Position numbers and translations under genes: made by a program | Notes under the pieces: model-generated | Database searches by the model: none | Told to the model about the DNA's origin: nothing | The model's input: only the letters and a program-made list of their open reading frames with translations | Part shown: piece after piece, positions 1 through 64,000 of the stretch | How positions within the stretch are numbered: the stretch's first letter is position 1 | Layout: the number at the start of each line of letters is the position of its first letter | Assembly: GCA_965246715.1 (NCBI GenBank) | Contig: CBDFFH010000005.1 | Location: 96,001-160,000 of the forward strand | Reading direction: 5' to 3' | Source of the DNA: Chamaesiphon sp. | GTDB lineage: Bacteria; Cyanobacteriota; Cyanobacteriia; Cyanobacteriales; Chamaesiphonaceae | Length of the DNA: 64,000 bases

Positions 1-498
1 ATTGAGAAGTTTTCACCTAGTAACCTGAATGAAGGATTACTCGAAAATATGCTGATTTGGTTGCGGGATAAACGTTACAACTTTAAGCTTGAAAATCATC
101 GTAAGTACTGCAAACAAAGCCAAATCTTGCCAAGTGATGCAGCTAAAAATGTGGGTGATAATGAAGCAGGTACCTTCTTAGAATCATTTGCCGCTACTCC
201 GACAGCCAAATGGCGAAAATTCTTGGATGCCTGCTATCATGACGAGGACAATTCACTCAAACAACCATTCAGTAAAAAATTCCCTACTTTTAACTGCCAT
301 GTCTATTTAATGGTTGTAGAATTCCGTGAGCCAAGACCAGGGAATGTAGAGGAAGTTGCTGAAGTTCTGGCACATGAACACAAATTAAATATTCCCACAG
401 ATACGATCGGTCGTTTGGCACGAGAAAATTTCGTACCATTGCTCAAACAAAAATATCAAGACTTTCTTGATAATGATGGCGAATTAATTACCAATTAA
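1..498 (+). CDS. Cyanobacterial sigma-70-like/HetZ-like HTH protein, 5'-truncated by the window edge
   Basis: Frame is open from base 1 (IEKFSPSNL...). It resembles the 16826-17899 protein (KFSP motif; D..L..P...P.F block; C-terminal helix-turn-helix) and precedes a DUF1822-like gene, as that protein does. Confidence 0.55.
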   Translation: MEKFSPSNLNEGLLENMLIWLRDKRYNFKLENHRKYCKQSQILPSDAAKNVGDNEAGTFLESFAATPTAKWRKFLDACYHDEDNSLKQPFSKKFPTFNCHVYLMVVEFREPRPGNVEEVAEVLAHEHKLNIPTDTIGRLARENFVPLLKQKYQDFLDNDGELITN

Positions 499-553
499 TC
501 TAAATTAAACCCGATTTAATAGCAAGACCCTTCATTACTTCAAAATCTAAATC

Positions 554-1318
554 ATGACAAACATACATTCAATAGTTTTGGACACACCAAAACTTCCCCT
601 GAGCACCAAGGCTCACAATGAGGCGAAACAGGCGATCGAATCTATCTCAGATCCTCAGTTAAAGGATTCACTTTACTCCTCAATTCTAGCCGCCTATGGA
701 CTACACCGCTATTTCACGTTTATTGGTATCGATAGCGAAATAAAGATCGCCGAAACCGTCTTCATTCATCTACCCGAACTTGGTAATTTAGAATGCCAAA
801 TCGCCAGTCTCGAACAAATACAGCTAGATTTACCACCCAGCAAATTACCAAATCGGATCGGCTGTATCATCTTCAAATTCACTGAAGCAGATATAGACAT
901 CGAAGACTTAGCTGAAGTTGAAATCTTTGGATTTACCAAAGCAACTGCAACCACGATCGATCTTAGCTCACTCCTGACAACTGACGACCTTCTCATCTAT
1001 CTAGATGAATATGAAGTCGGCCTAACTCCAGCCTTAAAGCCCACGATCGATCGCATCCTCGAAATCATCCCTACTCTATGGGCGGGTGCGATTGTCAAGG
1101 CAAAAGCTGAAATATTAGCAAAGTATGAGGAATGGGAGGTAGTAACTGAATTTGCAATTTGGTTGCAGGACTGTTTACTAAATGGAGGTAATACTCTACA
1201 AGTTGCTACGGAAAATCGTGGAAAAAGAGGGGATGAAATAAAGCCAACTAATGATGAGGAAACCAACAAAAAAATTAACGAGCTAAATAGATTAGCTGAT
1301 GATTTGATGAAATCATAG
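554..1318 (+). CDS. DUF1822-like protein
   Basis: N-terminal pattern AHNEAKQ..LYSSILAAYGLHRYF..G.LEC..RIGCII..EIFGF parallels the paralog at 15975-16820. Confidence 0.6.
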   Translation: MTNIHSIVLDTPKLPLSTKAHNEAKQAIESISDPQLKDSLYSSILAAYGLHRYFTFIGIDSEIKIAETVFIHLPELGNLECQIASLEQIQLDLPPSKLPNRIGCIIFKFTEADIDIEDLAEVEIFGFTKATATTIDLSSLLTTDDLLIYLDEYEVGLTPALKPTIDRILEIIPTLWAGAIVKAKAEILAKYEEWEVVTEFAIWLQDCLLNGGNTLQVATENRGKRGDEIKPTNDEETNKKINELNRLADDLMKS

Positions 1319-1414
1319 CGATCCTGAGATTAACTCAATTAATCTTGTAGAACATTTTTCTTTAAACGCATCACCTCGATCGTGGTGCGCTTTATGTATT
1401 CAGCCATCGCCAAA

Positions 1415-2044
1415 TCAAAACAAACCGTAATCATAACAGGTTAATATCTCTGCCAATAACTTCGGATTAGATTCGAGTAAATTACCCAAATTCTGTTCCT
1501 GTAGCGCATCCGCACATCGATCGAATATCCCATAGCAATATCGCTCATCATCATGACGCGATCGATACCTAATGCCATCTACCGCTTGGGGATGGTCGTA
1601 AATTGCCTGTGCCCATTGCCGAGCAGCAACATAAGAACCCGATGAAAGTCTGGCATCAGCACCCATTTTCACCAAACCATTCCCCGTCACATCCGCAAAT
1701 ACTAGCTCTCGTTGACTGTCGATCGTAAATAAATTGCGCTGTCTCAGTACTATCTCCGAGACACCTTTCGCCCCATGAGTCCGCCCATAGCATTCGATCC
1801 AACTCGCATAGACATCTGCACCTACATACAAAATCCCATAGCCCTGGGCTGGGCTATCGAATCTACCCGATCCAGATCGATCGAAATAAAGGCTAGAAGG
1901 GAAGTCTCGATCATTTAATCGATACCAAGTCCCCTTGCTGCTCACAGTTGGTAATTCCCTACTCCTAAAATCCGCTGGTGGCGACGGATGCGGAATTAGG
2001 GGATCTTCAGGCGGGGTTGGGTTTACCATAGCAAGCAGCAGCAT
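1415..2044 (-). CDS. RES-domain toxin (NAD+ phosphorylase family)
   Basis: WYR...GRFD...YGILY...E...GIRYRSRHD motifs (R-E-S); overlaps the upstream antitoxin. Start may be the ATG at 2029. Confidence 0.85.
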   Translation of the reverse strand: MLLLAMVNPTPPEDPLIPHPSPPADFRSRELPTVSSKGTWYRLNDRDFPSSLYFDRSGSGRFDSPAQGYGILYVGADVYASWIECYGRTHGAKGVSEIVLRQRNLFTIDSQRELVFADVTGNGLVKMGADARLSSGSYVAARQWAQAIYDHPQAVDGIRYRSRHDDERYCYGIFDRCADALQEQNLGNLLESNPKLLAEILTCYDYGLF

Positions 2045-2693
2045 TAACTACGGCATCGATATCTCCAGCAACAAGGCATTCTAAAGGCGTGCGATCGTCT
2101 AACCGCAAATCTCCAGTTTTCATAAACATTAGCTGTGTCCAACCATCGAATTTAGCCAAGGCTGATAGGATTCGATCGAGTCCTGTCAATACCGCTCCAT
2201 CTTGAAACTGCCAGAGTGGATAGAAGTAGCCACGTTTTCCCAGCGAAACAGCTAAAAGCTGTCCCTTACTCCGCCGTTTATCGACAGCCTGACGAGAAAT
2301 CCCCAGTAGTTGAGCAACTTCTTCACTCCGTAGGGGTTGACCATCGCTGGATAATAGATCCTGCTTGACTATCATCCCTCTCAGCCGCGCACCTGCTAGC
2401 GGATCGATCGGTGCAAGTTCGGCTAATAGTTCCGGTGATGTCAACGCCGCGATCGTCTGCGCCAAACTACTAGAGTGGGGCTTTGCAGTAACATTACTGG
2501 CATGAGTGGCGGCTAGAGCCACATCTACGATCGACTGCCAATATTGTGCCAAGTTGCTGTGATGCTTGGATTCGCGTAATGCGGTCGCTAACGCATCTCT
2601 AAACTGGGGTGAAGTATCGAGTAAATTGGCAATCAGTACTCGATCGCTGGGGGTGGAGGTTTGCACCCGTTCGATTAGGGCTTCTGCGCTCAT
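2007..2693 (-). CDS. Antitoxin of the RES TA pair (HTH plus Xre/MbcA/ParS-like C-terminus)
   Basis: HTH 'SEEVAQLLGISRQAVDKRR', 'YPLWQF', 'LDDRTPLECL..GDID.V'; directly upstream of and overlapping the RES gene. Confidence 0.8.
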   Translation of the reverse strand: MSAEALIERVQTSTPSDRVLIANLLDTSPQFRDALATALRESKHHSNLAQYWQSIVDVALAATHASNVTAKPHSSSLAQTIAALTSPELLAELAPIDPLAGARLRGMIVKQDLLSSDGQPLRSEEVAQLLGISRQAVDKRRSKGQLLAVSLGKRGYFYPLWQFQDGAVLTGLDRILSALAKFDGWTQLMFMKTGDLRLDDRTPLECLVAGDIDAVVNAAACYGKPNPA

Positions 2694-2718
2694 AAGTTAA
2701 ACTCACAACTAAGTTTGA

Positions 2719-2744
2719 TTGACTAAGTTGCACAACTTAGTCAA
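2719..2744. promoter_or_regulatory. Palindromic operator upstream of the RES TA operon
   Basis: Perfect inverted repeat TTGACTAAGTTG-CA-CAACTTAGTCAA, 25 bp upstream of the antitoxin start. Confidence 0.6.
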
Positions 2745-2860
2745 CTTATTTCTAGTCTAACCTTCTTTATCGGCGATCGTTATGAAATTTTGGCAAAATT
2801 TAAACGACCATTGATAAATCTCAACACAGCAATTGCACTACACTCGAATTCACATGATGA

Positions 2861-5815
2861 TTAAGCCATCCCTTGACAGATGAAGCCAGCCCAATAGAAG
2901 GGCGATTCAAAGGGTCGATCCATCGTGCAGTAGCGTTGTAATGTTGCTGGTATGGACTCGATCGATTTAATTTGTTGAGTCAGGTTCTTCATCGTCTGAG
3001 CGATATCCTGCCATTCTTGCGATCGATCGTCCAGAGTCGATTTTTGTTGGTAAAGTTCTTTCCTGTGATGCGTGAGCGTGGCTATCTCTTGAGCGACATG
3101 TTCGATTAGTTGTGGATAGTGACTAATCTTAAATTCTTCCCCCGTCAGATTCAGCAGTCGGAGTTGGGCGGACTGGAGAGAGATTGCGCGATTGAAACCA
3201 TCTCGCCGCTCTTGGTGATAAAAGATATCAAACAGGGCAGTTACTAAATCATCGACACTCCAAAGTGTGCTTATTACGCTCCTAGCACCAATACACAAAA
3301 ATCCAGTACTTAGGGTCACTACATCATCAGTGAAAGTAAATTGACCCAAGTGCGTTTCACATGCTGAGAGAAATACTTCATCTAGCTCTGGATATCTTTT
3401 GCCGATCAGTAAATCGCCTAATGTAATTTTGCCATCTGCCAGAATAAGTGCCGATTCTAAAGGATTATCTAAGCGTGAGATTGCATGATGGCTGGAGTGG
3501 AGGCGGTTGACTCTGGAAAGAATATCTCGATAGTTTGCGATAGTGGCTTGGGTGGAGCCTCGTAGACGGTTAATATTGGACACATCATAAAGTGCGGCGA
3601 TTTGTTCGCCTTCATACCGCGCTCCTAGCAGATTATCATTAGCATCCTCGACAATGCCTTGAACACTTCCGCTAACTACAGGTCGCTGCTGGCAGTATTG
3701 TAAAATTTGGCAACTAGGGACAGAACGAATAGTAAATCTTTCCCCTAACAACACTCCATCACATATCGGTAAAGCCGCAAAGGGAATTTGATGTAATAGT
3801 AAGTGTGGCACCAGAACTATTTCATGGATGTCACTAGAGAGAATTTCAAATAGTTGGTTGAGTTGTAAACGATCAGCGATCTCAGCCAATACCTTTGGCA
3901 TCTGGACTCGCCATCCAGAACTGTCTAAGTTGTTGTAGGGTTTAAACCAATTTTCAATCAGCCATTGCTGAAATTCATGCCAGCCTTGACTAGGGCATGT
4001 GAGTAACTGTGGTTCTTGGTTTTGCTTCAGGATGAAGATATGAGTATCATCATCAGTGCTATAGAAAATCAAAATTGCAGTTTGGGAATTGGTAATTAGC
4101 TTCTGGATAGCAGCAAATTCGATTTGTTCTACTGCAATTTGTCCAGCAATAGCCGGATCGAAAGCACGAATTTTGAGATATAGCTCTCTTTTTTGTGCTT
4201 CTAAAGCCAGAATTGCGACGTTATCATGACTGAGGCTGACAGCATTACGTGTAGATATGATGCCATCACCTTCGAGGCTACCATGCTCGGACAGTTGTTG
4301 AATCTGGTGGCTGAGTTGTTCGTATTCGGCTAGATACTTCTGGATCTCTGCGGGAATTTCGGTATCAGGATAGACATCTTTGGTGCCTATTAGATCGACT
4401 AGTTGGCGACTGCGGATGCGCTCAGTGTATTCGATCGCTTTTCTGTAGTCATTTATTTTGATAGCGCACTGGATCGCGTTTTCATAGACGGAGATTGCAT
4501 CTTTAAGCAGTTGTTGGCGATTTTGTTCATTTGCAACCCAAGTACGAGAGGTTTCAACGGCTTGCATGGCGATTTCGTAGACATCGATAGCTTTTTGCCA
4601 GTTTCCTTGGATAAAGTGAACGTTACCCAAATTTCGAGCAGATTGTAGGCAGTCGCTAGGCAAAGATTGAGGGGTTCTTACTTCTAAGGAAGAGCCATAG
4701 CAGTCAATCGACATTTCCAGATTCTTAGATCTGTCACCCTGCATTCTCTGACTGTAAGCATTAGCAAGATTATTTTGCGTCATCGCCCATTGAACGGGGA
4801 AATCCCACTTGGTATAAACCGCTAGTGCCGATTCATAGCTCAAGATCGCCCGTTCCAAATTCTCGGCTTTGTCCCCCGCAATCCGGTTTAGGTATGAATT
4901 TGCAATATTGTTTTGAGTTATCGCCCATTGAACGGGGAAATCAGCACGATTTCTTACCTCTAGTGATAATTGATAGCTCAAAATCGCCCGTTCCAAATTC
5001 TCGGCTCTATCTCCCCGAATCCTGTCACTGTAAGCATTAGCAAGATTATTTTGTGTCATCGCCCATTGAACGGAGAAATCCCACTTGGTATAAACTGCTA
5101 GTGCCGATTCATAGCTCAAAATCGCCCGTTCCAAATTCTCGGCTCTGTCCCCCCAAATCCTGTCTTTGTATACATTAGCGAGATTATTTTGTGTCATCGC
5201 CCATTGTTTGGGGAAACATTCTTTAGTGTAAATCTCCGAGGCTGATTTATAGCAAGCGATCGACATTTCCAAATTCTCAGATCTATCTCCCAGAATCCTG
5301 TCACTGTAAGCATTAGCAAGATTATTTTGTGTCATCGCCCATTGTTTGGGAAAACATTCTTTAGTGTAAATCTCCGAGGCTGATTCATAGCAAACGATCG
5401 ACTTTTCCAAATTCTCGGCTTTGTCACCCCGAATCCTTTCACTATAGGCAATAGCAAGACTATTTTGAATTGAAGCCCATGTTTCAGGAACTTCATGAAT
5501 CGTCAGTACTTGAACTGCTAGATTGTAACAAGAGATCGACAATTCCATATTCACAGCCCTATTCCCCAATGGGAATTCCTGAATTAAGTTGCCAAATTCA
5601 CCAATAATCATGGCTATAAACCTCTGTTCTTCTCTCTCGATTGCTGCGAACCGATCGACCGTAAAAGTCTCCAGCACTGCTATCATTTCATCGTCTAATA
5701 GTGCTAAGTTTTCACGCAGTAGTGAATGAATAATCTGATAATCTCCATTAATATCAGTGATTAGCTGTAATACCTCAAGCAAAAAATGTAACTGTTCTGG
5801 TTGGAATCTACTCAC
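2861..5815 (-). CDS. TPR-CHAT caspase-like protease (1)
   Basis: 46-aa TPR repeats (WAMTQNNLANAY...); CHAT dyad LHSSHHA / FLSACET; C-terminal FYWAGF. Confidence 0.9.
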   Translation of the reverse strand: MSRFQPEQLHFLLEVLQLITDINGDYQIIHSLLRENLALLDDEMIAVLETFTVDRFAAIEREEQRFIAMIIGEFGNLIQEFPLGNRAVNMELSISCYNLAVQVLTIHEVPETWASIQNSLAIAYSERIRGDKAENLEKSIVCYESASEIYTKECFPKQWAMTQNNLANAYSDRILGDRSENLEMSIACYKSASEIYTKECFPKQWAMTQNNLANVYKDRIWGDRAENLERAILSYESALAVYTKWDFSVQWAMTQNNLANAYSDRIRGDRAENLERAILSYQLSLEVRNRADFPVQWAITQNNIANSYLNRIAGDKAENLERAILSYESALAVYTKWDFPVQWAMTQNNLANAYSQRMQGDRSKNLEMSIDCYGSSLEVRTPQSLPSDCLQSARNLGNVHFIQGNWQKAIDVYEIAMQAVETSRTWVANEQNRQQLLKDAISVYENAIQCAIKINDYRKAIEYTERIRSRQLVDLIGTKDVYPDTEIPAEIQKYLAEYEQLSHQIQQLSEHGSLEGDGIISTRNAVSLSHDNVAILALEAQKRELYLKIRAFDPAIAGQIAVEQIEFAAIQKLITNSQTAILIFYSTDDDTHIFILKQNQEPQLLTCPSQGWHEFQQWLIENWFKPYNNLDSSGWRVQMPKVLAEIADRLQLNQLFEILSSDIHEIVLVPHLLLHQIPFAALPICDGVLLGERFTIRSVPSCQILQYCQQRPVVSGSVQGIVEDANDNLLGARYEGEQIAALYDVSNINRLRGSTQATIANYRDILSRVNRLHSSHHAISRLDNPLESALILADGKITLGDLLIGKRYPELDEVFLSACETHLGQFTFTDDVVTLSTGFLCIGARSVISTLWSVDDLVTALFDIFYHQERRDGFNRAISLQSAQLRLLNLTGEEFKISHYPQLIEHVAQEIATLTHHRKELYQQKSTLDDRSQEWQDIAQTMKNLTQQIKSIESIPATLQRYCTMDRPFESPFYWAGFICQGMA
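4690..5480 (-). repeat. 138-bp tandem coding repeats (TPR units)
   Basis: gtcatcgcccattg recurs at 5055 and 5193 (138-bp period); about 6 units; boundaries approximate. Confidence 0.8.
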
Positions 5816-5896
5816 GATCTAAAATTATGAAAATCACATGCAGCACAAGCATCTATTGAGCCAAAGAAACTTGAGTGGAAGCATTTCACGATCTAA

Positions 5897-6000
5897 CTAT
5901 AGCAATCCTAAATGATTCATGAGATTTATTATTCGGTGCGTTACGCTATCGCGATAACACACACTACGATCTTCTTACAAATCAAATAGGACTGCTATAG
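5897..6000. mobile_element. MITE-like element (~104 bp) with an internal REP-like hairpin
   Basis: Imperfect terminal inverted repeats ctatagcaatcctaaatga ... tcaaataggactgctatag; no ORF inside. Confidence 0.6.
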
Positions 6001-6780
6001 ATAAATCTGTATGATTAAATCAAGCCCAGAACATACGCAGAGTATCAAGACGATTGAATACAAGGACAGGAATTCCTTGATTAAAGTTTCATGCTCTTTT
6101 GTTATATTTTTAAGATCTCTATATGAAATATTCATCTTTTCGATAATCTCTTTTCTGTTATGTCCTGTCAAGAACATTTGTAAGATACTAGCCAATTTGA
6201 CATCCGGTCTCGCTCCCATAGAGATCGAGCCAAAAATAGACTCCAGGTCATTATATAATTCTTCTTCACGCTCCGATGTTTTATCTGCGAGGGAATTGAG
6301 ACGGGTTAAACCTTCACAAACATCTAAGTCTAGCGATTCCGTCGTTAATACCTTTTTAAACGAGTCATCTACTTTACGCCGACGAATATTCAAATACTTT
6401 TCTTGAGCATCTTGACTTACCCCTGCTCGACTTTTATTAAATAAATGCTTGAGGTTACGTTTTTCCACTGAACTCTCAGCACGAATAGCATTCCAAATTC
6501 TGCCATCCATCATAGAAATCGACTCGTTAACTGTTTCATTTCTGAGACTACCATCTAGTCCATATGGATTCGGATACTTGGACTTGTCAGCAATCTCTGG
6601 TAAATTTTCCCGACGGAGCCGCTCATATCCCTGATCGATAGCACGAGTAATTTGCTGATGCTGTAGTGAATGCAGATCTTCCTGGGTTCTTTGAAGATCG
6701 AGTGCCGCTAGATATTTTTGCCGTTCCTCAATAGTCTCAGGGAATTCTGGGATATTGGGTGTTGTCATAGTATCCTCCAA
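5995..6780 (-). CDS. Hypothetical protein with a C-terminal sigma region 4-like HTH
   Basis: 261-aa ORF; 'ILQMFLTGHNRKEIIEKMNIS' resembles a sigma4/LuxR HTH. The stop codon lies inside the MITE end. Confidence 0.45.
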   Translation of the reverse strand: MEDTMTTPNIPEFPETIEERQKYLAALDLQRTQEDLHSLQHQQITRAIDQGYERLRRENLPEIADKSKYPNPYGLDGSLRNETVNESISMMDGRIWNAIRAESSVEKRNLKHLFNKSRAGVSQDAQEKYLNIRRRKVDDSFKKVLTTESLDLDVCEGLTRLNSLADKTSEREEELYNDLESIFGSISMGARPDVKLASILQMFLTGHNRKEIIEKMNISYRDLKNITKEHETLIKEFLSLYSIVLILCVCSGLDLIIQIYL

Positions 6781-6902
6781 GAAGTGTTGATAACTGTTGC
6801 CTTACAGATGTATCGGAAGCTAGCCTCTTAAATTAGCTAAATCTCAGAAAATTTATTTCAAAGTTGGTTGTCGTCTTTCCGAATTGTGAAGACAAGGTAC
6901 TG

Positions 6903-7553
6903 TTATCTCAGAGAATAGAACTTCTTGTATTTTGAGCAACTCTTATCAACCTCTCGTTGTGGGGGGACAAAAGACTCCACGATCGAGATAGATTCATTAA
7001 TCACCTCAGAAATATGTCCTGATGCTAAGTTATTCCATCCCTTTCCTTTTGCGGAGATCGATGACAGCTTCGATCTGCTCGAAACTATATATCTTGCTGT
7101 CGCAATGTCAGCTAATTCCCAATTGCGAGTTCCTAACTGTAATACAGCTTTACTAATCGTCATATCCAGTGCAGACATTACCTCTTGAAGCCGATCGAAT
7201 CCGACTGCGCGGTAATGATTGGCTTCATACTTTTGAATCTGCTGCTCTTGAACTCCGATTTTGTCCGCCAGTTCCTTCTGAGTCATTCCCGCCGCAATTC
7301 TGGCTTCGATCATTACACGTGGGAGATCTCCCAGAGATTCGATCGGAAACTTGGTAATCTGGCCGCTCTTGAGCCGATCATACTCCGCGATTTCCTGCTC
7401 TAATTCCCCAATTAAGATGTTTAAGCTGTTCTTCCGTGCCAGCATCAGTCGAGGATGCAAGTCAGAGTCTGGAGCATCTAGAGCCGATAGGTCGAGCTTG
7501 AGGTTTCTTAATTTAGTCTGAGTGATTTTATATTGACGTTCATTTTGAATCAT
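6903..7553 (-). CDS. XRE-family HTH regulator / antitoxin
   Basis: MIQNERQY..T N-terminus and 'ARIAAGMTQKELADKIGVQEQQIQKYE' HTH; co-oriented behind the nucleotidyltransferase-like gene. Confidence 0.8.
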   Translation of the reverse strand: MIQNERQYKITQTKLRNLKLDLSALDAPDSDLHPRLMLARKNSLNILIGELEQEIAEYDRLKSGQITKFPIESLGDLPRVMIEARIAAGMTQKELADKIGVQEQQIQKYEANHYRAVGFDRLQEVMSALDMTISKAVLQLGTRNWELADIATARYIVSSRSKLSSISAKGKGWNNLASGHISEVINESISIVESFVPPQREVDKSCSKYKKFYSLR

Positions 7554-7563
7554 AGTCTGTGCC

Positions 7564-7977
7564 TCACTGAGTAATGAATTCTTTGGGATCTAAGGCAATT
7601 ACCCCTTTGGGATTACCTTCTCGATCGGTTCGGAAGAAGCCCTCGTAACTTGGTAGATCGAACAGTCTGCCGCCAAATACGATTTGTTGGTCGTTAGCAT
7701 TTTCAACAAACAGAGAATCGAGAGTGTTTGGATCGAGTCCAAAATCGTCATACCAGCCGTCAAAATCATTAGGTTGCTCTTTTGTGGTGACAAAGCTGCC
7801 CCCAAGGATGACCCGCCGACAGCCAGCTATCCCAAGTTTACGCAAAGCAGCCGCTAGACCCGTGGCTAATCTCTGTCGGTGGCGGTTGATGACAAATCTT
7901 TCCATGAATTCTTGCCAGCTAGCTTCATAAACGCCTGGTGGGAGGTATCCTAAGTCGTTGAATTCTGGAATGGACAT
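7564..7977 (-). CDS. DUF6932-like minimal nucleotidyltransferase (putative toxin)
   Basis: 'IP.F...G.LPPG' start, GGSFVT..PNDFD (GS...DxD) motif, 'KG.I.L' end. Confidence 0.75.
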   Translation of the reverse strand: MSIPEFNDLGYLPPGVYEASWQEFMERFVINRHRQRLATGLAAALRKLGIAGCRRVILGGSFVTTKEQPNDFDGWYDDFGLDPNTLDSLFVENANDQQIVFGGRLFDLPSYEGFFRTDREGNPKGVIALDPKEFITQ

Positions 7978-8058
7978 TAGAACAACTTAGGGTAAAAATT
8001 GTGTCAACCATAATTTAACACAATTTCTAGATTGGGTTCATGAAAGATCGTAGTTGTT

Positions 8059-11000
8059 TTATGCCATGCCCTGGCAGATAAAGCCAGCCCAATAGAAGGA
8101 GGATTCAAATGGTCGATCCATCGTGCAGTAGCCTTCTAATATTTCTGGTATGGACTCGATCGATTTAATTTTCTGAGTGAGACTCTTCATCGTCTCTGCT
8201 AGCTCTTGCCATTCCTCTGTTTGGTTACTCAGCGTAGATTGTTGCTGGTAAAGTTTTTTTATTTGCTGCTTGAGTGCAGCGATTCTCGCAGAGCTATCAG
8301 CGTTGACATGCTCGATCAGCTTAGGAAAATGATAAAGCTTAAACTCTTCACCAGTAAGATTCCGCAGTCTGTTCTGAGCCGATTGCAAAGATCGAGCGCG
8401 ATCGAGTCCATCTCGTCGTGCTTCGTGATAAAAGATATCAAACAGCGCAGTTACCAAGTCATCGACGCTCCACAGCGTACTTTGGACGCTCCTGGCACCG
8501 ATGCACAAGAAGCCAGTGGTGAGGGTAGCAACATCATCGGTGAAGGTGAATTTGCCCAAATGGGTTTCACAAGCCGAGAGGAAGATTTCATCGAGGTTTG
8601 GGTATTTCTCGCCCATCAACAGATCGCCGAGGGTGATTTTGCCGTCAGCCAGAAATAATGCTGATTCCAAGGGATTTTCTAGGTTGGAACTAGCATGGTG
8701 GCTGGAGTGGAGACGATTGACACGACTCAGGAGTTGACGGTAGTTAGCGATCGTTGCTTGACTCTTACCACGCAGTCGATCGATCTCCAATACGCCATGA
8801 ATTTCGGCAATCTTTTGACCTTCATATCGCGCTCCTAGCAAACTATCATCCGCATCTTCAACGATCCCTTGAGTGCTAGTCAGAATCGGAGATCGATCTT
8901 GGCAGTATTTCAAAATCTGACAACTGGGGATCGATCGGATGGTGAATTTTTCACCGAGTAATTCTTCAGAGTTGCCTGTAGGTAAAGCGGCGAAGGGGAT
9001 TTGGTGGAGGAGCAAATGCGGTACCAAAACTAGTTCTTGGATGTCGCTGAGGTGGTCAGCAATAAGTTGGGGGAGTTGCAGCCGTTCGGCGATCTCTGCG
9101 AGTACTGATGGCATTCGATCGCGCCATGCAGAATTATCTTCTTGTTTGTATGGGTTGAGCCAATTTTCAATCAGCCATTTCTGAAATTCATTCCAGCCTT
9201 GTCCGGTGCAGGTGAATAGCTCCGGCTCTTGGTTTTGCTTGAGGATAAAGATGTGGGTATGGTCGTTGGTGCTATAGCAGGTCAGGATCGCGGTGTGGGC
9301 GTTGGTAATCAGCTTTTGAATCTCGCTGTGGGAAATGGGTGCGATCGCAATCTGTCCGGCAAGTACGGGGTCGTGGGTGCGGATTTTGTCGTAGAGAATT
9401 TGTTTGCGATCGGCTAGGGAATTGATTTTCTCGTTATCTGCTCGTAAGGTTTGGCTATCTCGGCTAGTTTTGGTAGCGGACATGGTTCGATCGCCACCTT
9501 CTCGGAGGTTCTCGATGTCCTCGTTGAGTTGTCGGTATTCGGTCAAATAAGCTTGAATCTCAGCGGGGACTTGGGCATCACCATACAAGTCTTTACTAGC
9601 CATTAGTTCAACGAGTTGACGGCTACGAACGCGCTCGGTGTATTCGATCGCGCTTCGATAGTCTTTCAGGTTAATGGCGCACTGAATAGCATTTTCATAC
9701 ACACTGAGAGCTGTTTGCAAGACACGCTGGCGTTCGGTGTCATTTACCGACCAACTGCGGGATGTTTCAGCGGATTGCATAGCGATTTTATAAGCTTCGA
9801 TTGCTTTTTGCCAATGCTCTTGTTTTAAATAAATATTTCCTATTCCTCTATTAGCTTTTATTACATTTATAGGTAAGGTTTCGGGGGTGAAGATCTCTAG
9901 TGCTTTCAAATAATGCTCGATCGCCAAATCATTTTGCCCTTTTTCTAAGTAGAAAATTGCTATATTTTCTTGAGTTCCTGCCCACTCTATTGGGAAATTT
10001 TCTTTCGTTCTTATTTCTAACGCCGCTTCATAGCAACCGATCGATTTTTCCAAATTTTCAGCCTTATGCCCTTCTATTCTTTCACCATAAACATTTGCCA
10101 GGTTGTTTTGGGTTGTTGCCCATTGTATTGGGAAATTTCCTTTCGTTCTTATTTCTAATGCCGCTTCGTAGCAGACAATCGCTTTCTCCATATTCTCTGA
10201 CTTGTCACCTTTGATTCTGTTTTTATATGAAACAGCCAAATTATTTTGGGTTGTTGCCCACTGTATTGGAAAATCTTCCTTCTTGTATATCTCCAGTGCC
10301 GCTTCATAGCACGCAATCGCTTTTTCTATATTCTCTGCTTTATCTCCTTTGATTCTGTCACTCCATGAACCAGCCAAGTTATTTTTAGTCCCTGCCCACT
10401 GTATGGGAAAATCCTCTTTTGTCCTTATCGACAGTGCCGCTTCGTAGCAAGAGATCGCTTTTTCTATATTCTCTGCTTTATCCCCTTTGATCCTGTTTTT
10501 ATATGAAACAGCCAAGTTGTTTTGAGTTGTTGCCCACTGTATTGGGAAATCTTCCTTCTTACATATCTCCAGTGCCGCTTCATAGCAAGAGATAGCTTTC
10601 TCTATATTTTCTGCTTTATCCCATTTAATTCTGTCACTGTATGCCGCAGCTAGGTTGTTTTGAGTCCCTGCCCATTGTATTGGAAAATCTTCTTTCTTCC
10701 TGATTGACAGTGCCGCTTCATAGAAAGAGATAGCTTTCTCTATATTTTCTGCTTTATCCCCTTTAATTCTGTCACTGTATGCCGCAGCTAGGTTATTTTG
10801 GGTTTGTGCCCACTTCTGAGAATGATTCTCTCTTGTTCTAACCGTTAAAACCGCCACCAAACCCGCTATCACAATCTCCATATTCTGAGCGCGATTTCCC
10901 AGCGGAAACTCATAAAGCCTAATCACTATATTTTCAATCAATGCCACAAAACCTTCTGCATCTTGTGGCTGAGTGGCTACAATCTGCTCTATGTAGATTT

Positions 11001-11400
11001 TCATGATTGCCCCCAAACCCATAGTCAGGCTCTCCAGATTTTGAGCAAATAGTGCTTTAACTTGATGTTCATCCCGTTGTTCTGCTTCAATCAAAGCATT
11101 CAGAAAATCTAAATCCTCTTGCTCGTAATCTTCATTTTGACTCTTATCTTCAATCGCTACACCTAACTGCCCAGCTAAATCCTGAGCAAAATTCACCAAC
11201 CAGTCTACAGTCGCTTCTGCCTCTCGACCATCCCGTTCTGTCAGCATCTCAGCTACAGCCAACAAAGCCATTACCAAATTTTCATCAATCAATTCCGATC
11301 TTTTTGCCAGTAATGTCTGCTCCTCTCCCTCTTGACAATCCAATAATTCTTGCACCAGATCTAAATAATCCTGATATTTCCCGTCTTGCCTTTCCGACAT
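8059..11400 (-). CDS. TPR-CHAT caspase-like protease (2)
   Basis: About 7 46-aa TPR repeats; LHSSHHA / FLSACET; C-terminus closely similar to CHAT (1). ATG at 11400 preferred over the track start 11433. Confidence 0.9.
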   Translation of the reverse strand: MSERQDGKYQDYLDLVQELLDCQEGEEQTLLAKRSELIDENLVMALLAVAEMLTERDGREAEATVDWLVNFAQDLAGQLGVAIEDKSQNEDYEQEDLDFLNALIEAEQRDEHQVKALFAQNLESLTMGLGAIMKIYIEQIVATQPQDAEGFVALIENIVIRLYEFPLGNRAQNMEIVIAGLVAVLTVRTRENHSQKWAQTQNNLAAAYSDRIKGDKAENIEKAISFYEAALSIRKKEDFPIQWAGTQNNLAAAYSDRIKWDKAENIEKAISCYEAALEICKKEDFPIQWATTQNNLAVSYKNRIKGDKAENIEKAISCYEAALSIRTKEDFPIQWAGTKNNLAGSWSDRIKGDKAENIEKAIACYEAALEIYKKEDFPIQWATTQNNLAVSYKNRIKGDKSENMEKAIVCYEAALEIRTKGNFPIQWATTQNNLANVYGERIEGHKAENLEKSIGCYEAALEIRTKENFPIEWAGTQENIAIFYLEKGQNDLAIEHYLKALEIFTPETLPINVIKANRGIGNIYLKQEHWQKAIEAYKIAMQSAETSRSWSVNDTERQRVLQTALSVYENAIQCAINLKDYRSAIEYTERVRSRQLVELMASKDLYGDAQVPAEIQAYLTEYRQLNEDIENLREGGDRTMSATKTSRDSQTLRADNEKINSLADRKQILYDKIRTHDPVLAGQIAIAPISHSEIQKLITNAHTAILTCYSTNDHTHIFILKQNQEPELFTCTGQGWNEFQKWLIENWLNPYKQEDNSAWRDRMPSVLAEIAERLQLPQLIADHLSDIQELVLVPHLLLHQIPFAALPTGNSEELLGEKFTIRSIPSCQILKYCQDRSPILTSTQGIVEDADDSLLGARYEGQKIAEIHGVLEIDRLRGKSQATIANYRQLLSRVNRLHSSHHASSNLENPLESALFLADGKITLGDLLMGEKYPNLDEIFLSACETHLGKFTFTDDVATLTTGFLCIGARSVQSTLWSVDDLVTALFDIFYHEARRDGLDRARSLQSAQNRLRNLTGEEFKLYHFPKLIEHVNADSSARIAALKQQIKKLYQQQSTLSNQTEEWQELAETMKSLTQKIKSIESIPEILEGYCTMDRPFESSFYWAGFICQGMA

Positions 11401-11586
11401 CTTAGTTTCCTCTAAGTTATCAACAACTCCCAAACCACCACAAATTTATACTTCTAAACCTGACTTTCTACCACTTAATTAGCCAGCCTTTTAGTGAAGA
11501 TTAGGCTAGTGGTGCAGATTTCTCAATTTTCCATTACATCCCACGATTGAGCTAGGATCGTATCATCCAATTATGTAACATTGGCT

Positions 11587-11928
11587 ATGATAGTTACCCA
11601 ATTCTCTATTGAAACCGATCGAACCTCATCGTCCACACCTATCCTGGTAACACAACGCGCAGATCGGGTCTGGATTGCCAAATTATTAACTTGGGCAGGC
11701 TTTTCAGTTGAAGGCAATAGTCGCGAAGATGCTCTGTTTAAACTAGACCAACAAGTCAAAGCACAGCTAGCCGATGGTGAGATTGCCTACTTAGACTTGC
11801 TATTAGTACAAGCAAAAAACCCCTGGTTGGCGATCGCGGGGAAATACAAAGACGACCCTACTTGGGATGAATACCAAACAGCCATTGCCACAGCCCGCCA
11901 AGCATCCAATGAGAGCGAAGGCATTTGA
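11587..11928 (+). CDS. HicB-like antitoxin (apparently orphan)
   Basis: 'W.A.......G.SREDAL..L' HicB-like pattern and 'NPWLAIAGKYKDDP' tail; no toxin gene follows on the same strand. Confidence 0.6.
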   Translation: MIVTQFSIETDRTSSSTPILVTQRADRVWIAKLLTWAGFSVEGNSREDALFKLDQQVKAQLADGEIAYLDLLLVQAKNPWLAIAGKYKDDPTWDEYQTAIATARQASNESEGI

Positions 11929-11938
11929 CAGAACAGGA

Positions 11939-11970
11939 AAAGGCGATCGCTATATTTATCGATCGCCTTT
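11939..11970. terminator. Bidirectional hairpin between convergent genes
   Basis: aaaggcgatcg-N10-cgatcgccttt. Confidence 0.55.
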
Positions 11971-11978
11971 CTAAATAT

Positions 11979-12224
11979 CTAACCCTTATTTTTGCGTAGA
12001 TGCTGCTTCTGAGCTAACTTTCGGCGTGATTTCCGCGTACCCTTCGCCGCCTTCTTCGCCTTATACTCAGCCTTCGTTTCCTTCCAAGCTTCCCGCGCCG
12101 CCGTCCCCATCAACAACCGAAATATTAGCGGTGCAAAAGCCTGAGCCGGAGGTGCCGTCGCACCCACAACCACCGCCGAAGCCGCAGCACCACCAGCCAA
12201 ACCAAATAATTGTCTACGATTCAC
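11979..12224 (-). CDS. Small Tat-signal cationic peptide
   Basis: NRRQLF twin-arginine motif, Ala/Gly/Val h-region, AQA cleavage site; GGAGG RBS before the GTG; Lys/Arg-rich mature part. Confidence 0.65.
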   Translation of the reverse strand: MNRRQLFGLAGGAAASAVVVGATAPPAQAFAPLIFRLLMGTAAREAWKETKAEYKAKKAAKGTRKSRRKLAQKQHLRKNKG

Positions 12225-12244
12225 AATCTTGCCTCCAGTAATAG

Positions 12245-12655
12245 TTAGAAGTATTTCGCCAGCACACCTTTCTTTCTTCCTCGCGCCATCGCCCGTTGCG
12301 GACGACTGCGATTGTCATTGGTAATTTCAAACCGTAAGTGTTTGGGATTGATGCTTCCCCGTTTCATCGGATGATGCCCGATATCATAGCCCTTGGGATT
12401 TTTGAACCGAGGGAAACCAGTCTTCCCCTTCCGCTGCCAGCGATTCAACTGACTTTGCAATGCACCGCGAATAAATTTGGGCTGCTTGGGGTTGATTAGT
12501 GCCCCGCGCATAAACAGTTGTCTGGCCTTTCCCCAGCCACGCGGAGATTTTGCTTCGGCTGGCTGCCCAGAAGCTAATAAAACCAACAGCACCAGCAGGG
12601 CTGCCATATATTTACCAAAACGATTCGCCACAGGCGACGCTACACGATCGAACAC
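12245..12655 (-). CDS. Small secreted protein with a polymorphic-toxin nuclease-like motif (Ntox8/GH-E HNH-like)
   Basis: Sec signal ending AEA|K; 'PKQPKFIRG...NPKGYDIGH...NPKHLRFE...NRS'. Confidence 0.55.
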   Translation of the reverse strand: MFDRVASPVANRFGKYMAALLVLLVLLASGQPAEAKSPRGWGKARQLFMRGALINPKQPKFIRGALQSQLNRWQRKGKTGFPRFKNPKGYDIGHHPMKRGSINPKHLRFEITNDNRSRPQRAMARGRKKGVLAKYF

Positions 12656-12762
12656 GATTGAATCTCCATTACTTGTCTTACCAATTATTTATCGGAGTTC
12701 ATCTGGCAATTTTGGCAAAATTTGGAAAATTTATTTACCTTGTTCCAAAATCTCCGCCACAT

Positions 12763-12800
12763 ATCAAGACTCGATCGATTGGGGTCGATCGAGTCTTGAT
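12763..12800. terminator. Long perfect hairpin downstream of CHAT (3)
   Basis: atcaagactcgatcga-ttgggg-tcgatcgagtcttgat (16-bp arms). Confidence 0.5.
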
Positions 12801-12889
12801 TAATCCTCCGCAGAGCGCGGACTTATAGCGTGTTAGGGTGACACTGGTGATAGCGATCGGTCAAATCGATCGCCATTGTCCAAACAGTT

Positions 12890-15800
12890 TTAGGGCAAGC
12901 CTTGGCACGTAAATGCAGCCCAGTAAACTGGGTCAGAGAATGGGCGATCTTGACCACAGAGATATTTCAAGTTTTCGGTCATGTCTTCGACTTTTTGGAG
13001 CCGCTCGAATGATGCTTCAGCAGCTTTCTCCCCTTTGGTTAGCTCTACATCATGGGCGCGGGATAGTTGCTCGCGGTTAATTTCCAGACATGCTTCTAGC
13101 CGCTCACCGTAAACATTATCCAGAGTGGCACCAGAGAGCTGGCGGAGCTGCTGCTGGGCAGCTTGGAGGGCGCGGGGTCGATCGAGTCCCCGTTTTCGTT
13201 GTTCGTAGTAGAAGATGCACATCAGGGCAGCGGAGAGTTGATCTACCGACCAGAGGGTGGCGATGACGGTTCTGGCTCCGGCACAGAGGAAGCCGCTGGC
13301 TAGGGTGAAGACTTCATCGGTGGTGGTTTGGCTGATGCCAAAGGCGGTTTCGCAGCAGGACAAAAAGACTTCTTGGAGTCCGGTGAGTTGCCAAACTAGG
13401 AGTTGAGCCAGGGTGATATTGCCATCGGCGAGGGCGAGGCTGGATTTGAGGGGTTCGTTGGGGTTGGAGCTGGCATGATGGTAGGAATGGAGGATGTTGA
13501 CGGTCTGGGCGAGTTGTTTGAAGTTGTCGATCGTGGCTTCCGTTGTACCGCACAGGCGTTGGGCTAAGGGAATGTTCAGGAGGGTGGCGATCTCTTCGCC
13601 CTGGAAGATCCCATAGGGTACGTCGAGGCTTGCTCCTTCGATGATGCCGTAGTTGAGGTTGACATTAAGTTCTGGTCGATCGTCACAGATTTTGAGAATT
13701 TCGCAACTAGGGGCATAGCGGATGGTAAAGCGATCTCCTAGAAGTTTTGCTCCATCTTTAGTATTGGTTGGGAGCGCGGCAAAGGGGATTTGATGGAGGT
13801 AGAGGTGGGGAATGAGGATTAGGTCGGTGATGGTGTCATCTAGGTGTTGAGCGATGAGGGTGTCGATCGATAGTCGATCGCTACATTCTTGCAAAAATGG
13901 TGTGATTTGTTTCGACCATTCTCTGTAATTTTTATCGGCATAATAGGGTTTAATCCATTGTTCCAAAATTGCATTATGGAAGGTATCGAAGCCTTGGTCG
14001 GGACAATGGTGGACGGCGATCTGAAGTTGTTGTTGGGAATCGCGGCGGGCGATGAAGATGAAGGTATCGGTGGGGGTGGAGAAGAAGCTGAGGAGGGCGG
14101 TGTGGGTATCCTTGCCTATGAGTTTGTTGATATCCGCGATCTCTAGGGGGAGGATGCGTTTACCAGCGGCGGCGATCGGATCTTGACGACGGAGTTCTTG
14201 CCAGAGGGTGGTTTGTTGGGCTTCTAGAGCGGTGACGTGCTGTTGCTCGATCTCACTGATACTGGGGCGGAGGGTATCCAGGGTGAGGGTTTGGGAATTG
14301 CCATCGAGTTTGTGATAAATGGCATCGATTTGACGCTGGAGGGCATCGTAGGCATCGAGTTTCGTTTTGATGTCGGTGGGGATTTCGCCTTTCTGATAAA
14401 AATCATTGACGCGCATCAGGTCGGAAAGCCGCTTAGAACGGGATCGTTCGGCGTATTGGAGGGCTTCGGGGTAGCGATGGAGTTGAATTTGGGCTTGGAC
14501 GATGTTGGTATAGACTTCGATCGCGTTAGATTGGACTTCTTCCCGATGGCTTTCTTCCCTAGACCAAGCACGACTTTGTTCGATCGCTTCAATTGCCAAG
14601 CTGTAACCTTCGATGGATATTTCCCAGTTGCCTAATTTAAAGCCCAGATTGCCAAGAGTTCGACCAGTTCTCAAGCAATCAGCGGCTAGGGTGTTGGGGT
14701 TGAAGAATTGGAGAGCTGCACGGTAGGATTCGATCGCCAGGTTGTTGTTCGCCTCTGGTTCCACTCCCATTTCGGCGAGGATTAAATAGGCGTTTCCCCG
14801 ATTAGTGAGGGTAGAAGAGAGGTTGCGGGTCAGACCAGCAGCACTTCTAATCTCAGCAGCTTCATCATAATCGGCGATCGCACTGCGGAGATTGGTCATT
14901 CCATCCACACCCATTTTGGCGAGGATTAAATAGGCATTTCCCCGATTATTGAGGATGGATGAGAGGTCGCGTGTCAGTTTGGCAGCCCGTCTAATCTCGG
15001 CAGCTTCATCATAATCGGCGATCGCCCTGCGGAGATTAGTCACTCCATCCACTCCCATTCCGGCGAGGGTTGAATAGGCATTTCCCCGATTATTGAGGGT
15101 AGAAGAGAGGTCGCGTGTCAGTTTGGCAGCCCGTCTAATCTCGGCAGCTTCATCATAATCGGCGATGGCGAGGTAGAGATTAGTCACTCCATCTACACCC
15201 ATATCGGCGAGGGTTAAATAGGTATTTCCCCGATTATTGAGGGTAGAAGAGAGGTCGCGTGTCAGTTTGGTAGCCCGTCTAATCTCGGCAGCTTCATCAT
15301 AATCGGCGATCGCCCTGCGGAGATTAGTCACTCCATCCACCCCCATTCTTCCGAGGGTTTGATAGGCAGCACCTCGATTAGTAAAAGTTTGAGCGCGTTT
15401 GGGTTGATTGTTCCGAATCAGGTTGAGGACGATCTCATACCCAGCCACTGCAATTTCATTCACCTCTAGAAATTTGCCATAGGGAAATTTCTGTAGGTAA
15501 ATGCAAATATTTCCAAGCATTCCCGCCATGGACTCCGATTCCTGGGGGTGCTGCGCTAGGATATCGGCCACAAATTGCCCCATCGCCGCACCCAAGGATC
15601 GATCCACCTGAGCCAAATTATTACACATTAAATTATGAATGGTGACAGTAGCCTGTCCCTCATTTTCCATTTCGGCTAAGATTAGCTGGTGCAAAAATTC
15701 CCTTGCGCCCTGCTCGCTCTTACCTAGCAAATAGCGGGTCAATTGAGTCGCCGAATCCTGTAAAAATCTGGCTTTATTGCTCTGCCTCTCTCCCAGCATC

Positions 15801-15946
15801 TGTGCCGCTACATCCTCCATTACAGCAACTAACCCCATATCTATCAATTCCTGCTGGGCATTCAGCACATCATTTTCTTCCCCATGAGGGCAAGTCAAAA
15901 GTGCCTGAATCAATTCCAAATAAGCCCGTAATCTTTGTTCGTCCAT
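12890..15946 (-). CDS. TPR-CHAT caspase-like protease (3)
   Basis: 48-aa TPR repeats (144-bp period, e.g. gagaggtcgcg at 14961 and 15105); LHSYHHA / FLSCCET; VYWAAF end. Confidence 0.9.
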   Translation of the reverse strand: MDEQRLRAYLELIQALLTCPHGEENDVLNAQQELIDMGLVAVMEDVAAQMLGERQSNKARFLQDSATQLTRYLLGKSEQGAREFLHQLILAEMENEGQATVTIHNLMCNNLAQVDRSLGAAMGQFVADILAQHPQESESMAGMLGNICIYLQKFPYGKFLEVNEIAVAGYEIVLNLIRNNQPKRAQTFTNRGAAYQTLGRMGVDGVTNLRRAIADYDEAAEIRRATKLTRDLSSTLNNRGNTYLTLADMGVDGVTNLYLAIADYDEAAEIRRAAKLTRDLSSTLNNRGNAYSTLAGMGVDGVTNLRRAIADYDEAAEIRRAAKLTRDLSSILNNRGNAYLILAKMGVDGMTNLRSAIADYDEAAEIRSAAGLTRNLSSTLTNRGNAYLILAEMGVEPEANNNLAIESYRAALQFFNPNTLAADCLRTGRTLGNLGFKLGNWEISIEGYSLAIEAIEQSRAWSREESHREEVQSNAIEVYTNIVQAQIQLHRYPEALQYAERSRSKRLSDLMRVNDFYQKGEIPTDIKTKLDAYDALQRQIDAIYHKLDGNSQTLTLDTLRPSISEIEQQHVTALEAQQTTLWQELRRQDPIAAAGKRILPLEIADINKLIGKDTHTALLSFFSTPTDTFIFIARRDSQQQLQIAVHHCPDQGFDTFHNAILEQWIKPYYADKNYREWSKQITPFLQECSDRLSIDTLIAQHLDDTITDLILIPHLYLHQIPFAALPTNTKDGAKLLGDRFTIRYAPSCEILKICDDRPELNVNLNYGIIEGASLDVPYGIFQGEEIATLLNIPLAQRLCGTTEATIDNFKQLAQTVNILHSYHHASSNPNEPLKSSLALADGNITLAQLLVWQLTGLQEVFLSCCETAFGISQTTTDEVFTLASGFLCAGARTVIATLWSVDQLSAALMCIFYYEQRKRGLDRPRALQAAQQQLRQLSGATLDNVYGERLEACLEINREQLSRAHDVELTKGEKAAEASFERLQKVEDMTENLKYLCGQDRPFSDPVYWAAFTCQGLP

Positions 15947-15974
15947 GAGTATCTCCAATATTTTTAACGCAAAC

Positions 15975-16820
15975 CTAGTTAGATCGATGTTGCCGAAACC
16001 AAGCCGCCACCTTCAACGCCAGCGATTTGTCAAAGTCAACGCTTCCCGATCGCAGTTCCCCCTCTGCCTTAACTGATTCCACCTCATCCTCATCACTCAA
16101 AACCACCAGCTCCCGCTCTCGCACCTCTGACTGTTGTTGCAACTCCTGCAAATACACCTCCACCCGCCGATTTTGTAAATCTGGATTAGATTCCAGCAAA
16201 AATATTTGTTCCAAACTTGCCACAATCCCATTCAAAGCTCGATCGGCGAACTGTGCCTGTACCTCCTCTAGCAGTCGATCTTCACTATCCTCCACCACCG
16301 TCATCACCCGCTGAATCGTCCGCAAATAACTGGGCAAAGACTCCACCGACTGCTTCCGAAACTGCCGTACACTCAGAGCCAACGTATTCGAGGGATATTC
16401 ATAAACGAATCCCAGCAACTGCGCTCGATCGAGCATCGCCCCAAACCCCACCGCTACATAAGCCACCCGATCCTCCACCGCCGTCAACGGAATTTCCACA
16501 GGCACACCACGATCCAATAACACCGGACGGCATTCGATTTTACCTACACCCACTACTTCTAAATCGGCCACATCGATCGGTGTCGCCAAACTCGGTTGCC
16601 AACTATCACTCGCCGCCCAATTGGTGTCAATTCCTGCTTCCTGCAAAAAACTTTCCACCGCATAAACCGCCAGCGTATTCAGATAAACCTTTTCCGCCAA
16701 ATCCACATTCGGCATTCCCACCGCAAACGATCGCGCCTGAAGTTGCACCGCCGTGGGAATCGAGATTTCGATTACATTACTTGTCATCATATTTTTCCTG
16801 GGTAATACAAAATTGCTCAC
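15975..16820 (-). CDS. DUF1822 family protein
   Basis: Typical 'ARSFA...KVYLNTLAVYAV..FL...SDSW...DVADL...GKIECRPV...DRVAYVAV...LLGF'. Confidence 0.8.
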   Translation of the reverse strand: MSNFVLPRKNMMTSNVIEISIPTAVQLQARSFAVGMPNVDLAEKVYLNTLAVYAVESFLQEAGIDTNWAASDSWQPSLATPIDVADLEVVGVGKIECRPVLLDRGVPVEIPLTAVEDRVAYVAVGFGAMLDRAQLLGFVYEYPSNTLALSVRQFRKQSVESLPSYLRTIQRVMTVVEDSEDRLLEEVQAQFADRALNGIVASLEQIFLLESNPDLQNRRVEVYLQELQQQSEVRERELVVLSDEDEVESVKAEGELRSGSVDFDKSLALKVAAWFRQHRSN

Positions 16821-16825
16821 AACAC

Positions 16826-17899
16826 CTAACCAAAAAACACGCTAACCATCTTGGCTAAAGGCTTCTGGCACTTCCGCACCCAAAAATCCGCCAACATCTC
16901 CGCCGTCAGCTTCTTGTAACCAAACCGCTCCTGTGCCAACTTAGCGATCGCCTCAAAATCCACAGGCGGATCGCTATAGATCCAGAGATGCTGCTGTGCC
17001 ACAAACTGCACCGTCACCTTGGGCATCTTGTTCTTTATTGGTGTCTGCAACACACAATTGGTATCTCGATCGATATCCTCCCGCACCATCGCCGATTGCT
17101 CGTCCGTCAACAAATTAGGCTCTAACAACAACGACTGGGCGCGAGGCACCACATGACGTTCATAAAAAGGGTAAAACTTGTGATATTTCATGCCGTATGC
17201 CGTGGCTAGATCTGTTAGATCGTCCGGTGGCCGTTTAAATCCCATCCGCCACAACACATCTCGCACCGTACAGGTTGGACAGTCAGCATGACTGAAATCC
17301 AACAACTCCGAACTGCCATTTTCTATCAACTCCAGCCACCGATTCTTCGTAACTGATAAATCTTGTGCCAGCATTTCTCTCAAATCTGAGGCTTGGGGTT
17401 GTTCCGCAAAATCTTGCCAATCTAACTGCTCGTCCAGCGATGAGAGTTGATCTCGCTTTTGCTTTCTAAAATAATTGCTGACTGTTGCTTGCACCGCATA
17501 GCGAAAATAGGTACGACAGCAACCCACAACACTAAATCCCGTCGGCGAAAACTTCGGCAAAGTGATTTGCATAAAGTACAAACAACTATCTTGGGCAAGA
17601 TCTTCGATCGTTACTCGATCCTTAATTCCCCACTGCCGAATCCAGTAATAGAGGAACTGGAGCTTATCCCCAGTCAGCAACGGAAACACCTGACCCTCCA
17701 GCCGTTGCTGGACGATTGGGGACGACGCAGCCAACAACTCCGTCAAGATCTGCTTGAACTGGGAGTCTTCAGAGGTCAGACTCGATCGACTTTCCAAACA
17801 ATCATACAAATGCTGCCAGATAGATGAGTGCGATCGAGTCTCTTTCAGAGACACTTCGTGAACGGACATAGGCGGCGAAACCTCTTGTTGTATTACCAT
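16826..17899 (-). CDS. Sigma-70-like protein with a duplicated C-terminal HTH domain
   Basis: Region 2-like 'IEDLAQD..LYF....KFSP....TYF.Y....SSLD' followed by two similar ~80-aa units. Start uncertain (17899 or 17869). Confidence 0.6.
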   Translation of the reverse strand: MVIQQEVSPPMSVHEVSLKETRSHSSIWQHLYDCLESRSSLTSEDSQFKQILTELLAASSPIVQQRLEGQVFPLLTGDKLQFLYYWIRQWGIKDRVTIEDLAQDSCLYFMQITLPKFSPTGFSVVGCCRTYFRYAVQATVSNYFRKQKRDQLSSLDEQLDWQDFAEQPQASDLREMLAQDLSVTKNRWLELIENGSSELLDFSHADCPTCTVRDVLWRMGFKRPPDDLTDLATAYGMKYHKFYPFYERHVVPRAQSLLLEPNLLTDEQSAMVREDIDRDTNCVLQTPIKNKMPKVTVQFVAQQHLWIYSDPPVDFEAIAKLAQERFGYKKLTAEMLADFWVRKCQKPLAKMVSVFFG

Positions 17900-18509
17900 A
17901 TATAGGCTAATCCTCCAATATATTAGGTGGCCAGCGCAGCAATGAATCTTAGCCATCACGCACCAGCCATTTAAGTAACAGCAAGATTTATCAAAAGTTG
18001 GCAAAAATCGTCAACTTTCTTCAAATCCTTGGCTAGAGGACTTTGTAGCTAGCTTAACCACCACACCAATTTGCCAACTCCAACTCAGAATAGCTATCTT
18101 CCAAGGTTGCCAAAGGACAAATAACATAATTAGGACATCGATCGATCGCCAAGCGGTTTGGGACGAGAATCGGATCTGTCGTCCCTGTGAAAATCACTTC
18201 CATCCACAGATACTGCCAGATAAATAGTTCGATCTGATTTGTAAATAGAGAACAAGACTGAGTAGTTGCCATAAATTTGTTGGTTCTATTTCCTTACCTA
18301 CACCTAGATATCGCAACCGTCGCTAATTTTTTGGCAAGAACATTAGGCTGTCAGACAATAAATTCCAGAGCTATTTCACCTCCAATCGCATTTGATATCT
18401 TAACGATCGAATCAAGCCAAAAGTGCCAAATTCCAAAGACTCTGGGCGATAGATCCTTATCGAGTTGTATGACAGGCTCGTGCAACATCAGTAGCTGAGG
18501 GCCGGATTT

Positions 18510-19610
18510 GTGATTGAGCGAAAATTGGCATTGAAAAAACTCGTTCGCGTAGCGTCCCCTTTGGGGAATCGACTCCAATCGATCGGGTCTGGATTGAACC
18601 GCCGTAAAGCGATCGGAATTATCGCCACCATCCTCGCTTTAACCGGAGCCACTGGCTGTGGTAAACAAGTCTCGATCGATGAATATCCCGCTGTAGCAGC
18701 CGAAAACTTCAACCCTAAACAACTCCCCATACTGCGAAAGCACATTCTCGCGATGTACTTTAGCCGTTACCTCGCTGGAGCTAATAACGACGAGCACAGT
18801 GTCCGCCGCCAGGTGCGCTACTATCGCACTCGCGGCATCAACACCCTAATTGTGGGCGTGTGGGGCAATGGCTGTGCGATGTATCAAAGCGAAGTTACCA
18901 AAAGGCTGCTCGGTCAATCTAGCTGTCCCAACACCTTCCCAGATCGGTGGCTGGATTGGACGATCGACGAAGCCAAGAAACAGGGAATGCAAGTTCACGC
19001 CTACTTCGAGCGCGGCATCAAGATCGATAATAGTAGCCTAATCTACAATCTCGCCGTCACCCGCAAATGGTTAATCCCAGGAGTCGATCGCACCTATCCC
19101 AAGATGGAACAGTATGTCTTCGATGTCGAACATCCCGAAGTAATCGCCCTGTTTAAAGGCGTGATGGCTGAATTTGTCAACAGATACCCGACGATCGATG
19201 CCGTGCAGTGGGACGACTTTCTCGCCTACTCTGTGAAGCTCCCAGGCATAAATCGCACTGCCAAACTGACCAAATTCTCGATCGATCTGTATCACATTAC
19301 CAAACGAGCTAATCCCAGAGTTAGCTTCGATCTGTGCCATCTCAACCCTGATTGGTCGAAACGGACATTATCAGCCGACTGGAAACGCTGGAAAATCGAT
19401 CGAGCGTTTGTCCAACTTTACAGCGAACCGACCTTCAGACAAGAACTAGCCTACGCCGAAAACAGTGCGGGAATTGCCATCACCGATAGACAGTTACACC
19501 GCCTACCAGCACTGCTCAAGAACCCCAAAATCAAAGGAATCTTCATTTTCCCCCTCACAGGCAATCCCCGCATGGCTGCGGCGAATCTACAGCTAGCCGC
19601 AGTCAAATAA
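18510..19610 (+). CDS. Glycosyl hydrolase-like 10 (GHL10/YddW-type) lipoprotein
   Basis: Lipobox-like ATGC; 'GINTL...VW..G', 'GMQVHAYFE.G', 'HPEV', 'DAVQWDD'. Confidence 0.75.
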   Translation: MIERKLALKKLVRVASPLGNRLQSIGSGLNRRKAIGIIATILALTGATGCGKQVSIDEYPAVAAENFNPKQLPILRKHILAMYFSRYLAGANNDEHSVRRQVRYYRTRGINTLIVGVWGNGCAMYQSEVTKRLLGQSSCPNTFPDRWLDWTIDEAKKQGMQVHAYFERGIKIDNSSLIYNLAVTRKWLIPGVDRTYPKMEQYVFDVEHPEVIALFKGVMAEFVNRYPTIDAVQWDDFLAYSVKLPGINRTAKLTKFSIDLYHITKRANPRVSFDLCHLNPDWSKRTLSADWKRWKIDRAFVQLYSEPTFRQELAYAENSAGIAITDRQLHRLPALLKNPKIKGIFIFPLTGNPRMAAANLQLAAVK

Positions 19611-19754
19611 ATGGCCCTTTTATTGCCACCAATCTTACCAATGACAAGCGGACTATCTCGATCGGGCGAAATGCTTCGATCTTATATTGTTGCAGCTAGT
19701 CTTTTACTAGTGTATGATTAGTATTTCAGCATTGAAGGAATTGGGTTAATTAAA

Positions 19755-20567
19755 ATGGCTACAGACAATAGAGGGGTGATGGTTTACCTGCCATCAGAAG
19801 TAGAAGTGAAGATGGTCGAGTATTGTACTCAGCACAACATCACCCGTAAAGACAAGCAAGGAAATATCGTCACATCATTAGGAAGTGGGATAGTTGCGTA
19901 CCTCAAAAGTCAGTTACTTGGTGACATACCTAGAGTGGTGAGTGACAGACCTACTACTGGATTGACCAGGGAAGAAGTAATAGATTTAATAGCAGAGTCG
20001 AGTACTGGTAACACACCAATCGTTGGCGTAGCCTCTCTTGCGGAGAATCGATCGCCCGATCCATTAGGTGCGGATGTTTTACACCGTCTAGAAACGATCG
20101 AACAACAGCTATCATCGCCTATAGGCATATCGAGAGATGAGGTAGAGCAACTAATTCAATCATCGGAACAGAGAGTGATGGAGGCTGTCCGTAGCCTACA
20201 AGGTGAACTGGCGAAAATTAAAGCCATTGACGAGCGAGTCAGCACTCCCCAGTCCTCAAGCTCCAGACACAGCCAAAAGCGGGCAAGCGAGGATGCTGCG
20301 ATTAACTCGCCAGCTACAGATACCGAATCAATTGGTGCTATACCTGGCAATAAGCCTCCGACTAAAGATATCAAAAGATGGCTAGAACCTTTGAAGGATA
20401 ATAAGTTCAGTGACATTATTCAGACTGCCGTCGCTGAGAAGTTGAGCAATCAGGAGATAGTCACCAGATTGTATGATTCGGGCTATGGGAAGAATAACAA
20501 CACCGAGCCATATCCCCCCAACCTCGCCAGTGCAATGAAGACGGCTCTTTTATTGCTGAATAATTAA
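19755..20567 (+). CDS. Hypothetical protein, possibly DNA-binding
   Basis: 270-aa ORF; N-terminal 'VMVYLP..V...' looks ribbon-helix-helix-like; contains a 24-nt hairpin insert. Confidence 0.55.
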   Translation: MATDNRGVMVYLPSEVEVKMVEYCTQHNITRKDKQGNIVTSLGSGIVAYLKSQLLGDIPRVVSDRPTTGLTREEVIDLIAESSTGNTPIVGVASLAENRSPDPLGADVLHRLETIEQQLSSPIGISRDEVEQLIQSSEQRVMEAVRSLQGELAKIKAIDERVSTPQSSSSRHSQKRASEDAAINSPATDTESIGAIPGNKPPTKDIKRWLEPLKDNKFSDIIQTAVAEKLSNQEIVTRLYDSGYGKNNNTEPYPPNLASAMKTALLLLNN

Positions 20568-21842
20568 GACAAATCTTGACAGATAAAATCTGCCCTTTCA
20601 TAAGAATTGCGGAAAATAGGTCAAACTACGACTCAGCAGCATCTTTCTTTAAAATGGATGTTTCTGCGGAAATCCATTCAGATGGAATCAATGCAGTACC
20701 ATTGCGCCAACGTTCCACTACAGCTTCTTCATACCAAGTTTCTGCAATATCAGCGTGTTCGGTGATAATTATTTGGAAGTTGGGCTGAAGTTCTTCCACA
20801 ACATCTCTTATCAGCTCAAACATGCGGACGACCGCCGCCCTATCTTCATCACCAAGATCTGTTGCAGACCGTTGTATATTTTGTTCTGCGGGGAAATATA
20901 CCTGCGATGGTTGATCCAAGAATAGAAAATGTGGAACTGGCCTAGACTTTTTGACAAACCACAAATGGAGAGCAAGATGAGCGATCAAATGGCAACCTAC
21001 CCAGTTAGCTCCACTACCCATTCGATCCATGCGGATAGGCCCACCATCGGTATCTGCGACTACTTGTAAATTTCGCAGATCCAATCGAAATGGATTGCCA
21101 CTATGCTCAAGCTCTAGTTGATTTGACCATATAGTCATATCTTTTGAGATAACAGATAAAATCGAGTCCAGACGCTCCTGAAGATTATCGTTACTTAGGT
21201 TTGCCGCTAGCTGTTTTATCTCAGATTGGAGTTTGGAGATCTCTGTTCTTAATTCAGATGAATCAGCAATCTGCGGGAGAGTTTCGAGAAATAAGCTAAT
21301 TCTTCCAATTACATAAGCCCTACGAGAAGAATTATGTCTTAGTTCCATTAATCTATCATCTGCATCTCGTAAGGCTTCAAGGACACTTCTATTCTCCCGC
21401 AACAGTCTCTTTGTATCAGTAATCTTCTGTTCTTGATCGATTATTAACATCTCTAGACCTGGAGTGTGCCTGATAACTTGGTCGAGTTGTTTTGATGCTG
21501 TTTGTAGCTCTACTTCTAGAGTGTTGAATGATGGAATATCTGTAGGCCGATCGCATAATGGACAGCAAGGTTGCTCTGCAACATTAAAAAGTTGAAGACT
21601 TGTAAGTCGAGAAACCTGCTCTCCAACTTCTTTTTCAAAACTGCCTTTATCGGAAAGTAGAATTTTCATACCCTCTAAATCATCCTTTTGCCGAGCAAGT
21701 TGCTCTCGGAGATCTGTGCGTTCATCATTTAGTCTTAAAAGTTCTGATTGATCGATACTCTGTTCGTAGCGAGTGAGCTGTTCTTCCGGTGAAGTCTTTA
21801 TCACTGTACTTAGTAATTCAATGGCCGCACCCCAAGAATCTG

Positions 21843-23257
21843 GGTTCTACCGAACTTACTATGCTAAATCAAGGATTGAAATGCCATGCTAGCAAACTTC
21901 TGATCTGAAAATTCTCAAAATTTCTAAACCCATATCCCATTCTTTTTATTAGCTTGAGTTTATTGTTAATTCCTTCGACGACTCCTTGAGTTGTTCTATT
22001 ATCAAAATAGGCAATTATTTCACCAATCCATCTTTTAATAGTTCCACAACTCTTGGGGAATTTCCCACAAGCATTCTTGAGCCAGTCACACAAGCTTATT
22101 AGCCCATTTCCCCAATCTGTTTTTGATTCAAATATATCTCTAAATAACTCTTTTGTTTTGTGCATTGCTGCTAATTCTGGAAAAACGTCTCCAATCTCTT
22201 TCAACTTCTCTTTTTGCAATTCATTCAAATCCGCTTCGTTTTTGAGTATTGCATATTTACTGTGAGTTAATGCTGCTAATTTCTTGTTCTTTTCATCTTT
22301 GTTCTTCACCCTCTCAGCCTCTCTTTTGATTTTAATTCTCTCTCGATCTAACTCTTCATTTATCTGTTTCATTACATGAAATCTGTCTCCAACCACTTCA
22401 GCATTTGGTATCAATTCATTTACCAGACTTTTGTATGATGAAAATAGATCGATACTTACTTCTGTAATTTGGTTCAAAACCTCCGAACCCCAAGACTTCA
22501 AGCACTCACCAATACATTCTTGAGTCCTTTTTGGTAAGATGGCTATTAACTCTCTTTTTTCTAGATCTACTAACACCGCACAATAGTTTTTTTGCCCTTT
22601 AACAAAGGCAATTTCATCAATTCCTAGTCTGGTTAAATTCTCTGGCTTTTTTTGCACTAGATTTACCCCAGCTTTTTTGATTATTGTCTCCACTTCTTGC
22701 TCACTTAATCCATTTCTTTTGGCAACACTTTTAATATCACTAGCTAGACTCTCTTCGACAATCTTCTGCTTCATTCGCTCGGTGAAATGACTTCTCTTTT
22801 TGATGAAATTTAATTCCTCACTGAATTTTCGACCACAACTCATACACTTGAATTGACGACGATTAATTTTAAGGTAAACATCATGTTCACCGAATGGTAG
22901 ATCTCTCACTGTTAATTGGTGATTCTCATGAAGTTTATTACTTTCAGTTCCACAATGAGGACACACTGCTTTTAATTGCTGATTTTCTAGATAAATAAAA
23001 TAACCGATTTCATCTAAGATCTTATAAGCAGTGACGGTCATTCCGTCGATATTAAGAATTTCATTAATGGTTTTTAGTTGCGATTTGGATGACATAATGC
23101 AATTCAAGCTTATTTGTTGCCAGAAATCAAGATCTTACTATTCTATAATAAAATCTGTCATTTATGCTGCACCAAGCTTCCATAACTCAAAATTATCAAT
23201 TTTGTCAATTAAACTTGATTCTTATCCACTACTTAGCATAGCAAGTTCGGTAGAGCC
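21843..23257 (-). mobile_element. ISL3-family insertion sequence (1415 bp)
   Basis: 25-bp inverted repeats ggttctaccgaacttactatgctaa / ttagcatagcaagttcggtagagcc (23/25 match); 8-bp target duplication agaatctg at 21835-21842 and 23258-23265. Confidence 0.95.
21869..23107 (-). CDS. ISL3 transposase
   Basis: CPHCG...C..C zinc finger, LGIDE, DRFHV, EGINNKLKLIKR.GYGFRNF. Confidence 0.95.
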   Translation of the reverse strand: MNCIMSSKSQLKTINEILNIDGMTVTAYKILDEIGYFIYLENQQLKAVCPHCGTESNKLHENHQLTVRDLPFGEHDVYLKINRRQFKCMSCGRKFSEELNFIKKRSHFTERMKQKIVEESLASDIKSVAKRNGLSEQEVETIIKKAGVNLVQKKPENLTRLGIDEIAFVKGQKNYCAVLVDLEKRELIAILPKRTQECIGECLKSWGSEVLNQITEVSIDLFSSYKSLVNELIPNAEVVGDRFHVMKQINEELDRERIKIKREAERVKNKDEKNKKLAALTHSKYAILKNEADLNELQKEKLKEIGDVFPELAAMHKTKELFRDIFESKTDWGNGLISLCDWLKNACGKFPKSCGTIKRWIGEIIAYFDNRTTQGVVEGINNKLKLIKRMGYGFRNFENFQIRSLLAWHFNP

Positions 23258-24018
23258 AGAATCTGGAGCTTCATCTAAAGCCAATAGTCCAACATCTCGC
23301 CCTTCTGAAAGCAGTGCAGATGCTTCACTAATTCCTCCACTTGCCATAGATTCAAGTCGAGCTAGTGCAAGTTCCTGTTTCTGCAATGAACGACGTAGTT
23401 CTCTAAGTCTTGCTTTCTCAGCCATATAGTTTTCATCTACTACTCCGAGAAAGTATGGCAACGTATCTTTGATTGCTTGTGCAGTCCAATTATCGCTTTG
23501 TTTATGAAATAGAAAACCAGGCTGGCTAATTTCATGTTGAGGCTGGAATGCGAAGATAAGCGCATGTCTGAGTGTTGTCGTTAGGGGAGGTCGGGTTTGT
23601 CCATCAGGAGGTTCATGAACACTGAGATCGATACCGACAATACCTTTCAATTGCTCAATCAGAGTTTCAATGTTAGTTGTAACAGAGAGCCGATCTGCGG
23701 GAGGAATGGTTATTGTTGAACCCACCATATAGTAAGCTCCTGAGTTGCTTACTTTTCCAGGATCTGGTGCGCGACGTGCAATGAAATACTCGGCAGAACC
23801 ATCAGTAAGTCGGAGTGCATACCAGCCAACACTATTTCTAATAACTCCTTCTGGGACAGCACATGATGAGCTGCCCAGGCAGTAATCAACTATGCCAATC
23901 AAAGCAGATTTTCCTGTTTTCGAGTCCCCTGTAATTATATTGATTGCACCAGGACGAAGTGACAACAGACGGCGTTCACCCTGCAATGAATACAGGATAA
24001 TATCAAGGATCTGAATAC

Positions 24019-24519
24019 TCAAGGAGCAACCCCCCAGAGAGCCATGATGGTTGAGTATTCACCGGAGGATGCAAACCATTTGCCCACGAACTTAGCCTTT
24101 TTCATACAATCATTAACTTCCTCTGAAGCCTGTGTCAAGAAACTGTTCATCGAACGCGGTCGTGTTGCCGCAAGGATTTGTGAGGAAGATAATTCAATTA
24201 ACTTACCATTTGCACCAAATAGTATACCTTCTTTGATCAGAGGTACCAAGGCTGTTGCTCGTTCCGCGAAGCGAACATGAGCCTGTGGATTTTGGACAAG
24301 CCAAGTAGCCATAGATGTTCTGGTTGTTCTCGGCAAACTTTCTCGCGTAGCCTTGTGTAGAGTCACAGGCATTGCAATGAATGTTAAAGGATAAGGAATG
24401 CCTCGTTCCGTGACACTGCTATATCCTTCACTACAAGACCAAAGCAGTGCGGCAAGAAACGCGGGATTAAGAAGTCGAGCTTGCTCGACGGATCTATCTG
24501 ACCATATAGGAGTACTCAT
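24019..24519 (-). CDS. lmuC: Lamassu/ABC-3C middle component (LmuC-like)
   Basis: 'LLNPAF', 'PVTLH..TR..LP', terminal 'LWGVAP'; 4-bp overlaps with both neighbours. Confidence 0.8.
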   Translation of the reverse strand: MSTPIWSDRSVEQARLLNPAFLAALLWSCSEGYSSVTERGIPYPLTFIAMPVTLHKATRESLPRTTRTSMATWLVQNPQAHVRFAERATALVPLIKEGILFGANGKLIELSSSQILAATRPRSMNSFLTQASEEVNDCMKKAKFVGKWFASSGEYSTIMALWGVAP

Positions 24520-25727
24520 GTGACCCCCTTCGGCTCAAGAATCTGCTGAAGATGCTGCATGAATTCAGGATGCCACCCAACTTTTAGCCGATCGGATAGC
24601 ATGTGAAATGACCCCCTGGTCATGCTTGGATGCTGGACTTGGGAACGAATTGGAAAAGAACTGTTTTCAACCCAAGCATAGATCTTTCGAGCAACTTCTC
24701 GCTTGATTTCCTCAGATTCGTTCTCACCAAGCTCATCAGATATGCGGTCAAACTGAAGCTCCCATTCCTCTCGTAGCAATTGCTCATACCTATCGAGTTC
24801 ACCAACTAACACCAGATCCTCTCGCACCCATCGGGATCGTTGTTCAAAGGCACGGTAGTAGTCCCGAATCGCGGCGAAGATTCGTTTATTGCCAATACCA
24901 ACCATTCTCACCTGATGGACAAAAACAGCATCTTCGTAAGCTGTCACGTCAACATCAGCACTCAAAATATCCTGATCTACAGGAAGAGCATCAGGATTAA
25001 ACTGCTCACGAAGAATATCAAATTCGCCTTCAATTTCGCTGCTAAGGATTGGAGATGAACTTGAGTCGTTCAATTGCCTAATCACTCGCTGATACCACCA
25101 ACCTTCGAGCCTTGTTAGAAAAGAGTCAAGATGGTTGCGTCGCACTGCGAGGCGAGCCTCTGAGCGAAGAGCGTCCTCAACACGAACAATATTTGGTGCA
25201 TTGGGAAATATGACAACAGAACCGATCAGTGCTGCTTGCTCATCTGGTTGAAGGCACCGAAATAGCTTATACGCTGGTTCATTCTTCTGGTTGCTAGAGG
25301 TATTTACTGTTGCTCGTAACCGATCGAGAGCCTTCACTTCATCGCGATTATCGATCGTCAGATAGCTAGCTGAAGAACCTTCACCAACTTTACTAGTCGT
25401 AATCAAATACAGCTTTGCATCTTTAGGAATTTTTTGATTTTCTCGACCCTCAATCCAAACTCGTAAACTCTTCCATATGTCAGGACTCGCATCAGTCAAG
25501 CTTGCTGCACGATCGCAGTGATGCTTCATCTGCAACAACTCGGATGCCGAGCCATCACGATCGAAGACAACATCATCAAGTGTCTCCAGGTAGGCTGCAA
25601 ATTCTTCATTTTGAGCAAGACGTTGAAGAGATGATAGCAACGCCCACCTCACTTGGTATAAGTACCCAAGTGCAGCATCGGTAGCGGAAAAATCAGTCTG
25701 TGTTTGTGAGTTTGAAGCCACTAGCAT
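24516..25727 (-). CDS. lmuA: Lamassu effector LmuA: Cap4-like PD-(D/E)XK nuclease plus ABC-3C C-terminal domain
   Basis: 'A...ALGYLYQ', 'ETLDDV', 'QMKHH' nuclease motif; C-terminal 'RGSFHML.D...GWHP'. Confidence 0.8.
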   Translation of the reverse strand: MLVASNSQTQTDFSATDAALGYLYQVRWALLSSLQRLAQNEEFAAYLETLDDVVFDRDGSASELLQMKHHCDRAASLTDASPDIWKSLRVWIEGRENQKIPKDAKLYLITTSKVGEGSSASYLTIDNRDEVKALDRLRATVNTSSNQKNEPAYKLFRCLQPDEQAALIGSVVIFPNAPNIVRVEDALRSEARLAVRRNHLDSFLTRLEGWWYQRVIRQLNDSSSSPILSSEIEGEFDILREQFNPDALPVDQDILSADVDVTAYEDAVFVHQVRMVGIGNKRIFAAIRDYYRAFEQRSRWVREDLVLVGELDRYEQLLREEWELQFDRISDELGENESEEIKREVARKIYAWVENSSFPIRSQVQHPSMTRGSFHMLSDRLKVGWHPEFMQHLQQILEPKGVT

Positions 25728-25993
25728 CTCCCTCTTGTATTGAGGTGTTCATGGGAAGAGTAATTGCTTTTCTAGATTTCTAAATATCCCATTACTGGCT
25801 CCCACCGTATGAAATATTGTAGCAGGAGAACCGCAGCGATTGGTACATATGTAATGACACAAGGCTAAAATTGCCTTACTACAGGTTGATACCAGTAACT
25901 AGTAACTCTGTTGTCATTAAACTCGATCGTATGTCTAAACTTATTTTGAGAAGGTGTCATCGGCTCTATTGTCTCAGTTCGTTTGCAAAAATC

Positions 25994-26230
25994 TCACTGG
26001 AAATTTTCAGAGATTTTTTTTAACAAAGCCTTCCTCTCTCGCCCCAACTGAGACAAGAATTCTCTCATTACCTTCGATCGCAATCCATGTTTAAGCGAGT
26101 TTCGGGCGGCTTTTGCCTTTCCGACCGGGCTGGTTGGCCCCGTCGAGCGTTCCCACGGACGCTGCTGGTAGATCGATAACTTCATGCGAGAACTCTGCTG
26201 TTTCCGTGCTTCCAAATTCCACCTTGGCAT
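25994..26230 (-). CDS. HGGxSTG-like small basic protein
   Basis: 'PW..STGP.S..GKA...NSLKHG' motif typical of small genes in integrative elements and phage satellites. Confidence 0.65.
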   Translation of the reverse strand: MPRWNLEARKQQSSRMKLSIYQQRPWERSTGPTSPVGKAKAARNSLKHGLRSKVMREFLSQLGRERKALLKKISENFQ

Positions 26231-26756
26231 AGGGTCGATCCTCCAATTGTTTCTGTAGTTCTTCAGTCTTCGTTACTAATTGATTCACCTGCTGCGCGAT
26301 CGCATTCTTGATGAACACCGTCTTCGGTTTAGGATTTTTGATGTCGTGAATTGTCTGTAACGTCTTCCGCGCCTGCTCCTGCGCTTTCATCGCCGCCTCT
26401 GAATAGGTCACAAACTGGTTGCTATTGGTTGTCAGAGTAGCCATCTGCATATATCGATTAAATGCCGCGTTGAGGATAGCCACCTGCCCATAGAGCAATT
26501 CAGTCACCGCCATAGCTTCATCGGTCATCAATGCTGTTGTTTGAGCCTCGATCGCTTCCTGAATCTGTAAAGTCTGTTCGGTGCCAGTCTGCTTTTCAGA
26601 CCCATGAATCAACAGATTGAGGGTATGTGCCGCCCCAAAGCTGGGATCTGCAACTCCCAGCATCTGAAGATCCAAGAGAACCTGACCTTTTTCGTTACAG
26701 GGCAGAACTCCAAACTTGTCAATATATTGCTGGGCTAATTTATCTTTCATGTTCAT
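26091..26756 (-). CDS. Conserved mobile-element hypothetical protein
   Basis: 'AMKAQEQARKTL..I....NP...FIKN...QQVN' pattern I recognise from genes upstream of HGGxSTG ORFs. Confidence 0.6.
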   Translation of the reverse strand: MNMKDKLAQQYIDKFGVLPCNEKGQVLLDLQMLGVADPSFGAAHTLNLLIHGSEKQTGTEQTLQIQEAIEAQTTALMTDEAMAVTELLYGQVAILNAAFNRYMQMATLTTNSNQFVTYSEAAMKAQEQARKTLQTIHDIKNPKPKTVFIKNAIAQQVNQLVTKTEELQKQLEDRPYAKVEFGSTETAEFSHEVIDLPAASVGTLDGANQPGRKGKSRPKLA

Positions 26757-26767
26757 CTCCTCGATGA

Positions 26768-28765
26768 TTAATGGAATGGTGTTTTGAGCTGAATTGGGGA
26801 AGATTGAGGCATAACCACTGTCGTCTTTTCGATCCCCAGAATAGATCGATATGCTGTATCTAGTAGACCGACATAGTGCTCCGCCCAGTATGGCTCGGTA
26901 GTAGTTTCTAGGGGATAACTGGCAAGCACTTTACCCGTTTTGGAATGGCAACGCTTACCTTCCGTAAGCCAGTAGCTCACACGATCTCCTGGCTTGCCAA
27001 TGCCCAGTTCTACCAAATTCTTCTCCGCAGAGCCGATTTTCCGATTGATAGTCAGATCGGCTACATCGATCCGGCGATCGATTAATAACGACCGAGTCTG
27101 GTGGTAATATTCATCAGCCGCTTGGGGCGATTCAATAAAATAGAGCCGCAGGAATTCGATCGGGAATTTATTCTCCAAGGGGTAACGATTCCGCTTTCTG
27201 AATAGTCCCTTAACCGTAGTTTTACCACTGGGATGAACGATCACATAGCTCTTAGCTTTGGGTGCATATAAACCGCAATCAGTTAGCTCTAGATCGATGT
27301 TGATCCCAGTAGGCAACGACCCAGAAACAAGCTCCTTAACTGTCTCTGGGTCATTATGACTAAATAACACCCCGTCGGTATCAATCTCGATCACTACGCC
27401 ACCGCAACTAGTTACCACTTCAACCATCAGATCCAAGATCTTCCGCCCGTAGGCGGTCACTAGAGCCGCCGCTTCGTAATCATTGAAAGTATAGAAACCA
27501 GTCCCCATAAACCCATATGAGCCGTTAATCAGAATCTTCAGCGATTTCTCTTGAAATGCTGCCGATTTGTCCCCAGATTTAGCCAATGCTTTGAGTTTTA
27601 ACCGTGCATCAACCATGTAAGCCAGTGCCCCCAGAAACTTATTCCCGTTATCTTTGCGACTACAGATCCCATATCTGAGCATGATCGAAGGATAGAGACT
27701 GGATACATCGATTTTGGCAACTTGCTGGTGTAGCCCTGGTGCCACTAGTTCGACCTTCCCACCATCATATTTAAGCGGCTCATCCGATTGAGGATTCAGC
27801 CGAGGTAATAATTTCTCGTGAATCTTCTGAGCTTTGAGTGCTGGCGAGGCGATCGCAATTTGCTGGAATGACAGCGCAGGCACATAAGCCAATTGATAGT
27901 ACACGACTGGTAACAGAAATTCAGCGAGTAGTTGCGTATCATCGAGATCGAATTTCAGATAATTCTCGATCGTCTCAGTATCGCCCGATTCCCAGCACTC
28001 GCGAATCTGGTTGACAGATAGTTCTAATCGTCTGTCATCTCTTAGCCCCAGTGCAATAACACTAGATTTGAGGTCATATCGATCGAGTCTTGCAGCTTGC
28101 TTATCCCAAATAGCGATCTGTTGGTAGGTATCGAGAATGTTAACACCACTCCAATAAATCGGAGTAAATTCGATTGGCTTACCATTCACAGTTGAAGAAG
28201 TGATCCGGCTGGTTTTATTACCCTTGCGGAACAGTTGAGAGATATTATGAACCCGACAGCGATCGGCTAAAAAGGGCAAATCGAAGTTAATCAGGTTATG
28301 ACCGATCAGGCATTCTGGTTGATGTTGCTTGAGGTGCTTGATCGTTCGAGCAAGCAGCGTCTTCTCATCTGGGTCTTTCAGGATAGTTATCTCTCCTTGA
28401 TTGTTAAGCAACCCAACCATTAATACTCGATCTGTTTTGGGATTTAACCCAGTCGTTTCGATATCAATGTAAATCTTAGTCAATTCCTCATAGGGTTTGA
28501 GTTTTACGGATGGCTGCCACTGGGGAATAAGTGTCTGGGGTTGATAATCGAGGGACAACCGATCGAGGTCAACTTCGACGCGCTCGCTAGTAATAGTGAC
28601 AGCATTCCGAGGATTGGGATGTAAAATCTCAACCACTCGATCCCGATTGATTATTTTCAAGTTTCCATCATCATCGGCGATAACTATTCTGACACCATGT
28701 ACCTTCAAAACCTCCCTGCTCAAGCCCTTAGCACTAGTAACGATCGATCCTACTACAATGTTCAT
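26768..28765 (-). CDS. Family B DNA polymerase with 3'-5' exonuclease
   Basis: Exo I DIETTG, Exo II HN..NFD, Exo III Y..FD; polymerase motifs DVSSLYPS, K...NGSYG, DTDG, K.Y and KG. Confidence 0.92.
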   Translation of the reverse strand: MNIVVGSIVTSAKGLSREVLKVHGVRIVIADDDGNLKIINRDRVVEILHPNPRNAVTITSERVEVDLDRLSLDYQPQTLIPQWQPSVKLKPYEELTKIYIDIETTGLNPKTDRVLMVGLLNNQGEITILKDPDEKTLLARTIKHLKQHQPECLIGHNLINFDLPFLADRCRVHNISQLFRKGNKTSRITSSTVNGKPIEFTPIYWSGVNILDTYQQIAIWDKQAARLDRYDLKSSVIALGLRDDRRLELSVNQIRECWESGDTETIENYLKFDLDDTQLLAEFLLPVVYYQLAYVPALSFQQIAIASPALKAQKIHEKLLPRLNPQSDEPLKYDGGKVELVAPGLHQQVAKIDVSSLYPSIMLRYGICSRKDNGNKFLGALAYMVDARLKLKALAKSGDKSAAFQEKSLKILINGSYGFMGTGFYTFNDYEAAALVTAYGRKILDLMVEVVTSCGGVVIEIDTDGVLFSHNDPETVKELVSGSLPTGINIDLELTDCGLYAPKAKSYVIVHPSGKTTVKGLFRKRNRYPLENKFPIEFLRLYFIESPQAADEYYHQTRSLLIDRRIDVADLTINRKIGSAEKNLVELGIGKPGDRVSYWLTEGKRCHSKTGKVLASYPLETTTEPYWAEHYVGLLDTAYRSILGIEKTTVVMPQSSPIQLKTPFH

Positions 28766-28826
28766 TTAATCCTCCAGTTCAATTGCTCCGTCGTAGTTTG
28801 CATCTCATTCAATCCGCGTAATTAGC

Positions 28827-31559
28827 TCAAAAGTCTTCCTCTGTAGCTGGTGGAATAATGTCGATATCAATCTCAGCCAACAGATCATCTTGTTGCGATT
28901 GAGAAATTCGAGAATCTTTAGTAACTTTAGTAACAGGAACACTTAAATCTTTGCTGCACAAAGGTTTAAGACTGTTACTAGAGCAAGAATTAGCTAGTAA
29001 CTGGTTAGTAACAATTGCTGATGGCTGATGGCTACAACCTTTGACCTGTGCGGATTCAACGTTGTTACTAGACCAAGTAGCAGTATCCAAACCGTTATCT
29101 TGTAGCGATTCTGGAATATTCTGCGATGCTGTTGTTACTAAGCCGTTACTAGATGATTCATTTTCTAGTAACAGTGTTTTTCTTTGCGCTATTGACGTTT
29201 CAGACTTTTTGTTACTAGAGTTACTATGGTTTTCTAGAATTTCGATTTTGTAATCCGAGGATTGTCTTCTTGATTCATCATTTTCACGCGCATATCCTAG
29301 TTCAACTACTTTAAGCATGAAAGCCCGAATATCTTTGGCAGATGGTTTAGATTTGCCCGACCACCAATGTGTAACCATCCGAGTTGTTACCCACCCCTTC
29401 CCCCCAAAACGATTGATAAACTTCAGAATTCGAGCATCAGCGGGATCTGTTGTTGGATTAGAACCTGTCAGTGCTAACACCTTTTCGGTTTCTAGTAACA
29501 AACACCGACCCAATTCGATCGCGTGGTACATAGTGCTTGCTGACACTTCTCGATCAGGCTGTTTATTGTCCACCGCTGCCAACAACAAATGTAGAGCTAG
29601 TGCCAATCTTGCTACCCGATCCTTTGCCTTACCATAGATGCTTTCTAAGAATGTGCCGCTTTGATCGATCGTGAGATCGACCATATGGTTATACCAATCA
29701 GACCATAATTTTTGAGCCTTTGAGCTAGCTGTAAATGTTTGAGAGCTAAAGCCGTCAATAGTTGCATAAATCTTGGATAAAGCGGTGTACAGTAACCCGT
29801 CAGGATTGGGATCGTGAGAATAAGTTGCTGTTGTTGGTAAGTTGAAAAATACGAGTCTCGCCCACAGACCATCTTCCTTGTTGTCATCCTGCTCGAATAT
29901 TTTGGAGAGAGTCGTGTACTGGGTTGTTCCGACCAGAGATATCGCCGTTTTCTCGATGTGAATTCTCGGAGAACCTTTTCGTGTTACCTTCAGCTCATTC
30001 CCGTCGTACAAACTTAGCATTCGAGATCGATTATTAGCGGTTCCATATTTCTCAAAATCAGTAAACCCTTTAAGTTCATCTATCTTGATCAATAAGCAGT
30101 GTGATTTTTGGAACTGGCCGATATAGGCAAGAGATTCATATGTGTAGTCATCAACATAAAACTCTCGACATGCTGGTGAGTTGGGCTTGTCACCTAAATC
30201 TTCTTGTTTTTGACGTTTTTGCCGTTCGTATTCAGCTAATTCGCGCTCATACGCATCTACAGCTATGGCATATTCTTCATTCGCACCTTTTTGCAGTGCA
30301 GTGAGCGGCGATGTTATTGTTTTTAAGACTTCACTTTTGCCGCTGTTGGATGTACCAACTATTCCCACCCAGAGAATGGGTTTACCCCTAGTTTCCCTGA
30401 CATTTAGGGCGATCTCTACCTTAGACAGAGACAATACAACAGCTAATAAAGGTGCGACATATACCAGTGCGGGCAATGACCAGCGGATTGCTTCAGCTTC
30501 GATTAATCCTTTGAGTACATCGGGTAACGCCGATGCGGGATCGTATTCACTCTTTGTCAATAATCGGCTCAGGTCTTCGGATGCTTGTGAAACCACCTCT
30601 AGCCGATACCCTTGGTTAATCGCCTTAGTTTTGGCAGAATGATAAACTGCTGGTGGAGGACACCCCCCGTGACAGATAAAACCGCCCGTATCGCGATCGA
30701 TGTGAAGAGAATCATTACTTTCGCCATCGTGCGCGGGACACTTACACGTTATCCACCCTTGTCTGCCATCCTCCCGATAGCCCTCCAGATAAGGCGCGAA
30801 AGATCGAATGTCCGTTGGTGATGAATCGCTAGCTTCTATTTCTCTGATGGACTTGGTAGCCCATCGATCGAGATCGAGATCTGGCAACACTCGATCGAAT
30901 TCAGCGAGAGAATAACGGACATCGTTAAGCTGTAACAGTTCACAGGGAACGCGATCGAAGTTTTGAGTTTCAATGTTCCAAGAGAGATGGTCGAAACATG
31001 GTAATCTCATCAACTGAGCTGGATCGGCTAAGCTATCATCATCACAGTTCGAGTATTGAATCCACTGCCGCTGATAAGTGGCTAATCGATCGATTCTGAT
31101 AATTTCAGATGCCCAATAAGCGTGCAGCGATTTTCTAGTTTTAACAACTGCGGTAGGTTTTCCAAATTCAGCAGTTATTCGATCGATCTCCCGTTGTTGA
31201 TCTTCAAATGAGGCTTGATCGCTCTCATGAAAAAGTGTGGAACCATGGGTGATTTGGGAATTCTTATCACCGCCGTGGTGGGCGGCAAAATAGACCCCAT
31301 AACCTTGCTGGTTCAAAGATTTAAGGTATCCCCAACCATCTGGGATGACCACATGTCGATCCCGTCGCTGCTGAGAGAACTCGCCATTTTCTAAATTGAT
31401 GTAGCCTCGAACAACCGATATCTTAATCTCACCTGCTTGATTGGTGTATGTCATTCCCCGTGTCTCTAGTTCTAGCAGGGGACTATTCTTGGGTGGTAGG
31501 CAGCGAATGTAGACCCGATCTGAATGCCCGATTGCCTGAAGGAAATTAACGACATTCAT
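28827..31559 (-). CDS. Primase (RepB-like) / zinc finger / DUF3987 replication protein
   Basis: 'HESD', 'KSLHAYW', 'DP..LMRLP' primase motifs; CPAH...C..GC zinc finger; P-loop G.SNSGKS; DE; DGL.AR. ATG at 31559 is coupled to the upstream stop. Confidence 0.8.
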   Translation of the reverse strand: MNVVNFLQAIGHSDRVYIRCLPPKNSPLLELETRGMTYTNQAGEIKISVVRGYINLENGEFSQQRRDRHVVIPDGWGYLKSLNQQGYGVYFAAHHGGDKNSQITHGSTLFHESDQASFEDQQREIDRITAEFGKPTAVVKTRKSLHAYWASEIIRIDRLATYQRQWIQYSNCDDDSLADPAQLMRLPCFDHLSWNIETQNFDRVPCELLQLNDVRYSLAEFDRVLPDLDLDRWATKSIREIEASDSSPTDIRSFAPYLEGYREDGRQGWITCKCPAHDGESNDSLHIDRDTGGFICHGGCPPPAVYHSAKTKAINQGYRLEVVSQASEDLSRLLTKSEYDPASALPDVLKGLIEAEAIRWSLPALVYVAPLLAVVLSLSKVEIALNVRETRGKPILWVGIVGTSNSGKSEVLKTITSPLTALQKGANEEYAIAVDAYERELAEYERQKRQKQEDLGDKPNSPACREFYVDDYTYESLAYIGQFQKSHCLLIKIDELKGFTDFEKYGTANNRSRMLSLYDGNELKVTRKGSPRIHIEKTAISLVGTTQYTTLSKIFEQDDNKEDGLWARLVFFNLPTTATYSHDPNPDGLLYTALSKIYATIDGFSSQTFTASSKAQKLWSDWYNHMVDLTIDQSGTFLESIYGKAKDRVARLALALHLLLAAVDNKQPDREVSASTMYHAIELGRCLLLETEKVLALTGSNPTTDPADARILKFINRFGGKGWVTTRMVTHWWSGKSKPSAKDIRAFMLKVVELGYARENDESRRQSSDYKIEILENHSNSSNKKSETSIAQRKTLLLENESSSNGLVTTASQNIPESLQDNGLDTATWSSNNVESAQVKGCSHQPSAIVTNQLLANSCSSNSLKPLCSKDLSVPVTKVTKDSRISQSQQDDLLAEIDIDIIPPATEEDF
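28919..29226. repeat. Iteron-like cluster (GTTACTA/TAGTAAC x11) inside the primase 3' region; candidate origin
   Basis: Heptamer at 28919, 28928, 28974, 28995, 29006, 29064, 29134, 29145, 29166, 29211 and 29220, in both orientations. Confidence 0.65.
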
Positions 31560-31750
31560 TAATTGACCTCCTCCCAGAGCGCACAAAACATACAACGCCC
31601 AATACCATAACCATCAAACTCGATCGGCTGATTGTGACAATCTTCGCAAACTGATGAAACGTATCTGATATGAGTTTGAAACGTTATGAGATCATTTTGA
31701 ATACTCGAAACTCGCACGTCGTTAAAAGACGCGCCAATACTGTCTGGCAT
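31559..31750 (-). CDS. Small Cys-rich (CxxC...CxxC) protein
   Basis: CEDC...CMFC; GGAG RBS; its stop overlaps the primase start. Confidence 0.5.
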   Translation of the reverse strand: MPDSIGASFNDVRVSSIQNDLITFQTHIRYVSSVCEDCHNQPIEFDGYGIGRCMFCALWEEVN

Positions 31751-31893
31751 GGAGTGCTCCTGTTGATTGAAGATTACAGAGCATCCAAAGGTTGTGTTAA
31801 GATCGAACTAATATTTTCAAAAGCCGATCTAGTTCCAACCCCATTGGATACTAGATACATAACCCTTAACCTCGATAGGTTCGGGGTTATTCG

Positions 31894-32160
31894 CTATTTG
31901 GCTTTTGGAAGAGTAGATAAGTACTCCTCTATAAGAGCTTGATGTTCGGGTAGATCCTTCCCATTAATTAAATAATGGGATAGGAGAGTCCAATTCCAAA
32001 GGATCGATCCTCCCTTAACCATCTGAATCCAGTAAATGCCTCGTGGCAATTTATTTCTGAGCTGAGCAGAATGCCAACGAGTAAATTCTGCTTTAAGTTT
32101 TTGTACCGATCTCTCTGACAAAAACTTAAATTTGTCACAATCCTGTAGCTTTGCAGGCAT
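31894..32160 (-). CDS. Probable excisionase / small DNA-binding protein
   Basis: 88 aa, 'L..GIYW......ILWN..L' winged-helix-like; heads the replication operon near the integrase. Confidence 0.5.
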   Translation of the reverse strand: MPAKLQDCDKFKFLSERSVQKLKAEFTRWHSAQLRNKLPRGIYWIQMVKGGSILWNWTLLSHYLINGKDLPEHQALIEEYLSTLPKAK

Positions 32161-32515
32161 ATGAGATAATCTATGTGTATTTTTGGTGCGACCGACCAGC
32201 CTCTAAATAGATACTGGTCAGTCTTTTTGACTGGTTGGGTGTACCGCTGGTAAAGCAGTTACAGCAGTATAGAACAATCACCTATAAACATCACTATCTA
32301 TAGGACGACATTTTTACAACATTGCGTAACTCTACTTTGCTACAAACTCTAAATGTAAAGAATTGACAATTGAGAAATTTTGTAATTGTAAATATCTGTA
32401 TTTTAGATATCCACTAAATAATCAAAACATCTAAAACTGTGCTGTTCACATGATATTTGTCCAAAGCGTGGAAGATGGATTTGAATAGCCAAACTTATGA
32501 CATAATTTTGTAACA

Positions 32516-33646
32516 CTATTCATATAAAGAGCCTGTAATTTTAATGTTTTTCGATTTAAGGTAGGCTTGCCAAGCTCGGTAGCTATTTTTGCATTCTTGT
32601 TCTTCACAGTGCCATGCCACCTTTCCGTTTCTAGCTTTCTCAAACCATCTCAACCTGTAGCAAAATTCACAAAGACACAACATCTTGCGTTTCAGATTTT
32701 TGATTTCAGATTTGCGCTCATTACTCCTTCTAACTCGATCGTTCCAATCGATTTGTAACTTAATGAATTCAGGACATTCTCGTGCAAGTAGCTTATATAT
32801 ATTTGCCGTGTATGATTTTGCTCTGTAATAATCAGTGAACAGCACCATTTTTCTTTTATAAGAGTCTTTAATGCACTCGTGGTATTCTTGTTGCTTTTTA
32901 TTGAATGTCATTCTTATATTTGTTATCTCTCTTCGATCTCCATCCTTCATTTGCTGATAAAATTCTTGTAAAAAATTGTTAAATATTCGATCTTTATCTA
33001 CATTTGGTAAGTGCGTGATGCGAAAAGGCACTACGTCATCAAGATAGTTAAGCACCAATTGATGGTATCGAAAGCGTGTATAACTTATCTGGCTTAAATC
33101 TTCTCCATCTCCAAAAAAATATTCAAAAGCATAATTCATCGCATCAGACAAAGATAAATTTTCGAGGAGTTTACGATTTGCAATTTCTTTTTTGTCTAAA
33201 AATTCCTTGATGACTCGATTGATTCGTGATGGTATTGTATCTTCATTGCGAATATTCTCGATCGCCCAGTCACTCATTGTCTTAAAGAGTGAATGAGAAT
33301 TAGGATCGAATGGTTGTTGAATTCTATAATTTTCAAGAGAAAGTCTTACAACTAGTTTGTTATCACCAGATTCATTCACAAGCTTGTTAACAATATCTAG
33401 AAGCCAATTACCTTTCTTGTAATTAGCATGTTCGATGATTTTTCTAGCTGATTGTTCCTGAGTTTTTGTAGCACCATACTGCCTTAAAATATTAGTAATA
33501 AGAATTAGATCTGGTACTGGCATAATGATTAGCTCTCGCAGCATTTTCTCGTTAGGAATAGTGTAAGTTTCGTCGTCAAGTCTGATTTTGATACTTTTCC
33601 ATTCTGATAATGGAATAATCGATATAGATGGATTTCCGTAATTCAT
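32516..33646 (-). CDS. Hypothetical protein with a C-terminal Cys cluster
   Basis: 376-aa AT-rich ORF ending in CEFC...WHC....C (zinc-finger-like). Confidence 0.55.
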   Translation of the reverse strand: MNYGNPSISIIPLSEWKSIKIRLDDETYTIPNEKMLRELIIMPVPDLILITNILRQYGATKTQEQSARKIIEHANYKKGNWLLDIVNKLVNESGDNKLVVRLSLENYRIQQPFDPNSHSLFKTMSDWAIENIRNEDTIPSRINRVIKEFLDKKEIANRKLLENLSLSDAMNYAFEYFFGDGEDLSQISYTRFRYHQLVLNYLDDVVPFRITHLPNVDKDRIFNNFLQEFYQQMKDGDRREITNIRMTFNKKQQEYHECIKDSYKRKMVLFTDYYRAKSYTANIYKLLARECPEFIKLQIDWNDRVRRSNERKSEIKNLKRKMLCLCEFCYRLRWFEKARNGKVAWHCEEQECKNSYRAWQAYLKSKNIKITGSLYE

Positions 33647-33671
33647 AATGTAAATAGTTATTGAAATTGTT

Positions 33672-33701
33672 TCCAGCTACTTTGTTGTGTAAGTAGCTGG
33701 A
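33672..33701 (-). terminator. Hairpin downstream of the integrase
   Basis: tccagctactt-N8-aagtagctgga. Confidence 0.5.
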
Positions 33702-33708
33702 TATTTTT

Positions 33709-34863
33709 CTATTTTCCGCCAAAATCTACAAATGGACACTCTCGATCGATCGAGTGCAAATATGTATCTATCAAGACGCGCTTGCTATGCCCTGTCTGCT
33801 CGGCTAAAGCTGTAAGATCGGCTCCATTTTTCGCTGCGTGAGATATTACGCTGTGCCGAATGTTGTATGGTCGCGTGTACTCTATGTTGCAACTAGCTAA
33901 AATCTTTTTCCATTGCCTCTCCCTGAATCGATGATCGTTCATGGATTTCCCTTTTGGAGCGGGAAATACTAGGTCGTCCGGTTTTGGCTTAACTCGTTCG
34001 TATCGTTCGGCCAGCATCGATTTTACTGTAGCTGATAGCTTAATTGTGCGAGATTTCCCCGTCTTGGTACCCTTCTTGTTCACATGTCCCCTGCTGATTG
34101 ATTGCCCAATCCAAGCGGTCGAAAAACTCGTGTCCAAATGCTTCCATCGTAAAGCTGCAACTTCTCCGAATCGACAAGCAGAATGAGAGATAAAAATTAC
34201 GAATTCGGTATAACGGTAGTACGTAGGGTGAGCTTTGAAAGCGGCAATAATTGCCTGGAATTCGGCGATGGTTAGGGGGGCATCATGTTCTGGGGGCTGG
34301 ACTGTCATTCGAGCGATGAGACCGCTCCAGGGGTTGAAATCTGCCAGGTGATATTTGTCCTTAGCCCAATCCCACGCCGCTCTCAAGTCAAATAAATATC
34401 CTTTAATCGTCCGATCCGATACCTTTCGATTCGATGCCGACTTAGGCCATCGTACTATTACGTCTTTCGCCACCGATTCCGTTACTTTGGCGGCAGGCTT
34501 GTTCCCTAGAACTTGCCCTAGCTTGGATGCGATACCCTTGAGTCTCACTCTTGAACTGTGGGATAGATCTCGATCGAGAAGGCGATCTTCTGCATATGCC
34601 TTAAATAGGTCTACAGCAGTGATTTTACTGATTTCAACCTTGGGCTTTCTGCCACGCTTGTTAGGGTTCTGGTATTTTTCCTTCGTTTTGTCAAAATTTC
34701 CGCACTCTATGTCACGCTCGATCGTGCCAGCAACGATCTTGGCATAAGCGTTACCTGTAACATTATCCTTGACACCCAGCGGTAGCTGGTATCTCTGGCC
34801 TTCAAACAACCACCGCAATCTCAGGGTGGTACCTTTCTTGTCAGTCCAAACTTTCGTACTCAT
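33709..34863 (-). CDS. int: Tyrosine recombinase / integrase with N-terminal arm-binding domain
   Basis: Catalytic residues: R (ACRFGE), K (TKTG), Y..RH (YNIRHS), GH and Y (DTY). Confidence 0.92.
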   Translation of the reverse strand: MSTKVWTDKKGTTLRLRWLFEGQRYQLPLGVKDNVTGNAYAKIVAGTIERDIECGNFDKTKEKYQNPNKRGRKPKVEISKITAVDLFKAYAEDRLLDRDLSHSSRVRLKGIASKLGQVLGNKPAAKVTESVAKDVIVRWPKSASNRKVSDRTIKGYLFDLRAAWDWAKDKYHLADFNPWSGLIARMTVQPPEHDAPLTIAEFQAIIAAFKAHPTYYRYTEFVIFISHSACRFGEVAALRWKHLDTSFSTAWIGQSISRGHVNKKGTKTGKSRTIKLSATVKSMLAERYERVKPKPDDLVFPAPKGKSMNDHRFRERQWKKILASCNIEYTRPYNIRHSVISHAAKNGADLTALAEQTGHSKRVLIDTYLHSIDRECPFVDFGGK

Positions 34864-34864
34864 T

Positions 34865-34888
34865 TTGGGGGGTCTATTGGGGGGTCTA
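34865..34888. repeat. Tandem 12-bp direct repeat between the integrase start and the tRNA (candidate arm-type site)
   Basis: ttggggggtcta x2. Confidence 0.55.
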
Positions 34889-35005
34889 CATAACCGCCAA
34901 ACCAGCCAAAACAGCCTATATATTGCTACCCGTAGACAGCAGAATTCGGCTCTTAGGACATGATTTGTTTCCTAAAAGCCTTACCAGCAGTATATTACCA
35001 ACCTA

Positions 35006-35079
35006 TGGACGTACGCCGACTCGAACGGCGGACCTCATCGATGTCAACGATGCGCTCTAACCAACTGAGCTATACGTCC
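35006..35079 (-). tRNA. tRNA-Val(GAC)
   Basis: GGACGTA acceptor stem, D-arm GCTCAGTTGGTTAGAGC, anticodon arm CATCG-TTGACAT-CGATG, TTCGA T-loop; CCA not encoded. Confidence 0.96.
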
Positions 35080-35272
35080 TTGCGATTCATTAATATAGCA
35101 TGGATATTAAACTGATGTCAATACCCCTAAATCTATCGCGCATTTATACGTATTCCGATCGGATTTTGGCGATGCTGGATTATCCAGAGGTATAATCTGT
35201 GGATTAGCTTGAAATTGTCTGTGGATAAAGATTTCAATCTAACGAGCGAGTGGTTAACATCTTTGATAATCA

Positions 35273-35956
35273 ATGAATTCAGATAATCCTACCAAAAAAA
35301 TATCATTAAATTTAGTTGCAATTTGTATATTTGGGATGACTTTGTCTAGTTTATTCGCTCCTTTATTTCAAGTTTCCTCGACGATACCGATCGGAATTAT
35401 TTTTGCGATCGTGGTTGGATCTACTTTAGATAGTTTTTTCTTTAAAAGTACGGCAGCTACTTTAATTTTGGACACGATCGCTGGCACATCAGTGGCATAT
35501 CGTCAGCGAATCTTACAGCATGAGGCCGGACATTTTTTAGTAGCTTATTTATTAGATATTCCGATTACTGGATATACAATTAGCGCGTGGGAATCCATTC
35601 GCAAAGGACAAGCGGCGCAGGGTGGTGTAACGTTTGCACCGCCACCACCAGAAATTTCCGCCCAATTATTGCAAAAATATTGTGCTGTCTGGATGGCGGG
35701 AATCGCTGCCGAAAAATCACTCTACGATCGCGCTGAAGGTGGCGGTGAAGATCGACAAAAACTGCGTGGTGTCTTATTTATTGCTGGTAAACAGCAACAA
35801 GAGATCGTCAAGCAGGAAAATCTAGCCACACTACAAGCAAAAACACTGATCCAAAATCATTGGGAAGCTTATCAAGCATTGGTTGCTGCGATGGGTTCGA
35901 GCAAGTCTGTTGCCGATTGCTGTGATGAAATCGATAAGCTTAGAGCGAATTCATAA
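35273..35956 (+). CDS. Membrane Zn-protease-like protein (M41-like, conserved in cyanobacteria)
   Basis: Two TM helices, HEAGH motif, 'MAGIAAE', 'GG.ED'. Confidence 0.8.
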   Translation: MNSDNPTKKISLNLVAICIFGMTLSSLFAPLFQVSSTIPIGIIFAIVVGSTLDSFFFKSTAATLILDTIAGTSVAYRQRILQHEAGHFLVAYLLDIPITGYTISAWESIRKGQAAQGGVTFAPPPPEISAQLLQKYCAVWMAGIAAEKSLYDRAEGGGEDRQKLRGVLFIAGKQQQEIVKQENLATLQAKTLIQNHWEAYQALVAAMGSSKSVADCCDEIDKLRANS

Positions 35957-35975
35957 TTTATAATTTATTGCCATT

Positions 35976-37553
35976 ATGGCTATTGATTTCGATCCAAAAA
36001 TATCTTACTTAGCATACATACGGCAAAATCGGATAGAAATTGCCCCAGCTGCGTTAGAGCGACTCAAATTAATTTTAGATAATTGTCAGTGGGAGCAACC
36101 TCAAACAGCGCTAGATTGGAATAATTTAGCTGTAGCAGCCTTGGTTGCTGCCGAAAGTTGCGATAATACCCTTACACATGGCCTATATGCCGAAATTGCC
36201 TTTGATGCAGTTCAAGCTGGTGCTGAGTTAAATGCACACCCGCTATGTGCGGCACATTTAGCATTACTAAATTGTATGCTGGGCAATTATTGCGAAGCAG
36301 CCGAAATTGCCTTTAGTGCGTTTATTAATAATCTCCAATCGGCTTATACCGAAGTCGAAATCGCGCCAGGGATTGTTTATATTCCGCCACTAACGCGTAC
36401 TCATGTTACTAATGGGAGAAGCGAACAGCTCCAACGGATTTTAAATACCGAGAATGGTTATAATCAAGCAATTTTAATGCTATCCGAAGTGCTCTGTCGT
36501 ACGCAAATCGTGATGGATAGTTCGACGGGTTTGCGATTGTTACACTTGATGAATCAACTGATGCCGGATCTAATTTCCCCGAATCTTAGACTGGGGATTT
36601 ATAGTATTGGCGATCGCCAGTTAGAAGGTACGATCTATCTACATCGAGCAGCAGTATTGTCACCAGATCATCCAATTATCCTTCAATCTTTATATCTGGT
36701 CTATCGAGATTTAGAACAGTTAGAAATAGCAAATTATTGGCAACAAATCGGGCGCGACTATGCCAGTCAAAGGTTAGAAAAATTGCCGTGGCGGTGGACA
36801 GAATTGGCTTTAGAGAGTCCCTGGACTTATATCCCATACGATCGCGAGATCTTATTAACAGTGCCAGCCACGCTCCAAAGTTCGACAACTCGCTGTTTGT
36901 TAGCTGAGGGCGATTGGTTCGAGCCAGAGTTGGAGTTTTGGCGACAGTATGTCCAGCCAGGGATGATAGTTATCGATGTTGGTGCGGGCGTGGGTGTCTA
37001 TACGTTCAGTGCCGCCAGTCGAGTTGGTGAATCTGGCTGTGTCTATGCGATCGAACCCTTTAATGAGGCGATCGATTGTCTCCGTGAAACTTGTGCTGTC
37101 AATCAGTTCGAGAATGTCAAAGTTTTTCAGAATGCCATCGGCGATCGGCATGGTAAATTTAATTTAGTCTTGCAAGCTCAAAGCGAACTCAATTATTTGG
37201 CGACAGGTGACGAACCACTCGATCCAGATATACAGAGTCAAGCAGTGACCTGCTCGACGCTCGATACTTTTGTCACACAAGTTGGGATCGAACGCGTAGA
37301 AGTAATTAAGATCTCGACGGAAGGTAATGAATTAGCTACCCTGATCGGCTGCGAACAAATTATTACTAAGTTTGCACCGACAATTATTTATAATAGCTAC
37401 ACCAGTAGGGGCACCAACTTAGTTGCGGCTCAATATCTGGTCGATCGCGGTTATGAATTATTTCGCTATCAGCCCTACCTCCAACAATTAGTGCCGCTTG
37501 AGAGTGAGGCTGATTTCGCCGAAACAATTAAAGCAATCGCGATTCCAGGTTAG
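35976..37553 (+). CDS. FkbM-family methyltransferase with a helical N-terminal region
   Basis: 'VIDVGAGVGVYT', 'AIEP', 'IKISTEG.E'. Confidence 0.85.
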   Translation: MAIDFDPKISYLAYIRQNRIEIAPAALERLKLILDNCQWEQPQTALDWNNLAVAALVAAESCDNTLTHGLYAEIAFDAVQAGAELNAHPLCAAHLALLNCMLGNYCEAAEIAFSAFINNLQSAYTEVEIAPGIVYIPPLTRTHVTNGRSEQLQRILNTENGYNQAILMLSEVLCRTQIVMDSSTGLRLLHLMNQLMPDLISPNLRLGIYSIGDRQLEGTIYLHRAAVLSPDHPIILQSLYLVYRDLEQLEIANYWQQIGRDYASQRLEKLPWRWTELALESPWTYIPYDREILLTVPATLQSSTTRCLLAEGDWFEPELEFWRQYVQPGMIVIDVGAGVGVYTFSAASRVGESGCVYAIEPFNEAIDCLRETCAVNQFENVKVFQNAIGDRHGKFNLVLQAQSELNYLATGDEPLDPDIQSQAVTCSTLDTFVTQVGIERVEVIKISTEGNELATLIGCEQIITKFAPTIIYNSYTSRGTNLVAAQYLVDRGYELFRYQPYLQQLVPLESEADFAETIKAIAIPG

Positions 37554-37864
37554 CAGTGCAGCATGAGTGCGACTGGAAAATTGGGCGTTACTGAATGAGG
37601 CGATGACAGGGGGAAGAGGTATAAATCAGCTCTCAAATATGCAATGCTGAAACTTGCTGTTTCTATTTGCACAGAGATCGAACTGAGAATTTTTTCGAGC
37701 GGCGATCCCCGATCCCTTCAATAATTTAAACGCTAGCGATCGATTTGACAGGTTATTCGGATAAGATTAAGGGTGCTATTCACGTACCCCGATCGTTGCA
37801 TCAAGCAGCAATAGATTAGGGTTCGAGAGCCAGATTATCATAATTCAAGTAAAAAGGAACGTAT

Positions 37865-38104
37865 ATGAGCGCGGATGTATTAGATAAAGTCAAAGCAGTA
37901 ATTTCGGATAAATTGGAAGTAGAACCCAGCAAAATTACTCCCGAAGCCAACTTCACCGACGATCTCGGAGCTGACTCCCTCGATGTCGTCGAACTCGTCA
38001 TGGCACTTGAAGAAGAATTTGATATCGAGATCCCGGATGAGGAAGCCGAAAAGCTTCAAACCGTTCAATCTGTAATCGATTATATCAACGCCAAACAGGG
38101 ATAG
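37865..38104 (+). CDS. acpP: Acyl carrier protein
   Basis: [20 protein letters not shown]. Confidence 0.98.
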
Positions 38105-38112
38105 AAAAGTGG

Positions 38113-38168
<56 letters not shown>

Positions 38169-38382
38169 ATTAATTTAGGATCTGTAGGGGATCGAGCGGG
38201 TGACCCGATCGGTATAGGTTTATGCAAGTGTCCCTTGAAACTTCCCCACGATCTCTGGACAAAACACTTCGGCTGCGTATCGCCAAAGGCGAGGCTTCGC
38301 CAACAGTGTAAACCTACCCTCCCGATTAGAGTAGGTCTTTATCTCCATTCACTCATTTTCTCCGAATCTCTCTATATTCATC

Positions 38383-39654
38383 ATGGCAAATTCCGATCCG
38401 CAAGGACAGCGAAGCGATCGCAAACGTGTTGTTATTACTGGTTTAGGTGCAATTACGCCTATTGGAAACACCTTAGCTGAATATTGGGACGGCTTGGTGA
38501 GCGGCCGGAATGGGATCGGTTCGATTACCCACTTCGATGCAGCCAAACACGATTGTCGGATTGCTGGGGAGATTAAAAATTTCGACCCGCTGGCGTACTT
38601 GGACAAAAAAGAAGCCAAACGGATGGATCGTTTCGCGCAACTAGCGGTCTGCGCTAGCAAACAAGCGATCGCTGATTCCGGTTTGACGATCGATGCTACT
38701 AATGCAGAATATATCGGTGTGACGATCGGTACGGGCATCGGTGGGTTAAAAATTCTCGAAGAACAACAAGAAATTTATCTGACCAAAGGGCCGAGTCGTT
38801 GCAGTCCGTTCATGATTCCGATGATGATCGCGAATATGGCCGCCGGACTAGTTGCGATCCAACTCGGTGCCAAAGGCCCTAACTGTTGTACCGTCACCGC
38901 CTGTGCTGCGGGTGCAAATGCGATCGGTGAGGCGTTTCGTCTGATTCAAGGCGGCTACGCACGGGCGATGATTTGCGGGGGGACTGAAGCGGCAATCACA
39001 CCCTTGGGAATTGCTGGCTTTGCCGCTTGCAAAGCCGTATCTACCCGCAATGACGATCCGACCCATGCCTGTCGTCCCTTCGATATCGGGCGCGATGGGT
39101 TTGTGATGGGTGAAGGTTCGGGGATTTTGATCCTGGAAGAATTAGAACACGCCCAAAGTCGGGGGGCGAAAATCTACGCGGAGATCGTCGGCTATGCGAT
39201 GACCTGCGATGCCTATCACATGACCGGACAGACCCCTGGTGGTGTCGATGCGGCTCGCGCGATGTCGCTGTGTCTCAAAGATGCTGGGTTGGCACCTGAA
39301 GATGTTAGCTATATCAACGCACATGGTACCAGTACCCCAATTAACGATCCGACCGAAACCGCCGCGATTAAAAAAGCGCTCGGCGACCATGCCTACAAAA
39401 TTGCTGTCAGTTCGACCAAATCCATGACCGGACATCTGCTCGGTGGTGCGGGTGGGATTGAAGGGGTTGCTTCGGCATTAGCCATCCATCACGATCTGCT
39501 CCCGCCAACGATTAACATCGAGACCCTAGATCCTGACTGCGATCTGGATTACGTGCCCCATGTCAGTCGCTCTTCGATCGTCAATGTGGCGCTGTCCAAC
39601 TCGTTTGGCTTTGGCGGTCATAATGTGACACTGGCGTTTAAGAAGTATGTCTAG
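38383..39654 (+). CDS. fabF: Beta-ketoacyl-ACP synthase II
   Basis: RVVITGLG, TACAAG, NAHGTST, KSMTGHLLG, SNSFGFGG. Confidence 0.97.
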   Translation: MANSDPQGQRSDRKRVVITGLGAITPIGNTLAEYWDGLVSGRNGIGSITHFDAAKHDCRIAGEIKNFDPLAYLDKKEAKRMDRFAQLAVCASKQAIADSGLTIDATNAEYIGVTIGTGIGGLKILEEQQEIYLTKGPSRCSPFMIPMMIANMAAGLVAIQLGAKGPNCCTVTACAAGANAIGEAFRLIQGGYARAMICGGTEAAITPLGIAGFAACKAVSTRNDDPTHACRPFDIGRDGFVMGEGSGILILEELEHAQSRGAKIYAEIVGYAMTCDAYHMTGQTPGGVDAARAMSLCLKDAGLAPEDVSYINAHGTSTPINDPTETAAIKKALGDHAYKIAVSSTKSMTGHLLGGAGGIEGVASALAIHHDLLPPTINIETLDPDCDLDYVPHVSRSSIVNVALSNSFGFGGHNVTLAFKKYV

Positions 39655-39704
39655 GGATTAGGGGATAGGGGATAGGGGATAGTAAAAATAGTTGATGGAA
39701 TTTA

Positions 39705-39838
39705 GGCGTTGCTGAATCGGGTGATGATTTTTTGGTAGGGGTGCCCCTTGTGGGTACCCTGAATCGATGTGGGGTAAGCACGAGGCATTACCCCTACAAA
39801 AATTATTTGTGCGTTTCATACCTTAATTCAGCAATGCC
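39705..39838. mobile_element. MITE (134 bp) carrying REP-like palindromes
   Basis: Terminal inverted repeats ggcgttgctgaat / attcagcaatgcc; 8-bp target duplication ggaattta on both sides. Confidence 0.8.
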
Positions 39839-40069
39839 GGAATTTATTCTGCGACCCAGATCGGCAACTACATTAGATCTCCAGTACGACCGATCGATCT
39901 CTTTGCTCTGAGCTAAGACTTGAGATCCAAACTCAGCAGCTAAAGCCTAACCCCTATCCCCTAGTTAAGGAATGTAATTTTTTCCCTCTAGAGCCAAAAC
40001 TGGGGTGCAGATGAAGATTATGATGAGGGGAAAATTGTAAGATTTCGTGAGTAAAAGCAGTTATAACAT

Positions 40070-40816
40070 ATGCCTATTCCATTATTAGAATATAAACCTT
40101 CATCTCAAAACTCCCGCGTCAGTGGTTATGAGATAGCTGGAGACGAGCAAGCGCGAGTATATTCGACCGATAACCTGCTATCTTCAGGTGAAATCGGTAA
40201 TCTGATCGAAGCCGCGTATCGCCAGATTTTCTTCCACGCATTCGCTGCCGATCGGGAAAAATTCTTGGAATCTCAACTTCGCAACGGCCAAATTACCGTG
40301 CGCGACTTTATCCGAGGCTTGTGCTTATCCAATACCTTTACCAATAGTTTCTACAATCTCAATAGCAACTATCGGTTTGTCACGCATTGCATCCAGAAGA
40401 TTCTCGGTCGCGATGTCTACAACGAAGCGGAAAAAATTGCTTGGTCGATCGTTATTGCTACTAAAGGTCGTGCTGGTTTCATTAGTGCGCTCCTCGATAG
40501 CGATGAGTACTTAGAAAACTTTGGCGATAACATCGTACCCTACCAACGGCGGCGGGTATTACCTTCCGGTGCGAGCGAACTCCCCTTTAACATTCAATCG
40601 CCCCGCTACGATGAATACTATCGTCGCCAACTCGGCTTTCCCAAACTTTCTTGGCAAGCCACCAAGCGCAGTGCGACTCCCGCACCGCAAAAACCCAAAG
40701 CAGGCGACCCATCTTTATATGTGGATATGGTCAGAAATCTCGGCGCACTGGGCAATCCACCCCAGTCGATTTCAGCGTTAAATCTAGATTACCAAAATCT
40801 AGTACCCCGTCGTTAA
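40070..40816 (+). CDS. cpcG: Phycobilisome rod-core linker
   Basis: [41 protein letters not shown]; no C-terminal TM helix, so not CpcL. Confidence 0.93.
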
Positions 40817-40847
40817 AAGAGCGAGATCGTCGATCGCACTAGATCGC

Positions 40848-40879
40848 TAGTTGACTGGGGTGAGTAACCCAGTCAACTA
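40848..40879 (+). terminator. Hairpin after cpcG
   Basis: tagttgactggg-N8-cccagtcaacta. Confidence 0.6.
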
Positions 40880-41061
40880 ATGCTAAGTTTGACGAAATTT
40901 TATAATGATATTTGAATCGATCTCGTGTAACTGTGCAACCATTTAAATATGGGAGCTTTGGAATAACATACATCGACTATTTCAATTAAAATTAATAATT
41001 GCTAAAAAATTGCTAACGATCGGTTTCCAAAAAGAGCGGTATCGATAGAGGTAGTAGTATC

Positions 41062-41439
41062 GTGAGTAAGCGGATCTTAGTAATTGATAACGAACCATCG
41101 ATTCAAGAAGTCGCTCAAATTTGCTTAGAAACTATTGCTGGGTGGCAAGTAATTGTTGCGGGTTCTGGATTAGAGGGATTGGCAGTCGCCGAAATCGAAC
41201 AGCCAGATGCGATTTTATTAGATGTGATGATGCCAGAGATGGACGGACTGACCACTTTTAGTAAGCTCCAAGCCAACCCTGCGACTCGACCGATTCCAGT
41301 GATTTTACTCACAGCCAAATTTCAAACAACCGATCGCCAAAATTATATCGATCTGGGTATTAGATCGGCGATCGCGAAACCATTTAGTCCGCTAGAATTA
41401 GCTCAACAAATCGCGACAATCTTGGGCTGGAACCTGTAA
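41062..41439 (+). CDS. Single-domain CheY-like response regulator
   Basis: ILVIDN, LLDVMMP, LTA, KPF. Confidence 0.92.
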   Translation: MSKRILVIDNEPSIQEVAQICLETIAGWQVIVAGSGLEGLAVAEIEQPDAILLDVMMPEMDGLTTFSKLQANPATRPIPVILLTAKFQTTDRQNYIDLGIRSAIAKPFSPLELAQQIATILGWNL

Positions 41440-41749
41440 TATTTCTAATACCAATCGGGTCGTACTGACAGCGCGGGGTGATGTAGGCGAAGTAAAATTT
41501 ACCCCCTAAATTTAACCATATCTTCCTAATTTTGTTAGGAATAATATGTAACTATGTAGAGGAGAGTGGATGATTCGGTCTGCCGATGCTCCAGGGGAGG
41601 CTCCGCCAACGCCCACAAGCAGCCTCGAGGCTTTCATCCAGCGGCTGACCCAATTGGCTGGATCGTTAACAAATCGTCCGCACGAGCAGTTTTGTCGTAT
41701 GTATTTGAATTCCTATAGCCAAACTCGCAACTGGAGATAGGGGAAAATT

Positions 41750-43840
41750 ATGAAGATTTTAGTAGTTGAAGACGATCTGTTAGTCGCTGACGCACTCAGA
41801 AATACACTTTCTAGTCATAATTATGCTGTTGAAGTTGCCAATGATGGTCGAGCGGCATTGGACTGTATCGAGGCATTTAAATATGACTTACTATTATTAG
41901 ATGTGATCCTGCCCAAACTCGATGGCATCAGTCTGTGCCGTCATATTCGATCGCAAGGCTATATGATGCCGATTCTGTTGCTCACCAGTAAAGATAGTAA
42001 ACACGACCGTGCCGTTGGGTTAGATGCTGGAGCGGATGATTATGTAATCAAACCTTTCGACCCAGAAGAACTCTCCGCTCGAATTCGCGCTTTATTGCGC
42101 CGTGGGAATGATAACGTTCAACCGATTTTGACGTGGAAAGACCTCACCCTCGATCCGCGTAATTGCGAGGTAACTTATCAAGATCGAGTGTTAACGCTCA
42201 CGCCCAAAGAATACGCCTTACTCGAACTATTTCTGCGACACAATCGGCGGCTATTTAGTTGTGGAGCGATCTTAGAACATTTGTGGACTTATGAAGATGC
42301 TCCCAGCGAAGAAGCTGTCCGCACGCATATTAAGGGACTCCGGCAAAAACTCAAAGGGGTCGGGGCACCACACAATCTCGTCGAAACCGTCTATGGGATC
42401 GGCTATCGGCTCAAAGCCTTCGACCAGATTCCGCTCCAACAGGATATTACACTCGGCGATATCTCAGTCTCTAAGCAAGAGCAGTGGCTAGTTCCAGCAA
42501 GTGGGAAAATTGCTGCCGAGGTTGCAAATCAGAGCGTCACCACCAGCCCCCAAGTTGCCCCAGCAAGCTCGCCACCAGCAGCACAGCTACCGTCGACCCC
42601 CATACCGCGATCGAGTGAGCTGAAACCGGCCCAGCCAAATGGTAGCCAAGTTAGGGCGACAGCGAGTACCCCATCAATGTTGGTGGAAATTTGGAATCGT
42701 CATTACGCTCAAATGAGCGATCGAGTCGAGACCATCGAACGGGCGATTGCAGCGCTGCAATCGCAATCGCTCACTGCCCAAGCACGCCTCCAAGCTTGGC
42801 AATCGGCCCACACGCTAGCAGGTGCCTTAGGTACCTTTGGGTTGCCACTCGGTTCCCAAGCTGCCAAGCAGATCGAATTATTACTCGATGCCAAGACCGA
42901 GCTGACTTTGGCTCAGTTTCCGCAATTACAAACCAAAGTTATCGAGTTGCGGCAAGAGATTTCCAGCAAAATGGTAGTCCCCGAGCCGGAAATCGCCCCG
43001 CCACCTCAACCGATTGGCGCAGCGGCGATGCAAAAAGATCGATTGCTGGTCGTTACTAAAGAATCAGCTTTGGCAAGTTCTTTGCATGCTGCTGGGGCGG
43101 GGAAGTTTGAGATGCTGATTATGGGCGAGTTAGCCCCTGATTGCTGCACCCCAGTCCCCAAGGCAATCGTGCTCGATCTAGATTGCTTTGCCCAGAGCAC
43201 TGACTGGCTCAGAGCATTGTCAGCATTGGATCTAGATTATCCCAGCGTGCCCATTTTAGTGCTGAGTCACCGTGCCAGCTCAACTAGGTTACCCTCGGGA
43301 GGAGCGCTCGATCCTCCCGAGCCATCGCCACAACTGCGACAACGCGTTGAATTTGCTCGCAGAGGTGGCAGGATGTTTTTATCCAAACCAATCGCTGCTG
43401 AGGAGATTTTACAGGCGATCGATCGAGTATTGCACCCAGTCACTGTCAAACAAGCCAGGATCGCGATTGTAGATGACGATCTCATCTTATTGGAGGGGCT
43501 GACCGCGTTATTATCTCGAGCGAATATGATGGTGACGACGCTATCAGAACCCAGTCGGTTCTGGGAGACGCTAGAAGCTGCCAAGCCCGATTTGCTAATT
43601 CTCGATCTGGATATGCCAACCTACAATGGGATCGAACTTTGTCGAGCGGTACGTACCGATCCGCAGTGGGCAACTTTACCGATTATGTTTCTCACCGCGC
43701 ACACGGCGACAATCGCGATCGATCGGGTATTTGCGGCTGGTGCCGATGATTTTGTAACTAAACCTGCGATCGCATCCGAACTCGTGACCCGAATCGTCAA
43801 TCGGCTCGAACGGAGCGCTGGGCGCACCAGCTCTAAGTAG
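41750..43840 (+). CDS. Multidomain response regulator REC-wHTH-Hpt-REC-REC (RcaC-like architecture)
   Basis: OmpR-type N-terminus (ETVYGIGY), Hpt AHTLAG, a degenerate receiver and an intact C-terminal receiver. Confidence 0.88.
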   Translation: MKILVVEDDLLVADALRNTLSSHNYAVEVANDGRAALDCIEAFKYDLLLLDVILPKLDGISLCRHIRSQGYMMPILLLTSKDSKHDRAVGLDAGADDYVIKPFDPEELSARIRALLRRGNDNVQPILTWKDLTLDPRNCEVTYQDRVLTLTPKEYALLELFLRHNRRLFSCGAILEHLWTYEDAPSEEAVRTHIKGLRQKLKGVGAPHNLVETVYGIGYRLKAFDQIPLQQDITLGDISVSKQEQWLVPASGKIAAEVANQSVTTSPQVAPASSPPAAQLPSTPIPRSSELKPAQPNGSQVRATASTPSMLVEIWNRHYAQMSDRVETIERAIAALQSQSLTAQARLQAWQSAHTLAGALGTFGLPLGSQAAKQIELLLDAKTELTLAQFPQLQTKVIELRQEISSKMVVPEPEIAPPPQPIGAAAMQKDRLLVVTKESALASSLHAAGAGKFEMLIMGELAPDCCTPVPKAIVLDLDCFAQSTDWLRALSALDLDYPSVPILVLSHRASSTRLPSGGALDPPEPSPQLRQRVEFARRGGRMFLSKPIAAEEILQAIDRVLHPVTVKQARIAIVDDDLILLEGLTALLSRANMMVTTLSEPSRFWETLEAAKPDLLILDLDMPTYNGIELCRAVRTDPQWATLPIMFLTAHTATIAIDRVFAAGADDFVTKPAIASELVTRIVNRLERSAGRTSSK

Positions 43841-43949
43841 CTACCATGTTGCTGCTACCGATCGAGCAATAAAAAGGAGCTTAACTTTAGGATAGCTCCA
43901 GCGATTAATTAAGATCTAAACTATTGCCGTCTTTGACTGCGATCGCTGA

Positions 43950-44639
43950 TTAACGTCGGGAAGACATCGACATGACGATCTGCAGGATATACCAGAAGAG
44001 TAGCGCGACAGAAGCAAATAGCTCCAGCGAAGCAGCAACATACTGATCGGTCGAATAGTGATTCATCACTTTAGACGTATCGTACAAGATCGCCGCTGAC
44101 GCAAAGACTACCATCGCACCGGAAAATATCAATCCCAACTGGAAACCAAAGATCGCACTGCACACAATCAAACCTAATGCGACGAAACCACCAATTTTTA
44201 AGATGCCACCCAGGAAGGTAAAATCTTTACCAGTCGTAAAAGCGATCGCGGTTAAGCCACCAAATAAGAATAGCGTCAGAATCCCCGCTGTCGGAATTAC
44301 CGAAGGATCGGAAAATCTACTCGCGATATAAATAATCGGCGCAAAAATCAAGGCTTCTGCAACCACGTAAATACCCAATCCCGCATACTGGGTATTTACC
44401 GAATCCGCTCTAGATGCTAATTCTCTAGAGAACCAACCCAATACCGCAAAGGCTGCCAAAATTGCCAACCAGCTAAACCGACTACCCATCACAAAAGTTG
44501 CGAAGGCTTCGGCAACACCAGTCTGAAATAAGACGTACTCTACACCAATAAATGCCCCGACTGCGCCAGCGAGGTGAGTATAAGTTTTTCGGATAAATAA
44601 GGCTCTTTCTTGTGGCTGGGCTTTAGCAACTGCAAACAT
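43950..44639 (-). CDS. Bax inhibitor-1/YccA family membrane protein
   Basis: About 7 TM helices, 'FIRKTY.HL', 'ILYDTS', 'ELFAS'. Confidence 0.88.
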   Translation of the reverse strand: MFAVAKAQPQERALFIRKTYTHLAGAVGAFIGVEYVLFQTGVAEAFATFVMGSRFSWLAILAAFAVLGWFSRELASRADSVNTQYAGLGIYVVAEALIFAPIIYIASRFSDPSVIPTAGILTLFLFGGLTAIAFTTGKDFTFLGGILKIGGFVALGLIVCSAIFGFQLGLIFSGAMVVFASAAILYDTSKVMNHYSTDQYVAASLELFASVALLFWYILQIVMSMSSRR

Positions 44640-45335
44640 CAGATTTACTTCCTTAAATTTAGAACGCTTACTACTTCTAATTTAATCCAATAAATTCAAT
44701 GCTGTGGATAAATTAACACAACCTTAGCGTTTGCCTAACCTCGCCACACCGTAGGATAGTCTTCAGCAGACTCGATCGAACTATTTTAGAGATCTACTAG
44801 TAGGAAATCGCTATTGCACGCACAGCCTCTGCATAAGTGGGATGCTACCGATCGAATCTTCTGATGGGCAAAGACAGCTGCTCGGAATACAGATTAGTTC
44901 GATCGACAGAAGATCGTTGGTGAAGCGAGCATTAAGATCGATCGCAACTTTAAGCTGACATAGCTTTGACTGAATCGATCGATTCTCAGTCGATCGAGTA
45001 TTAATATCGATTACCTACGGTAGACTACGCCAACGTAAACCCAATCTGACATAGTTTTAACTGAATCGATCGACCATCAAGAGCGATCGCTTCTAGCTTC
45101 GTTTCTGCACCGCCCTCAAATGAATTAGTTGCTCATAGCAAAAGTTCGTTGAAACGAACTAAAAAATTTGGCAGTTCTCTTCAGAGAACTTGAGCTATTA
45201 GCCCGAACTTATAAACCAAATATTTACTGTATAAATATTTCTAATATCGCTCACCTTGTATCCTAAATATTCTCTACTAGATTACCCATTTCGCCAAATA
45301 CACTACCACCAAAATCCCCAGAGATGTCAAAATAA

Positions 45336-47624
<2,289 letters not shown>

Positions 47625-47628
47625 GATA

Positions 47629-47727
47629 TTCGATCTCAGTGGTTACTATCATCCTGATAGGGATAAAGTAATTGGGACAATGCGATCGAGTGGAGTGTTT
47701 AATAATGCGATCGAACTATTCGTTTAA
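47629..47727 (+). pseudogene. Displaced second copy of the icd 3' end
   Basis: Translates FDLSGYYHPDRDKVIGTMRSSGVFNNAI*, compared with icd's [28 protein letters not shown]. Confidence 0.75.
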
Positions 47728-47731
47728 ATAT

Positions 47732-47834
47732 GTAGGGACGGTGCCTCGTGCCCGCCCTGCATCGATATCGATCGCACCGATAATCTTGGTGCTATGTTAC
47801 AAATGGTGAGGGTACCCACAAGGGGCACCCCTAC
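47732..47834. repeat. Inverted pair of GTAG-type REP palindromes
   Basis: gtagggacggtgcctcgtgcccgccct ... agggtacccacaaggggcacccctac; the latter is the exact reverse complement of 39735-39760. Confidence 0.7.
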
Positions 47835-47925
47835 AGCTGACTGCCGGACACATCTCCGAAAAGTTAAGCTATGAAGAGGCATAGCAGGTAATAACTCGGA
47901 TAAAGGAAAAATCAAAAGCGTTTTT

Positions 47926-48152
47926 ATGTCGTACGATCCCGAAAAACATCATCGCCGATCGATTCGTATTAAAGGCTTTGATTGCAGTAGATCTGCAACC
48001 TATTTTGTAACAATTTGCGTAGAAAATAGAGAATGCTTATTTGGAAATACTTTACAGGATGGAGATGTGATAATGCTAGCGATCGAATGCTATTAAATGA
48101 CGCAGGAAAAATGGTGTTAGCTGAGTGGCTGGATTTACCATCGAGATTCCCT
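47926..48152 (+). pseudogene. REP-associated tyrosine transposase (RAYT, IS200-like) fragment
   Basis: MSYDPEKHHRRSIRIKGFD...YFVTIC..RECLFG, then a frameshift to LNDAGKMV..EW..LP.RFP; the HuH motif is absent. Confidence 0.75.
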
Positions 48153-48238
48153 TGGGCGCATCTAGCGGTTGTGGGAGGGGTCAAAAAGTAAAAAAGGATG
48201 AGAGAATTACTCCATCCATAACAAAAAACAAATTGACT

Positions 48239-48625
48239 ATGACTGTACAACATCTAGAGAGCTTATATCCAGATGTAGCCGAATGGACATCAAACTGTGG
48301 ACAGTTGCCTCAAGCAACAACATTGCCTGAATTGGTTTGGCTACGTGAAGTCAAAGCATTGGGCTGGATTACCAGTTTGACTTATATTGGCATTGACGAT
48401 CCTGCAACCAATATTCAAAGAGTCCGCAGCAGAGTCACATTAGGCGGTCATGATGTACCCGTAGCCGATATTGTCAGGCGTTACGATCGCAGTCTTGCCA
48501 ACCTAAATAAAGCTGCCAAAATAGTCGATTCTCATTCTGAGAGGCTATGCCAACGATTAATCCTCTATGACAACTCTACCAATGCCAGATATCAACAGCG
48601 ATCGCACTCGGAGCAGAAATCTTAG
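48239..48625 (+). pseudogene. Chimeric remnant ending in a zeta-toxin/AAA-like ATPase fragment
   Basis: 'RV..RV..GGHDVP...I.RRY.RSL.NL...LYDNS' without the N-terminal P-loop. Confidence 0.6.
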
Positions 48626-49071
48626 TAATACATCTAGGGAGGACATAGACATGAATCTGTACTATGAAATTCACGGACAAGGCGAACCGATCGGCATGAG
48701 ATTTTTTCTGATGAGGGAAATATGAATAATGAATGTTAGAGTAGCCAAAAATCCATGAATGCCATCGAAATTAAGCTCCTCATCCCGAACTATGGAACTG
48801 GAATTAATATTAGTAATTCGGCTCGAATCCCTGTAACGCTCTTGACTCGATCGGGTGGCCATTGGCTGAGAGTGGCTTTCAAGCGATCGAAGCCGACGGT
48901 ATGCACGGTGCTAAATGAATGGCGGATTGCGTCCTATCCGATGCGTAATTCAACCAGAATTCTGGGCTTTGAGCTAATTACGATCGAGAACCAGAGTCTT
49001 AATTAACGCCCTGTAATCTTTTAGATTTAATTAGAATAAAATATATAGTTCTGACTACACTCTTATCAATT

Positions 49072-49566
49072 ATGTCAAATATAGATTTTCGTGCTGAAAG
49101 GCTTCGCCAACGACCGACAGAATCTGATGCTGTACTGGGAACTCAAAATCTGGTTTGCCCTAGTAGTGTAATATTAGGTGGGATTGAAGGAGTTAAAAAA
49201 CGGCTGAATAGTGAAAGCATTTATATCAAAATCTTAGCCTTGAAAGATGCCATGAACTATGGTGACGCAGGTTTGCAATTAGCGATCGAATATTTAGAAG
49301 ATGAAGAGTCTCAAATCATAGACGCGGCTTGTTCCTTATTAGAGTCGCGTCCAGAAACCTTTGTGAAAGAGCGAATCCAGCGATACTTAGACGATCGAGA
49401 ATTAGAAATTCAAGATATGAAATATTCCTGGCTAGAATCAAGTCCAAAAGCGATCGGGCAAAAGCAAACCAAAAAAAATAAAGAATCTACGCATGTCAAA
49501 GATTCTAAAACCCATTCGAGATCTGTAAGTACACCCAGCACCAAACGCTGGATCGATGCAAGTTAA
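49072..49566 (+). CDS. Hypothetical HEAT-repeat-like protein
   Basis: 'P.E.DAVLG...VILGGIEGVK.RL...AL..A.NYG..GL' cyanobacterial N-terminal module. Confidence 0.6.
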   Translation: MSNIDFRAERLRQRPTESDAVLGTQNLVCPSSVILGGIEGVKKRLNSESIYIKILALKDAMNYGDAGLQLAIEYLEDEESQIIDAACSLLESRPETFVKERIQRYLDDRELEIQDMKYSWLESSPKAIGQKQTKKNKESTHVKDSKTHSRSVSTPSTKRWIDAS

Positions 49567-49626
49567 ATCGATTGAGGTAAATAGATATATTAAATATCGA
49601 TCGAGTTCAAGCATTTTCTAAATCGA

Positions 49627-52038
49627 TTAAAACATCGAGATCCGATCGAGCATCTGTAAAATCTGCTGGTAAGTTTTGCTGTCGCCACGATCGAGATAGA
49701 GATTGGCAGCTTTATGATAATCGGCGATTGCTCCAGCACGATCTCCCACTTGCAGATTGACTTTACCGCGTTGGTAATAAGCAGGAGCGTAATTGGAATC
49801 GAGCGTTAAGCTATAACTAAAATCTGCCGCTGCGCCCGCTAAATCGCCTACAATCTGACGAACGATGCCGCGTTGATAATAGGCATTGAGATAACTCGGC
49901 TGTAAATAGATCGTTTGTTGATAATCAGTTAGCGCGAAGTCATTTTCGCCGAGACTTGCCAAAATCAAACCCCGTTGATAATAAGCCAGGGCAAAGGTCG
50001 GTTTTAATTCGATCGCCACATCGAGATCTTCGATTGCCCCCTGAATATCGTCGATTTCGCTCCGAGTCACCGCGCGATTGTAGTGAGCGTTGATGTGGTT
50101 GGGATCGAAGCGGATCGTCTGGGTAAAATCGGCGATCGCACCACGCTTATCACCGAGATATTGACGCGCATTTCCGCGATGGTAATACGCATAGTAGTAT
50201 TGCGGATCGATGGCTAGGGTCTGGGTGTAATCATCGATCGCAGCTTGATGATTGCCGAGTTGGCGATGACAGATGCCCCGATTGTAATAGGCAATCAGTA
50301 ACGTCGGATCGAGACTAATCGCAAGATCGTAGTCTGCTAACGCTGCCACCAGCTCGCCTTGAATGCGATGGATATTCCCGCGATTGCTGTAGGCAACGGC
50401 GAAGTTGGGATCGAACTCGATCGATTTGCTATAGTCGGCTACGGCGGCGGCGTAATCACCCATTTGACAGTAAGCATTTGCCCGATTGTTGTAGACGCTG
50501 GTAAAATTTGGCTGAAGTACGAGCGCCTGAGTATAGTCGGCGATCGCTTCATCATATCTAGCTAGATGACTATAAACGATCGCCCGATTATTGTAGGCGA
50601 TCGGCGAGCGTGGGTCGATTGCCAGCACTGTGTTAAAATCAACGATCGCCCCATCCAGATCGCCTAAATATTGCCGCAAGTTGCCACGATTATTATAAGC
50701 AACTACCAGGCGGGGATTGAGCGCGATCGCTGTAGTATAGTCGGCAATCGCTCCATCCGAGTCATTCAACTGTGCTTTGGCAGTACCGAGCATCACGTAA
50801 TCGATCGGCGTTTGCGGACGAGCGAGTAATTCTTTGCCGCGCTCGAAATCAGCAGTTGCCGACACCTCCAAATTCTGACCGAAGCGAGTCGATAGCGCAC
50901 GTCCGATATACGCAATTCCCCGCTGGGGATCGAGGTCGATCGCCGCATTAAAATCACTCCACGAGCCTTGATAATCACCGATATAGCGCCGCGCATTCCC
51001 GCGACCGCAATAGGCATCGACACACTGCGGAGCGACGGATAAAGCCCGATCGTAAGCCTCGAGCGCTTGGAGGCAATCGCCAGTTTCATAAAATCCATCG
51101 CCGCGATCGACTAGCATTCGGATATGTTTGGCAATCTCAGCTTGACTGTGAGTTGGCTGTTGCTGTTGCGTTAGGAGCTTGGACATTACCATCACAACTG
51201 CTTGTAACGCAACAGCAATCGAGGGATAGGCACCTGTCGTCTCTGGATGCATTGCGCCATCGCGCTCGTCAAAAGTAAAAGTCAGTCGTTCGAGAATTGC
51301 GATTAATTCAGGATGATGGATATTCGTCGCGCTCTGTGGCCATTGCGCTTTCTGGTTGGCTGTTAATGGTAAATCGGTGGCATTGAGTCCGCTAGCCGCT
51401 GCGATCGCAATTTCCCCGATCGCGCGTAAGTCCCTTTGAGTTGGCGGTATGCCATCTGTAGAGTATTGTGGCAAAGCGGTGGCGAGCGGTAAATTAATCA
51501 TTACTAATTTCCGATCGACGTTCCGCCGCAGGAGTCGATCGATCGAGATCGGCTCGGGGATGATTTCGCAACTGTCGATTTGTTGCAAGATCTCTAACAG
51601 ATCGATGAGTAACATTACCAGCCGCGATTCCGTCCACGGTTGCTCTGGTACCAATTCTTGCGCGAGGGGAACGCCCCGGATAAATTCTCGCACGAGGTAA
51701 AACGCCTCGTCCTCAACGAAATAGCCATATACAGTCGGCAATCGATCGACTCGATCGTGCATTCGATCGAGCATTTGCGCGGACAGTAGCGTGCGATCCC
51801 AGCGATCGCTTGTGATTGGGACATCTGGAAGTTCGTAGCGGTGAACGACGCACTTGAGTTGGAGGTTGCCAGGAACTTGTAAATCGACAGCCAAATAGGT
51901 TGTGACTGCACCCTTACTGCCTAGTTGCTCCAGGATCTGATAACGTTTTTGAAGAGTAGATCCGATCGGATTCACTGTACTCACGCTCCTACCACTCACT
52001 TGCAAATTATCCAAAGTTCGCTGTCCGCTTGATACCAC
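49627..52038 (-). CDS. Pseudokinase-TPR protein
   Basis: Ser/Thr kinase-like N-terminus (RYQI...LG, TYLA.D, FYLV.EFI.G) with eroded HRD/DFG; a long run of 34-aa TPRs follows. Confidence 0.8.
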   Translation of the reverse strand: MVSSGQRTLDNLQVSGRSVSTVNPIGSTLQKRYQILEQLGSKGAVTTYLAVDLQVPGNLQLKCVVHRYELPDVPITSDRWDRTLLSAQMLDRMHDRVDRLPTVYGYFVEDEAFYLVREFIRGVPLAQELVPEQPWTESRLVMLLIDLLEILQQIDSCEIIPEPISIDRLLRRNVDRKLVMINLPLATALPQYSTDGIPPTQRDLRAIGEIAIAAASGLNATDLPLTANQKAQWPQSATNIHHPELIAILERLTFTFDERDGAMHPETTGAYPSIAVALQAVVMVMSKLLTQQQQPTHSQAEIAKHIRMLVDRGDGFYETGDCLQALEAYDRALSVAPQCVDAYCGRGNARRYIGDYQGSWSDFNAAIDLDPQRGIAYIGRALSTRFGQNLEVSATADFERGKELLARPQTPIDYVMLGTAKAQLNDSDGAIADYTTAIALNPRLVVAYNNRGNLRQYLGDLDGAIVDFNTVLAIDPRSPIAYNNRAIVYSHLARYDEAIADYTQALVLQPNFTSVYNNRANAYCQMGDYAAAVADYSKSIEFDPNFAVAYSNRGNIHRIQGELVAALADYDLAISLDPTLLIAYYNRGICHRQLGNHQAAIDDYTQTLAIDPQYYYAYYHRGNARQYLGDKRGAIADFTQTIRFDPNHINAHYNRAVTRSEIDDIQGAIEDLDVAIELKPTFALAYYQRGLILASLGENDFALTDYQQTIYLQPSYLNAYYQRGIVRQIVGDLAGAAADFSYSLTLDSNYAPAYYQRGKVNLQVGDRAGAIADYHKAANLYLDRGDSKTYQQILQMLDRISMF

Positions 52039-52319
52039 TCTTTCCTATTTTCACATATCGATCGAAAGATGACCTCTGTGGATTCTGCGATAAATAGGTA
52101 GCTAACTTGCGCTATTCCTGGCTTGACAACGGCGATCGGAATCATTTAGTGTAGCATCCGCCGATCGATCTGCGCCGAATTTGGGATAAATTAAGAGTAG
52201 TCAAGAATACTTCCGCTACTTGGATAAATCATGGGATTCACCCCGATGAATTTGCCGTCCAGACATGATGTGTACGAGATCGATTGAGAGTGTTGTATCC
52301 CAGATAATAGTTACGAGCG

Positions 52320-52347
52320 TCAATCCCCAATCCCCAATCCCCAATCC
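52320..52347. repeat. Heptamer tandem repeat (CCCCAAT)n, STRR-type
   Basis: caatccccaatccccaatccccaatcc. Confidence 0.7.
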
Positions 52348-52441
52348 TACCTATTTGTTAACACTCGTATCTGAAATATCGACCGAAATCGATCGAGCCT
52401 TCTACAATGGGTTGTATCCTCACACCTGGAAATAGTCGATC

Positions 52442-53095
52442 GTGGAAAATACACCCAACGTACCCATCGAGCATCAAAATGTCCCCGTCGCGCATCAGGG
52501 GTTGCATGAGTTCTTATATAGTGCGGCTGACGAGCATGGCACCACGTTGGCACCGCCGCAACTGGATTTGGATGGCGATAAGATTTTACCTATAGCCCAG
52601 TGGCAGGCACTGGCCGAAAATGCGCGTGTCGCTGGGGTATATGCGGTGCTAGACAGCACCAACCAGACGCAATATATTGGGTACTCCCGCAATGTATTGA
52701 CTTCCCTCAAAGGGCATCTCATCGCACATGGTAGCGATATTTGTGCGTATGTAAGAGTGCGCTCGTTTAAATTTCCCAAGCGGGAGGAGATGGAACAGCT
52801 GCGAGATAGTTGGATTGGGGCATTAGCAACCGTTCCGCCAGGAAATGCGATCGCGGGTGGCGAATGGGCGACTACTGTAGGTGAAATTGCCGAAGCGGCG
52901 ATGTCCCCAGCGGAACGAGCAGCTTATGAAGAGAAAAAGCTCAAACTCCGACGGGCGATGGCAGATAGTGCTTTGAGTCGAGAATTGGATGCTGCACACA
53001 TAACTGACGATCGCAAGCGCGAACATTTTGCAGCGGCGATGAATGAGGATAACTGGAGTGCTGTAATTGAAGGACAAACGGCTGAAACGATCTAA
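52442..53095 (+). CDS. GIY-YIG domain protein (conserved cyanobacterial type)
   Basis: 'GVYAVLD......QYIGYSRN...L..H', 'PPGN'. Confidence 0.8.
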   Translation: MENTPNVPIEHQNVPVAHQGLHEFLYSAADEHGTTLAPPQLDLDGDKILPIAQWQALAENARVAGVYAVLDSTNQTQYIGYSRNVLTSLKGHLIAHGSDICAYVRVRSFKFPKREEMEQLRDSWIGALATVPPGNAIAGGEWATTVGEIAEAAMSPAERAAYEEKKLKLRRAMADSALSRELDAAHITDDRKREHFAAAMNEDNWSAVIEGQTAETI

Positions 53096-53114
53096 GACTC
53101 GATCGAGTTAAATC

Positions 53115-56100
53115 TCACGCGAGCGTGCCCTCTGGGTCGATCGAAAAAGTACGAGCGACGTTCCGATCGGCTCCCAGAGCTTGTAAGGTTGACAGCTGTG
53201 CTGTATTTAATCCCTGCATTTTGTCGATCTGCATTCCTTCGTATGGACGGCGCGATTTCCATGTAGTCAGACATTTTGCAGCATCTAAATCCCATACCTT
53301 AATAGTCTCATCTAAGCTACCAGTAAATGCGATAAATTTGGGAGAATCTGTGCCTGGTAATCGAATACTACCAATATCTAAAGTGTAAATTAAGCCACTA
53401 TGCTCGGTCAAACTATGGAGACATTTACCAGTTTGAATATCCCATATTTTGAGAGATCGATCGACTCCTACACTGATAATAGATCGATCGTCATGGCTAA
53501 ATTTTGCGCTGATAATCGGTCCTCGATGTCCGAGAAATATTTGTAAACATTCCCCTGTTTCCACCGACCATAGCTTAATAGTTTCGTCATAGCTCGAACT
53601 TACTAGCCACTGACCATCACTACTAAAAGTAACCGACCAAACACTATTACTATGTTCGCCGATATCTCGGTAATACTCACCCGTTGACCCCTGGTCTGCC
53701 TTCTCTTCGAGACGCTTCGCGAACGGCAATCGAGGATTCCAGAGTTTAATAATACCTGCAAAATCACAACTTACCAACAGTTCGCCGTTAGGACTAAAAT
53801 TGGCATAAATTACCGGACTGTTATGTCCTTGCAGCGTATTCAAACATGCTCCAGTATCAACGTCCCAAATTTTGACTGTTTGGTCGTAACTAGTACTGGC
53901 TAATGTGCGACCGTCGGGACTAAAGAGCGTTCGCCATACCCAACTATTGTGACCTCGTAATGTTTTGAGGCAATTACCTACTTGCCAATCCCATAATTTG
54001 ATGGTGTAGTCAGCACTACCGCTGGCTAATAACCGACCGTCAGGACTGAAATTAACCGACCAGACTCGATTGGTATGTTCGCGCAAAGTTTGGACGACCT
54101 TTTCTCGATCGATACTCCAGATTCTAATCGTAGTATCTTCACTACCACTGGCTAAATAACTCCCATCGGGACTCAATTTGACGGATAAAATTGCATTAGT
54201 ATGTCCGACGATCGTTTTAATACAGCGTTCCCGTTCTAAATCCCAAATTTTAGTATGATTGTCATCGCCACCGCTAGCAACTTGGGTGCCATTAGGATGA
54301 AAAGCAACAGTCCAAATCCGATTACGATGTCCGAGGAGGGTTTTTACACATTTGCCACTATTAGTATCCCAAAGTTTGATTGTTTTATCGAAACTACTGC
54401 TAACTAATTGTTGCCCATCTGGACTAAACGCGATCGCACTGACGGGTTGCTGATGTCCGGTTAATGTGTGAAGACAAATCCCCGACTTCGCACAGATCCC
54501 CGACTTCTCGAAGAAGTCGGGGATCTTGGGGATTTCGCCAACATTCCAGATTTTAATCGATCGATCGTAACTAGCCGTAGCAATCGCTCGACCGTCGGGG
54601 CTAAAGGCTACAGAACGCACCCAAGCTGTATGGGCTTCCCACTTAGTCACACATTCACTCGTCGCCAGATCCCACAGTCGCACAGTCAGATCTTCGCCAC
54701 CACTCACTAGAGTACGACCATTAGGACTAAACGCGATCGACCAGACCCGACCATTATGTCCTACTAAAGTCTGAATTTCGGGACTTAAATTACCTGGAAA
54801 CGTCCGCCAGAGGCGAATCGTACCATCTTGAGCGGAACTGGCGATAATTTGCCCGTCGGGACTAAAGATGACTGCATTCACCGAAAAGGTGTGTCCGATA
54901 TATGTCTGCAAACATTCACCCGTCTCGACCTCCCACAACTTCACCTGATGGTCGTCGCTAGCACTGGCGAGGTATTTGCCGTCGGGACTAAACACCACCG
55001 TCCAAGTCCAGTGTTGATGCCCTTGACAAGTAGCGATTTTTGTGAATGTATGAGCATTCCAAATCTGAATATCGCCTTTGGTATCGCTAGTCGCAAAATA
55101 TTCGCCGGCGGGACTAAACGCAATCCCGACGACACCGCCAAAGGTTTCGGCAAAAACAGTTTGACTGATGTGGCTCCCAGTAAAATCGACATCATGTAAG
55201 GTCGCATTCAAGAGGTAAGCTTGACGAATCGCGAGGTGCGAAAAATCAAAGCCTTGGAGATCGGTTTTGAGGTGACAAAATAAATTGAGCAGATTTCCCG
55301 CTGCATAACCACCGATCTTGTCGGTTTGGTGACGTAAGGTAGTCAGGATTTTGCGAAGATGCAGTTCGAGGTGCGATCGATCGGTAAAATGCGTTAACAA
55401 TCGATCGACTAACGGCTGTAAAGTTAGTTGAATTTGAGCATCGCGGAGATAATCTTTAGTTTGCGCTTCGATGAGAGCATGGGTTCTAAATAGCTCCAAT
55501 TCTCCTCTAATAATTTCTCGCTCGATGCGATCGATAAACCTGTTGGTGACATATTCCATGATGACAGGTTGTTGAGTCAAACCACACTCGGTAGTTTCAA
55601 TTAACGATCGATCTCGAAGTGTTTCTAGTGCTGCGAATAAGATCGGTAGCGTAACTGCGGGAATTAATGCTGCTTGCAATCTAGCTGGAGTCACACCTTC
55701 CCGATCGATCGCCAGCCAGTACATCACCTGTTGTTGCAGGACTGATAATCGATCGAACTGTCGATCGATTAACTCCCAAAGATTGCCAAATACAACCGTA
55801 CCTTGGGCTAAAAATGCCTGAACGTCGCCATTGAAAAGATTTTGAATACTTGTTGCTACTAAATTGAGAGCTAAGGGATTACCGTAAACGTAATTAATTA
55901 GATTGTGCTGCTCGATGAGTGGTGCGGTGATGCCTTTATCGACGAGCAAATATTGGGCTGCGGTAATATCGAGTCCAGTCAATTGCAGCGATCTAACTGG
56001 TAGATTAACTCCTTCCCGTAGGCTCATGCCGCTGGGTTTTTCCCTGCTGGTAATCACCATACAACTCTGATGATTTTCATCACTAACCCGCCCAAAAATT

Positions 56101-56774
56101 TCGCCATAGGCTTCATACCCTGTCAGGTAGCAGCCATTTTGAGTTCCAGCTTGCAAAATCGACTCGACATTATCGAAGACCAGTAAACAGCGTTTGTGGC
56201 GCAATTGCTGCATCAGTAATCCGATCGAACCTTCCTGCACATCAGAACCAATCAAAATCGGTAAGATTTGATTTAACAAATCCTGCGGATCGATCGCTTG
56301 TCGCAAACTTCGCCACACTACACATTCAAACTCAGACTCTAACTGTCGAGCCAGTTTCACCGAGAGCGCGGTTTTACCAATTCCACCCCAACCAAAAATC
56401 CCTACCACCCGACAACGACTATCGACAATCCATTGTTCGAGCGTTTCTAACTCACTCACTCTCCCATAAAAGCGGGAAACATCAATTGCTTCTCCCCAAT
56501 TCGTCGTCGCCAAGCAGGTGCGATAACCCTGGAGGATCGCACAGATATTCCCTTTGGAAACTTTTTCCCCAACTATCTGCGAGAGCAATCGCCACAAATG
56601 CGATGCAACTTGTTTGATGTATTCGGGATCGTAACCCAATGCTCTCCCGATTTCCTGATAGGAATCGCGTCTCCAGACTTTCGAGACGATCTCGGCTTGC
56701 AGTGTATTGAGCGATCCGCGTTGATGTTGTTCGAGCAATCGATCGATGATTCTGAGAGCTTCTTGTCCAGTCAT
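53115..56774 (-). CDS. STAND protein: N-terminal HTH, NB-ARC, WD40 repeats
   Basis: 'SYQEIG..LGY...YIK......LW..LS...GEKV.K' HTH; GWGGIGKT; LLVFDN; ITSRE; about 14 WD40 repeats; RPYEGM tail. Confidence 0.9.
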   Translation of the reverse strand: MTGQEALRIIDRLLEQHQRGSLNTLQAEIVSKVWRRDSYQEIGRALGYDPEYIKQVASHLWRLLSQIVGEKVSKGNICAILQGYRTCLATTNWGEAIDVSRFYGRVSELETLEQWIVDSRCRVVGIFGWGGIGKTALSVKLARQLESEFECVVWRSLRQAIDPQDLLNQILPILIGSDVQEGSIGLLMQQLRHKRCLLVFDNVESILQAGTQNGCYLTGYEAYGEIFGRVSDENHQSCMVITSREKPSGMSLREGVNLPVRSLQLTGLDITAAQYLLVDKGITAPLIEQHNLINYVYGNPLALNLVATSIQNLFNGDVQAFLAQGTVVFGNLWELIDRQFDRLSVLQQQVMYWLAIDREGVTPARLQAALIPAVTLPILFAALETLRDRSLIETTECGLTQQPVIMEYVTNRFIDRIEREIIRGELELFRTHALIEAQTKDYLRDAQIQLTLQPLVDRLLTHFTDRSHLELHLRKILTTLRHQTDKIGGYAAGNLLNLFCHLKTDLQGFDFSHLAIRQAYLLNATLHDVDFTGSHISQTVFAETFGGVVGIAFSPAGEYFATSDTKGDIQIWNAHTFTKIATCQGHQHWTWTVVFSPDGKYLASASDDHQVKLWEVETGECLQTYIGHTFSVNAVIFSPDGQIIASSAQDGTIRLWRTFPGNLSPEIQTLVGHNGRVWSIAFSPNGRTLVSGGEDLTVRLWDLATSECVTKWEAHTAWVRSVAFSPDGRAIATASYDRSIKIWNVGEIPKIPDFFEKSGICAKSGICLHTLTGHQQPVSAIAFSPDGQQLVSSSFDKTIKLWDTNSGKCVKTLLGHRNRIWTVAFHPNGTQVASGGDDNHTKIWDLERERCIKTIVGHTNAILSVKLSPDGSYLASGSEDTTIRIWSIDREKVVQTLREHTNRVWSVNFSPDGRLLASGSADYTIKLWDWQVGNCLKTLRGHNSWVWRTLFSPDGRTLASTSYDQTVKIWDVDTGACLNTLQGHNSPVIYANFSPNGELLVSCDFAGIIKLWNPRLPFAKRLEEKADQGSTGEYYRDIGEHSNSVWSVTFSSDGQWLVSSSYDETIKLWSVETGECLQIFLGHRGPIISAKFSHDDRSIISVGVDRSLKIWDIQTGKCLHSLTEHSGLIYTLDIGSIRLPGTDSPKFIAFTGSLDETIKVWDLDAAKCLTTWKSRRPYEGMQIDKMQGLNTAQLSTLQALGADRNVARTFSIDPEGTLA

Positions 56775-56895
56775 TTAGGGGCGATCGCTGCTAGATCGAT
56801 CGTGAACTAGAAATAGTATATCTAGATTCGACACTGCAACTTGTAAGTCATGTTACGGAACTTTACATTACTTTACATCGATCGAGGATAACTAC

Positions 56896-56947
56896 TTACT
56901 TTTAGTTACTTTTTCTTACTGACGACTCGATCGATCGAGGTTAGATT
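56896..56947 (+). promoter_or_regulatory. Promoter with a triple 10-bp direct repeat overlapping the -35 (copy 1)
   Basis: TTACTTTTAG TTACTTTTTC TTACTGACG, 17-nt spacer, TAGATT. Confidence 0.6.
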
Positions 56948-57059
56948 TGAATTCAATCATATTTTTAAGCATAGCGAAAAATCCTAGATAAATAAGATTA
57001 TGGGACTAAAGCAAAAATAAATTAAATTAAGTACATTTTATGATTGGTAAAGAAAATCA

Positions 57060-57692
57060 GTGGATTTCATAAAAGTTGCAACTTCTGTAGAAGACAAGAT
57101 TATTTATACATACCAAGAGTTCCGTATATTTAAGATTACAGCAAATAGTAAGCGTTTCAGAGATGTTGTAGATCTTCGTCAAGAACATTCTGATGATACT
57201 TTTGATTTGCATGACAACAAAGCTAAAATCTATGTAATGTATCAAGGTGAGTTGTCTATTGGGACAATTAGAGTGATTGAATTACTTAATAGTAGTTTGG
57301 ATTTCGAGACAGCTTTACCTTTTATAATTAAGGAAAATCTTAGGCAGTTTATTTGTTCTGCTTCTCGACTAGCTATTACCAAGAGGACAAACATACCTAA
57401 ATCAGTTACAAATGTTTTAATTATGACGGTTGCGGAAGATCAATTTCACCAAGGAGTTCGCTTTGACTTAATTCTTTGTCGTTGTAAATTAATAAATTAT
57501 TACAAGAGAATTGGACATAAATTACTTGAATATCCCCCAATTATTCATCCACGAACAGGCACAATTTGTTACTTAATGCTGTGGACGCTAACTGATAGGC
57601 ATACGAGGCTCACTAATCAGTATCTTGCACATCTTTCAGTAAAATTAGAAACTGAGGCTTCTACTTTTTTAGAATTAGTTCAATACAATTAG
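57060..57692 (+). CDS. GNAT-fold acyl-synthase-like protein (LuxI/FeeM-like)
   Basis: 'DLR', 'DTFD', 'IGTIRV', 'SRLAI', 'YYKRIG' pattern. Confidence 0.55.
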   Translation: MDFIKVATSVEDKIIYTYQEFRIFKITANSKRFRDVVDLRQEHSDDTFDLHDNKAKIYVMYQGELSIGTIRVIELLNSSLDFETALPFIIKENLRQFICSASRLAITKRTNIPKSVTNVLIMTVAEDQFHQGVRFDLILCRCKLINYYKRIGHKLLEYPPIIHPRTGTICYLMLWTLTDRHTRLTNQYLAHLSVKLETEASTFLELVQYN

Positions 57693-57693
57693 A

Positions 57694-58356
57694 TTGCAAT
57701 ATTATCACAGGAAATACAAAGTGCAAGAAATAATTAAGTCTGTCAAAAATGCTCAAGAAATTTTCTGTCAGAAATTATATTCTATTGATAAAAATAAAGG
57801 ATTAACGCTGGAACAGTATGTTCGTTATTTATCAATGCAATATCACTTGACTCGCAATGTTCAAAAGCACTTCTTTTTAGTTGCCAGCCACTCTAGTCTA
57901 ATGAATAAACCCAAACTTCGGGAATTTCTTATTGCGTTTGGTCTAGAAGAAGAACCTCATTATAGAATCGCGCAAAGAGATTTAGAGTATTTAGAACAGC
58001 AACTTTTACCTGCATCTCTAGATGTTAAGCTTTGGTGGGCATATTTTGACTCCATTATTGAGTCACGTCCGTTAGTTCGATTAGGAGCTACCTGTATTCT
58101 CGAAAATCTTGGTTCTGGAGCAAGTCATATCATCAAGCCACTGCTACTAAATTCAAAATTTATCACCGATCGAACTTCTCGTTTTGTTCAAATTCACCTA
58201 CATGAGGAGTTACCGCATGGATATCAAGTTATTAATGCATTACAAAAAGCTGAACTAAGTTCAGAAATGTTGATAGATCTAAAAGAAGGATCTGAAATAG
58301 GTACAATTTTATATTTGCGGATGTTTGACTGGGTTCTAGGAACAGAAGTTTTGTAG
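57694..58356 (+). CDS. Heme-oxygenase-like diiron oxidase (iron-containing redox enzyme)
   Basis: 'Q.YH', 'EEEPH...A..DL', 'LE', 'H..EELPH' ligand pattern. Confidence 0.65.
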   Translation: MQYYHRKYKVQEIIKSVKNAQEIFCQKLYSIDKNKGLTLEQYVRYLSMQYHLTRNVQKHFFLVASHSSLMNKPKLREFLIAFGLEEEPHYRIAQRDLEYLEQQLLPASLDVKLWWAYFDSIIESRPLVRLGATCILENLGSGASHIIKPLLLNSKFITDRTSRFVQIHLHEELPHGYQVINALQKAELSSEMLIDLKEGSEIGTILYLRMFDWVLGTEVL

Positions 58357-58553
58357 AGTGGGCAAGTGACCACCAGCTAGGTTTCAGACATAACCTATAC
58401 TTTAAATCCTCGATCGATCGCCGACTGGATAATTTAATTTGGTGAGATTGGGATCTCGATCGAGTGAATCTAGACAGTAGAGCGAGATTCTCGATCGATG
58501 ACACTGGATGTTCGATCGCTTCACATTACTTTACAGCTTGCAAAAAATATTAG

Positions 58554-58605
58554 TCACTTTTAGATACTTTTTCTTACTGACAGATCGAGAGAGCGAGGCT
58601 ACAGT
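58554..58605 (+). promoter_or_regulatory. Same promoter motif (copy 2)
   Basis: TCACTTTTAG ATACTTTTTC TTACTGACA, 17-nt spacer, TACAGT. Confidence 0.6.
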
Positions 58606-58764
58606 GAAGTTGCAACACATCGATCGGGATGCTTAAACAATTCAGCTAAGTAAGAGTAAACAATGAAAATAATTGAACTCGATCGAGACAGTCGCAGTGT
58701 TAATACTTTCGGTTATAAATTAAAATTCAAGCCGATCTTTATTCGTCAAAAATAATAAAATAAA

Positions 58765-59820
58765 ATGCTACAATCAACTAAAAAAATGGCACCAACAGAA
58801 ATATCTAAATTTAATCTCAAAGTAGATAAAGATTTCGATAGTTCGATCTCCAGACAATTAGCAGAATTAATTCAGCAATCATACTTACAATTTGACAAAG
58901 CACAATTGCTCCAGCAAAATGTAACTATTACACCTTGGAAAATTACTGGAGATTATGAACATGTAGCTGACTTAGGAACAAATAAAAATCCATTTGGATT
59001 CATCGCAAAAGACAATCAAAACAACAATATATATATTATCTTTAGAGGAACTAAAAAGATTGTTGAATGGTTTAAGGATGCCAATATTCAGCCTGTTTCC
59101 TATGCATGTGGCATGAATGAAAATGGAAAAGTTAATATAAGCTGGCAAATTCTAGAAGATTCGATCGATTTCGCAAATGACACTTCTACAAATATTGATA
59201 GAATATCAGATGATTTTGGTCTTGTCATTGCGGGTTTTAGAGGAATTTATGTGAGTTTGCGTCAACAGTTAATTTCTGCTCTTCAAACTCTAGATGTCGA
59301 TCGAGTCTCTCAGATTTATGTAACAGGTCACAGTTTAGGTGGAGCTTTAGCAACTTTAGCAATTCCAGATATTCTAATCAATACTCAATTCAAAAATCAT
59401 CAGCAAATCACTCTTTATACTTTTGCGAGTCCACGCTGTGGAGATAATAAATTTGCAGCCAATTTTGAAAAAACAGGCGTAAAACATTGGCGAATTGCTA
59501 ATACTGAAGATTTTGTCACGACAGTTCCTTTTCCCACCGGAAATGTTTTTCAACCCGCAGATCCAAATACACCTCCAGAGAAAGAACTTGGGATAGGTGG
59601 TGTCACTGGTGTAGATGCTAACCCTAATCCAATTTATGGATTTTTCAAGGCTATTTTCGATCGCAAAAAAAGAAGAATGCCTAACTATGTTCATACCGGA
59701 ACTCCAATTTATTTTACAATTTATGATGGCGCACTCGAAAGGCATCATAATTTAGAAGAAGTTTACATGCTGGGAATATCTGTAGAACCTTTAGAGCCTA
59801 GAGATCCAAGAAATCCCTAG
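58765..59820 (+). CDS. Class 3 lipase
   Basis: IFRGT..EW..D, VTGHSLGGALA, YTFASPR.G, D.V..VP, H. Confidence 0.9.
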   Translation: MLQSTKKMAPTEISKFNLKVDKDFDSSISRQLAELIQQSYLQFDKAQLLQQNVTITPWKITGDYEHVADLGTNKNPFGFIAKDNQNNNIYIIFRGTKKIVEWFKDANIQPVSYACGMNENGKVNISWQILEDSIDFANDTSTNIDRISDDFGLVIAGFRGIYVSLRQQLISALQTLDVDRVSQIYVTGHSLGGALATLAIPDILINTQFKNHQQITLYTFASPRCGDNKFAANFEKTGVKHWRIANTEDFVTTVPFPTGNVFQPADPNTPPEKELGIGGVTGVDANPNPIYGFFKAIFDRKKRRMPNYVHTGTPIYFTIYDGALERHHNLEEVYMLGISVEPLEPRDPRNP

Positions 59821-59825
59821 AGGCT

Positions 59826-59858
59826 AGATCCCCGACTTCTTCAAGAAGTCAGGGTTCT
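59826..59858. repeat. 33-bp palindromic repeat; another copy lies in-frame at 54494-54526
   Basis: agatccccgacttct-tca-agaagtcagggttct. Confidence 0.7.
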
Positions 59859-59881
59859 GTCCCCATAACCTTATAGAATAC

Positions 59882-61090
59882 ATGCCGAAAATTAACGTTA
59901 GTGATATCGATATAAACTACCAGATTCAAGGTAGTGGCGAACCATTACTGATGATAATGGGTTTGAGTTTCAGTCTCCGCGATTGGGGCAAAAAATTCAC
60001 CGAACTACTCGCACAACACTATCAAATCATCCTCTTTGACAATCGCGATGCTGGACTCACAAGTCAATCCACTCGCCCCTATACGATCGCAGACATGGCA
60101 GACGATGCCGCAGGGTTATTAGCCGCATTAAACATTCCCAAAGCACATGTATTTGGTGTCAGCATGGGTGGTGCGATCGCTCAGCAATTTGCTCTAAAAT
60201 ATCCCGAAAAGCTAGACAAACTCATTCTCGGCTGTACGATGGCAGGTGGTAATTGCAGTCAGCTTGGAGATATCGGTGGCGTGATGAATGGCAATCTTTT
60301 AGATTTATTATTTACACCCACATTCATTCAAAACCATCAACAGGAGCTTACAGAATTCCTCACCGAAACGACCCCATTGCATAGTCGCGATGCAGCTTTG
60401 CAGCGTCAGCTTCAAGCCTTCGCTAGCCATGATACCTGCGATATTTTGGTTGATATTCAAGCCACCACACTCATTATCACTGGAGATAAGGATATTGCGA
60501 TCCATCGATCGAATAGCGATGTCCTAGCTGCCAAAATTCCCAATGTCAAACTAGAAATTATTACAGATGCCGCTCATGGATTTTCATTTAGCCATCCAGA
60601 CATCACCGCAGATCTGATTCATCTCTTTTTACAACAACCATCTAATCCAGGGAAAACTATTATGCAAGACCAATCTCCGTCAATTCTCAAAAAGTTTGGT
60701 GAATATGCCCAAACTTTTAATTTGTTAGAACCGACTAAAGTTGCAACATTTTTCCATTTACCTTCCATGCTGATGACTTCAGAACAAGTCGCAGTGATGA
60801 ATAGTTTAGAGGATGTAATTAAAGTATTCACTATGATGATGGATGAACTAAGAGATAAAAATTTCAAAGAGAGCAGAATTATTGGCAACCTTCAAGTTAC
60901 TCAACTCAGTGATAATCAAGGACAGGTGGTCGGAGTTGCTAAACGATTTAATGATAAAGATGAAGAAATAGAGCACTTTGGGTTCACTTATACCCTCCGC
61001 AAGATTCAAGTTGAAGATAAAGAGCGAGTCACTGATGAATGGAAAATTATTGCTGGCATACTTCACGAACCGGAATATATCTCTAAATGA
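59882..61090 (+). CDS. Alpha/beta hydrolase fused to an NTF2/SnoaL-like domain
   Basis: FDNRD.G, GVSMGG, GDKD, AAH; about 140-aa C-terminal domain ending 'YTL......WKI'. Confidence 0.8.
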   Translation: MPKINVSDIDINYQIQGSGEPLLMIMGLSFSLRDWGKKFTELLAQHYQIILFDNRDAGLTSQSTRPYTIADMADDAAGLLAALNIPKAHVFGVSMGGAIAQQFALKYPEKLDKLILGCTMAGGNCSQLGDIGGVMNGNLLDLLFTPTFIQNHQQELTEFLTETTPLHSRDAALQRQLQAFASHDTCDILVDIQATTLIITGDKDIAIHRSNSDVLAAKIPNVKLEIITDAAHGFSFSHPDITADLIHLFLQQPSNPGKTIMQDQSPSILKKFGEYAQTFNLLEPTKVATFFHLPSMLMTSEQVAVMNSLEDVIKVFTMMMDELRDKNFKESRIIGNLQVTQLSDNQGQVVGVAKRFNDKDEEIEHFGFTYTLRKIQVEDKERVTDEWKIIAGILHEPEYISK

Positions 61091-61450
61091 TACGATCGAT
61101 GATCCTCCAACTGCTCCAGTGATAAAGCCTTAACCCTAATTTCCGCATCGATCGGTTCTCTGGTTAATTCTTGTTGAATCTCAAATAATTTGGCGATACA
61201 CATCTGGATCTGTGCTCGGTATACGAGATCGAATCGAATCTACATCCTGTGTCTAGACTTGCGAATCCGATCGTCGACTCGATAATTTAATTTTGTTAGA
61301 TTGGGATTTCGATCGAGTGAATCTAGACAGTAGCGCGAGATTCACGATCGATTCTCTTTCACAGACGCTGCGCCTACGGCAGGCTTTGCCAACGCCAACG
61401 AACCGATACACCGGATGTTTGATCGCTTTACCGCCTGCAAAAATATTTAG

Positions 61451-61503
61451 TCGCTTTTAGATAATTTTTCTTACTGACAACTCGATCGAGGTGGATGTAG
61501 AGT
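61451..61503 (+). promoter_or_regulatory. Same promoter motif (copy 3), with no clear downstream gene
   Basis: TCGCTTTTAG ATAATTTTTC TTACTGACA, 18-nt spacer, TAGAGT. Confidence 0.5.
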
Positions 61504-61617
61504 AATGCAATTGCTAAGTAATGGCATATTAGACCCCCTACAAAGGTAAAAACCCAATCTTTTTCAGTGCTGTTTTGGCATGAGTAAAATAACTGCAACT
61601 CAAAAAGCAGAGAAAAC

Positions 61618-61740
61618 CTATGCTGAAGAAAGTAAATTGAGATCTACCCCATGCAGATCGAATCCAGCAAAGTCACGCTCCCCAGCAGCATAGCAATCTA
61701 ACAATTCCTGAGCGCTCAATTTAAAACTTACGATCGCCTC
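61618..61740 (-). pseudogene. Pentapeptide-repeat protein N-terminal remnant
   Basis: LSAQELLDCYAAGERDFAGFDLHGVDL followed by an early stop; boundaries approximate. Confidence 0.5.
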
Positions 61741-61958
61741 TACTCTTTCATCTAATACCTATTAAATACTACCTAAACTCTCGATCGAGAAACACGAGCC
61801 TAATATTCGATCGACTTCAGCAAAGACGTTTCGATTCCAGGTATAGAGCGATACTTTTCAAATCCACTCTAGGCAGTTAGATTGAGATCGCCGCGCAGCT
61901 TTAGGCTATTGTTAATGATGATATCTAGCCACTAGCCACTAGTCACTAGCCACTGCCC

Positions 61959-63287
61959 ATGACCACAGAACGACCCAAAATCATTGTCCTCGACGACGAC
62001 CCTACGGGTTCGCAGACAGTTCATAGTTGCTTGCTCTTGACGCAGTGGGATGTAGAAACACTCAAGCTCGGGCTGACGGATGCCGTGCCGATCTTTTTCA
62101 TCTTGACGAATACTCGCGCTCTGACACCTAACCAAGCAGCAGAGGTGACGCGGGAGGTTTGTCGCAATCTCAAGATTGCCGTCACCCAGACAGGGGTGAC
62201 AAACTTTTTGGTAGTGAGTCGATCGGATTCTACCTTGCGGGGACACTACCCGATCGAGACTGATGTCATCGCTGCCGAATTGGGCGGTTTCGACGCGCAT
62301 TTCCTGGTGCCGGCCTTTTTTGAAGGGGGTCGGATTACTCGCGATAGCGTCCATTATCTGGTGGTAGATGGGGTGGAGACACCAGTTCACAAAACAGAAT
62401 TCGCTCGCGATTCGGTGTTTGGATTCAGTCATAGCTTCCTCCCGGATTATGTTGAGGAAAAAACCCACGGTGAAATTTCTGCCGATCGAGTGGTAAGATT
62501 TTTACTCGATGAAGTTCGCAATAGTAGTCTCGATCGGTTGATGCAACTAGAACGCAATCGCTGTTGTGTCGTCGATGGCGAATGTCAAGCGGATTTTGAC
62601 AAGTTTGCTGCCGATATCCTCACAGCAGCGAGTCAAGGCAAAAAATTCTTGTTTCGCAGTGGTGCCAGCATCCTCACTTCTCTGGCGGATTTAGGCCCTC
62701 AACCTATCCCCGCGACAGAGATGTCCAAATACGTGCGCGATGGCCAGCCAGGGGCGATTATCGTCGGTTCTCACGTCCAAAAGACTACCGATCAACTCAC
62801 TCAACTGCTGAAGACAGCAGGCATCGTCGGGGTGGAAATCGATGTTTCGCAATTAGTCGGGGAAGATGACCGACTGAGGGCGCAATTGTTGGCAACGACT
62901 ATCGATCGGATCGATACTATCCATCAAGCTGGAGACACGCCCGCAATTTATACCAGTCGTCACGAACTCAGCTTCGACAGCATTCAAATTCGGTTGAAGT
63001 TTGGCGAAGCAGTTTCCGATCTCCTAATGGACATCATTCGCGCTCTGCCGAACGATATCGGCTTTTTGATTAGTAAAGGTGGGATCACTTCTAATGACAC
63101 CCTCAGCAAAGGTTTAGCCCTGCGGACGGCGAGATTATTAGGACAAATTTTACCTGGTTGCTCGGCGATCGTCACACCGTCAGCAAATACCCAATTTCCC
63201 AATCTCCCTGTCGTGTTATTCCCCGGAAATGTCGGCGATGAGCATGCCCTAGCGACGGCTTATCTAAGGCTTGAAGGGAGAGCATAG
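61959..63287 (+). CDS. Four-carbon acid sugar kinase family protein (DUF1537)
   Basis: VLDDDPTG, RSDSTLRGH, GSHV..T..QL, SKGGITS, FPGNVG. Confidence 0.9.
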   Translation: MTTERPKIIVLDDDPTGSQTVHSCLLLTQWDVETLKLGLTDAVPIFFILTNTRALTPNQAAEVTREVCRNLKIAVTQTGVTNFLVVSRSDSTLRGHYPIETDVIAAELGGFDAHFLVPAFFEGGRITRDSVHYLVVDGVETPVHKTEFARDSVFGFSHSFLPDYVEEKTHGEISADRVVRFLLDEVRNSSLDRLMQLERNRCCVVDGECQADFDKFAADILTAASQGKKFLFRSGASILTSLADLGPQPIPATEMSKYVRDGQPGAIIVGSHVQKTTDQLTQLLKTAGIVGVEIDVSQLVGEDDRLRAQLLATTIDRIDTIHQAGDTPAIYTSRHELSFDSIQIRLKFGEAVSDLLMDIIRALPNDIGFLISKGGITSNDTLSKGLALRTARLLGQILPGCSAIVTPSANTQFPNLPVVLFPGNVGDEHALATAYLRLEGRA

Positions 63288-63531
63288 GGGATCGGGAAAA
63301 TAGCGACTGGAGAAGATGACGGTAAGGTATTATTGTTAAGTTAGACAGCACAGATATCGAACGGCTTGCTGTAGGCGATCGCCATCGGATAGTACGCAGC
63401 CTAAACAGAGCTGGGGGCAGCAGTGCCCACCTGGCGACAAGATCCAGATTAGTCAGCAACCAACAAATACTAATAATAATCAATAACTAACTAATAACAA
63501 ATAATAAATAACATACTAATTCATAATTTTT

Positions 63532-64000
63532 ATGACTGAAGGCGATCTCAAACCTGAATATAGACCTGGATTGGAAGGAGTGCCTGCTGCTAAGTCGAGC
63601 ATCAGTTATGTTGGTATCCAAACAACCGAGCTTGGGGACAAAGAAGGTGTTTTAGAATACCGGAGTATTCCCGTCCAATTATTAGCCCAGCACAGTAGTT
63701 TTGTCGAAACTGCATTCCTCCTGATTTGGGGCAGATTGCCAACGCATACCGAACTCAGTGAGTTTACCAGCGATATTTATTCGCATCGGCGGATCAAGTA
63801 TCGGATCAAAGACATGATGAAATGTTTTCCCGAAACCGGACATCCGATGGATGCATTGCAAGCATCAGCCGCTGCTTTGGGCTTATTTTACTCGCGGCAT
63901 CAAGGATTGACTCCCGACTACGTGCGCCAAACTGTGATTAGATTGCTGGCGAAGATTCCGACGATGGTAGCGGCGTTCCAACTGATGCGCAAAGGGAACG
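63532..64000 (+). CDS. gltA: Citrate synthase, 3'-truncated by the window edge
   Basis: EYRPGLEGVPAAKSSISY...LEYR...FVETAFLLIWG.LP...GHPMDALQ; not in the ORF track. Confidence 0.9.
   Translation, partial: MTEGDLKPEYRPGLEGVPAAKSSISYVGIQTTELGDKEGVLEYRSIPVQLLAQHSSFVETAFLLIWGRLPTHTELSEFTSDIYSHRRIKYRIKDMMKCFPETGHPMDALQASAAALGLFYSRHQGLTPDYVRQTVIRLLAKIPTMVAAFQLMRKGN

Follow-up and report, generated by a model that had tools for sequence, protein, structure and literature searches.

The DUF1822 protein encoded in a three-gene cassette of Chamaesiphon sp. is modular, and what is new here is that its tail is matched to the class of the protease encoded beside it. Because this helical tail, termed H, co-varies with the protease class and recurs on antitoxins, there is strong indirect support for DUF1822 as a predicted anti-sigma factor and predicted protease substrate; from evidence that is genomic throughout, we consider it probable that DUF1822 holds back the sigma factor and that H serves as a portable tag for recognition and cleavage. 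The cassette lies on the minus strand of the 64,000-nucleotide stretch of DNA analysed here (the window) and comprises genes for a sigma-like protein (16826-17899, 357 aa counted from ATG), a DUF1822 protein (15975-16790, 271 aa; PF08852, E 1e-28) and a TPR-CHAT protease (12890-15946, 1018 aa; PF12770, E 5e-37, 128 bits). With gaps of 35 and 28 nt between the ATG-defined genes, the three are as tightly spaced and co-oriented as a sequence-only reading of this DNA had described them. Conserved linkage, which that reading had set as a check, was found as well, a sigma-like gene directly preceding DUF1822 in 112 of 116 cases with enough upstream DNA, far above chance. All three genes are intact and conserved together, and relatives of the window's sigma-like gene begin at the same motif.

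The cyanobacterial trio of sigma, DUF1822 and caspase-like protease was already catalogued in 2021, with an EACC2-caspase as the protease (Kaur et al., PMC8195603), and the window's cassette shares with these systems an ECF sigma gene followed by DUF1822. EACC2 proteases combine a constant N-terminal EACC2 and caspase part with a variable C-terminal sensor, whereas the window's protease is built as TPR-then-CHAT, lacks the EACC2-type arrangement with N-terminal CHAT and C-terminal sensors and is cytoplasmic by domain content. Likewise, the window's DUF1822 has a helical tail where EACC2-associated DUF1822 has a beta tail. At least six trios of sigma, DUF1822 and caspase-like protease are found elsewhere in the source genome.

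The match between tail and protease was tallied for the 64 DUF1822 genes whose flanking sequence reached 5 kb or more upstream and 4 kb or more downstream. Genes with only a beta tail were accompanied by an EACC2-type CHAT in 38/42 cases and by a TPR-CHAT in 0/42, while genes with only an H tail had a TPR-CHAT in 8/8 and an EACC2-type protease in 0/8; where DUF1822 carried both tails, both proteases were present in 7 of 10. Counted from the protease side across 200 genomes, a same-strand H gene at no more than 10 kb accompanied 47 of 55 top-scoring proteases of the clade against 1 of 44 lower-scoring TPR-CHATs (the 410-bit cut was set after viewing the list, and the middle band gave 2/13; the H/protease counts include kin genomes that are not independent of one another, which makes P values look stronger than they are). 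Conversely, 31 of 85 H matches lacked a listed clade protease within 10 kb, and at L079 and L119 the neighbour of an H-type DUF1822 is a TPR gene that lacks CHAT. Distances among H tails and CHAT domains correlate with a Mantel value of 0.57, which is confounded by kinship and was given no weight.

H is carried by 65 DUF1822 proteins, 60 of them behind a sigma, and by 17 HTH antitoxin-like proteins, 16 of which stand behind a Gp49/HigB-like gene and one behind DUF6932. It further occurs in two unnamed gene pairs, A (5 carriers) and B (34, of which 27 are without a clade protease), and on three remaining proteins, one of them TRADD-N. In every pair type found, it is the second gene of the effector/partner pair that bears H. 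The members of pairs A and B, which gave no named match in Pfam, NCBIfam or PADLOC, are regarded as putative toxins and antitoxins from position and size. In HigBA-type pairs the Gp49/DUF891 toxin gene comes first and the HTH antitoxin second; the 16 H-tagged pairs resemble them in domain content and gene order and differ in the extra H domain of about 100 aa and the adjoining, dedicated caspase-like protease. No link to antitoxins appears in the passages and ECF rows of Kaur et al. (PMC8195603) that were consulted, and no description of the H tail or of H-tagged antitoxins was found in searches of the openly accessible literature.

The H tails of antitoxins and of DUF1822 proteins are homologous, as hhalign shows at 99.7% and E 1e-25, and a profile built from antitoxin-borne H alone scores 57 of 62 H-type DUF1822 proteins and 0 of 102 others. 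At locus L210, the H tails of an antitoxin and of a DUF1822 are near-copies of each other (54% aa over 145, 75% nt over 343), and the window's own homologue of this antitoxin is without H. Where longer fusions with H came up, they were DUF1822 proteins. The window's H is a divergent member, giving 83.8% against antitoxin-borne H (49 columns) and 95.8% against DUF1822-borne H (92 columns); with the antitoxin-only profile it is the top match of the genome, yet only at E 0.12. H (70 members) showed no shared family in Pfam, its best E value against PDB sequences was 0.04 and the ESM Atlas gave no usable match; H is thus without a name, which does not establish a new fold. Kinship of H with separase was set aside, the helix matches being weak (Z about 5) and within the helical background.

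These distributions bear on the possibility that the genes merely co-travel on mobile islands and that H is a passive fusion. TPR-CHATs are indeed abundant in cyanobacteria, with tens of CHAT candidates per genome, and for three further clade proteases of the surrounding element no tagged partner of their own was detected. Yet tail class predicts protease class, H is nearly absent near the lower-scoring TPR-CHATs and its grafting in L210 is locus-matched, so that co-travel is largely refuted by the controls and very improbable.

Within the window's DUF1822, the H tail (15978-16325, minus strand) is helical with a disordered loop, and we propose it as the protease-recognition tag. In the structural model, loop residues 235-249 have pLDDT below 50, with the helix edge at 224-235, and Arg224 and Arg226 (16113-16121, minus strand) are candidate cut sites, although the alignment of the window's loop Arg with other H loops is ambiguous. 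Among H carriers other than DUF1822, the loop Arg is present in 27/28 with an adjacent protease and in 13/25 without one, and 7 of 49 DUF1822-borne loops scorable by the rule used lack it, a further 13 not being scorable. Absence of the Arg from some protease-linked tails would suit an uncut docking adaptor that tethers the pair to the protease, which then cleaves itself, the effector (sigma or toxin) or some further protein. Docking fits all H/protease co-occurrence data as well as cutting does, and effector-associated adaptor domains are described as frequent in cyanobacterial conflict systems (PMC8195603). We nevertheless judge it unlikely, as the Arg falls in a loop modelled with low confidence and, in pair B, is kept less often once the adjacent protease is gone (present in 6/7 with, 10/22 without), and as the CHAT protease HetF cuts PatU3 after Arg117 (PMC9457339).

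Cleavage of a sigma inhibitor has a proven precedent in this HetF/PatU3/HetZ system of Anabaena PCC 7120, in which PatU3 inhibits the ECF sigma HetZ (PMC13342950). Shared features are the CHAT protease, the gene of the inhibitor (here a predicted one) right after the ECF sigma gene and the cut-site Arg, here a candidate; HetF, however, is membrane-anchored and unlinked to its partners, whereas the window's protease gene adjoins its pair. PatU gives DUF1822 only a weak match, short of demonstrated homology (0.2% for the H-type; 2.8% for the beta tail, at E 0.016), and this match is confined to the beta tail, which the window's protein lacks. The window's sigma was rejected as a HetZ orthologue (hhalign 0.2%); NF037963 matches other loci of the genome, where HetZ-like genes of its own are present, and not this gene.

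The protease has an intact CHAT dyad, and proteolytic activity is predicted. Numbered from TTG 15958, its CHAT domain spans residues 699-1020 of 1022 behind the TPR repeats, and the dyad consists of His828 (13475-13477) and Cys869 (13352-13354, both minus strand), each invariant in 49 clade members. A presumed sensor is formed by 4.2 tandem TPR-like repeats of 48 aa (144 nt, 87% alike; 14760-15368, minus strand). In type III-E CRISPR, the output of Csx29/Csx30 is the release of an RpoE-like sigma. The window's protease is similar to Csx29, the TPR-CHAT that acts with Csx30 (reviewed in PMC11127173), in its architecture, in its dyad, whose motifs align with those of the Csx29 family (solved CHAT proteins are matched at E 5e-13), and in the predicted sigma output. 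A type III-E Craspase identity was rejected, since the Csx29 profile NF041237 reached 68 bits against a cut-off of 300 and neither Cas7-11 nor any other cas gene was present among the window ORFs scanned. Csx30-like similarity in DUF1822 was found neither in NCBIfam nor in fold searches.

The sigma-like protein is, by its models, an ECF-type sigma factor with a doubled sigma-4 module: along 16826-17899, residues ~40-150 were assigned to sigma-2, ~172-263 to sigma-4 and ~265-357 to another, sigma-4-like module, the partner-sigma profile matching the C-terminal module twice. TIGR02937 gives E 3.6e-6, under the family cut-off. Nearly all of the top 25 structure matches to its AlphaFold model (pLDDT 81) are sigma factors, each middling alone (Z 5.6-7.1). 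No close homologue was present in 40 related genomes searched, a search of metagenome contigs gave no match, and no promoter motif shared upstream of H-type sigma genes rose above shuffles (37 sequences).

The window's DUF1822 is of the short H-type, covering positions 1-212 of the 370 of PF08852, and its model is confident (pLDDT 86, pTM 0.84). Fold search and conservation assign the core (16326-16763, minus strand) to the PD-(D/E)xK nuclease fold, with I-Ssp6803I matching at Z 9.4 (119 residues, rmsd 2.9), Hjc-type resolvases at Z 6.7-7.8 and several further nuclease-family members following. A complete catalytic motif of this fold reads E...D...(D/E)xK. D76, E86 and R88 occupy the D...(D/E)xK positions and are conserved in 146, 148 and 144 of 154 DUF1822 proteins; compared by eye with this motif, D and E are kept, while Lys is replaced by Arg and the first-helix acid by Val, that helix having served as the pattern for the search. 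Two DUF1822 proteins with intact partners, the window's second one and that of L210, have lost the Asp. We consider the core likely to be a pseudo-nuclease, though retention of D76 and E86 leaves nuclease activity a lesser possibility. Kaur et al. (PMC8195603) call DUF1822 a TPR protein and propose auto-peptidase activation for EACC2-caspases; the TPR label is not borne out by the model, which shows the nuclease fold.

The conserved nuclease fold also invites the converse assignment, in which cleavage would set free DUF1822 as the effector, either a latent PD-(D/E)xK nuclease or a protein that binds DNA, with the sigma as its inhibitor or as the activator of the cassette. Protease-activated zymogen effectors exist, and in the MBL, Pepco, EACC1 and CATASP modules (bioRxiv 2025.11.14.688446) a protease adjoins a dedicated substrate in defence settings, as is predicted here. 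In those modules the cut activates the effector itself, whereas here the tag sits on a predicted inhibitor and moves between unrelated inhibitors. The altered motif, the loss of the Asp despite intact partners and the place of H on the antitoxin-position gene make an effector role of DUF1822 quite improbable.

The trio resides in an element of about 46 kb integrated at tRNA-Val. Its right end (33709-35079, minus strand) holds a tyrosine integrase, the right attachment repeat (34995-35052) and the tRNA-Val; the repeat measures 59 bp (96.6%), with the partner copy at G000:C5:85039-85097. The neighbourhood is as the sequence-only reading had it, with the 3' part of a second sigma-like gene (1-498, plus strand; sigma-partner profile E 1e-5) and a second, divergent DUF1822 (554-1318, plus strand; PF08852, E 7e-5), on whose tail the H profile gives no score. 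The TPR-CHAT of this pair lies just upstream of the window (G000:C5:92156-95587) and completes a full second trio. Also confirmed were two paralogous TPR-CHATs of the same clade between the pairs, at 2861-5815 (984 aa) and 8059-11433 (about 1113 aa), both on the minus strand with TPR-like repeats of 46 aa, as well as the setting among Lamassu (LmuA/C/B, with LmuB split by an ISL3) and toxin-antitoxin systems, namely a RES/Xre and a DUF6932/HTH pair. The latter (6903-7977, minus strand) is without H here; its homologue in genome G014 is H-tagged.

This setting bears on the trigger. The switch may work as proposed and still respond not to an invader but to a cue from housekeeping, development or general stress; this alternative touches nothing but the trigger and can stand beside the cleavage model, and we see it as a lesser but serious possibility. 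For a phage protein as the ligand, which the sequence-only reading had raised, the analysis gave no indication. The proven cyanobacterial precedent, HetF/PatU3/HetZ, is developmental, the sister EACC2 systems bear CHASE2, kinase, PBP and RelA domains, and in one family nearly every genome (35/37) has pair B with its H decayed. An invader cue agrees better with the patchy clade, found in 6 of 26 other genomes of the host genus, with the integrated element carrying Lamassu and toxin-antitoxin pairs, and with the toxin-like nature of the other outputs.

In the cleavage model, which in outline the sequence-only reading had put forward and which the analysis supports in part, DUF1822 would bind the ECF-type sigma and keep it inactive, while the TPR repeats of the protease likely sense a cytoplasmic signal, for which defence or severe stress is favoured. 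The activated TPR-CHAT would recognise the H tail and cut DUF1822 at an Arg in the flexible loop; the cut protein would lose stability or undergo degradation, which would free the sigma for RNA polymerase. On H-tagged HigA-like and other putative antitoxins, the same cut by a protease of the same clade would free the toxin. Bolder, and in our view not quite an even call, is the generalisation that H is a transferable protease degron of about 100 residues, which cyanobacteria would graft onto inhibitors of any kind (anti-sigma, HigA and other antitoxins, TRADD-N) and which one TPR-sensing clade would read, while beta tails would provide the corresponding code for EACC2-caspases.

If the sigma trio alone holds, the result extends an already catalogued system modestly. 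DUF1822 gains a predicted fold and a predicted role, and a candidate substrate is named for part of the large cyanobacterial TPR-CHAT expansion. An orthogonal protease/tag pair would also be a potentially useful tool. Should the degron reading be true, one sensing event would set off a toxin, a transcription programme or the two together, as a bacterial counterpart to caspase cleavage of ICAD, and an antitoxin tag with a dedicated protease would directly answer how type II toxins respond to a specific cue. For cyanobacteria, heterocyst-type sigma control would thereby be linked to defence.

The tightly spaced, co-oriented arrangement claimed by the sequence-only reading holds up: on the minus strand, a sigma-like gene (16826-17899, 357 aa), a DUF1822 gene (15975-16790, 271 aa) and a TPR-CHAT protease gene (12890-15946, 1018 aa) are all unbroken and separated by 35 nt (sigma/DUF1822) and 28 nt (DUF1822/TPR-CHAT). 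The second sigma-like/DUF1822 pair proposed at 1-1318 is also real and has its own TPR-CHAT gene immediately upstream of the window. Trio and second pair sit in an element of ~46 kb, which is adjoined by a tyrosine integrase, bounded by a 59-bp repeat overlapping tRNA-Val and, in agreement with the suggested island, carries Lamassu and two toxin-antitoxin-like pairs. Lamassu (20626-25727, minus strand) comprises LmuA with a Cap4-like nuclease, LmuC, and an LmuB interrupted by an ISL3 transposase (21869-23107). The element also encodes a family B DNA polymerase and a primase-like/DUF3987 gene (26768-31595, minus strand), and just past its left repeat another integrase element also contains a primase-like gene (G000:C5:78979-84950, G000 being the window's own genome). 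Two short ORFs for basic proteins of 81 and 136 aa (11979-12655, minus strand), the first with a Tat-like leader, gave zero matches in Pfam and NCBIfam; the HH...N...NRS motif of the 136-aa ORF resembles that of a nuclease toxin.

His828 and Cys869 of the trio's protease are invariant across 49 members of its clade and line up with the dyad motifs in Csx29-family proteins of known structure. Its N-terminal half holds 4.2 recent repeats of 48 aa; the neighbouring TPR-CHATs have 46-aa repeats and share just 32–34 % identity with it. A CpcG linker identifies the host as cyanobacterial; among 26 other genomes of its genus, many of them incomplete, the protease clade was found in 6.

DUF1822 proteins end in a helical tail (H), a beta tail, both or neither, and the protease class follows the tail. 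From 159 loci, the best 80 genome and 79 metagenome matches to an H-type query, whose proportions are therefore not representative, we kept 137 complete, distinct DUF1822 genes after removing 17 identical and 7 cut ones. The gene-neighbourhood check confirmed the proposed linkage, with a sigma gene immediately upstream in 112 of the 116 DUF1822 genes with enough DNA. Among the 64 with full flanks, H-only genes occur with the TPR-CHAT clade in 8/8 and with EACC2-type CHATs in 0/8 cases, beta-tail-only genes with EACC2-type CHATs in 38/42 and with the clade in 0/42; "EACC2-type" is a label by architecture, meaning that CHAT is N-terminal and accompanied by CHASE2, kinase, STAND or PBP domains. 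The ten two-tailed genes have both proteases (7), EACC2-type only (2) or neither (1), and four genes lack either tail. Two exceptions, L079 and L119, have a TPR neighbour without CHAT. On a quick, weakly resolved core tree H needs 8 changes, just 2 of them forced by well-supported branches. Seven further DUF1822 genes of the window's genome (contigs C20, C27, C31, C37, C44, C49, C9) have a sigma-like gene upstream; five precede an EACC2-type CHAT, often close to secreted protease or two-partner-secretion genes. One EACC2-type CHAT of 1991 aa (L071:9282-15257) is fused with STAND, TPR and a RelA/SpoT module.

In the converse test on 200 genomes of the order, with 10 protease candidates scored per genome, a same-strand H match lay no more than 10 kb away for 47/55 clade proteases at ≥410 bits, a cut set post hoc, for 2/13 at 380–410 bits and for 1/44 below 380, counts that kinship inflates. 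Per genome, protease and H occurred together in 38, protease only in 1, H only in 17 and neither in 144; for 31/85 H matches none of the listed proteases lay close by.

H is a portable domain: the profile built from DUF1822 proteins picks up proteins that lack a DUF1822 core as well. The distinct carriers from 80 fetched regions and the earlier loci comprise 65 DUF1822 proteins, 17 antitoxin-like HTH proteins (16 encoded after a Gp49/HigB-like gene and 1 after DUF6932), 5 and 34 proteins in two unnamed pairs and 3 others, among them a TRADD-N protein. Whatever the pair type, H forms the end of the second gene, where an inhibitor is expected. Profile comparison aligns the H of antitoxins with that of DUF1822 proteins at 99.7 %; a profile built solely from antitoxin-type carriers scores 57/62 H-type versus 0/102 other DUF1822 proteins, a partly circular result, as the H labels stem from a mixed profile. 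At L210, from the same genus, HTH antitoxin and DUF1822 each carry a near-copy of the other's H. The window's HTH antitoxin (of the DUF6932/HTH pair at 6903-7977), 49 % identical to L210's, has none, which points to grafting matched to the local protease. The beta tail may be portable as well, consistent with TRADD-N fused to a part annotated as DUF1822 beside EACC2-caspases in the Kaur et al. supplement (PMC8195603). Pair A (127–139 aa plus a 194–196-aa H carrier; L204:7471-8471, L205:5343-6313, L208, L223, L227) adjoins a clade protease in 5/5 cases and is possibly a new toxin-antitoxin family. Pair B (230 aa plus an acidic 140–190-aa H carrier; L206:4536-5756, L213-L216, L276-L303) is near-universal in one cyanobacterial family, with protease and loop Arg both usually lost.

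This Arg lies in the loop preceding the last H helix, mostly as N/T/D-R-D/E. Non-DUF1822 carriers have it in 27/28 cases with an adjacent protease versus 13/25 without (6 not scorable), DUF1822 carriers in 42/49 (13 not scorable). Arg224 and Arg226 are the candidate cut sites in the window's DUF1822. Its H is divergent: it is the top genome match with both profiles, yet reaches only E 0.12 with the antitoxin-only profile, and compares with antitoxin-borne H at 83.8 % over 49 columns. HetF reportedly cuts PatU3 after Arg117, the fragments being degraded further (PMC9457339). PatU (L161:2829-3605) aligns weakly with beta-tail DUF1822, its Y-R-S cut motif falling opposite the A-F-R-S motif just ahead of the beta tail, a hint of common ancestry for this module.

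The DUF1822 model (pLDDT 86) matches PD-(D/E)xK nucleases over residues 29–165 (I-Ssp6803I, Z 9.4; Hjc-type, Z 6.7–7.8), and D76, E86 and R88 are conserved in 146, 148 and 144 of 154 sequences. In what we take to be the nuclease motif, mapped by eye, Arg occupies the Lys position and Val that of the first-helix acid, in a helix that is itself the search pattern. Because of these replacements, and since two members with intact partner genes lack the core Asp, we read the modelled core as a pseudo-nuclease, possibly with residual activity.

The sigma-like protein scores under the TIGR02937 cut-off, and its AlphaFold model (pLDDT 81, pTM 0.50) gave almost exclusively sigma factors as top matches in two fold searches, none of them strong by itself (Z ≤7.1; best Foldseek E 0.014). 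Match ranges delimit sigma-2 (~40–150), sigma-4 (172–263) and a second sigma-4-like module (265–357), and a profile of ordinary partner sigmas matches the C-terminal module twice. This tandem module (16826-17107) recurs in 4/133 scored partner sigmas, one from a beta-tail cassette; an extended or double -35 element could be its target. Sequence comparison rejected HetZ identity. A 261-aa ORF (5995-6780, minus strand), directly upstream of the TPR-CHAT gene at 2861-5815, weakly matches the partner-sigma profile (E 3e-4) and is possibly a third sigma-like gene, without DUF1822.

A sigma/DUF1822 trio with an EACC2-caspase appears already in section 9 of Kaur et al. 2021 (PMC8195603), and the accounts of HetF/PatU3/HetZ (PMC13342950, PMC9457339) demonstrate the same logic experimentally. 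Our literature search, mostly outside subscription journals, found no description of the tail/protease code, the DUF1822 nuclease fold or tagged antitoxins. In the proposed mechanism DUF1822 would bind both sigma and protease; a signal would act through the TPR repeats to activate the protease, which would recognise and cut H, and the inhibitor, DUF1822, would then be degraded and the sigma released. We hold this whole chain to be the most likely account, with moderate confidence: the parts, their linkage, the co-variation of tail and protease and the portability of H are observed, and the two bindings, the cut, the degradation and the trigger are inferred. For the trigger we favour defence, given the location on a mobile element, the scattered distribution of the clade and its other outputs, which are toxin-like.

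Follow-up and report, generated by a model that had tools for sequence, protein, structure and literature searches.

We analyzed a window of 64,000 nucleotides from Chamaesiphon sp. (GCA_965246715.1, contig CBDFFH010000005.1, positions 96,001-160,000 of the forward strand), in which a series of minus-strand genes extends inwards from a tRNA-Val(GAC) gene. The features, in window coordinates and starting from the tRNA, are:

35006..35079, minus strand: tRNA-Val(GAC), the integration target (ARAGORN)
35002..35052, no strand: 51-bp att core, the 3' part of the tRNA, with an exact copy at G000:C5:85047-85097
34865..34888, no strand: tandem repeat of 12 nt that probably serves as integrase arm sites and recurs as the same pair inside the distal end (C5:85156-85177)
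33709..34863, minus strand: inward-facing tyrosine integrase, 384 aa (PF00589, E 2e-21; Arm-DNA-bind_2)
32516..33646, minus strand: hyp376, variable and AT-rich (GC 0.34), with a C-terminal Cys cluster and no family match
31894..32160, minus strand: xis-like protein, 88 aa, no family match
31559..31750, minus strand: 63-aa ORF with a CxxC..CxxC motif, its stop overlapping the primase ATG (TAATG)
28827..31559, minus strand: primase-helicase with AEP and DUF3987 domains, 910 aa, or 922 if started at an upstream TTG instead of the ATG
26768..28765, minus strand: family B DNA polymerase (PolB), 665 aa, fitting group G3, with exonuclease and polymerase domains
26091..26756, minus strand: hyp221, a conserved helical protein, mostly paired with ORF78 and downstream of replication genes
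25994..26230, minus strand: ORF78, overlapping hyp221, with the motif STGP..KxARNSLKHG
24516..25727, minus strand: Lamassu LmuA (Cap4-like nuclease and CTD7)
24019..24519, minus strand: Lamassu LmuC (MC3)
23222..24022, minus strand: Lamassu LmuB, N-terminal part (profile 1-239 of 611)
21869..23107, minus strand: ISL3 transposase, inserted in lmuB
20626..21804, minus strand: Lamassu LmuB, C-terminal part (profile 264-609)
19755..20567, plus strand: hyp270, a recurrent island gene (56% in the sister island)
1..19610, no strand: accessory block inside the island (CHAT-TPR, sigma-like/DUF1822, toxin-antitoxin and GHL10 genes)

Extent and gene content of the island

All the genes that an earlier note had listed, from the integrase through hyp376, the xis-like protein, the CxxC ORF, the DUF3987 protein and PolB to hyp221 and ORF78, are present and co-oriented on the minus strand below the tRNA. 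The element is larger than that note had supposed in placing it at about 26-35 kb: the two 51-bp att copies are separated by 46.0 kb, and the distal one lies beyond the window. A boundary near 19-26 kb was rejected because that stretch has no second att repeat and the far end is identified by the arm sites. Four of the six genome copies of the arm-site 10-mer are located at the two island ends, and the same sites are also found in a sister island (G325) with the same tRNA and ends, whose integrase is 81% identical. Nothing resembling origin iterons was conspicuous between the core genes.

In the region between integrase and primase, hyp376 has a homologue in the sister island (E 2e-51). Homologues of the xis-like protein were recovered from 28 of the 39 genomes of the island family, nearly always in this interval, and from its position it is a candidate excisionase. 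Small Cys/His ORFs occupy the place of the CxxC ORF in five of seven inspected relatives, with no direct sequence match. The genes previously labelled xis and zinc finger are present; the labels derive from position and motif, with no match in searches of the small ORFs against NCBIfam, Pfam and PHROG. At the other end of the operon, hyp221 is 75% identical in the sister island. As a candidate small terminase it gave no phage match, nor any in the viral library at E 0.001, and single-sequence viral scans were likewise negative; its model is of low confidence (pLDDT 55) and a PDB fold search retrieved generic helical bundles only. ORF78 shows a dN/dS of 0.21 against the sister island, with no NCBIfam, Pfam, PHROG or phage match and unnamed atlas neighbours; of the HGGxSTG-like signature once ascribed to it the STG-containing stretch is present and the HGG is absent.

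In support of the statement that the element lacks capsid and conjugation genes, the full 46 kb yielded no gene for a capsid, terminase, relaxase or secretion system. Searches for TerS and capsid genes (Pfam, PHROGs and tblastn with two TerS queries) were negative throughout, as were those for relaxase and type IV secretion (Pfam over ORFs of at least 90 aa; tblastn with TrwC). Among related loci, TerS is encoded at 2 of the 12 PolB loci checked, and a TrwC relaxase in two PolB-less family members of the same genome. An ICE or IME was rejected because these searches of the 46 kb, by Pfam over ORFs of at least 90 aa and by tblastn with TrwC, gave no relaxase or type IV secretion match.

The cargo includes LmuA, LmuC and LmuB of a Lamassu system, but lmuB is in two pieces, so that no intact SMC-like LmuB is encoded; the interrupting ISL3 element has 21 full-length genome copies at at least 99.7% identity. 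The description as a defence island fits this copy and also some relatives, with the reservation of the interrupted Lamassu system. Contigs aligned to both island ends yielded no usable evidence of circles or amplification; one joint in run X1 skips the Lamassu block, with only 20 letters on one side, and was set aside. Hyp270 is 32% identical in a PolB island at tRNA-Thr in G325. The accessory block runs on beyond the window, and about 27 kb of it is missing from the sister island.

The primase-helicase and the polymerase

The AEP domain of the primase-helicase retains the catalytic residues E112, D114 and H146 and is followed by a Cys/His cluster (residues 274-300) and a DUF3987 helicase domain (E 1e-47; Walker A at 402, Walker B at 491). 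A profile search matched the AEP domain to the S-2L PrimPol (6zp9, E 1e-29), and a fold search recovered 6zp9 and RepB' (3h20/3h25). By these matches the protein is an S-2L-PrimPol/RepB'-like primase domain joined to a DUF3987 helicase. A DUF3987 protein is described to have 5'-3' helicase activity and to bind its primase (PMC11724360), and the S-2L AEP, the nearest solved one, is reported to synthesise DNA, with primase activity absent in standard assays (PMC8065100).

The polymerase has intact motifs ExoI, ExoII (HNLINFD at residue 156), ExoIII, A, B, C (EIDTDG) and KxY. It agrees with the earlier description of a compact PolB paired with a separate primase, being of a proofreading, primer-dependent type and accompanied by its own primase-helicase gene. 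An N-terminal domain of about 50 aa is extra in the island subgroup and is shared with a small island ORF. The C-terminal tail, QLKTPF, resembles a clamp motif in degenerate form; close relatives have QLSLL, QLxLxL or QLTLF, and plasmid relatives QLSLF. The dN/dS of PolB is 0.12 against its nearest relative and 0.12-0.14 over three pairs, indicating purifying selection. Its best solved matches are archaeal RNA/DNA-primed PolBs. A single-sequence viral scan with PolB gave no match and an alignment search found seven viral loci; the top 12 phage matches are from Nostoc, Anabaena and Dolichospermum phages (36-37%) and Salinibacter phages (27%).

A glutamate precedes the motif C aspartates (VIEIDTDG) in the window PolB and in 22 of 23 extracted relatives, with serine in Nostoc phage A1. 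Such a conserved glutamate is given as a feature of group G3 (PMC7544198), which ranks second in size among the groups of bacterial family B polymerases and is described as akin to the catalytic half of eukaryotic Pol epsilon (PMC12926913, PMC7544198) and, in one of these accounts, as having no characterised member (PMC12926913). By this glutamate and its nearest named relatives, the Nostoc and Salinibacter phage PolBs that are themselves placed in G3, our PolB fits G3 (EpsilonN-like), a group marked also by intact exonuclease and polymerase sites and a beta-clamp motif; in our PolB the sites are intact and the clamp-motif-like tail is degenerate. The comparison of PolB with known types, which the earlier note had called for, points to a described group and not to piPolB; the portions of the two G3 papers used here describe no primase-helicase cassette in integrative islands, and the N-terminal domain is an addition of the island subgroup. 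The PolBs of cyanophages A-1/N-1 and of cyanobacterial plasmids, from the same host phylum, are 35-42% identical over most of the protein; these are reported from a phage genome or from large plasmids with dnaN/dnaX/holA/holB/ssb next to them (PMC4916379), whereas the island PolB stands behind a primase-helicase in a tRNA island.

The existence of related PolBs in phages and plasmids could be taken to mean that the region is an immobile prophage or plasmid remnant with leftover replication genes, as could the disruption of lmuB by an IS and the deleted derivatives seen in relatives (a 3.7-kb remnant, L126, and frameshifted copies, L028 and L035). We consider this very improbable in the face of the perfect 51-bp repeat, the intact arm sites and core genes and the purifying selection; two relatives, moreover, have compact PolB islands, of 11.9 and 11.3 kb, that lie between att sites and contain no structural genes.

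Linkage and exchange of the replication cassette

Homologues were collected from a 50%-cluster protein library, genome scans and BLAST collections. At 12 of the 13 genome loci with a PolB of at least 54% identity, a co-oriented primase/helicase lies upstream of PolB or is fused to it, and none of the 13 has a clamp or loader gene; at L036 PolB is kept without an adjacent primase. Where an S-2L-like AEP is combined with DUF3987, PolB comes next in all six islands with enough sequence. Among the 150 best PolB representatives, 31 are proteins of at least 1200 aa with PolB at the C-terminus; in a scan of 31 long proteins DUF3987 was detected in 14, and the fusions involve several helicase types (DUF3987, SF3, AAA_25 and DUF927). 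One protein (P0002) combines the same AEP, DUF3987 and PolB in a single chain. The linkage, for which the earlier note had suggested a synteny search, is thus conserved and often takes the form of fusion.

PolB is present in 7 of 36 related islands; the other 29 lack it, so that the island lifestyle is possible without it. This would agree with PolB being accessory cargo for repair or gap filling of the island or the host, the island itself being copied by the primase-polymerase or host Pol III. In the same direction point the polymerisation of DNA by the solved member of the AEP group (PMC8065100) and the reported presence of a G3 copy in all Chlorobi (PMC12926913), suggestive of a function for the host in some lineages. 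Nevertheless, such a role appears unlikely here: a replisome better accounts for the fixed place directly behind the helicase and for the fusions, which recur with several helicase types; at 56 of 66 loci the plasmid relatives are surrounded by clamp and loader genes, and relatives of this PolB are the replicase candidate in Nostoc phages.

The earlier note had raised the possibility of a distinct class of self-replicating integrative defence islands. In such a reading, islands with a primase and PolB would be self-synthesising elements of the pipolin kind, with PolB as the hallmark. The consistent gene order in the six islands speaks for this, as does the tree (FastTree; G3-like sequences only), in which the island PolBs form one supported clade of 22 rows, separate from that of the plasmid replisomes and that of Nostoc phage A1. 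A literature search found no description of such an element, though the prophage-borne PolBs in Table S2 of PMC4889955 may bear on its novelty. We nevertheless regard a distinct class as quite unlikely. The same clade includes a PolB from a viral contig (L107), and the PolB nearest to ours (L027, 78-80%) stands behind a different primase. The integrases of PolB islands are polyphyletic (a single clade is rejected, AU p 1.8e-58) and target at least five tRNAs. The closest island, the sister at the same tRNA, has a DUF927 primase and no PolB. Since, in addition, only 7 of 36 islands carry PolB, the pairing defines no class. Instead, the sequences indicate that the primase-helicase and PolB are an exchangeable cassette that occurs here and there, with unrelated integrases, across a larger island family.

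Casposons have a Cas1 casposase and terminal inverted repeats; this affiliation was rejected, as the island has a tyrosine integrase and direct repeats, and the scanned ORFs gave no Cas1 match. Pipolins share tRNA integration, att repeats, a PolB and defence cargo with the island, but piPolB, as described in PMC11551731, is a primer-independent hallmark enzyme, analysed at 800 aa or more, that lacks the first motif C aspartate; piPolBs also cluster with protein-primed PolBs. The island PolB has 665 aa and a DTDG with both aspartates, comes with a primase and is optional; a pipolin was rejected on the two aspartates, the archaeal RNA/DNA-primed solved matches and the non-hallmark status of PolB. 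The HelPrimPolB proteins, such as gp55 of Lactococcus phage 1706, likewise unite primase, helicase and PolB in one module, as the fusions do in many of our relatives; those described are phage proteins with an SF3 helicase and PrimPol fused to a PolB of divergent motif C and KxY (PMC4889955, PMC7544198), as against two genes, an SF6-type DUF3987 helicase and canonical motifs in the island, some of whose relatives are SF3 fusions. AgaPP-AgaPH islands, which also lie at a tRNA, resemble ours in combining defence genes with an integrase, an AEP primase and a DUF3987 helicase; their AEP is of a different family, and they have no PolB, a term that does not occur in PMC11724360.

The nearest likeness in layout is to tycheposons (bioRxiv 10.1101/2020.12.28.424599) and to PICI-like satellites/VEIMEs (PMC9618062), with an inward tyrosine integrase at a tRNA, an optional adjoining replication module, variable cargo and no virion or conjugation genes. 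These sources name polymerases and TerS in some members, polymerases both for tycheposons and in VEIME module 6, with no polymerase family given in the passages used here, and the assertion that satellites carry no polymerase was accordingly too strong. The island differs in its 46 kb, against a quoted 10-20 kb, and in that the searches of it gave no TerS or capsid gene. Judged by sequence, it would be a variant of these tRNA-integrating islands, and what appears new is the exchangeable primase-helicase-PolB replication cassette.

A proposed mode of replication

We therefore favour the reading of the locus as a 46-kb tRNA-Val island whose backbone holds an exchangeable cassette of primase-helicase and intact, proofreading G3 PolB, and it is probable that this cassette copies the excised island. 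The integrase and the xis-like protein would excise the island as a circle, which the DUF3987 domain would unwind and the AEP domain prime; PolB would then carry out proofreading extension, its C-terminal motif probably docking it on the host beta clamp. As unwinding, priming and extension would be performed by the island's own proteins, it would bypass host Pol III, DnaB and DnaG, while presumably still needing the host clamp, SSB and ligase. A broader and more tentative possibility, which we regard as less likely than not, is that G3 PolB is the replicase of a widespread cyanobacterial mobile replicon, in which a primase-helicase-PolB cassette, split or in one chain, is swapped among tRNA islands, plasmids and phages and uses the bacterial beta clamp instead of Pol III. 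The island might then replicate while phage infection shuts down the host replisome, with the N-terminal domain tethering the unfused PolB to the helicase.

The locus offers a concrete and testable role for G3, a group without a characterised member. A natural control is provided by the two sister islands that share a tRNA site but of which only one has the cassette, and the relatives with primase, helicase and PolB in one chain lend themselves to trial as a minimal proofreading replisome in vitro. More generally, the replication modules of these islands appear to be exchanged independently of integrase and cargo, which cautions against element classes defined by the polymerase alone.

Boundaries and gene content of the island

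The window covers G000:C5:96001-160000, G000 being the genome under study, and the island is integrated at one of its tRNA genes:

35006-35079, tRNA-Val(GAC)

Below this gene the minus strand encodes a tyrosine integrase, hyp376 (island genes are named by length), an 88-aa xis-like ORF, a 63-aa Cys ORF, a DUF3987 protein (the primase-helicase), a family B DNA polymerase (PolB), hyp221 and ORF78, followed by a Lamassu set whose lmuB is split into two parts by an ISL3 transposase. The xis and zinc-finger genes listed in the earlier note are present as ORFs but match no family, their labels deriving from position and motif. The final 51 bp of the tRNA region are repeated exactly at C5:85047-85097 on the same contig, 46.0 kb away and beyond the window. 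Directly inside each island end lies a tandem 12-nt repeat, whose 10-nt core has six copies in the genome, four of them at these two ends; another repeat is found in the neighbouring island on the left. A sister island at the same tRNA in a related genome (G325) is 39.7 kb long; it carries the same repeats, and both of its ends match at 84-89%. Directly past the distal att repeat lies a second island of the family (L001:980-6951; G000:C5:78979-84950) with its own integrase (44%), its own arm repeats and a DUF3854/DUF927 primase; as judged from sequence, the two islands are arrayed in tandem at a single tRNA. The 3' end of tRNA-Val also recurs as partial copies elsewhere (G000:C36:93636-93687 and C1:18507-18555); these, each close to att-flank-like sequence, point to other islands or remnants.

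Pfam searches with all ORFs of at least 90 aa in the 46 kb, except two opposite-strand overlaps, and PHROGs searches with 38 island proteins recovered no capsid, terminase, tail, relaxase or secretion families, and tblastn of the island with TrwC and two TerS proteins gave no match. The initial reading that capsid and conjugation genes are lacking is supported across the 46 kb. The left part encodes CHAT-TPR, sigma-like, DUF1822 and toxin-antitoxin genes, and ~27 kb of it is absent from the G325 sister. This ~27-kb block (window 554-18004 and L001:14157-18499) has four CHAT-TPR proteins and toxin-antitoxin pairs, with DUF1822 and sigma-like genes flanking the CHAT-TPR genes in two cases. The ISL3 element splitting lmuB (window 21869-23107) has 21 full-length genome copies at 99.7% identity or above, a recent expansion.

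The polymerase and the primase-helicase

The catalytic motifs of PolB are all intact (DIETTG, HNLINFD, YLKFDLDD, DVSSLYPS, KILINGSYG, EIDTDG and KAKSY), and dN/dS is 0.12 between it and the copy at locus L027 and 0.14 in two further PolB pairs. That the island is a dead remnant is highly improbable. Its closest solved relatives are archaeal primer-dependent PolBs, and its closest named relatives come from cyanobacterial plasmids (32-42%) and also from Nostoc/Anabaena and Salinibacter phages, a phage and plasmid group described by Chenard 2016 (PMC4916379). The Nostoc and Salinibacter phage enzymes belong to group G3, whose hallmark is a motif C glutamate, and piPolBs are without the first motif C aspartate (Kazlauskas 2020, PMC7544198). 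G3 is called uncharacterised in a 2026 survey (PMC12926913), which credits the group with intact sites as well as a clamp motif. The tail reads QLKTPF here versus QLSLF in the plasmid copies, the G3 PolBs of large cyanobacterial plasmids and plasmid-like contigs, whose ending is canonical. A search for dnaN in G000 gave one match, on a contig other than C5.

A profile of PolB residues 1-52, run against 42,529 six-frame segments of G000, matched only PolB and two ~200-aa ORFs of PolB-less islands, where they come after the primase (E 1e-13; next match 0.24). This suggests either a fusion of PolB to a gene that the islands already had, or a loss of PolB that left these ORFs behind. The same domain (window 28610-28765) is homologous to the start of ORFs at L193:10830-11495, L194:9627-10214 and L180:6113-6730, and alignments with fused PolB relatives begin only at residue ~49. 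A viral-contig PolB (L106:825-3728; 57%) has a ~350-aa insertion near motif B, possibly an intein.

The N-terminal domain profile of the primase-helicase matches the cyanophage S-2L PrimPol (E 1e-29), and its predicted fold (pLDDT 78) has S-2L PrimPol and RepB' as best matches. The S-2L enzyme polymerises DNA, with priming absent in standard assays (PMC8065100). DUF3987 is an MCM-related SF6 family; 5'-3' helicase activity and binding to its primase are reported for one member (PMC11724360).

Linkage and fusion of the putative replication cassette

A genome scan kept 79 loci from the 80 best of 88 matches. At the 13 with PolB identity of at least 54%, a co-oriented primase/helicase is upstream or fused in 12, bearing out the primase/PolB linkage of the earlier note, and no clamp gene was found; a clamp or loader gene is close by at 56 of the remaining 66. 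Islands with PolB sit at tRNA-Val, -Phe, -Pro, -Thr and -Cys, two of these islands being complete (11.9 and 11.3 kb). Long fusions with a C-terminal PolB account for 31 of the 150 best protein representatives. A scan of 31 long proteins, counted from the best five families per protein, recovered DUF3987 (14), an SF3-type domain (6), AAA_25 (3) and DUF927 (1), and one cluster representative, P0002, unites in one chain the three domains of the window's two genes. A FastTree phylogeny of 91 rows (leaving out matches below ~430 aa, rows with stops, representatives past rank 70 and most of the rows with identity above 80%) groups the window PolB with others, mostly primase-linked, in a clade of 22 rows, distinct from those of the plasmids and of Nostoc phage A1. 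We consider it probable that the island would excise as a circle, that the primase-helicase would unwind and prime it, and that PolB would extend with proofreading on the host clamp; the alternative that PolB is repair cargo is unlikely.

On pCC7120beta (L024:11391-22920), at L026 and at 56 of the 66 loci L040-L105, a G3 PolB lies amid dnaN, dnaX, holA, holB and ssb, which suggests a plasmid-borne holoenzyme with PolB replacing DnaE. Our literature search found no description of such a holoenzyme, and for these plasmids the available text of Chenard 2016 (PMC4916379) mentions the polymerase alone. A 3.7-kb att-bounded remnant at tRNA-Pro (L126:2360-6140) keeps of PolB only the last ~90 codons. 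Related PolBs include a frameshifted copy beside an AlpA-like gene in a record titled Deferribacterales (L094:6240-8343) and one, very like the Chamaesiphon copies, in a possibly misbinned record titled Bacteroidota (L033). At L036:6946-13699 a primase-less PolB lies between a SMEK-domain gene, a 495-aa gene and MazF, adjoining an integrase at tRNA-Thr; the 495-aa gene, matchless in a Pfam scan, resembles a prokaryotic Argonaute by motif.

The wider island family and known elements

Of the family's 39 genomes, 28 contain matches to the xis-like gene, 60 in all. From 52 regions examined, 16 with less than 5.5 kb downstream were set aside; PolB is carried by 7 of the 36 counted islands and absent from 29, kin not being independent and many assemblies being fragmented. 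Five of the 37 integrases placed in a tree are PolB-linked; they need five changes and are rejected as a clade (AU p 1.8e-58, one of them having a long branch), and the window integrase groups with that of the PolB-less G325 sister (support 100). This sister retains the integrase (81%), xis (74%), hyp221 (75%), ORF78 and hyp270, but its primase is a DUF927 one and PolB is absent. The cassette has been exchanged between islands, and the distinct, PolB-defined class of elements envisaged in the earlier note is very unlikely.

TerS is present at two of the 12 PolB loci checked: small terminase genes (PF03592) lie directly downstream of PolB at L027:6347-6925 and L031:13705-14238, making these relatives candidate polymerase-encoding satellites. 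In G000, a TrwC relaxase gene is present in each of two family islands without PolB (L193:9229-10518 and G000:C9:96192-97451), and the family therefore includes mobilisable members.

Among named enzymes PolB is nearest to those of phages and plasmids, and the island conforms to neither pipolins nor casposons, nor to HelPrimPolB elements or ICEs. It would work like tycheposons or PICI-like islands, with a fuller replication module. Polymerases have already been named for tycheposons (Hackl, bioRxiv 10.1101/2020.12.28.424599) and for VEIME module 6 (PMC9618062), and primase-helicase-PolB fusions are known in phages (PMC7544198). No description of G3 PolB cassettes in cyanobacterial islands was found in the literature within reach of our search, most subscription papers and some supplements, which may list such loci, lying beyond it. 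The island is best read as a variant of tycheposon/PICI-like islands that carries an exchangeable primase-helicase-PolB cassette.
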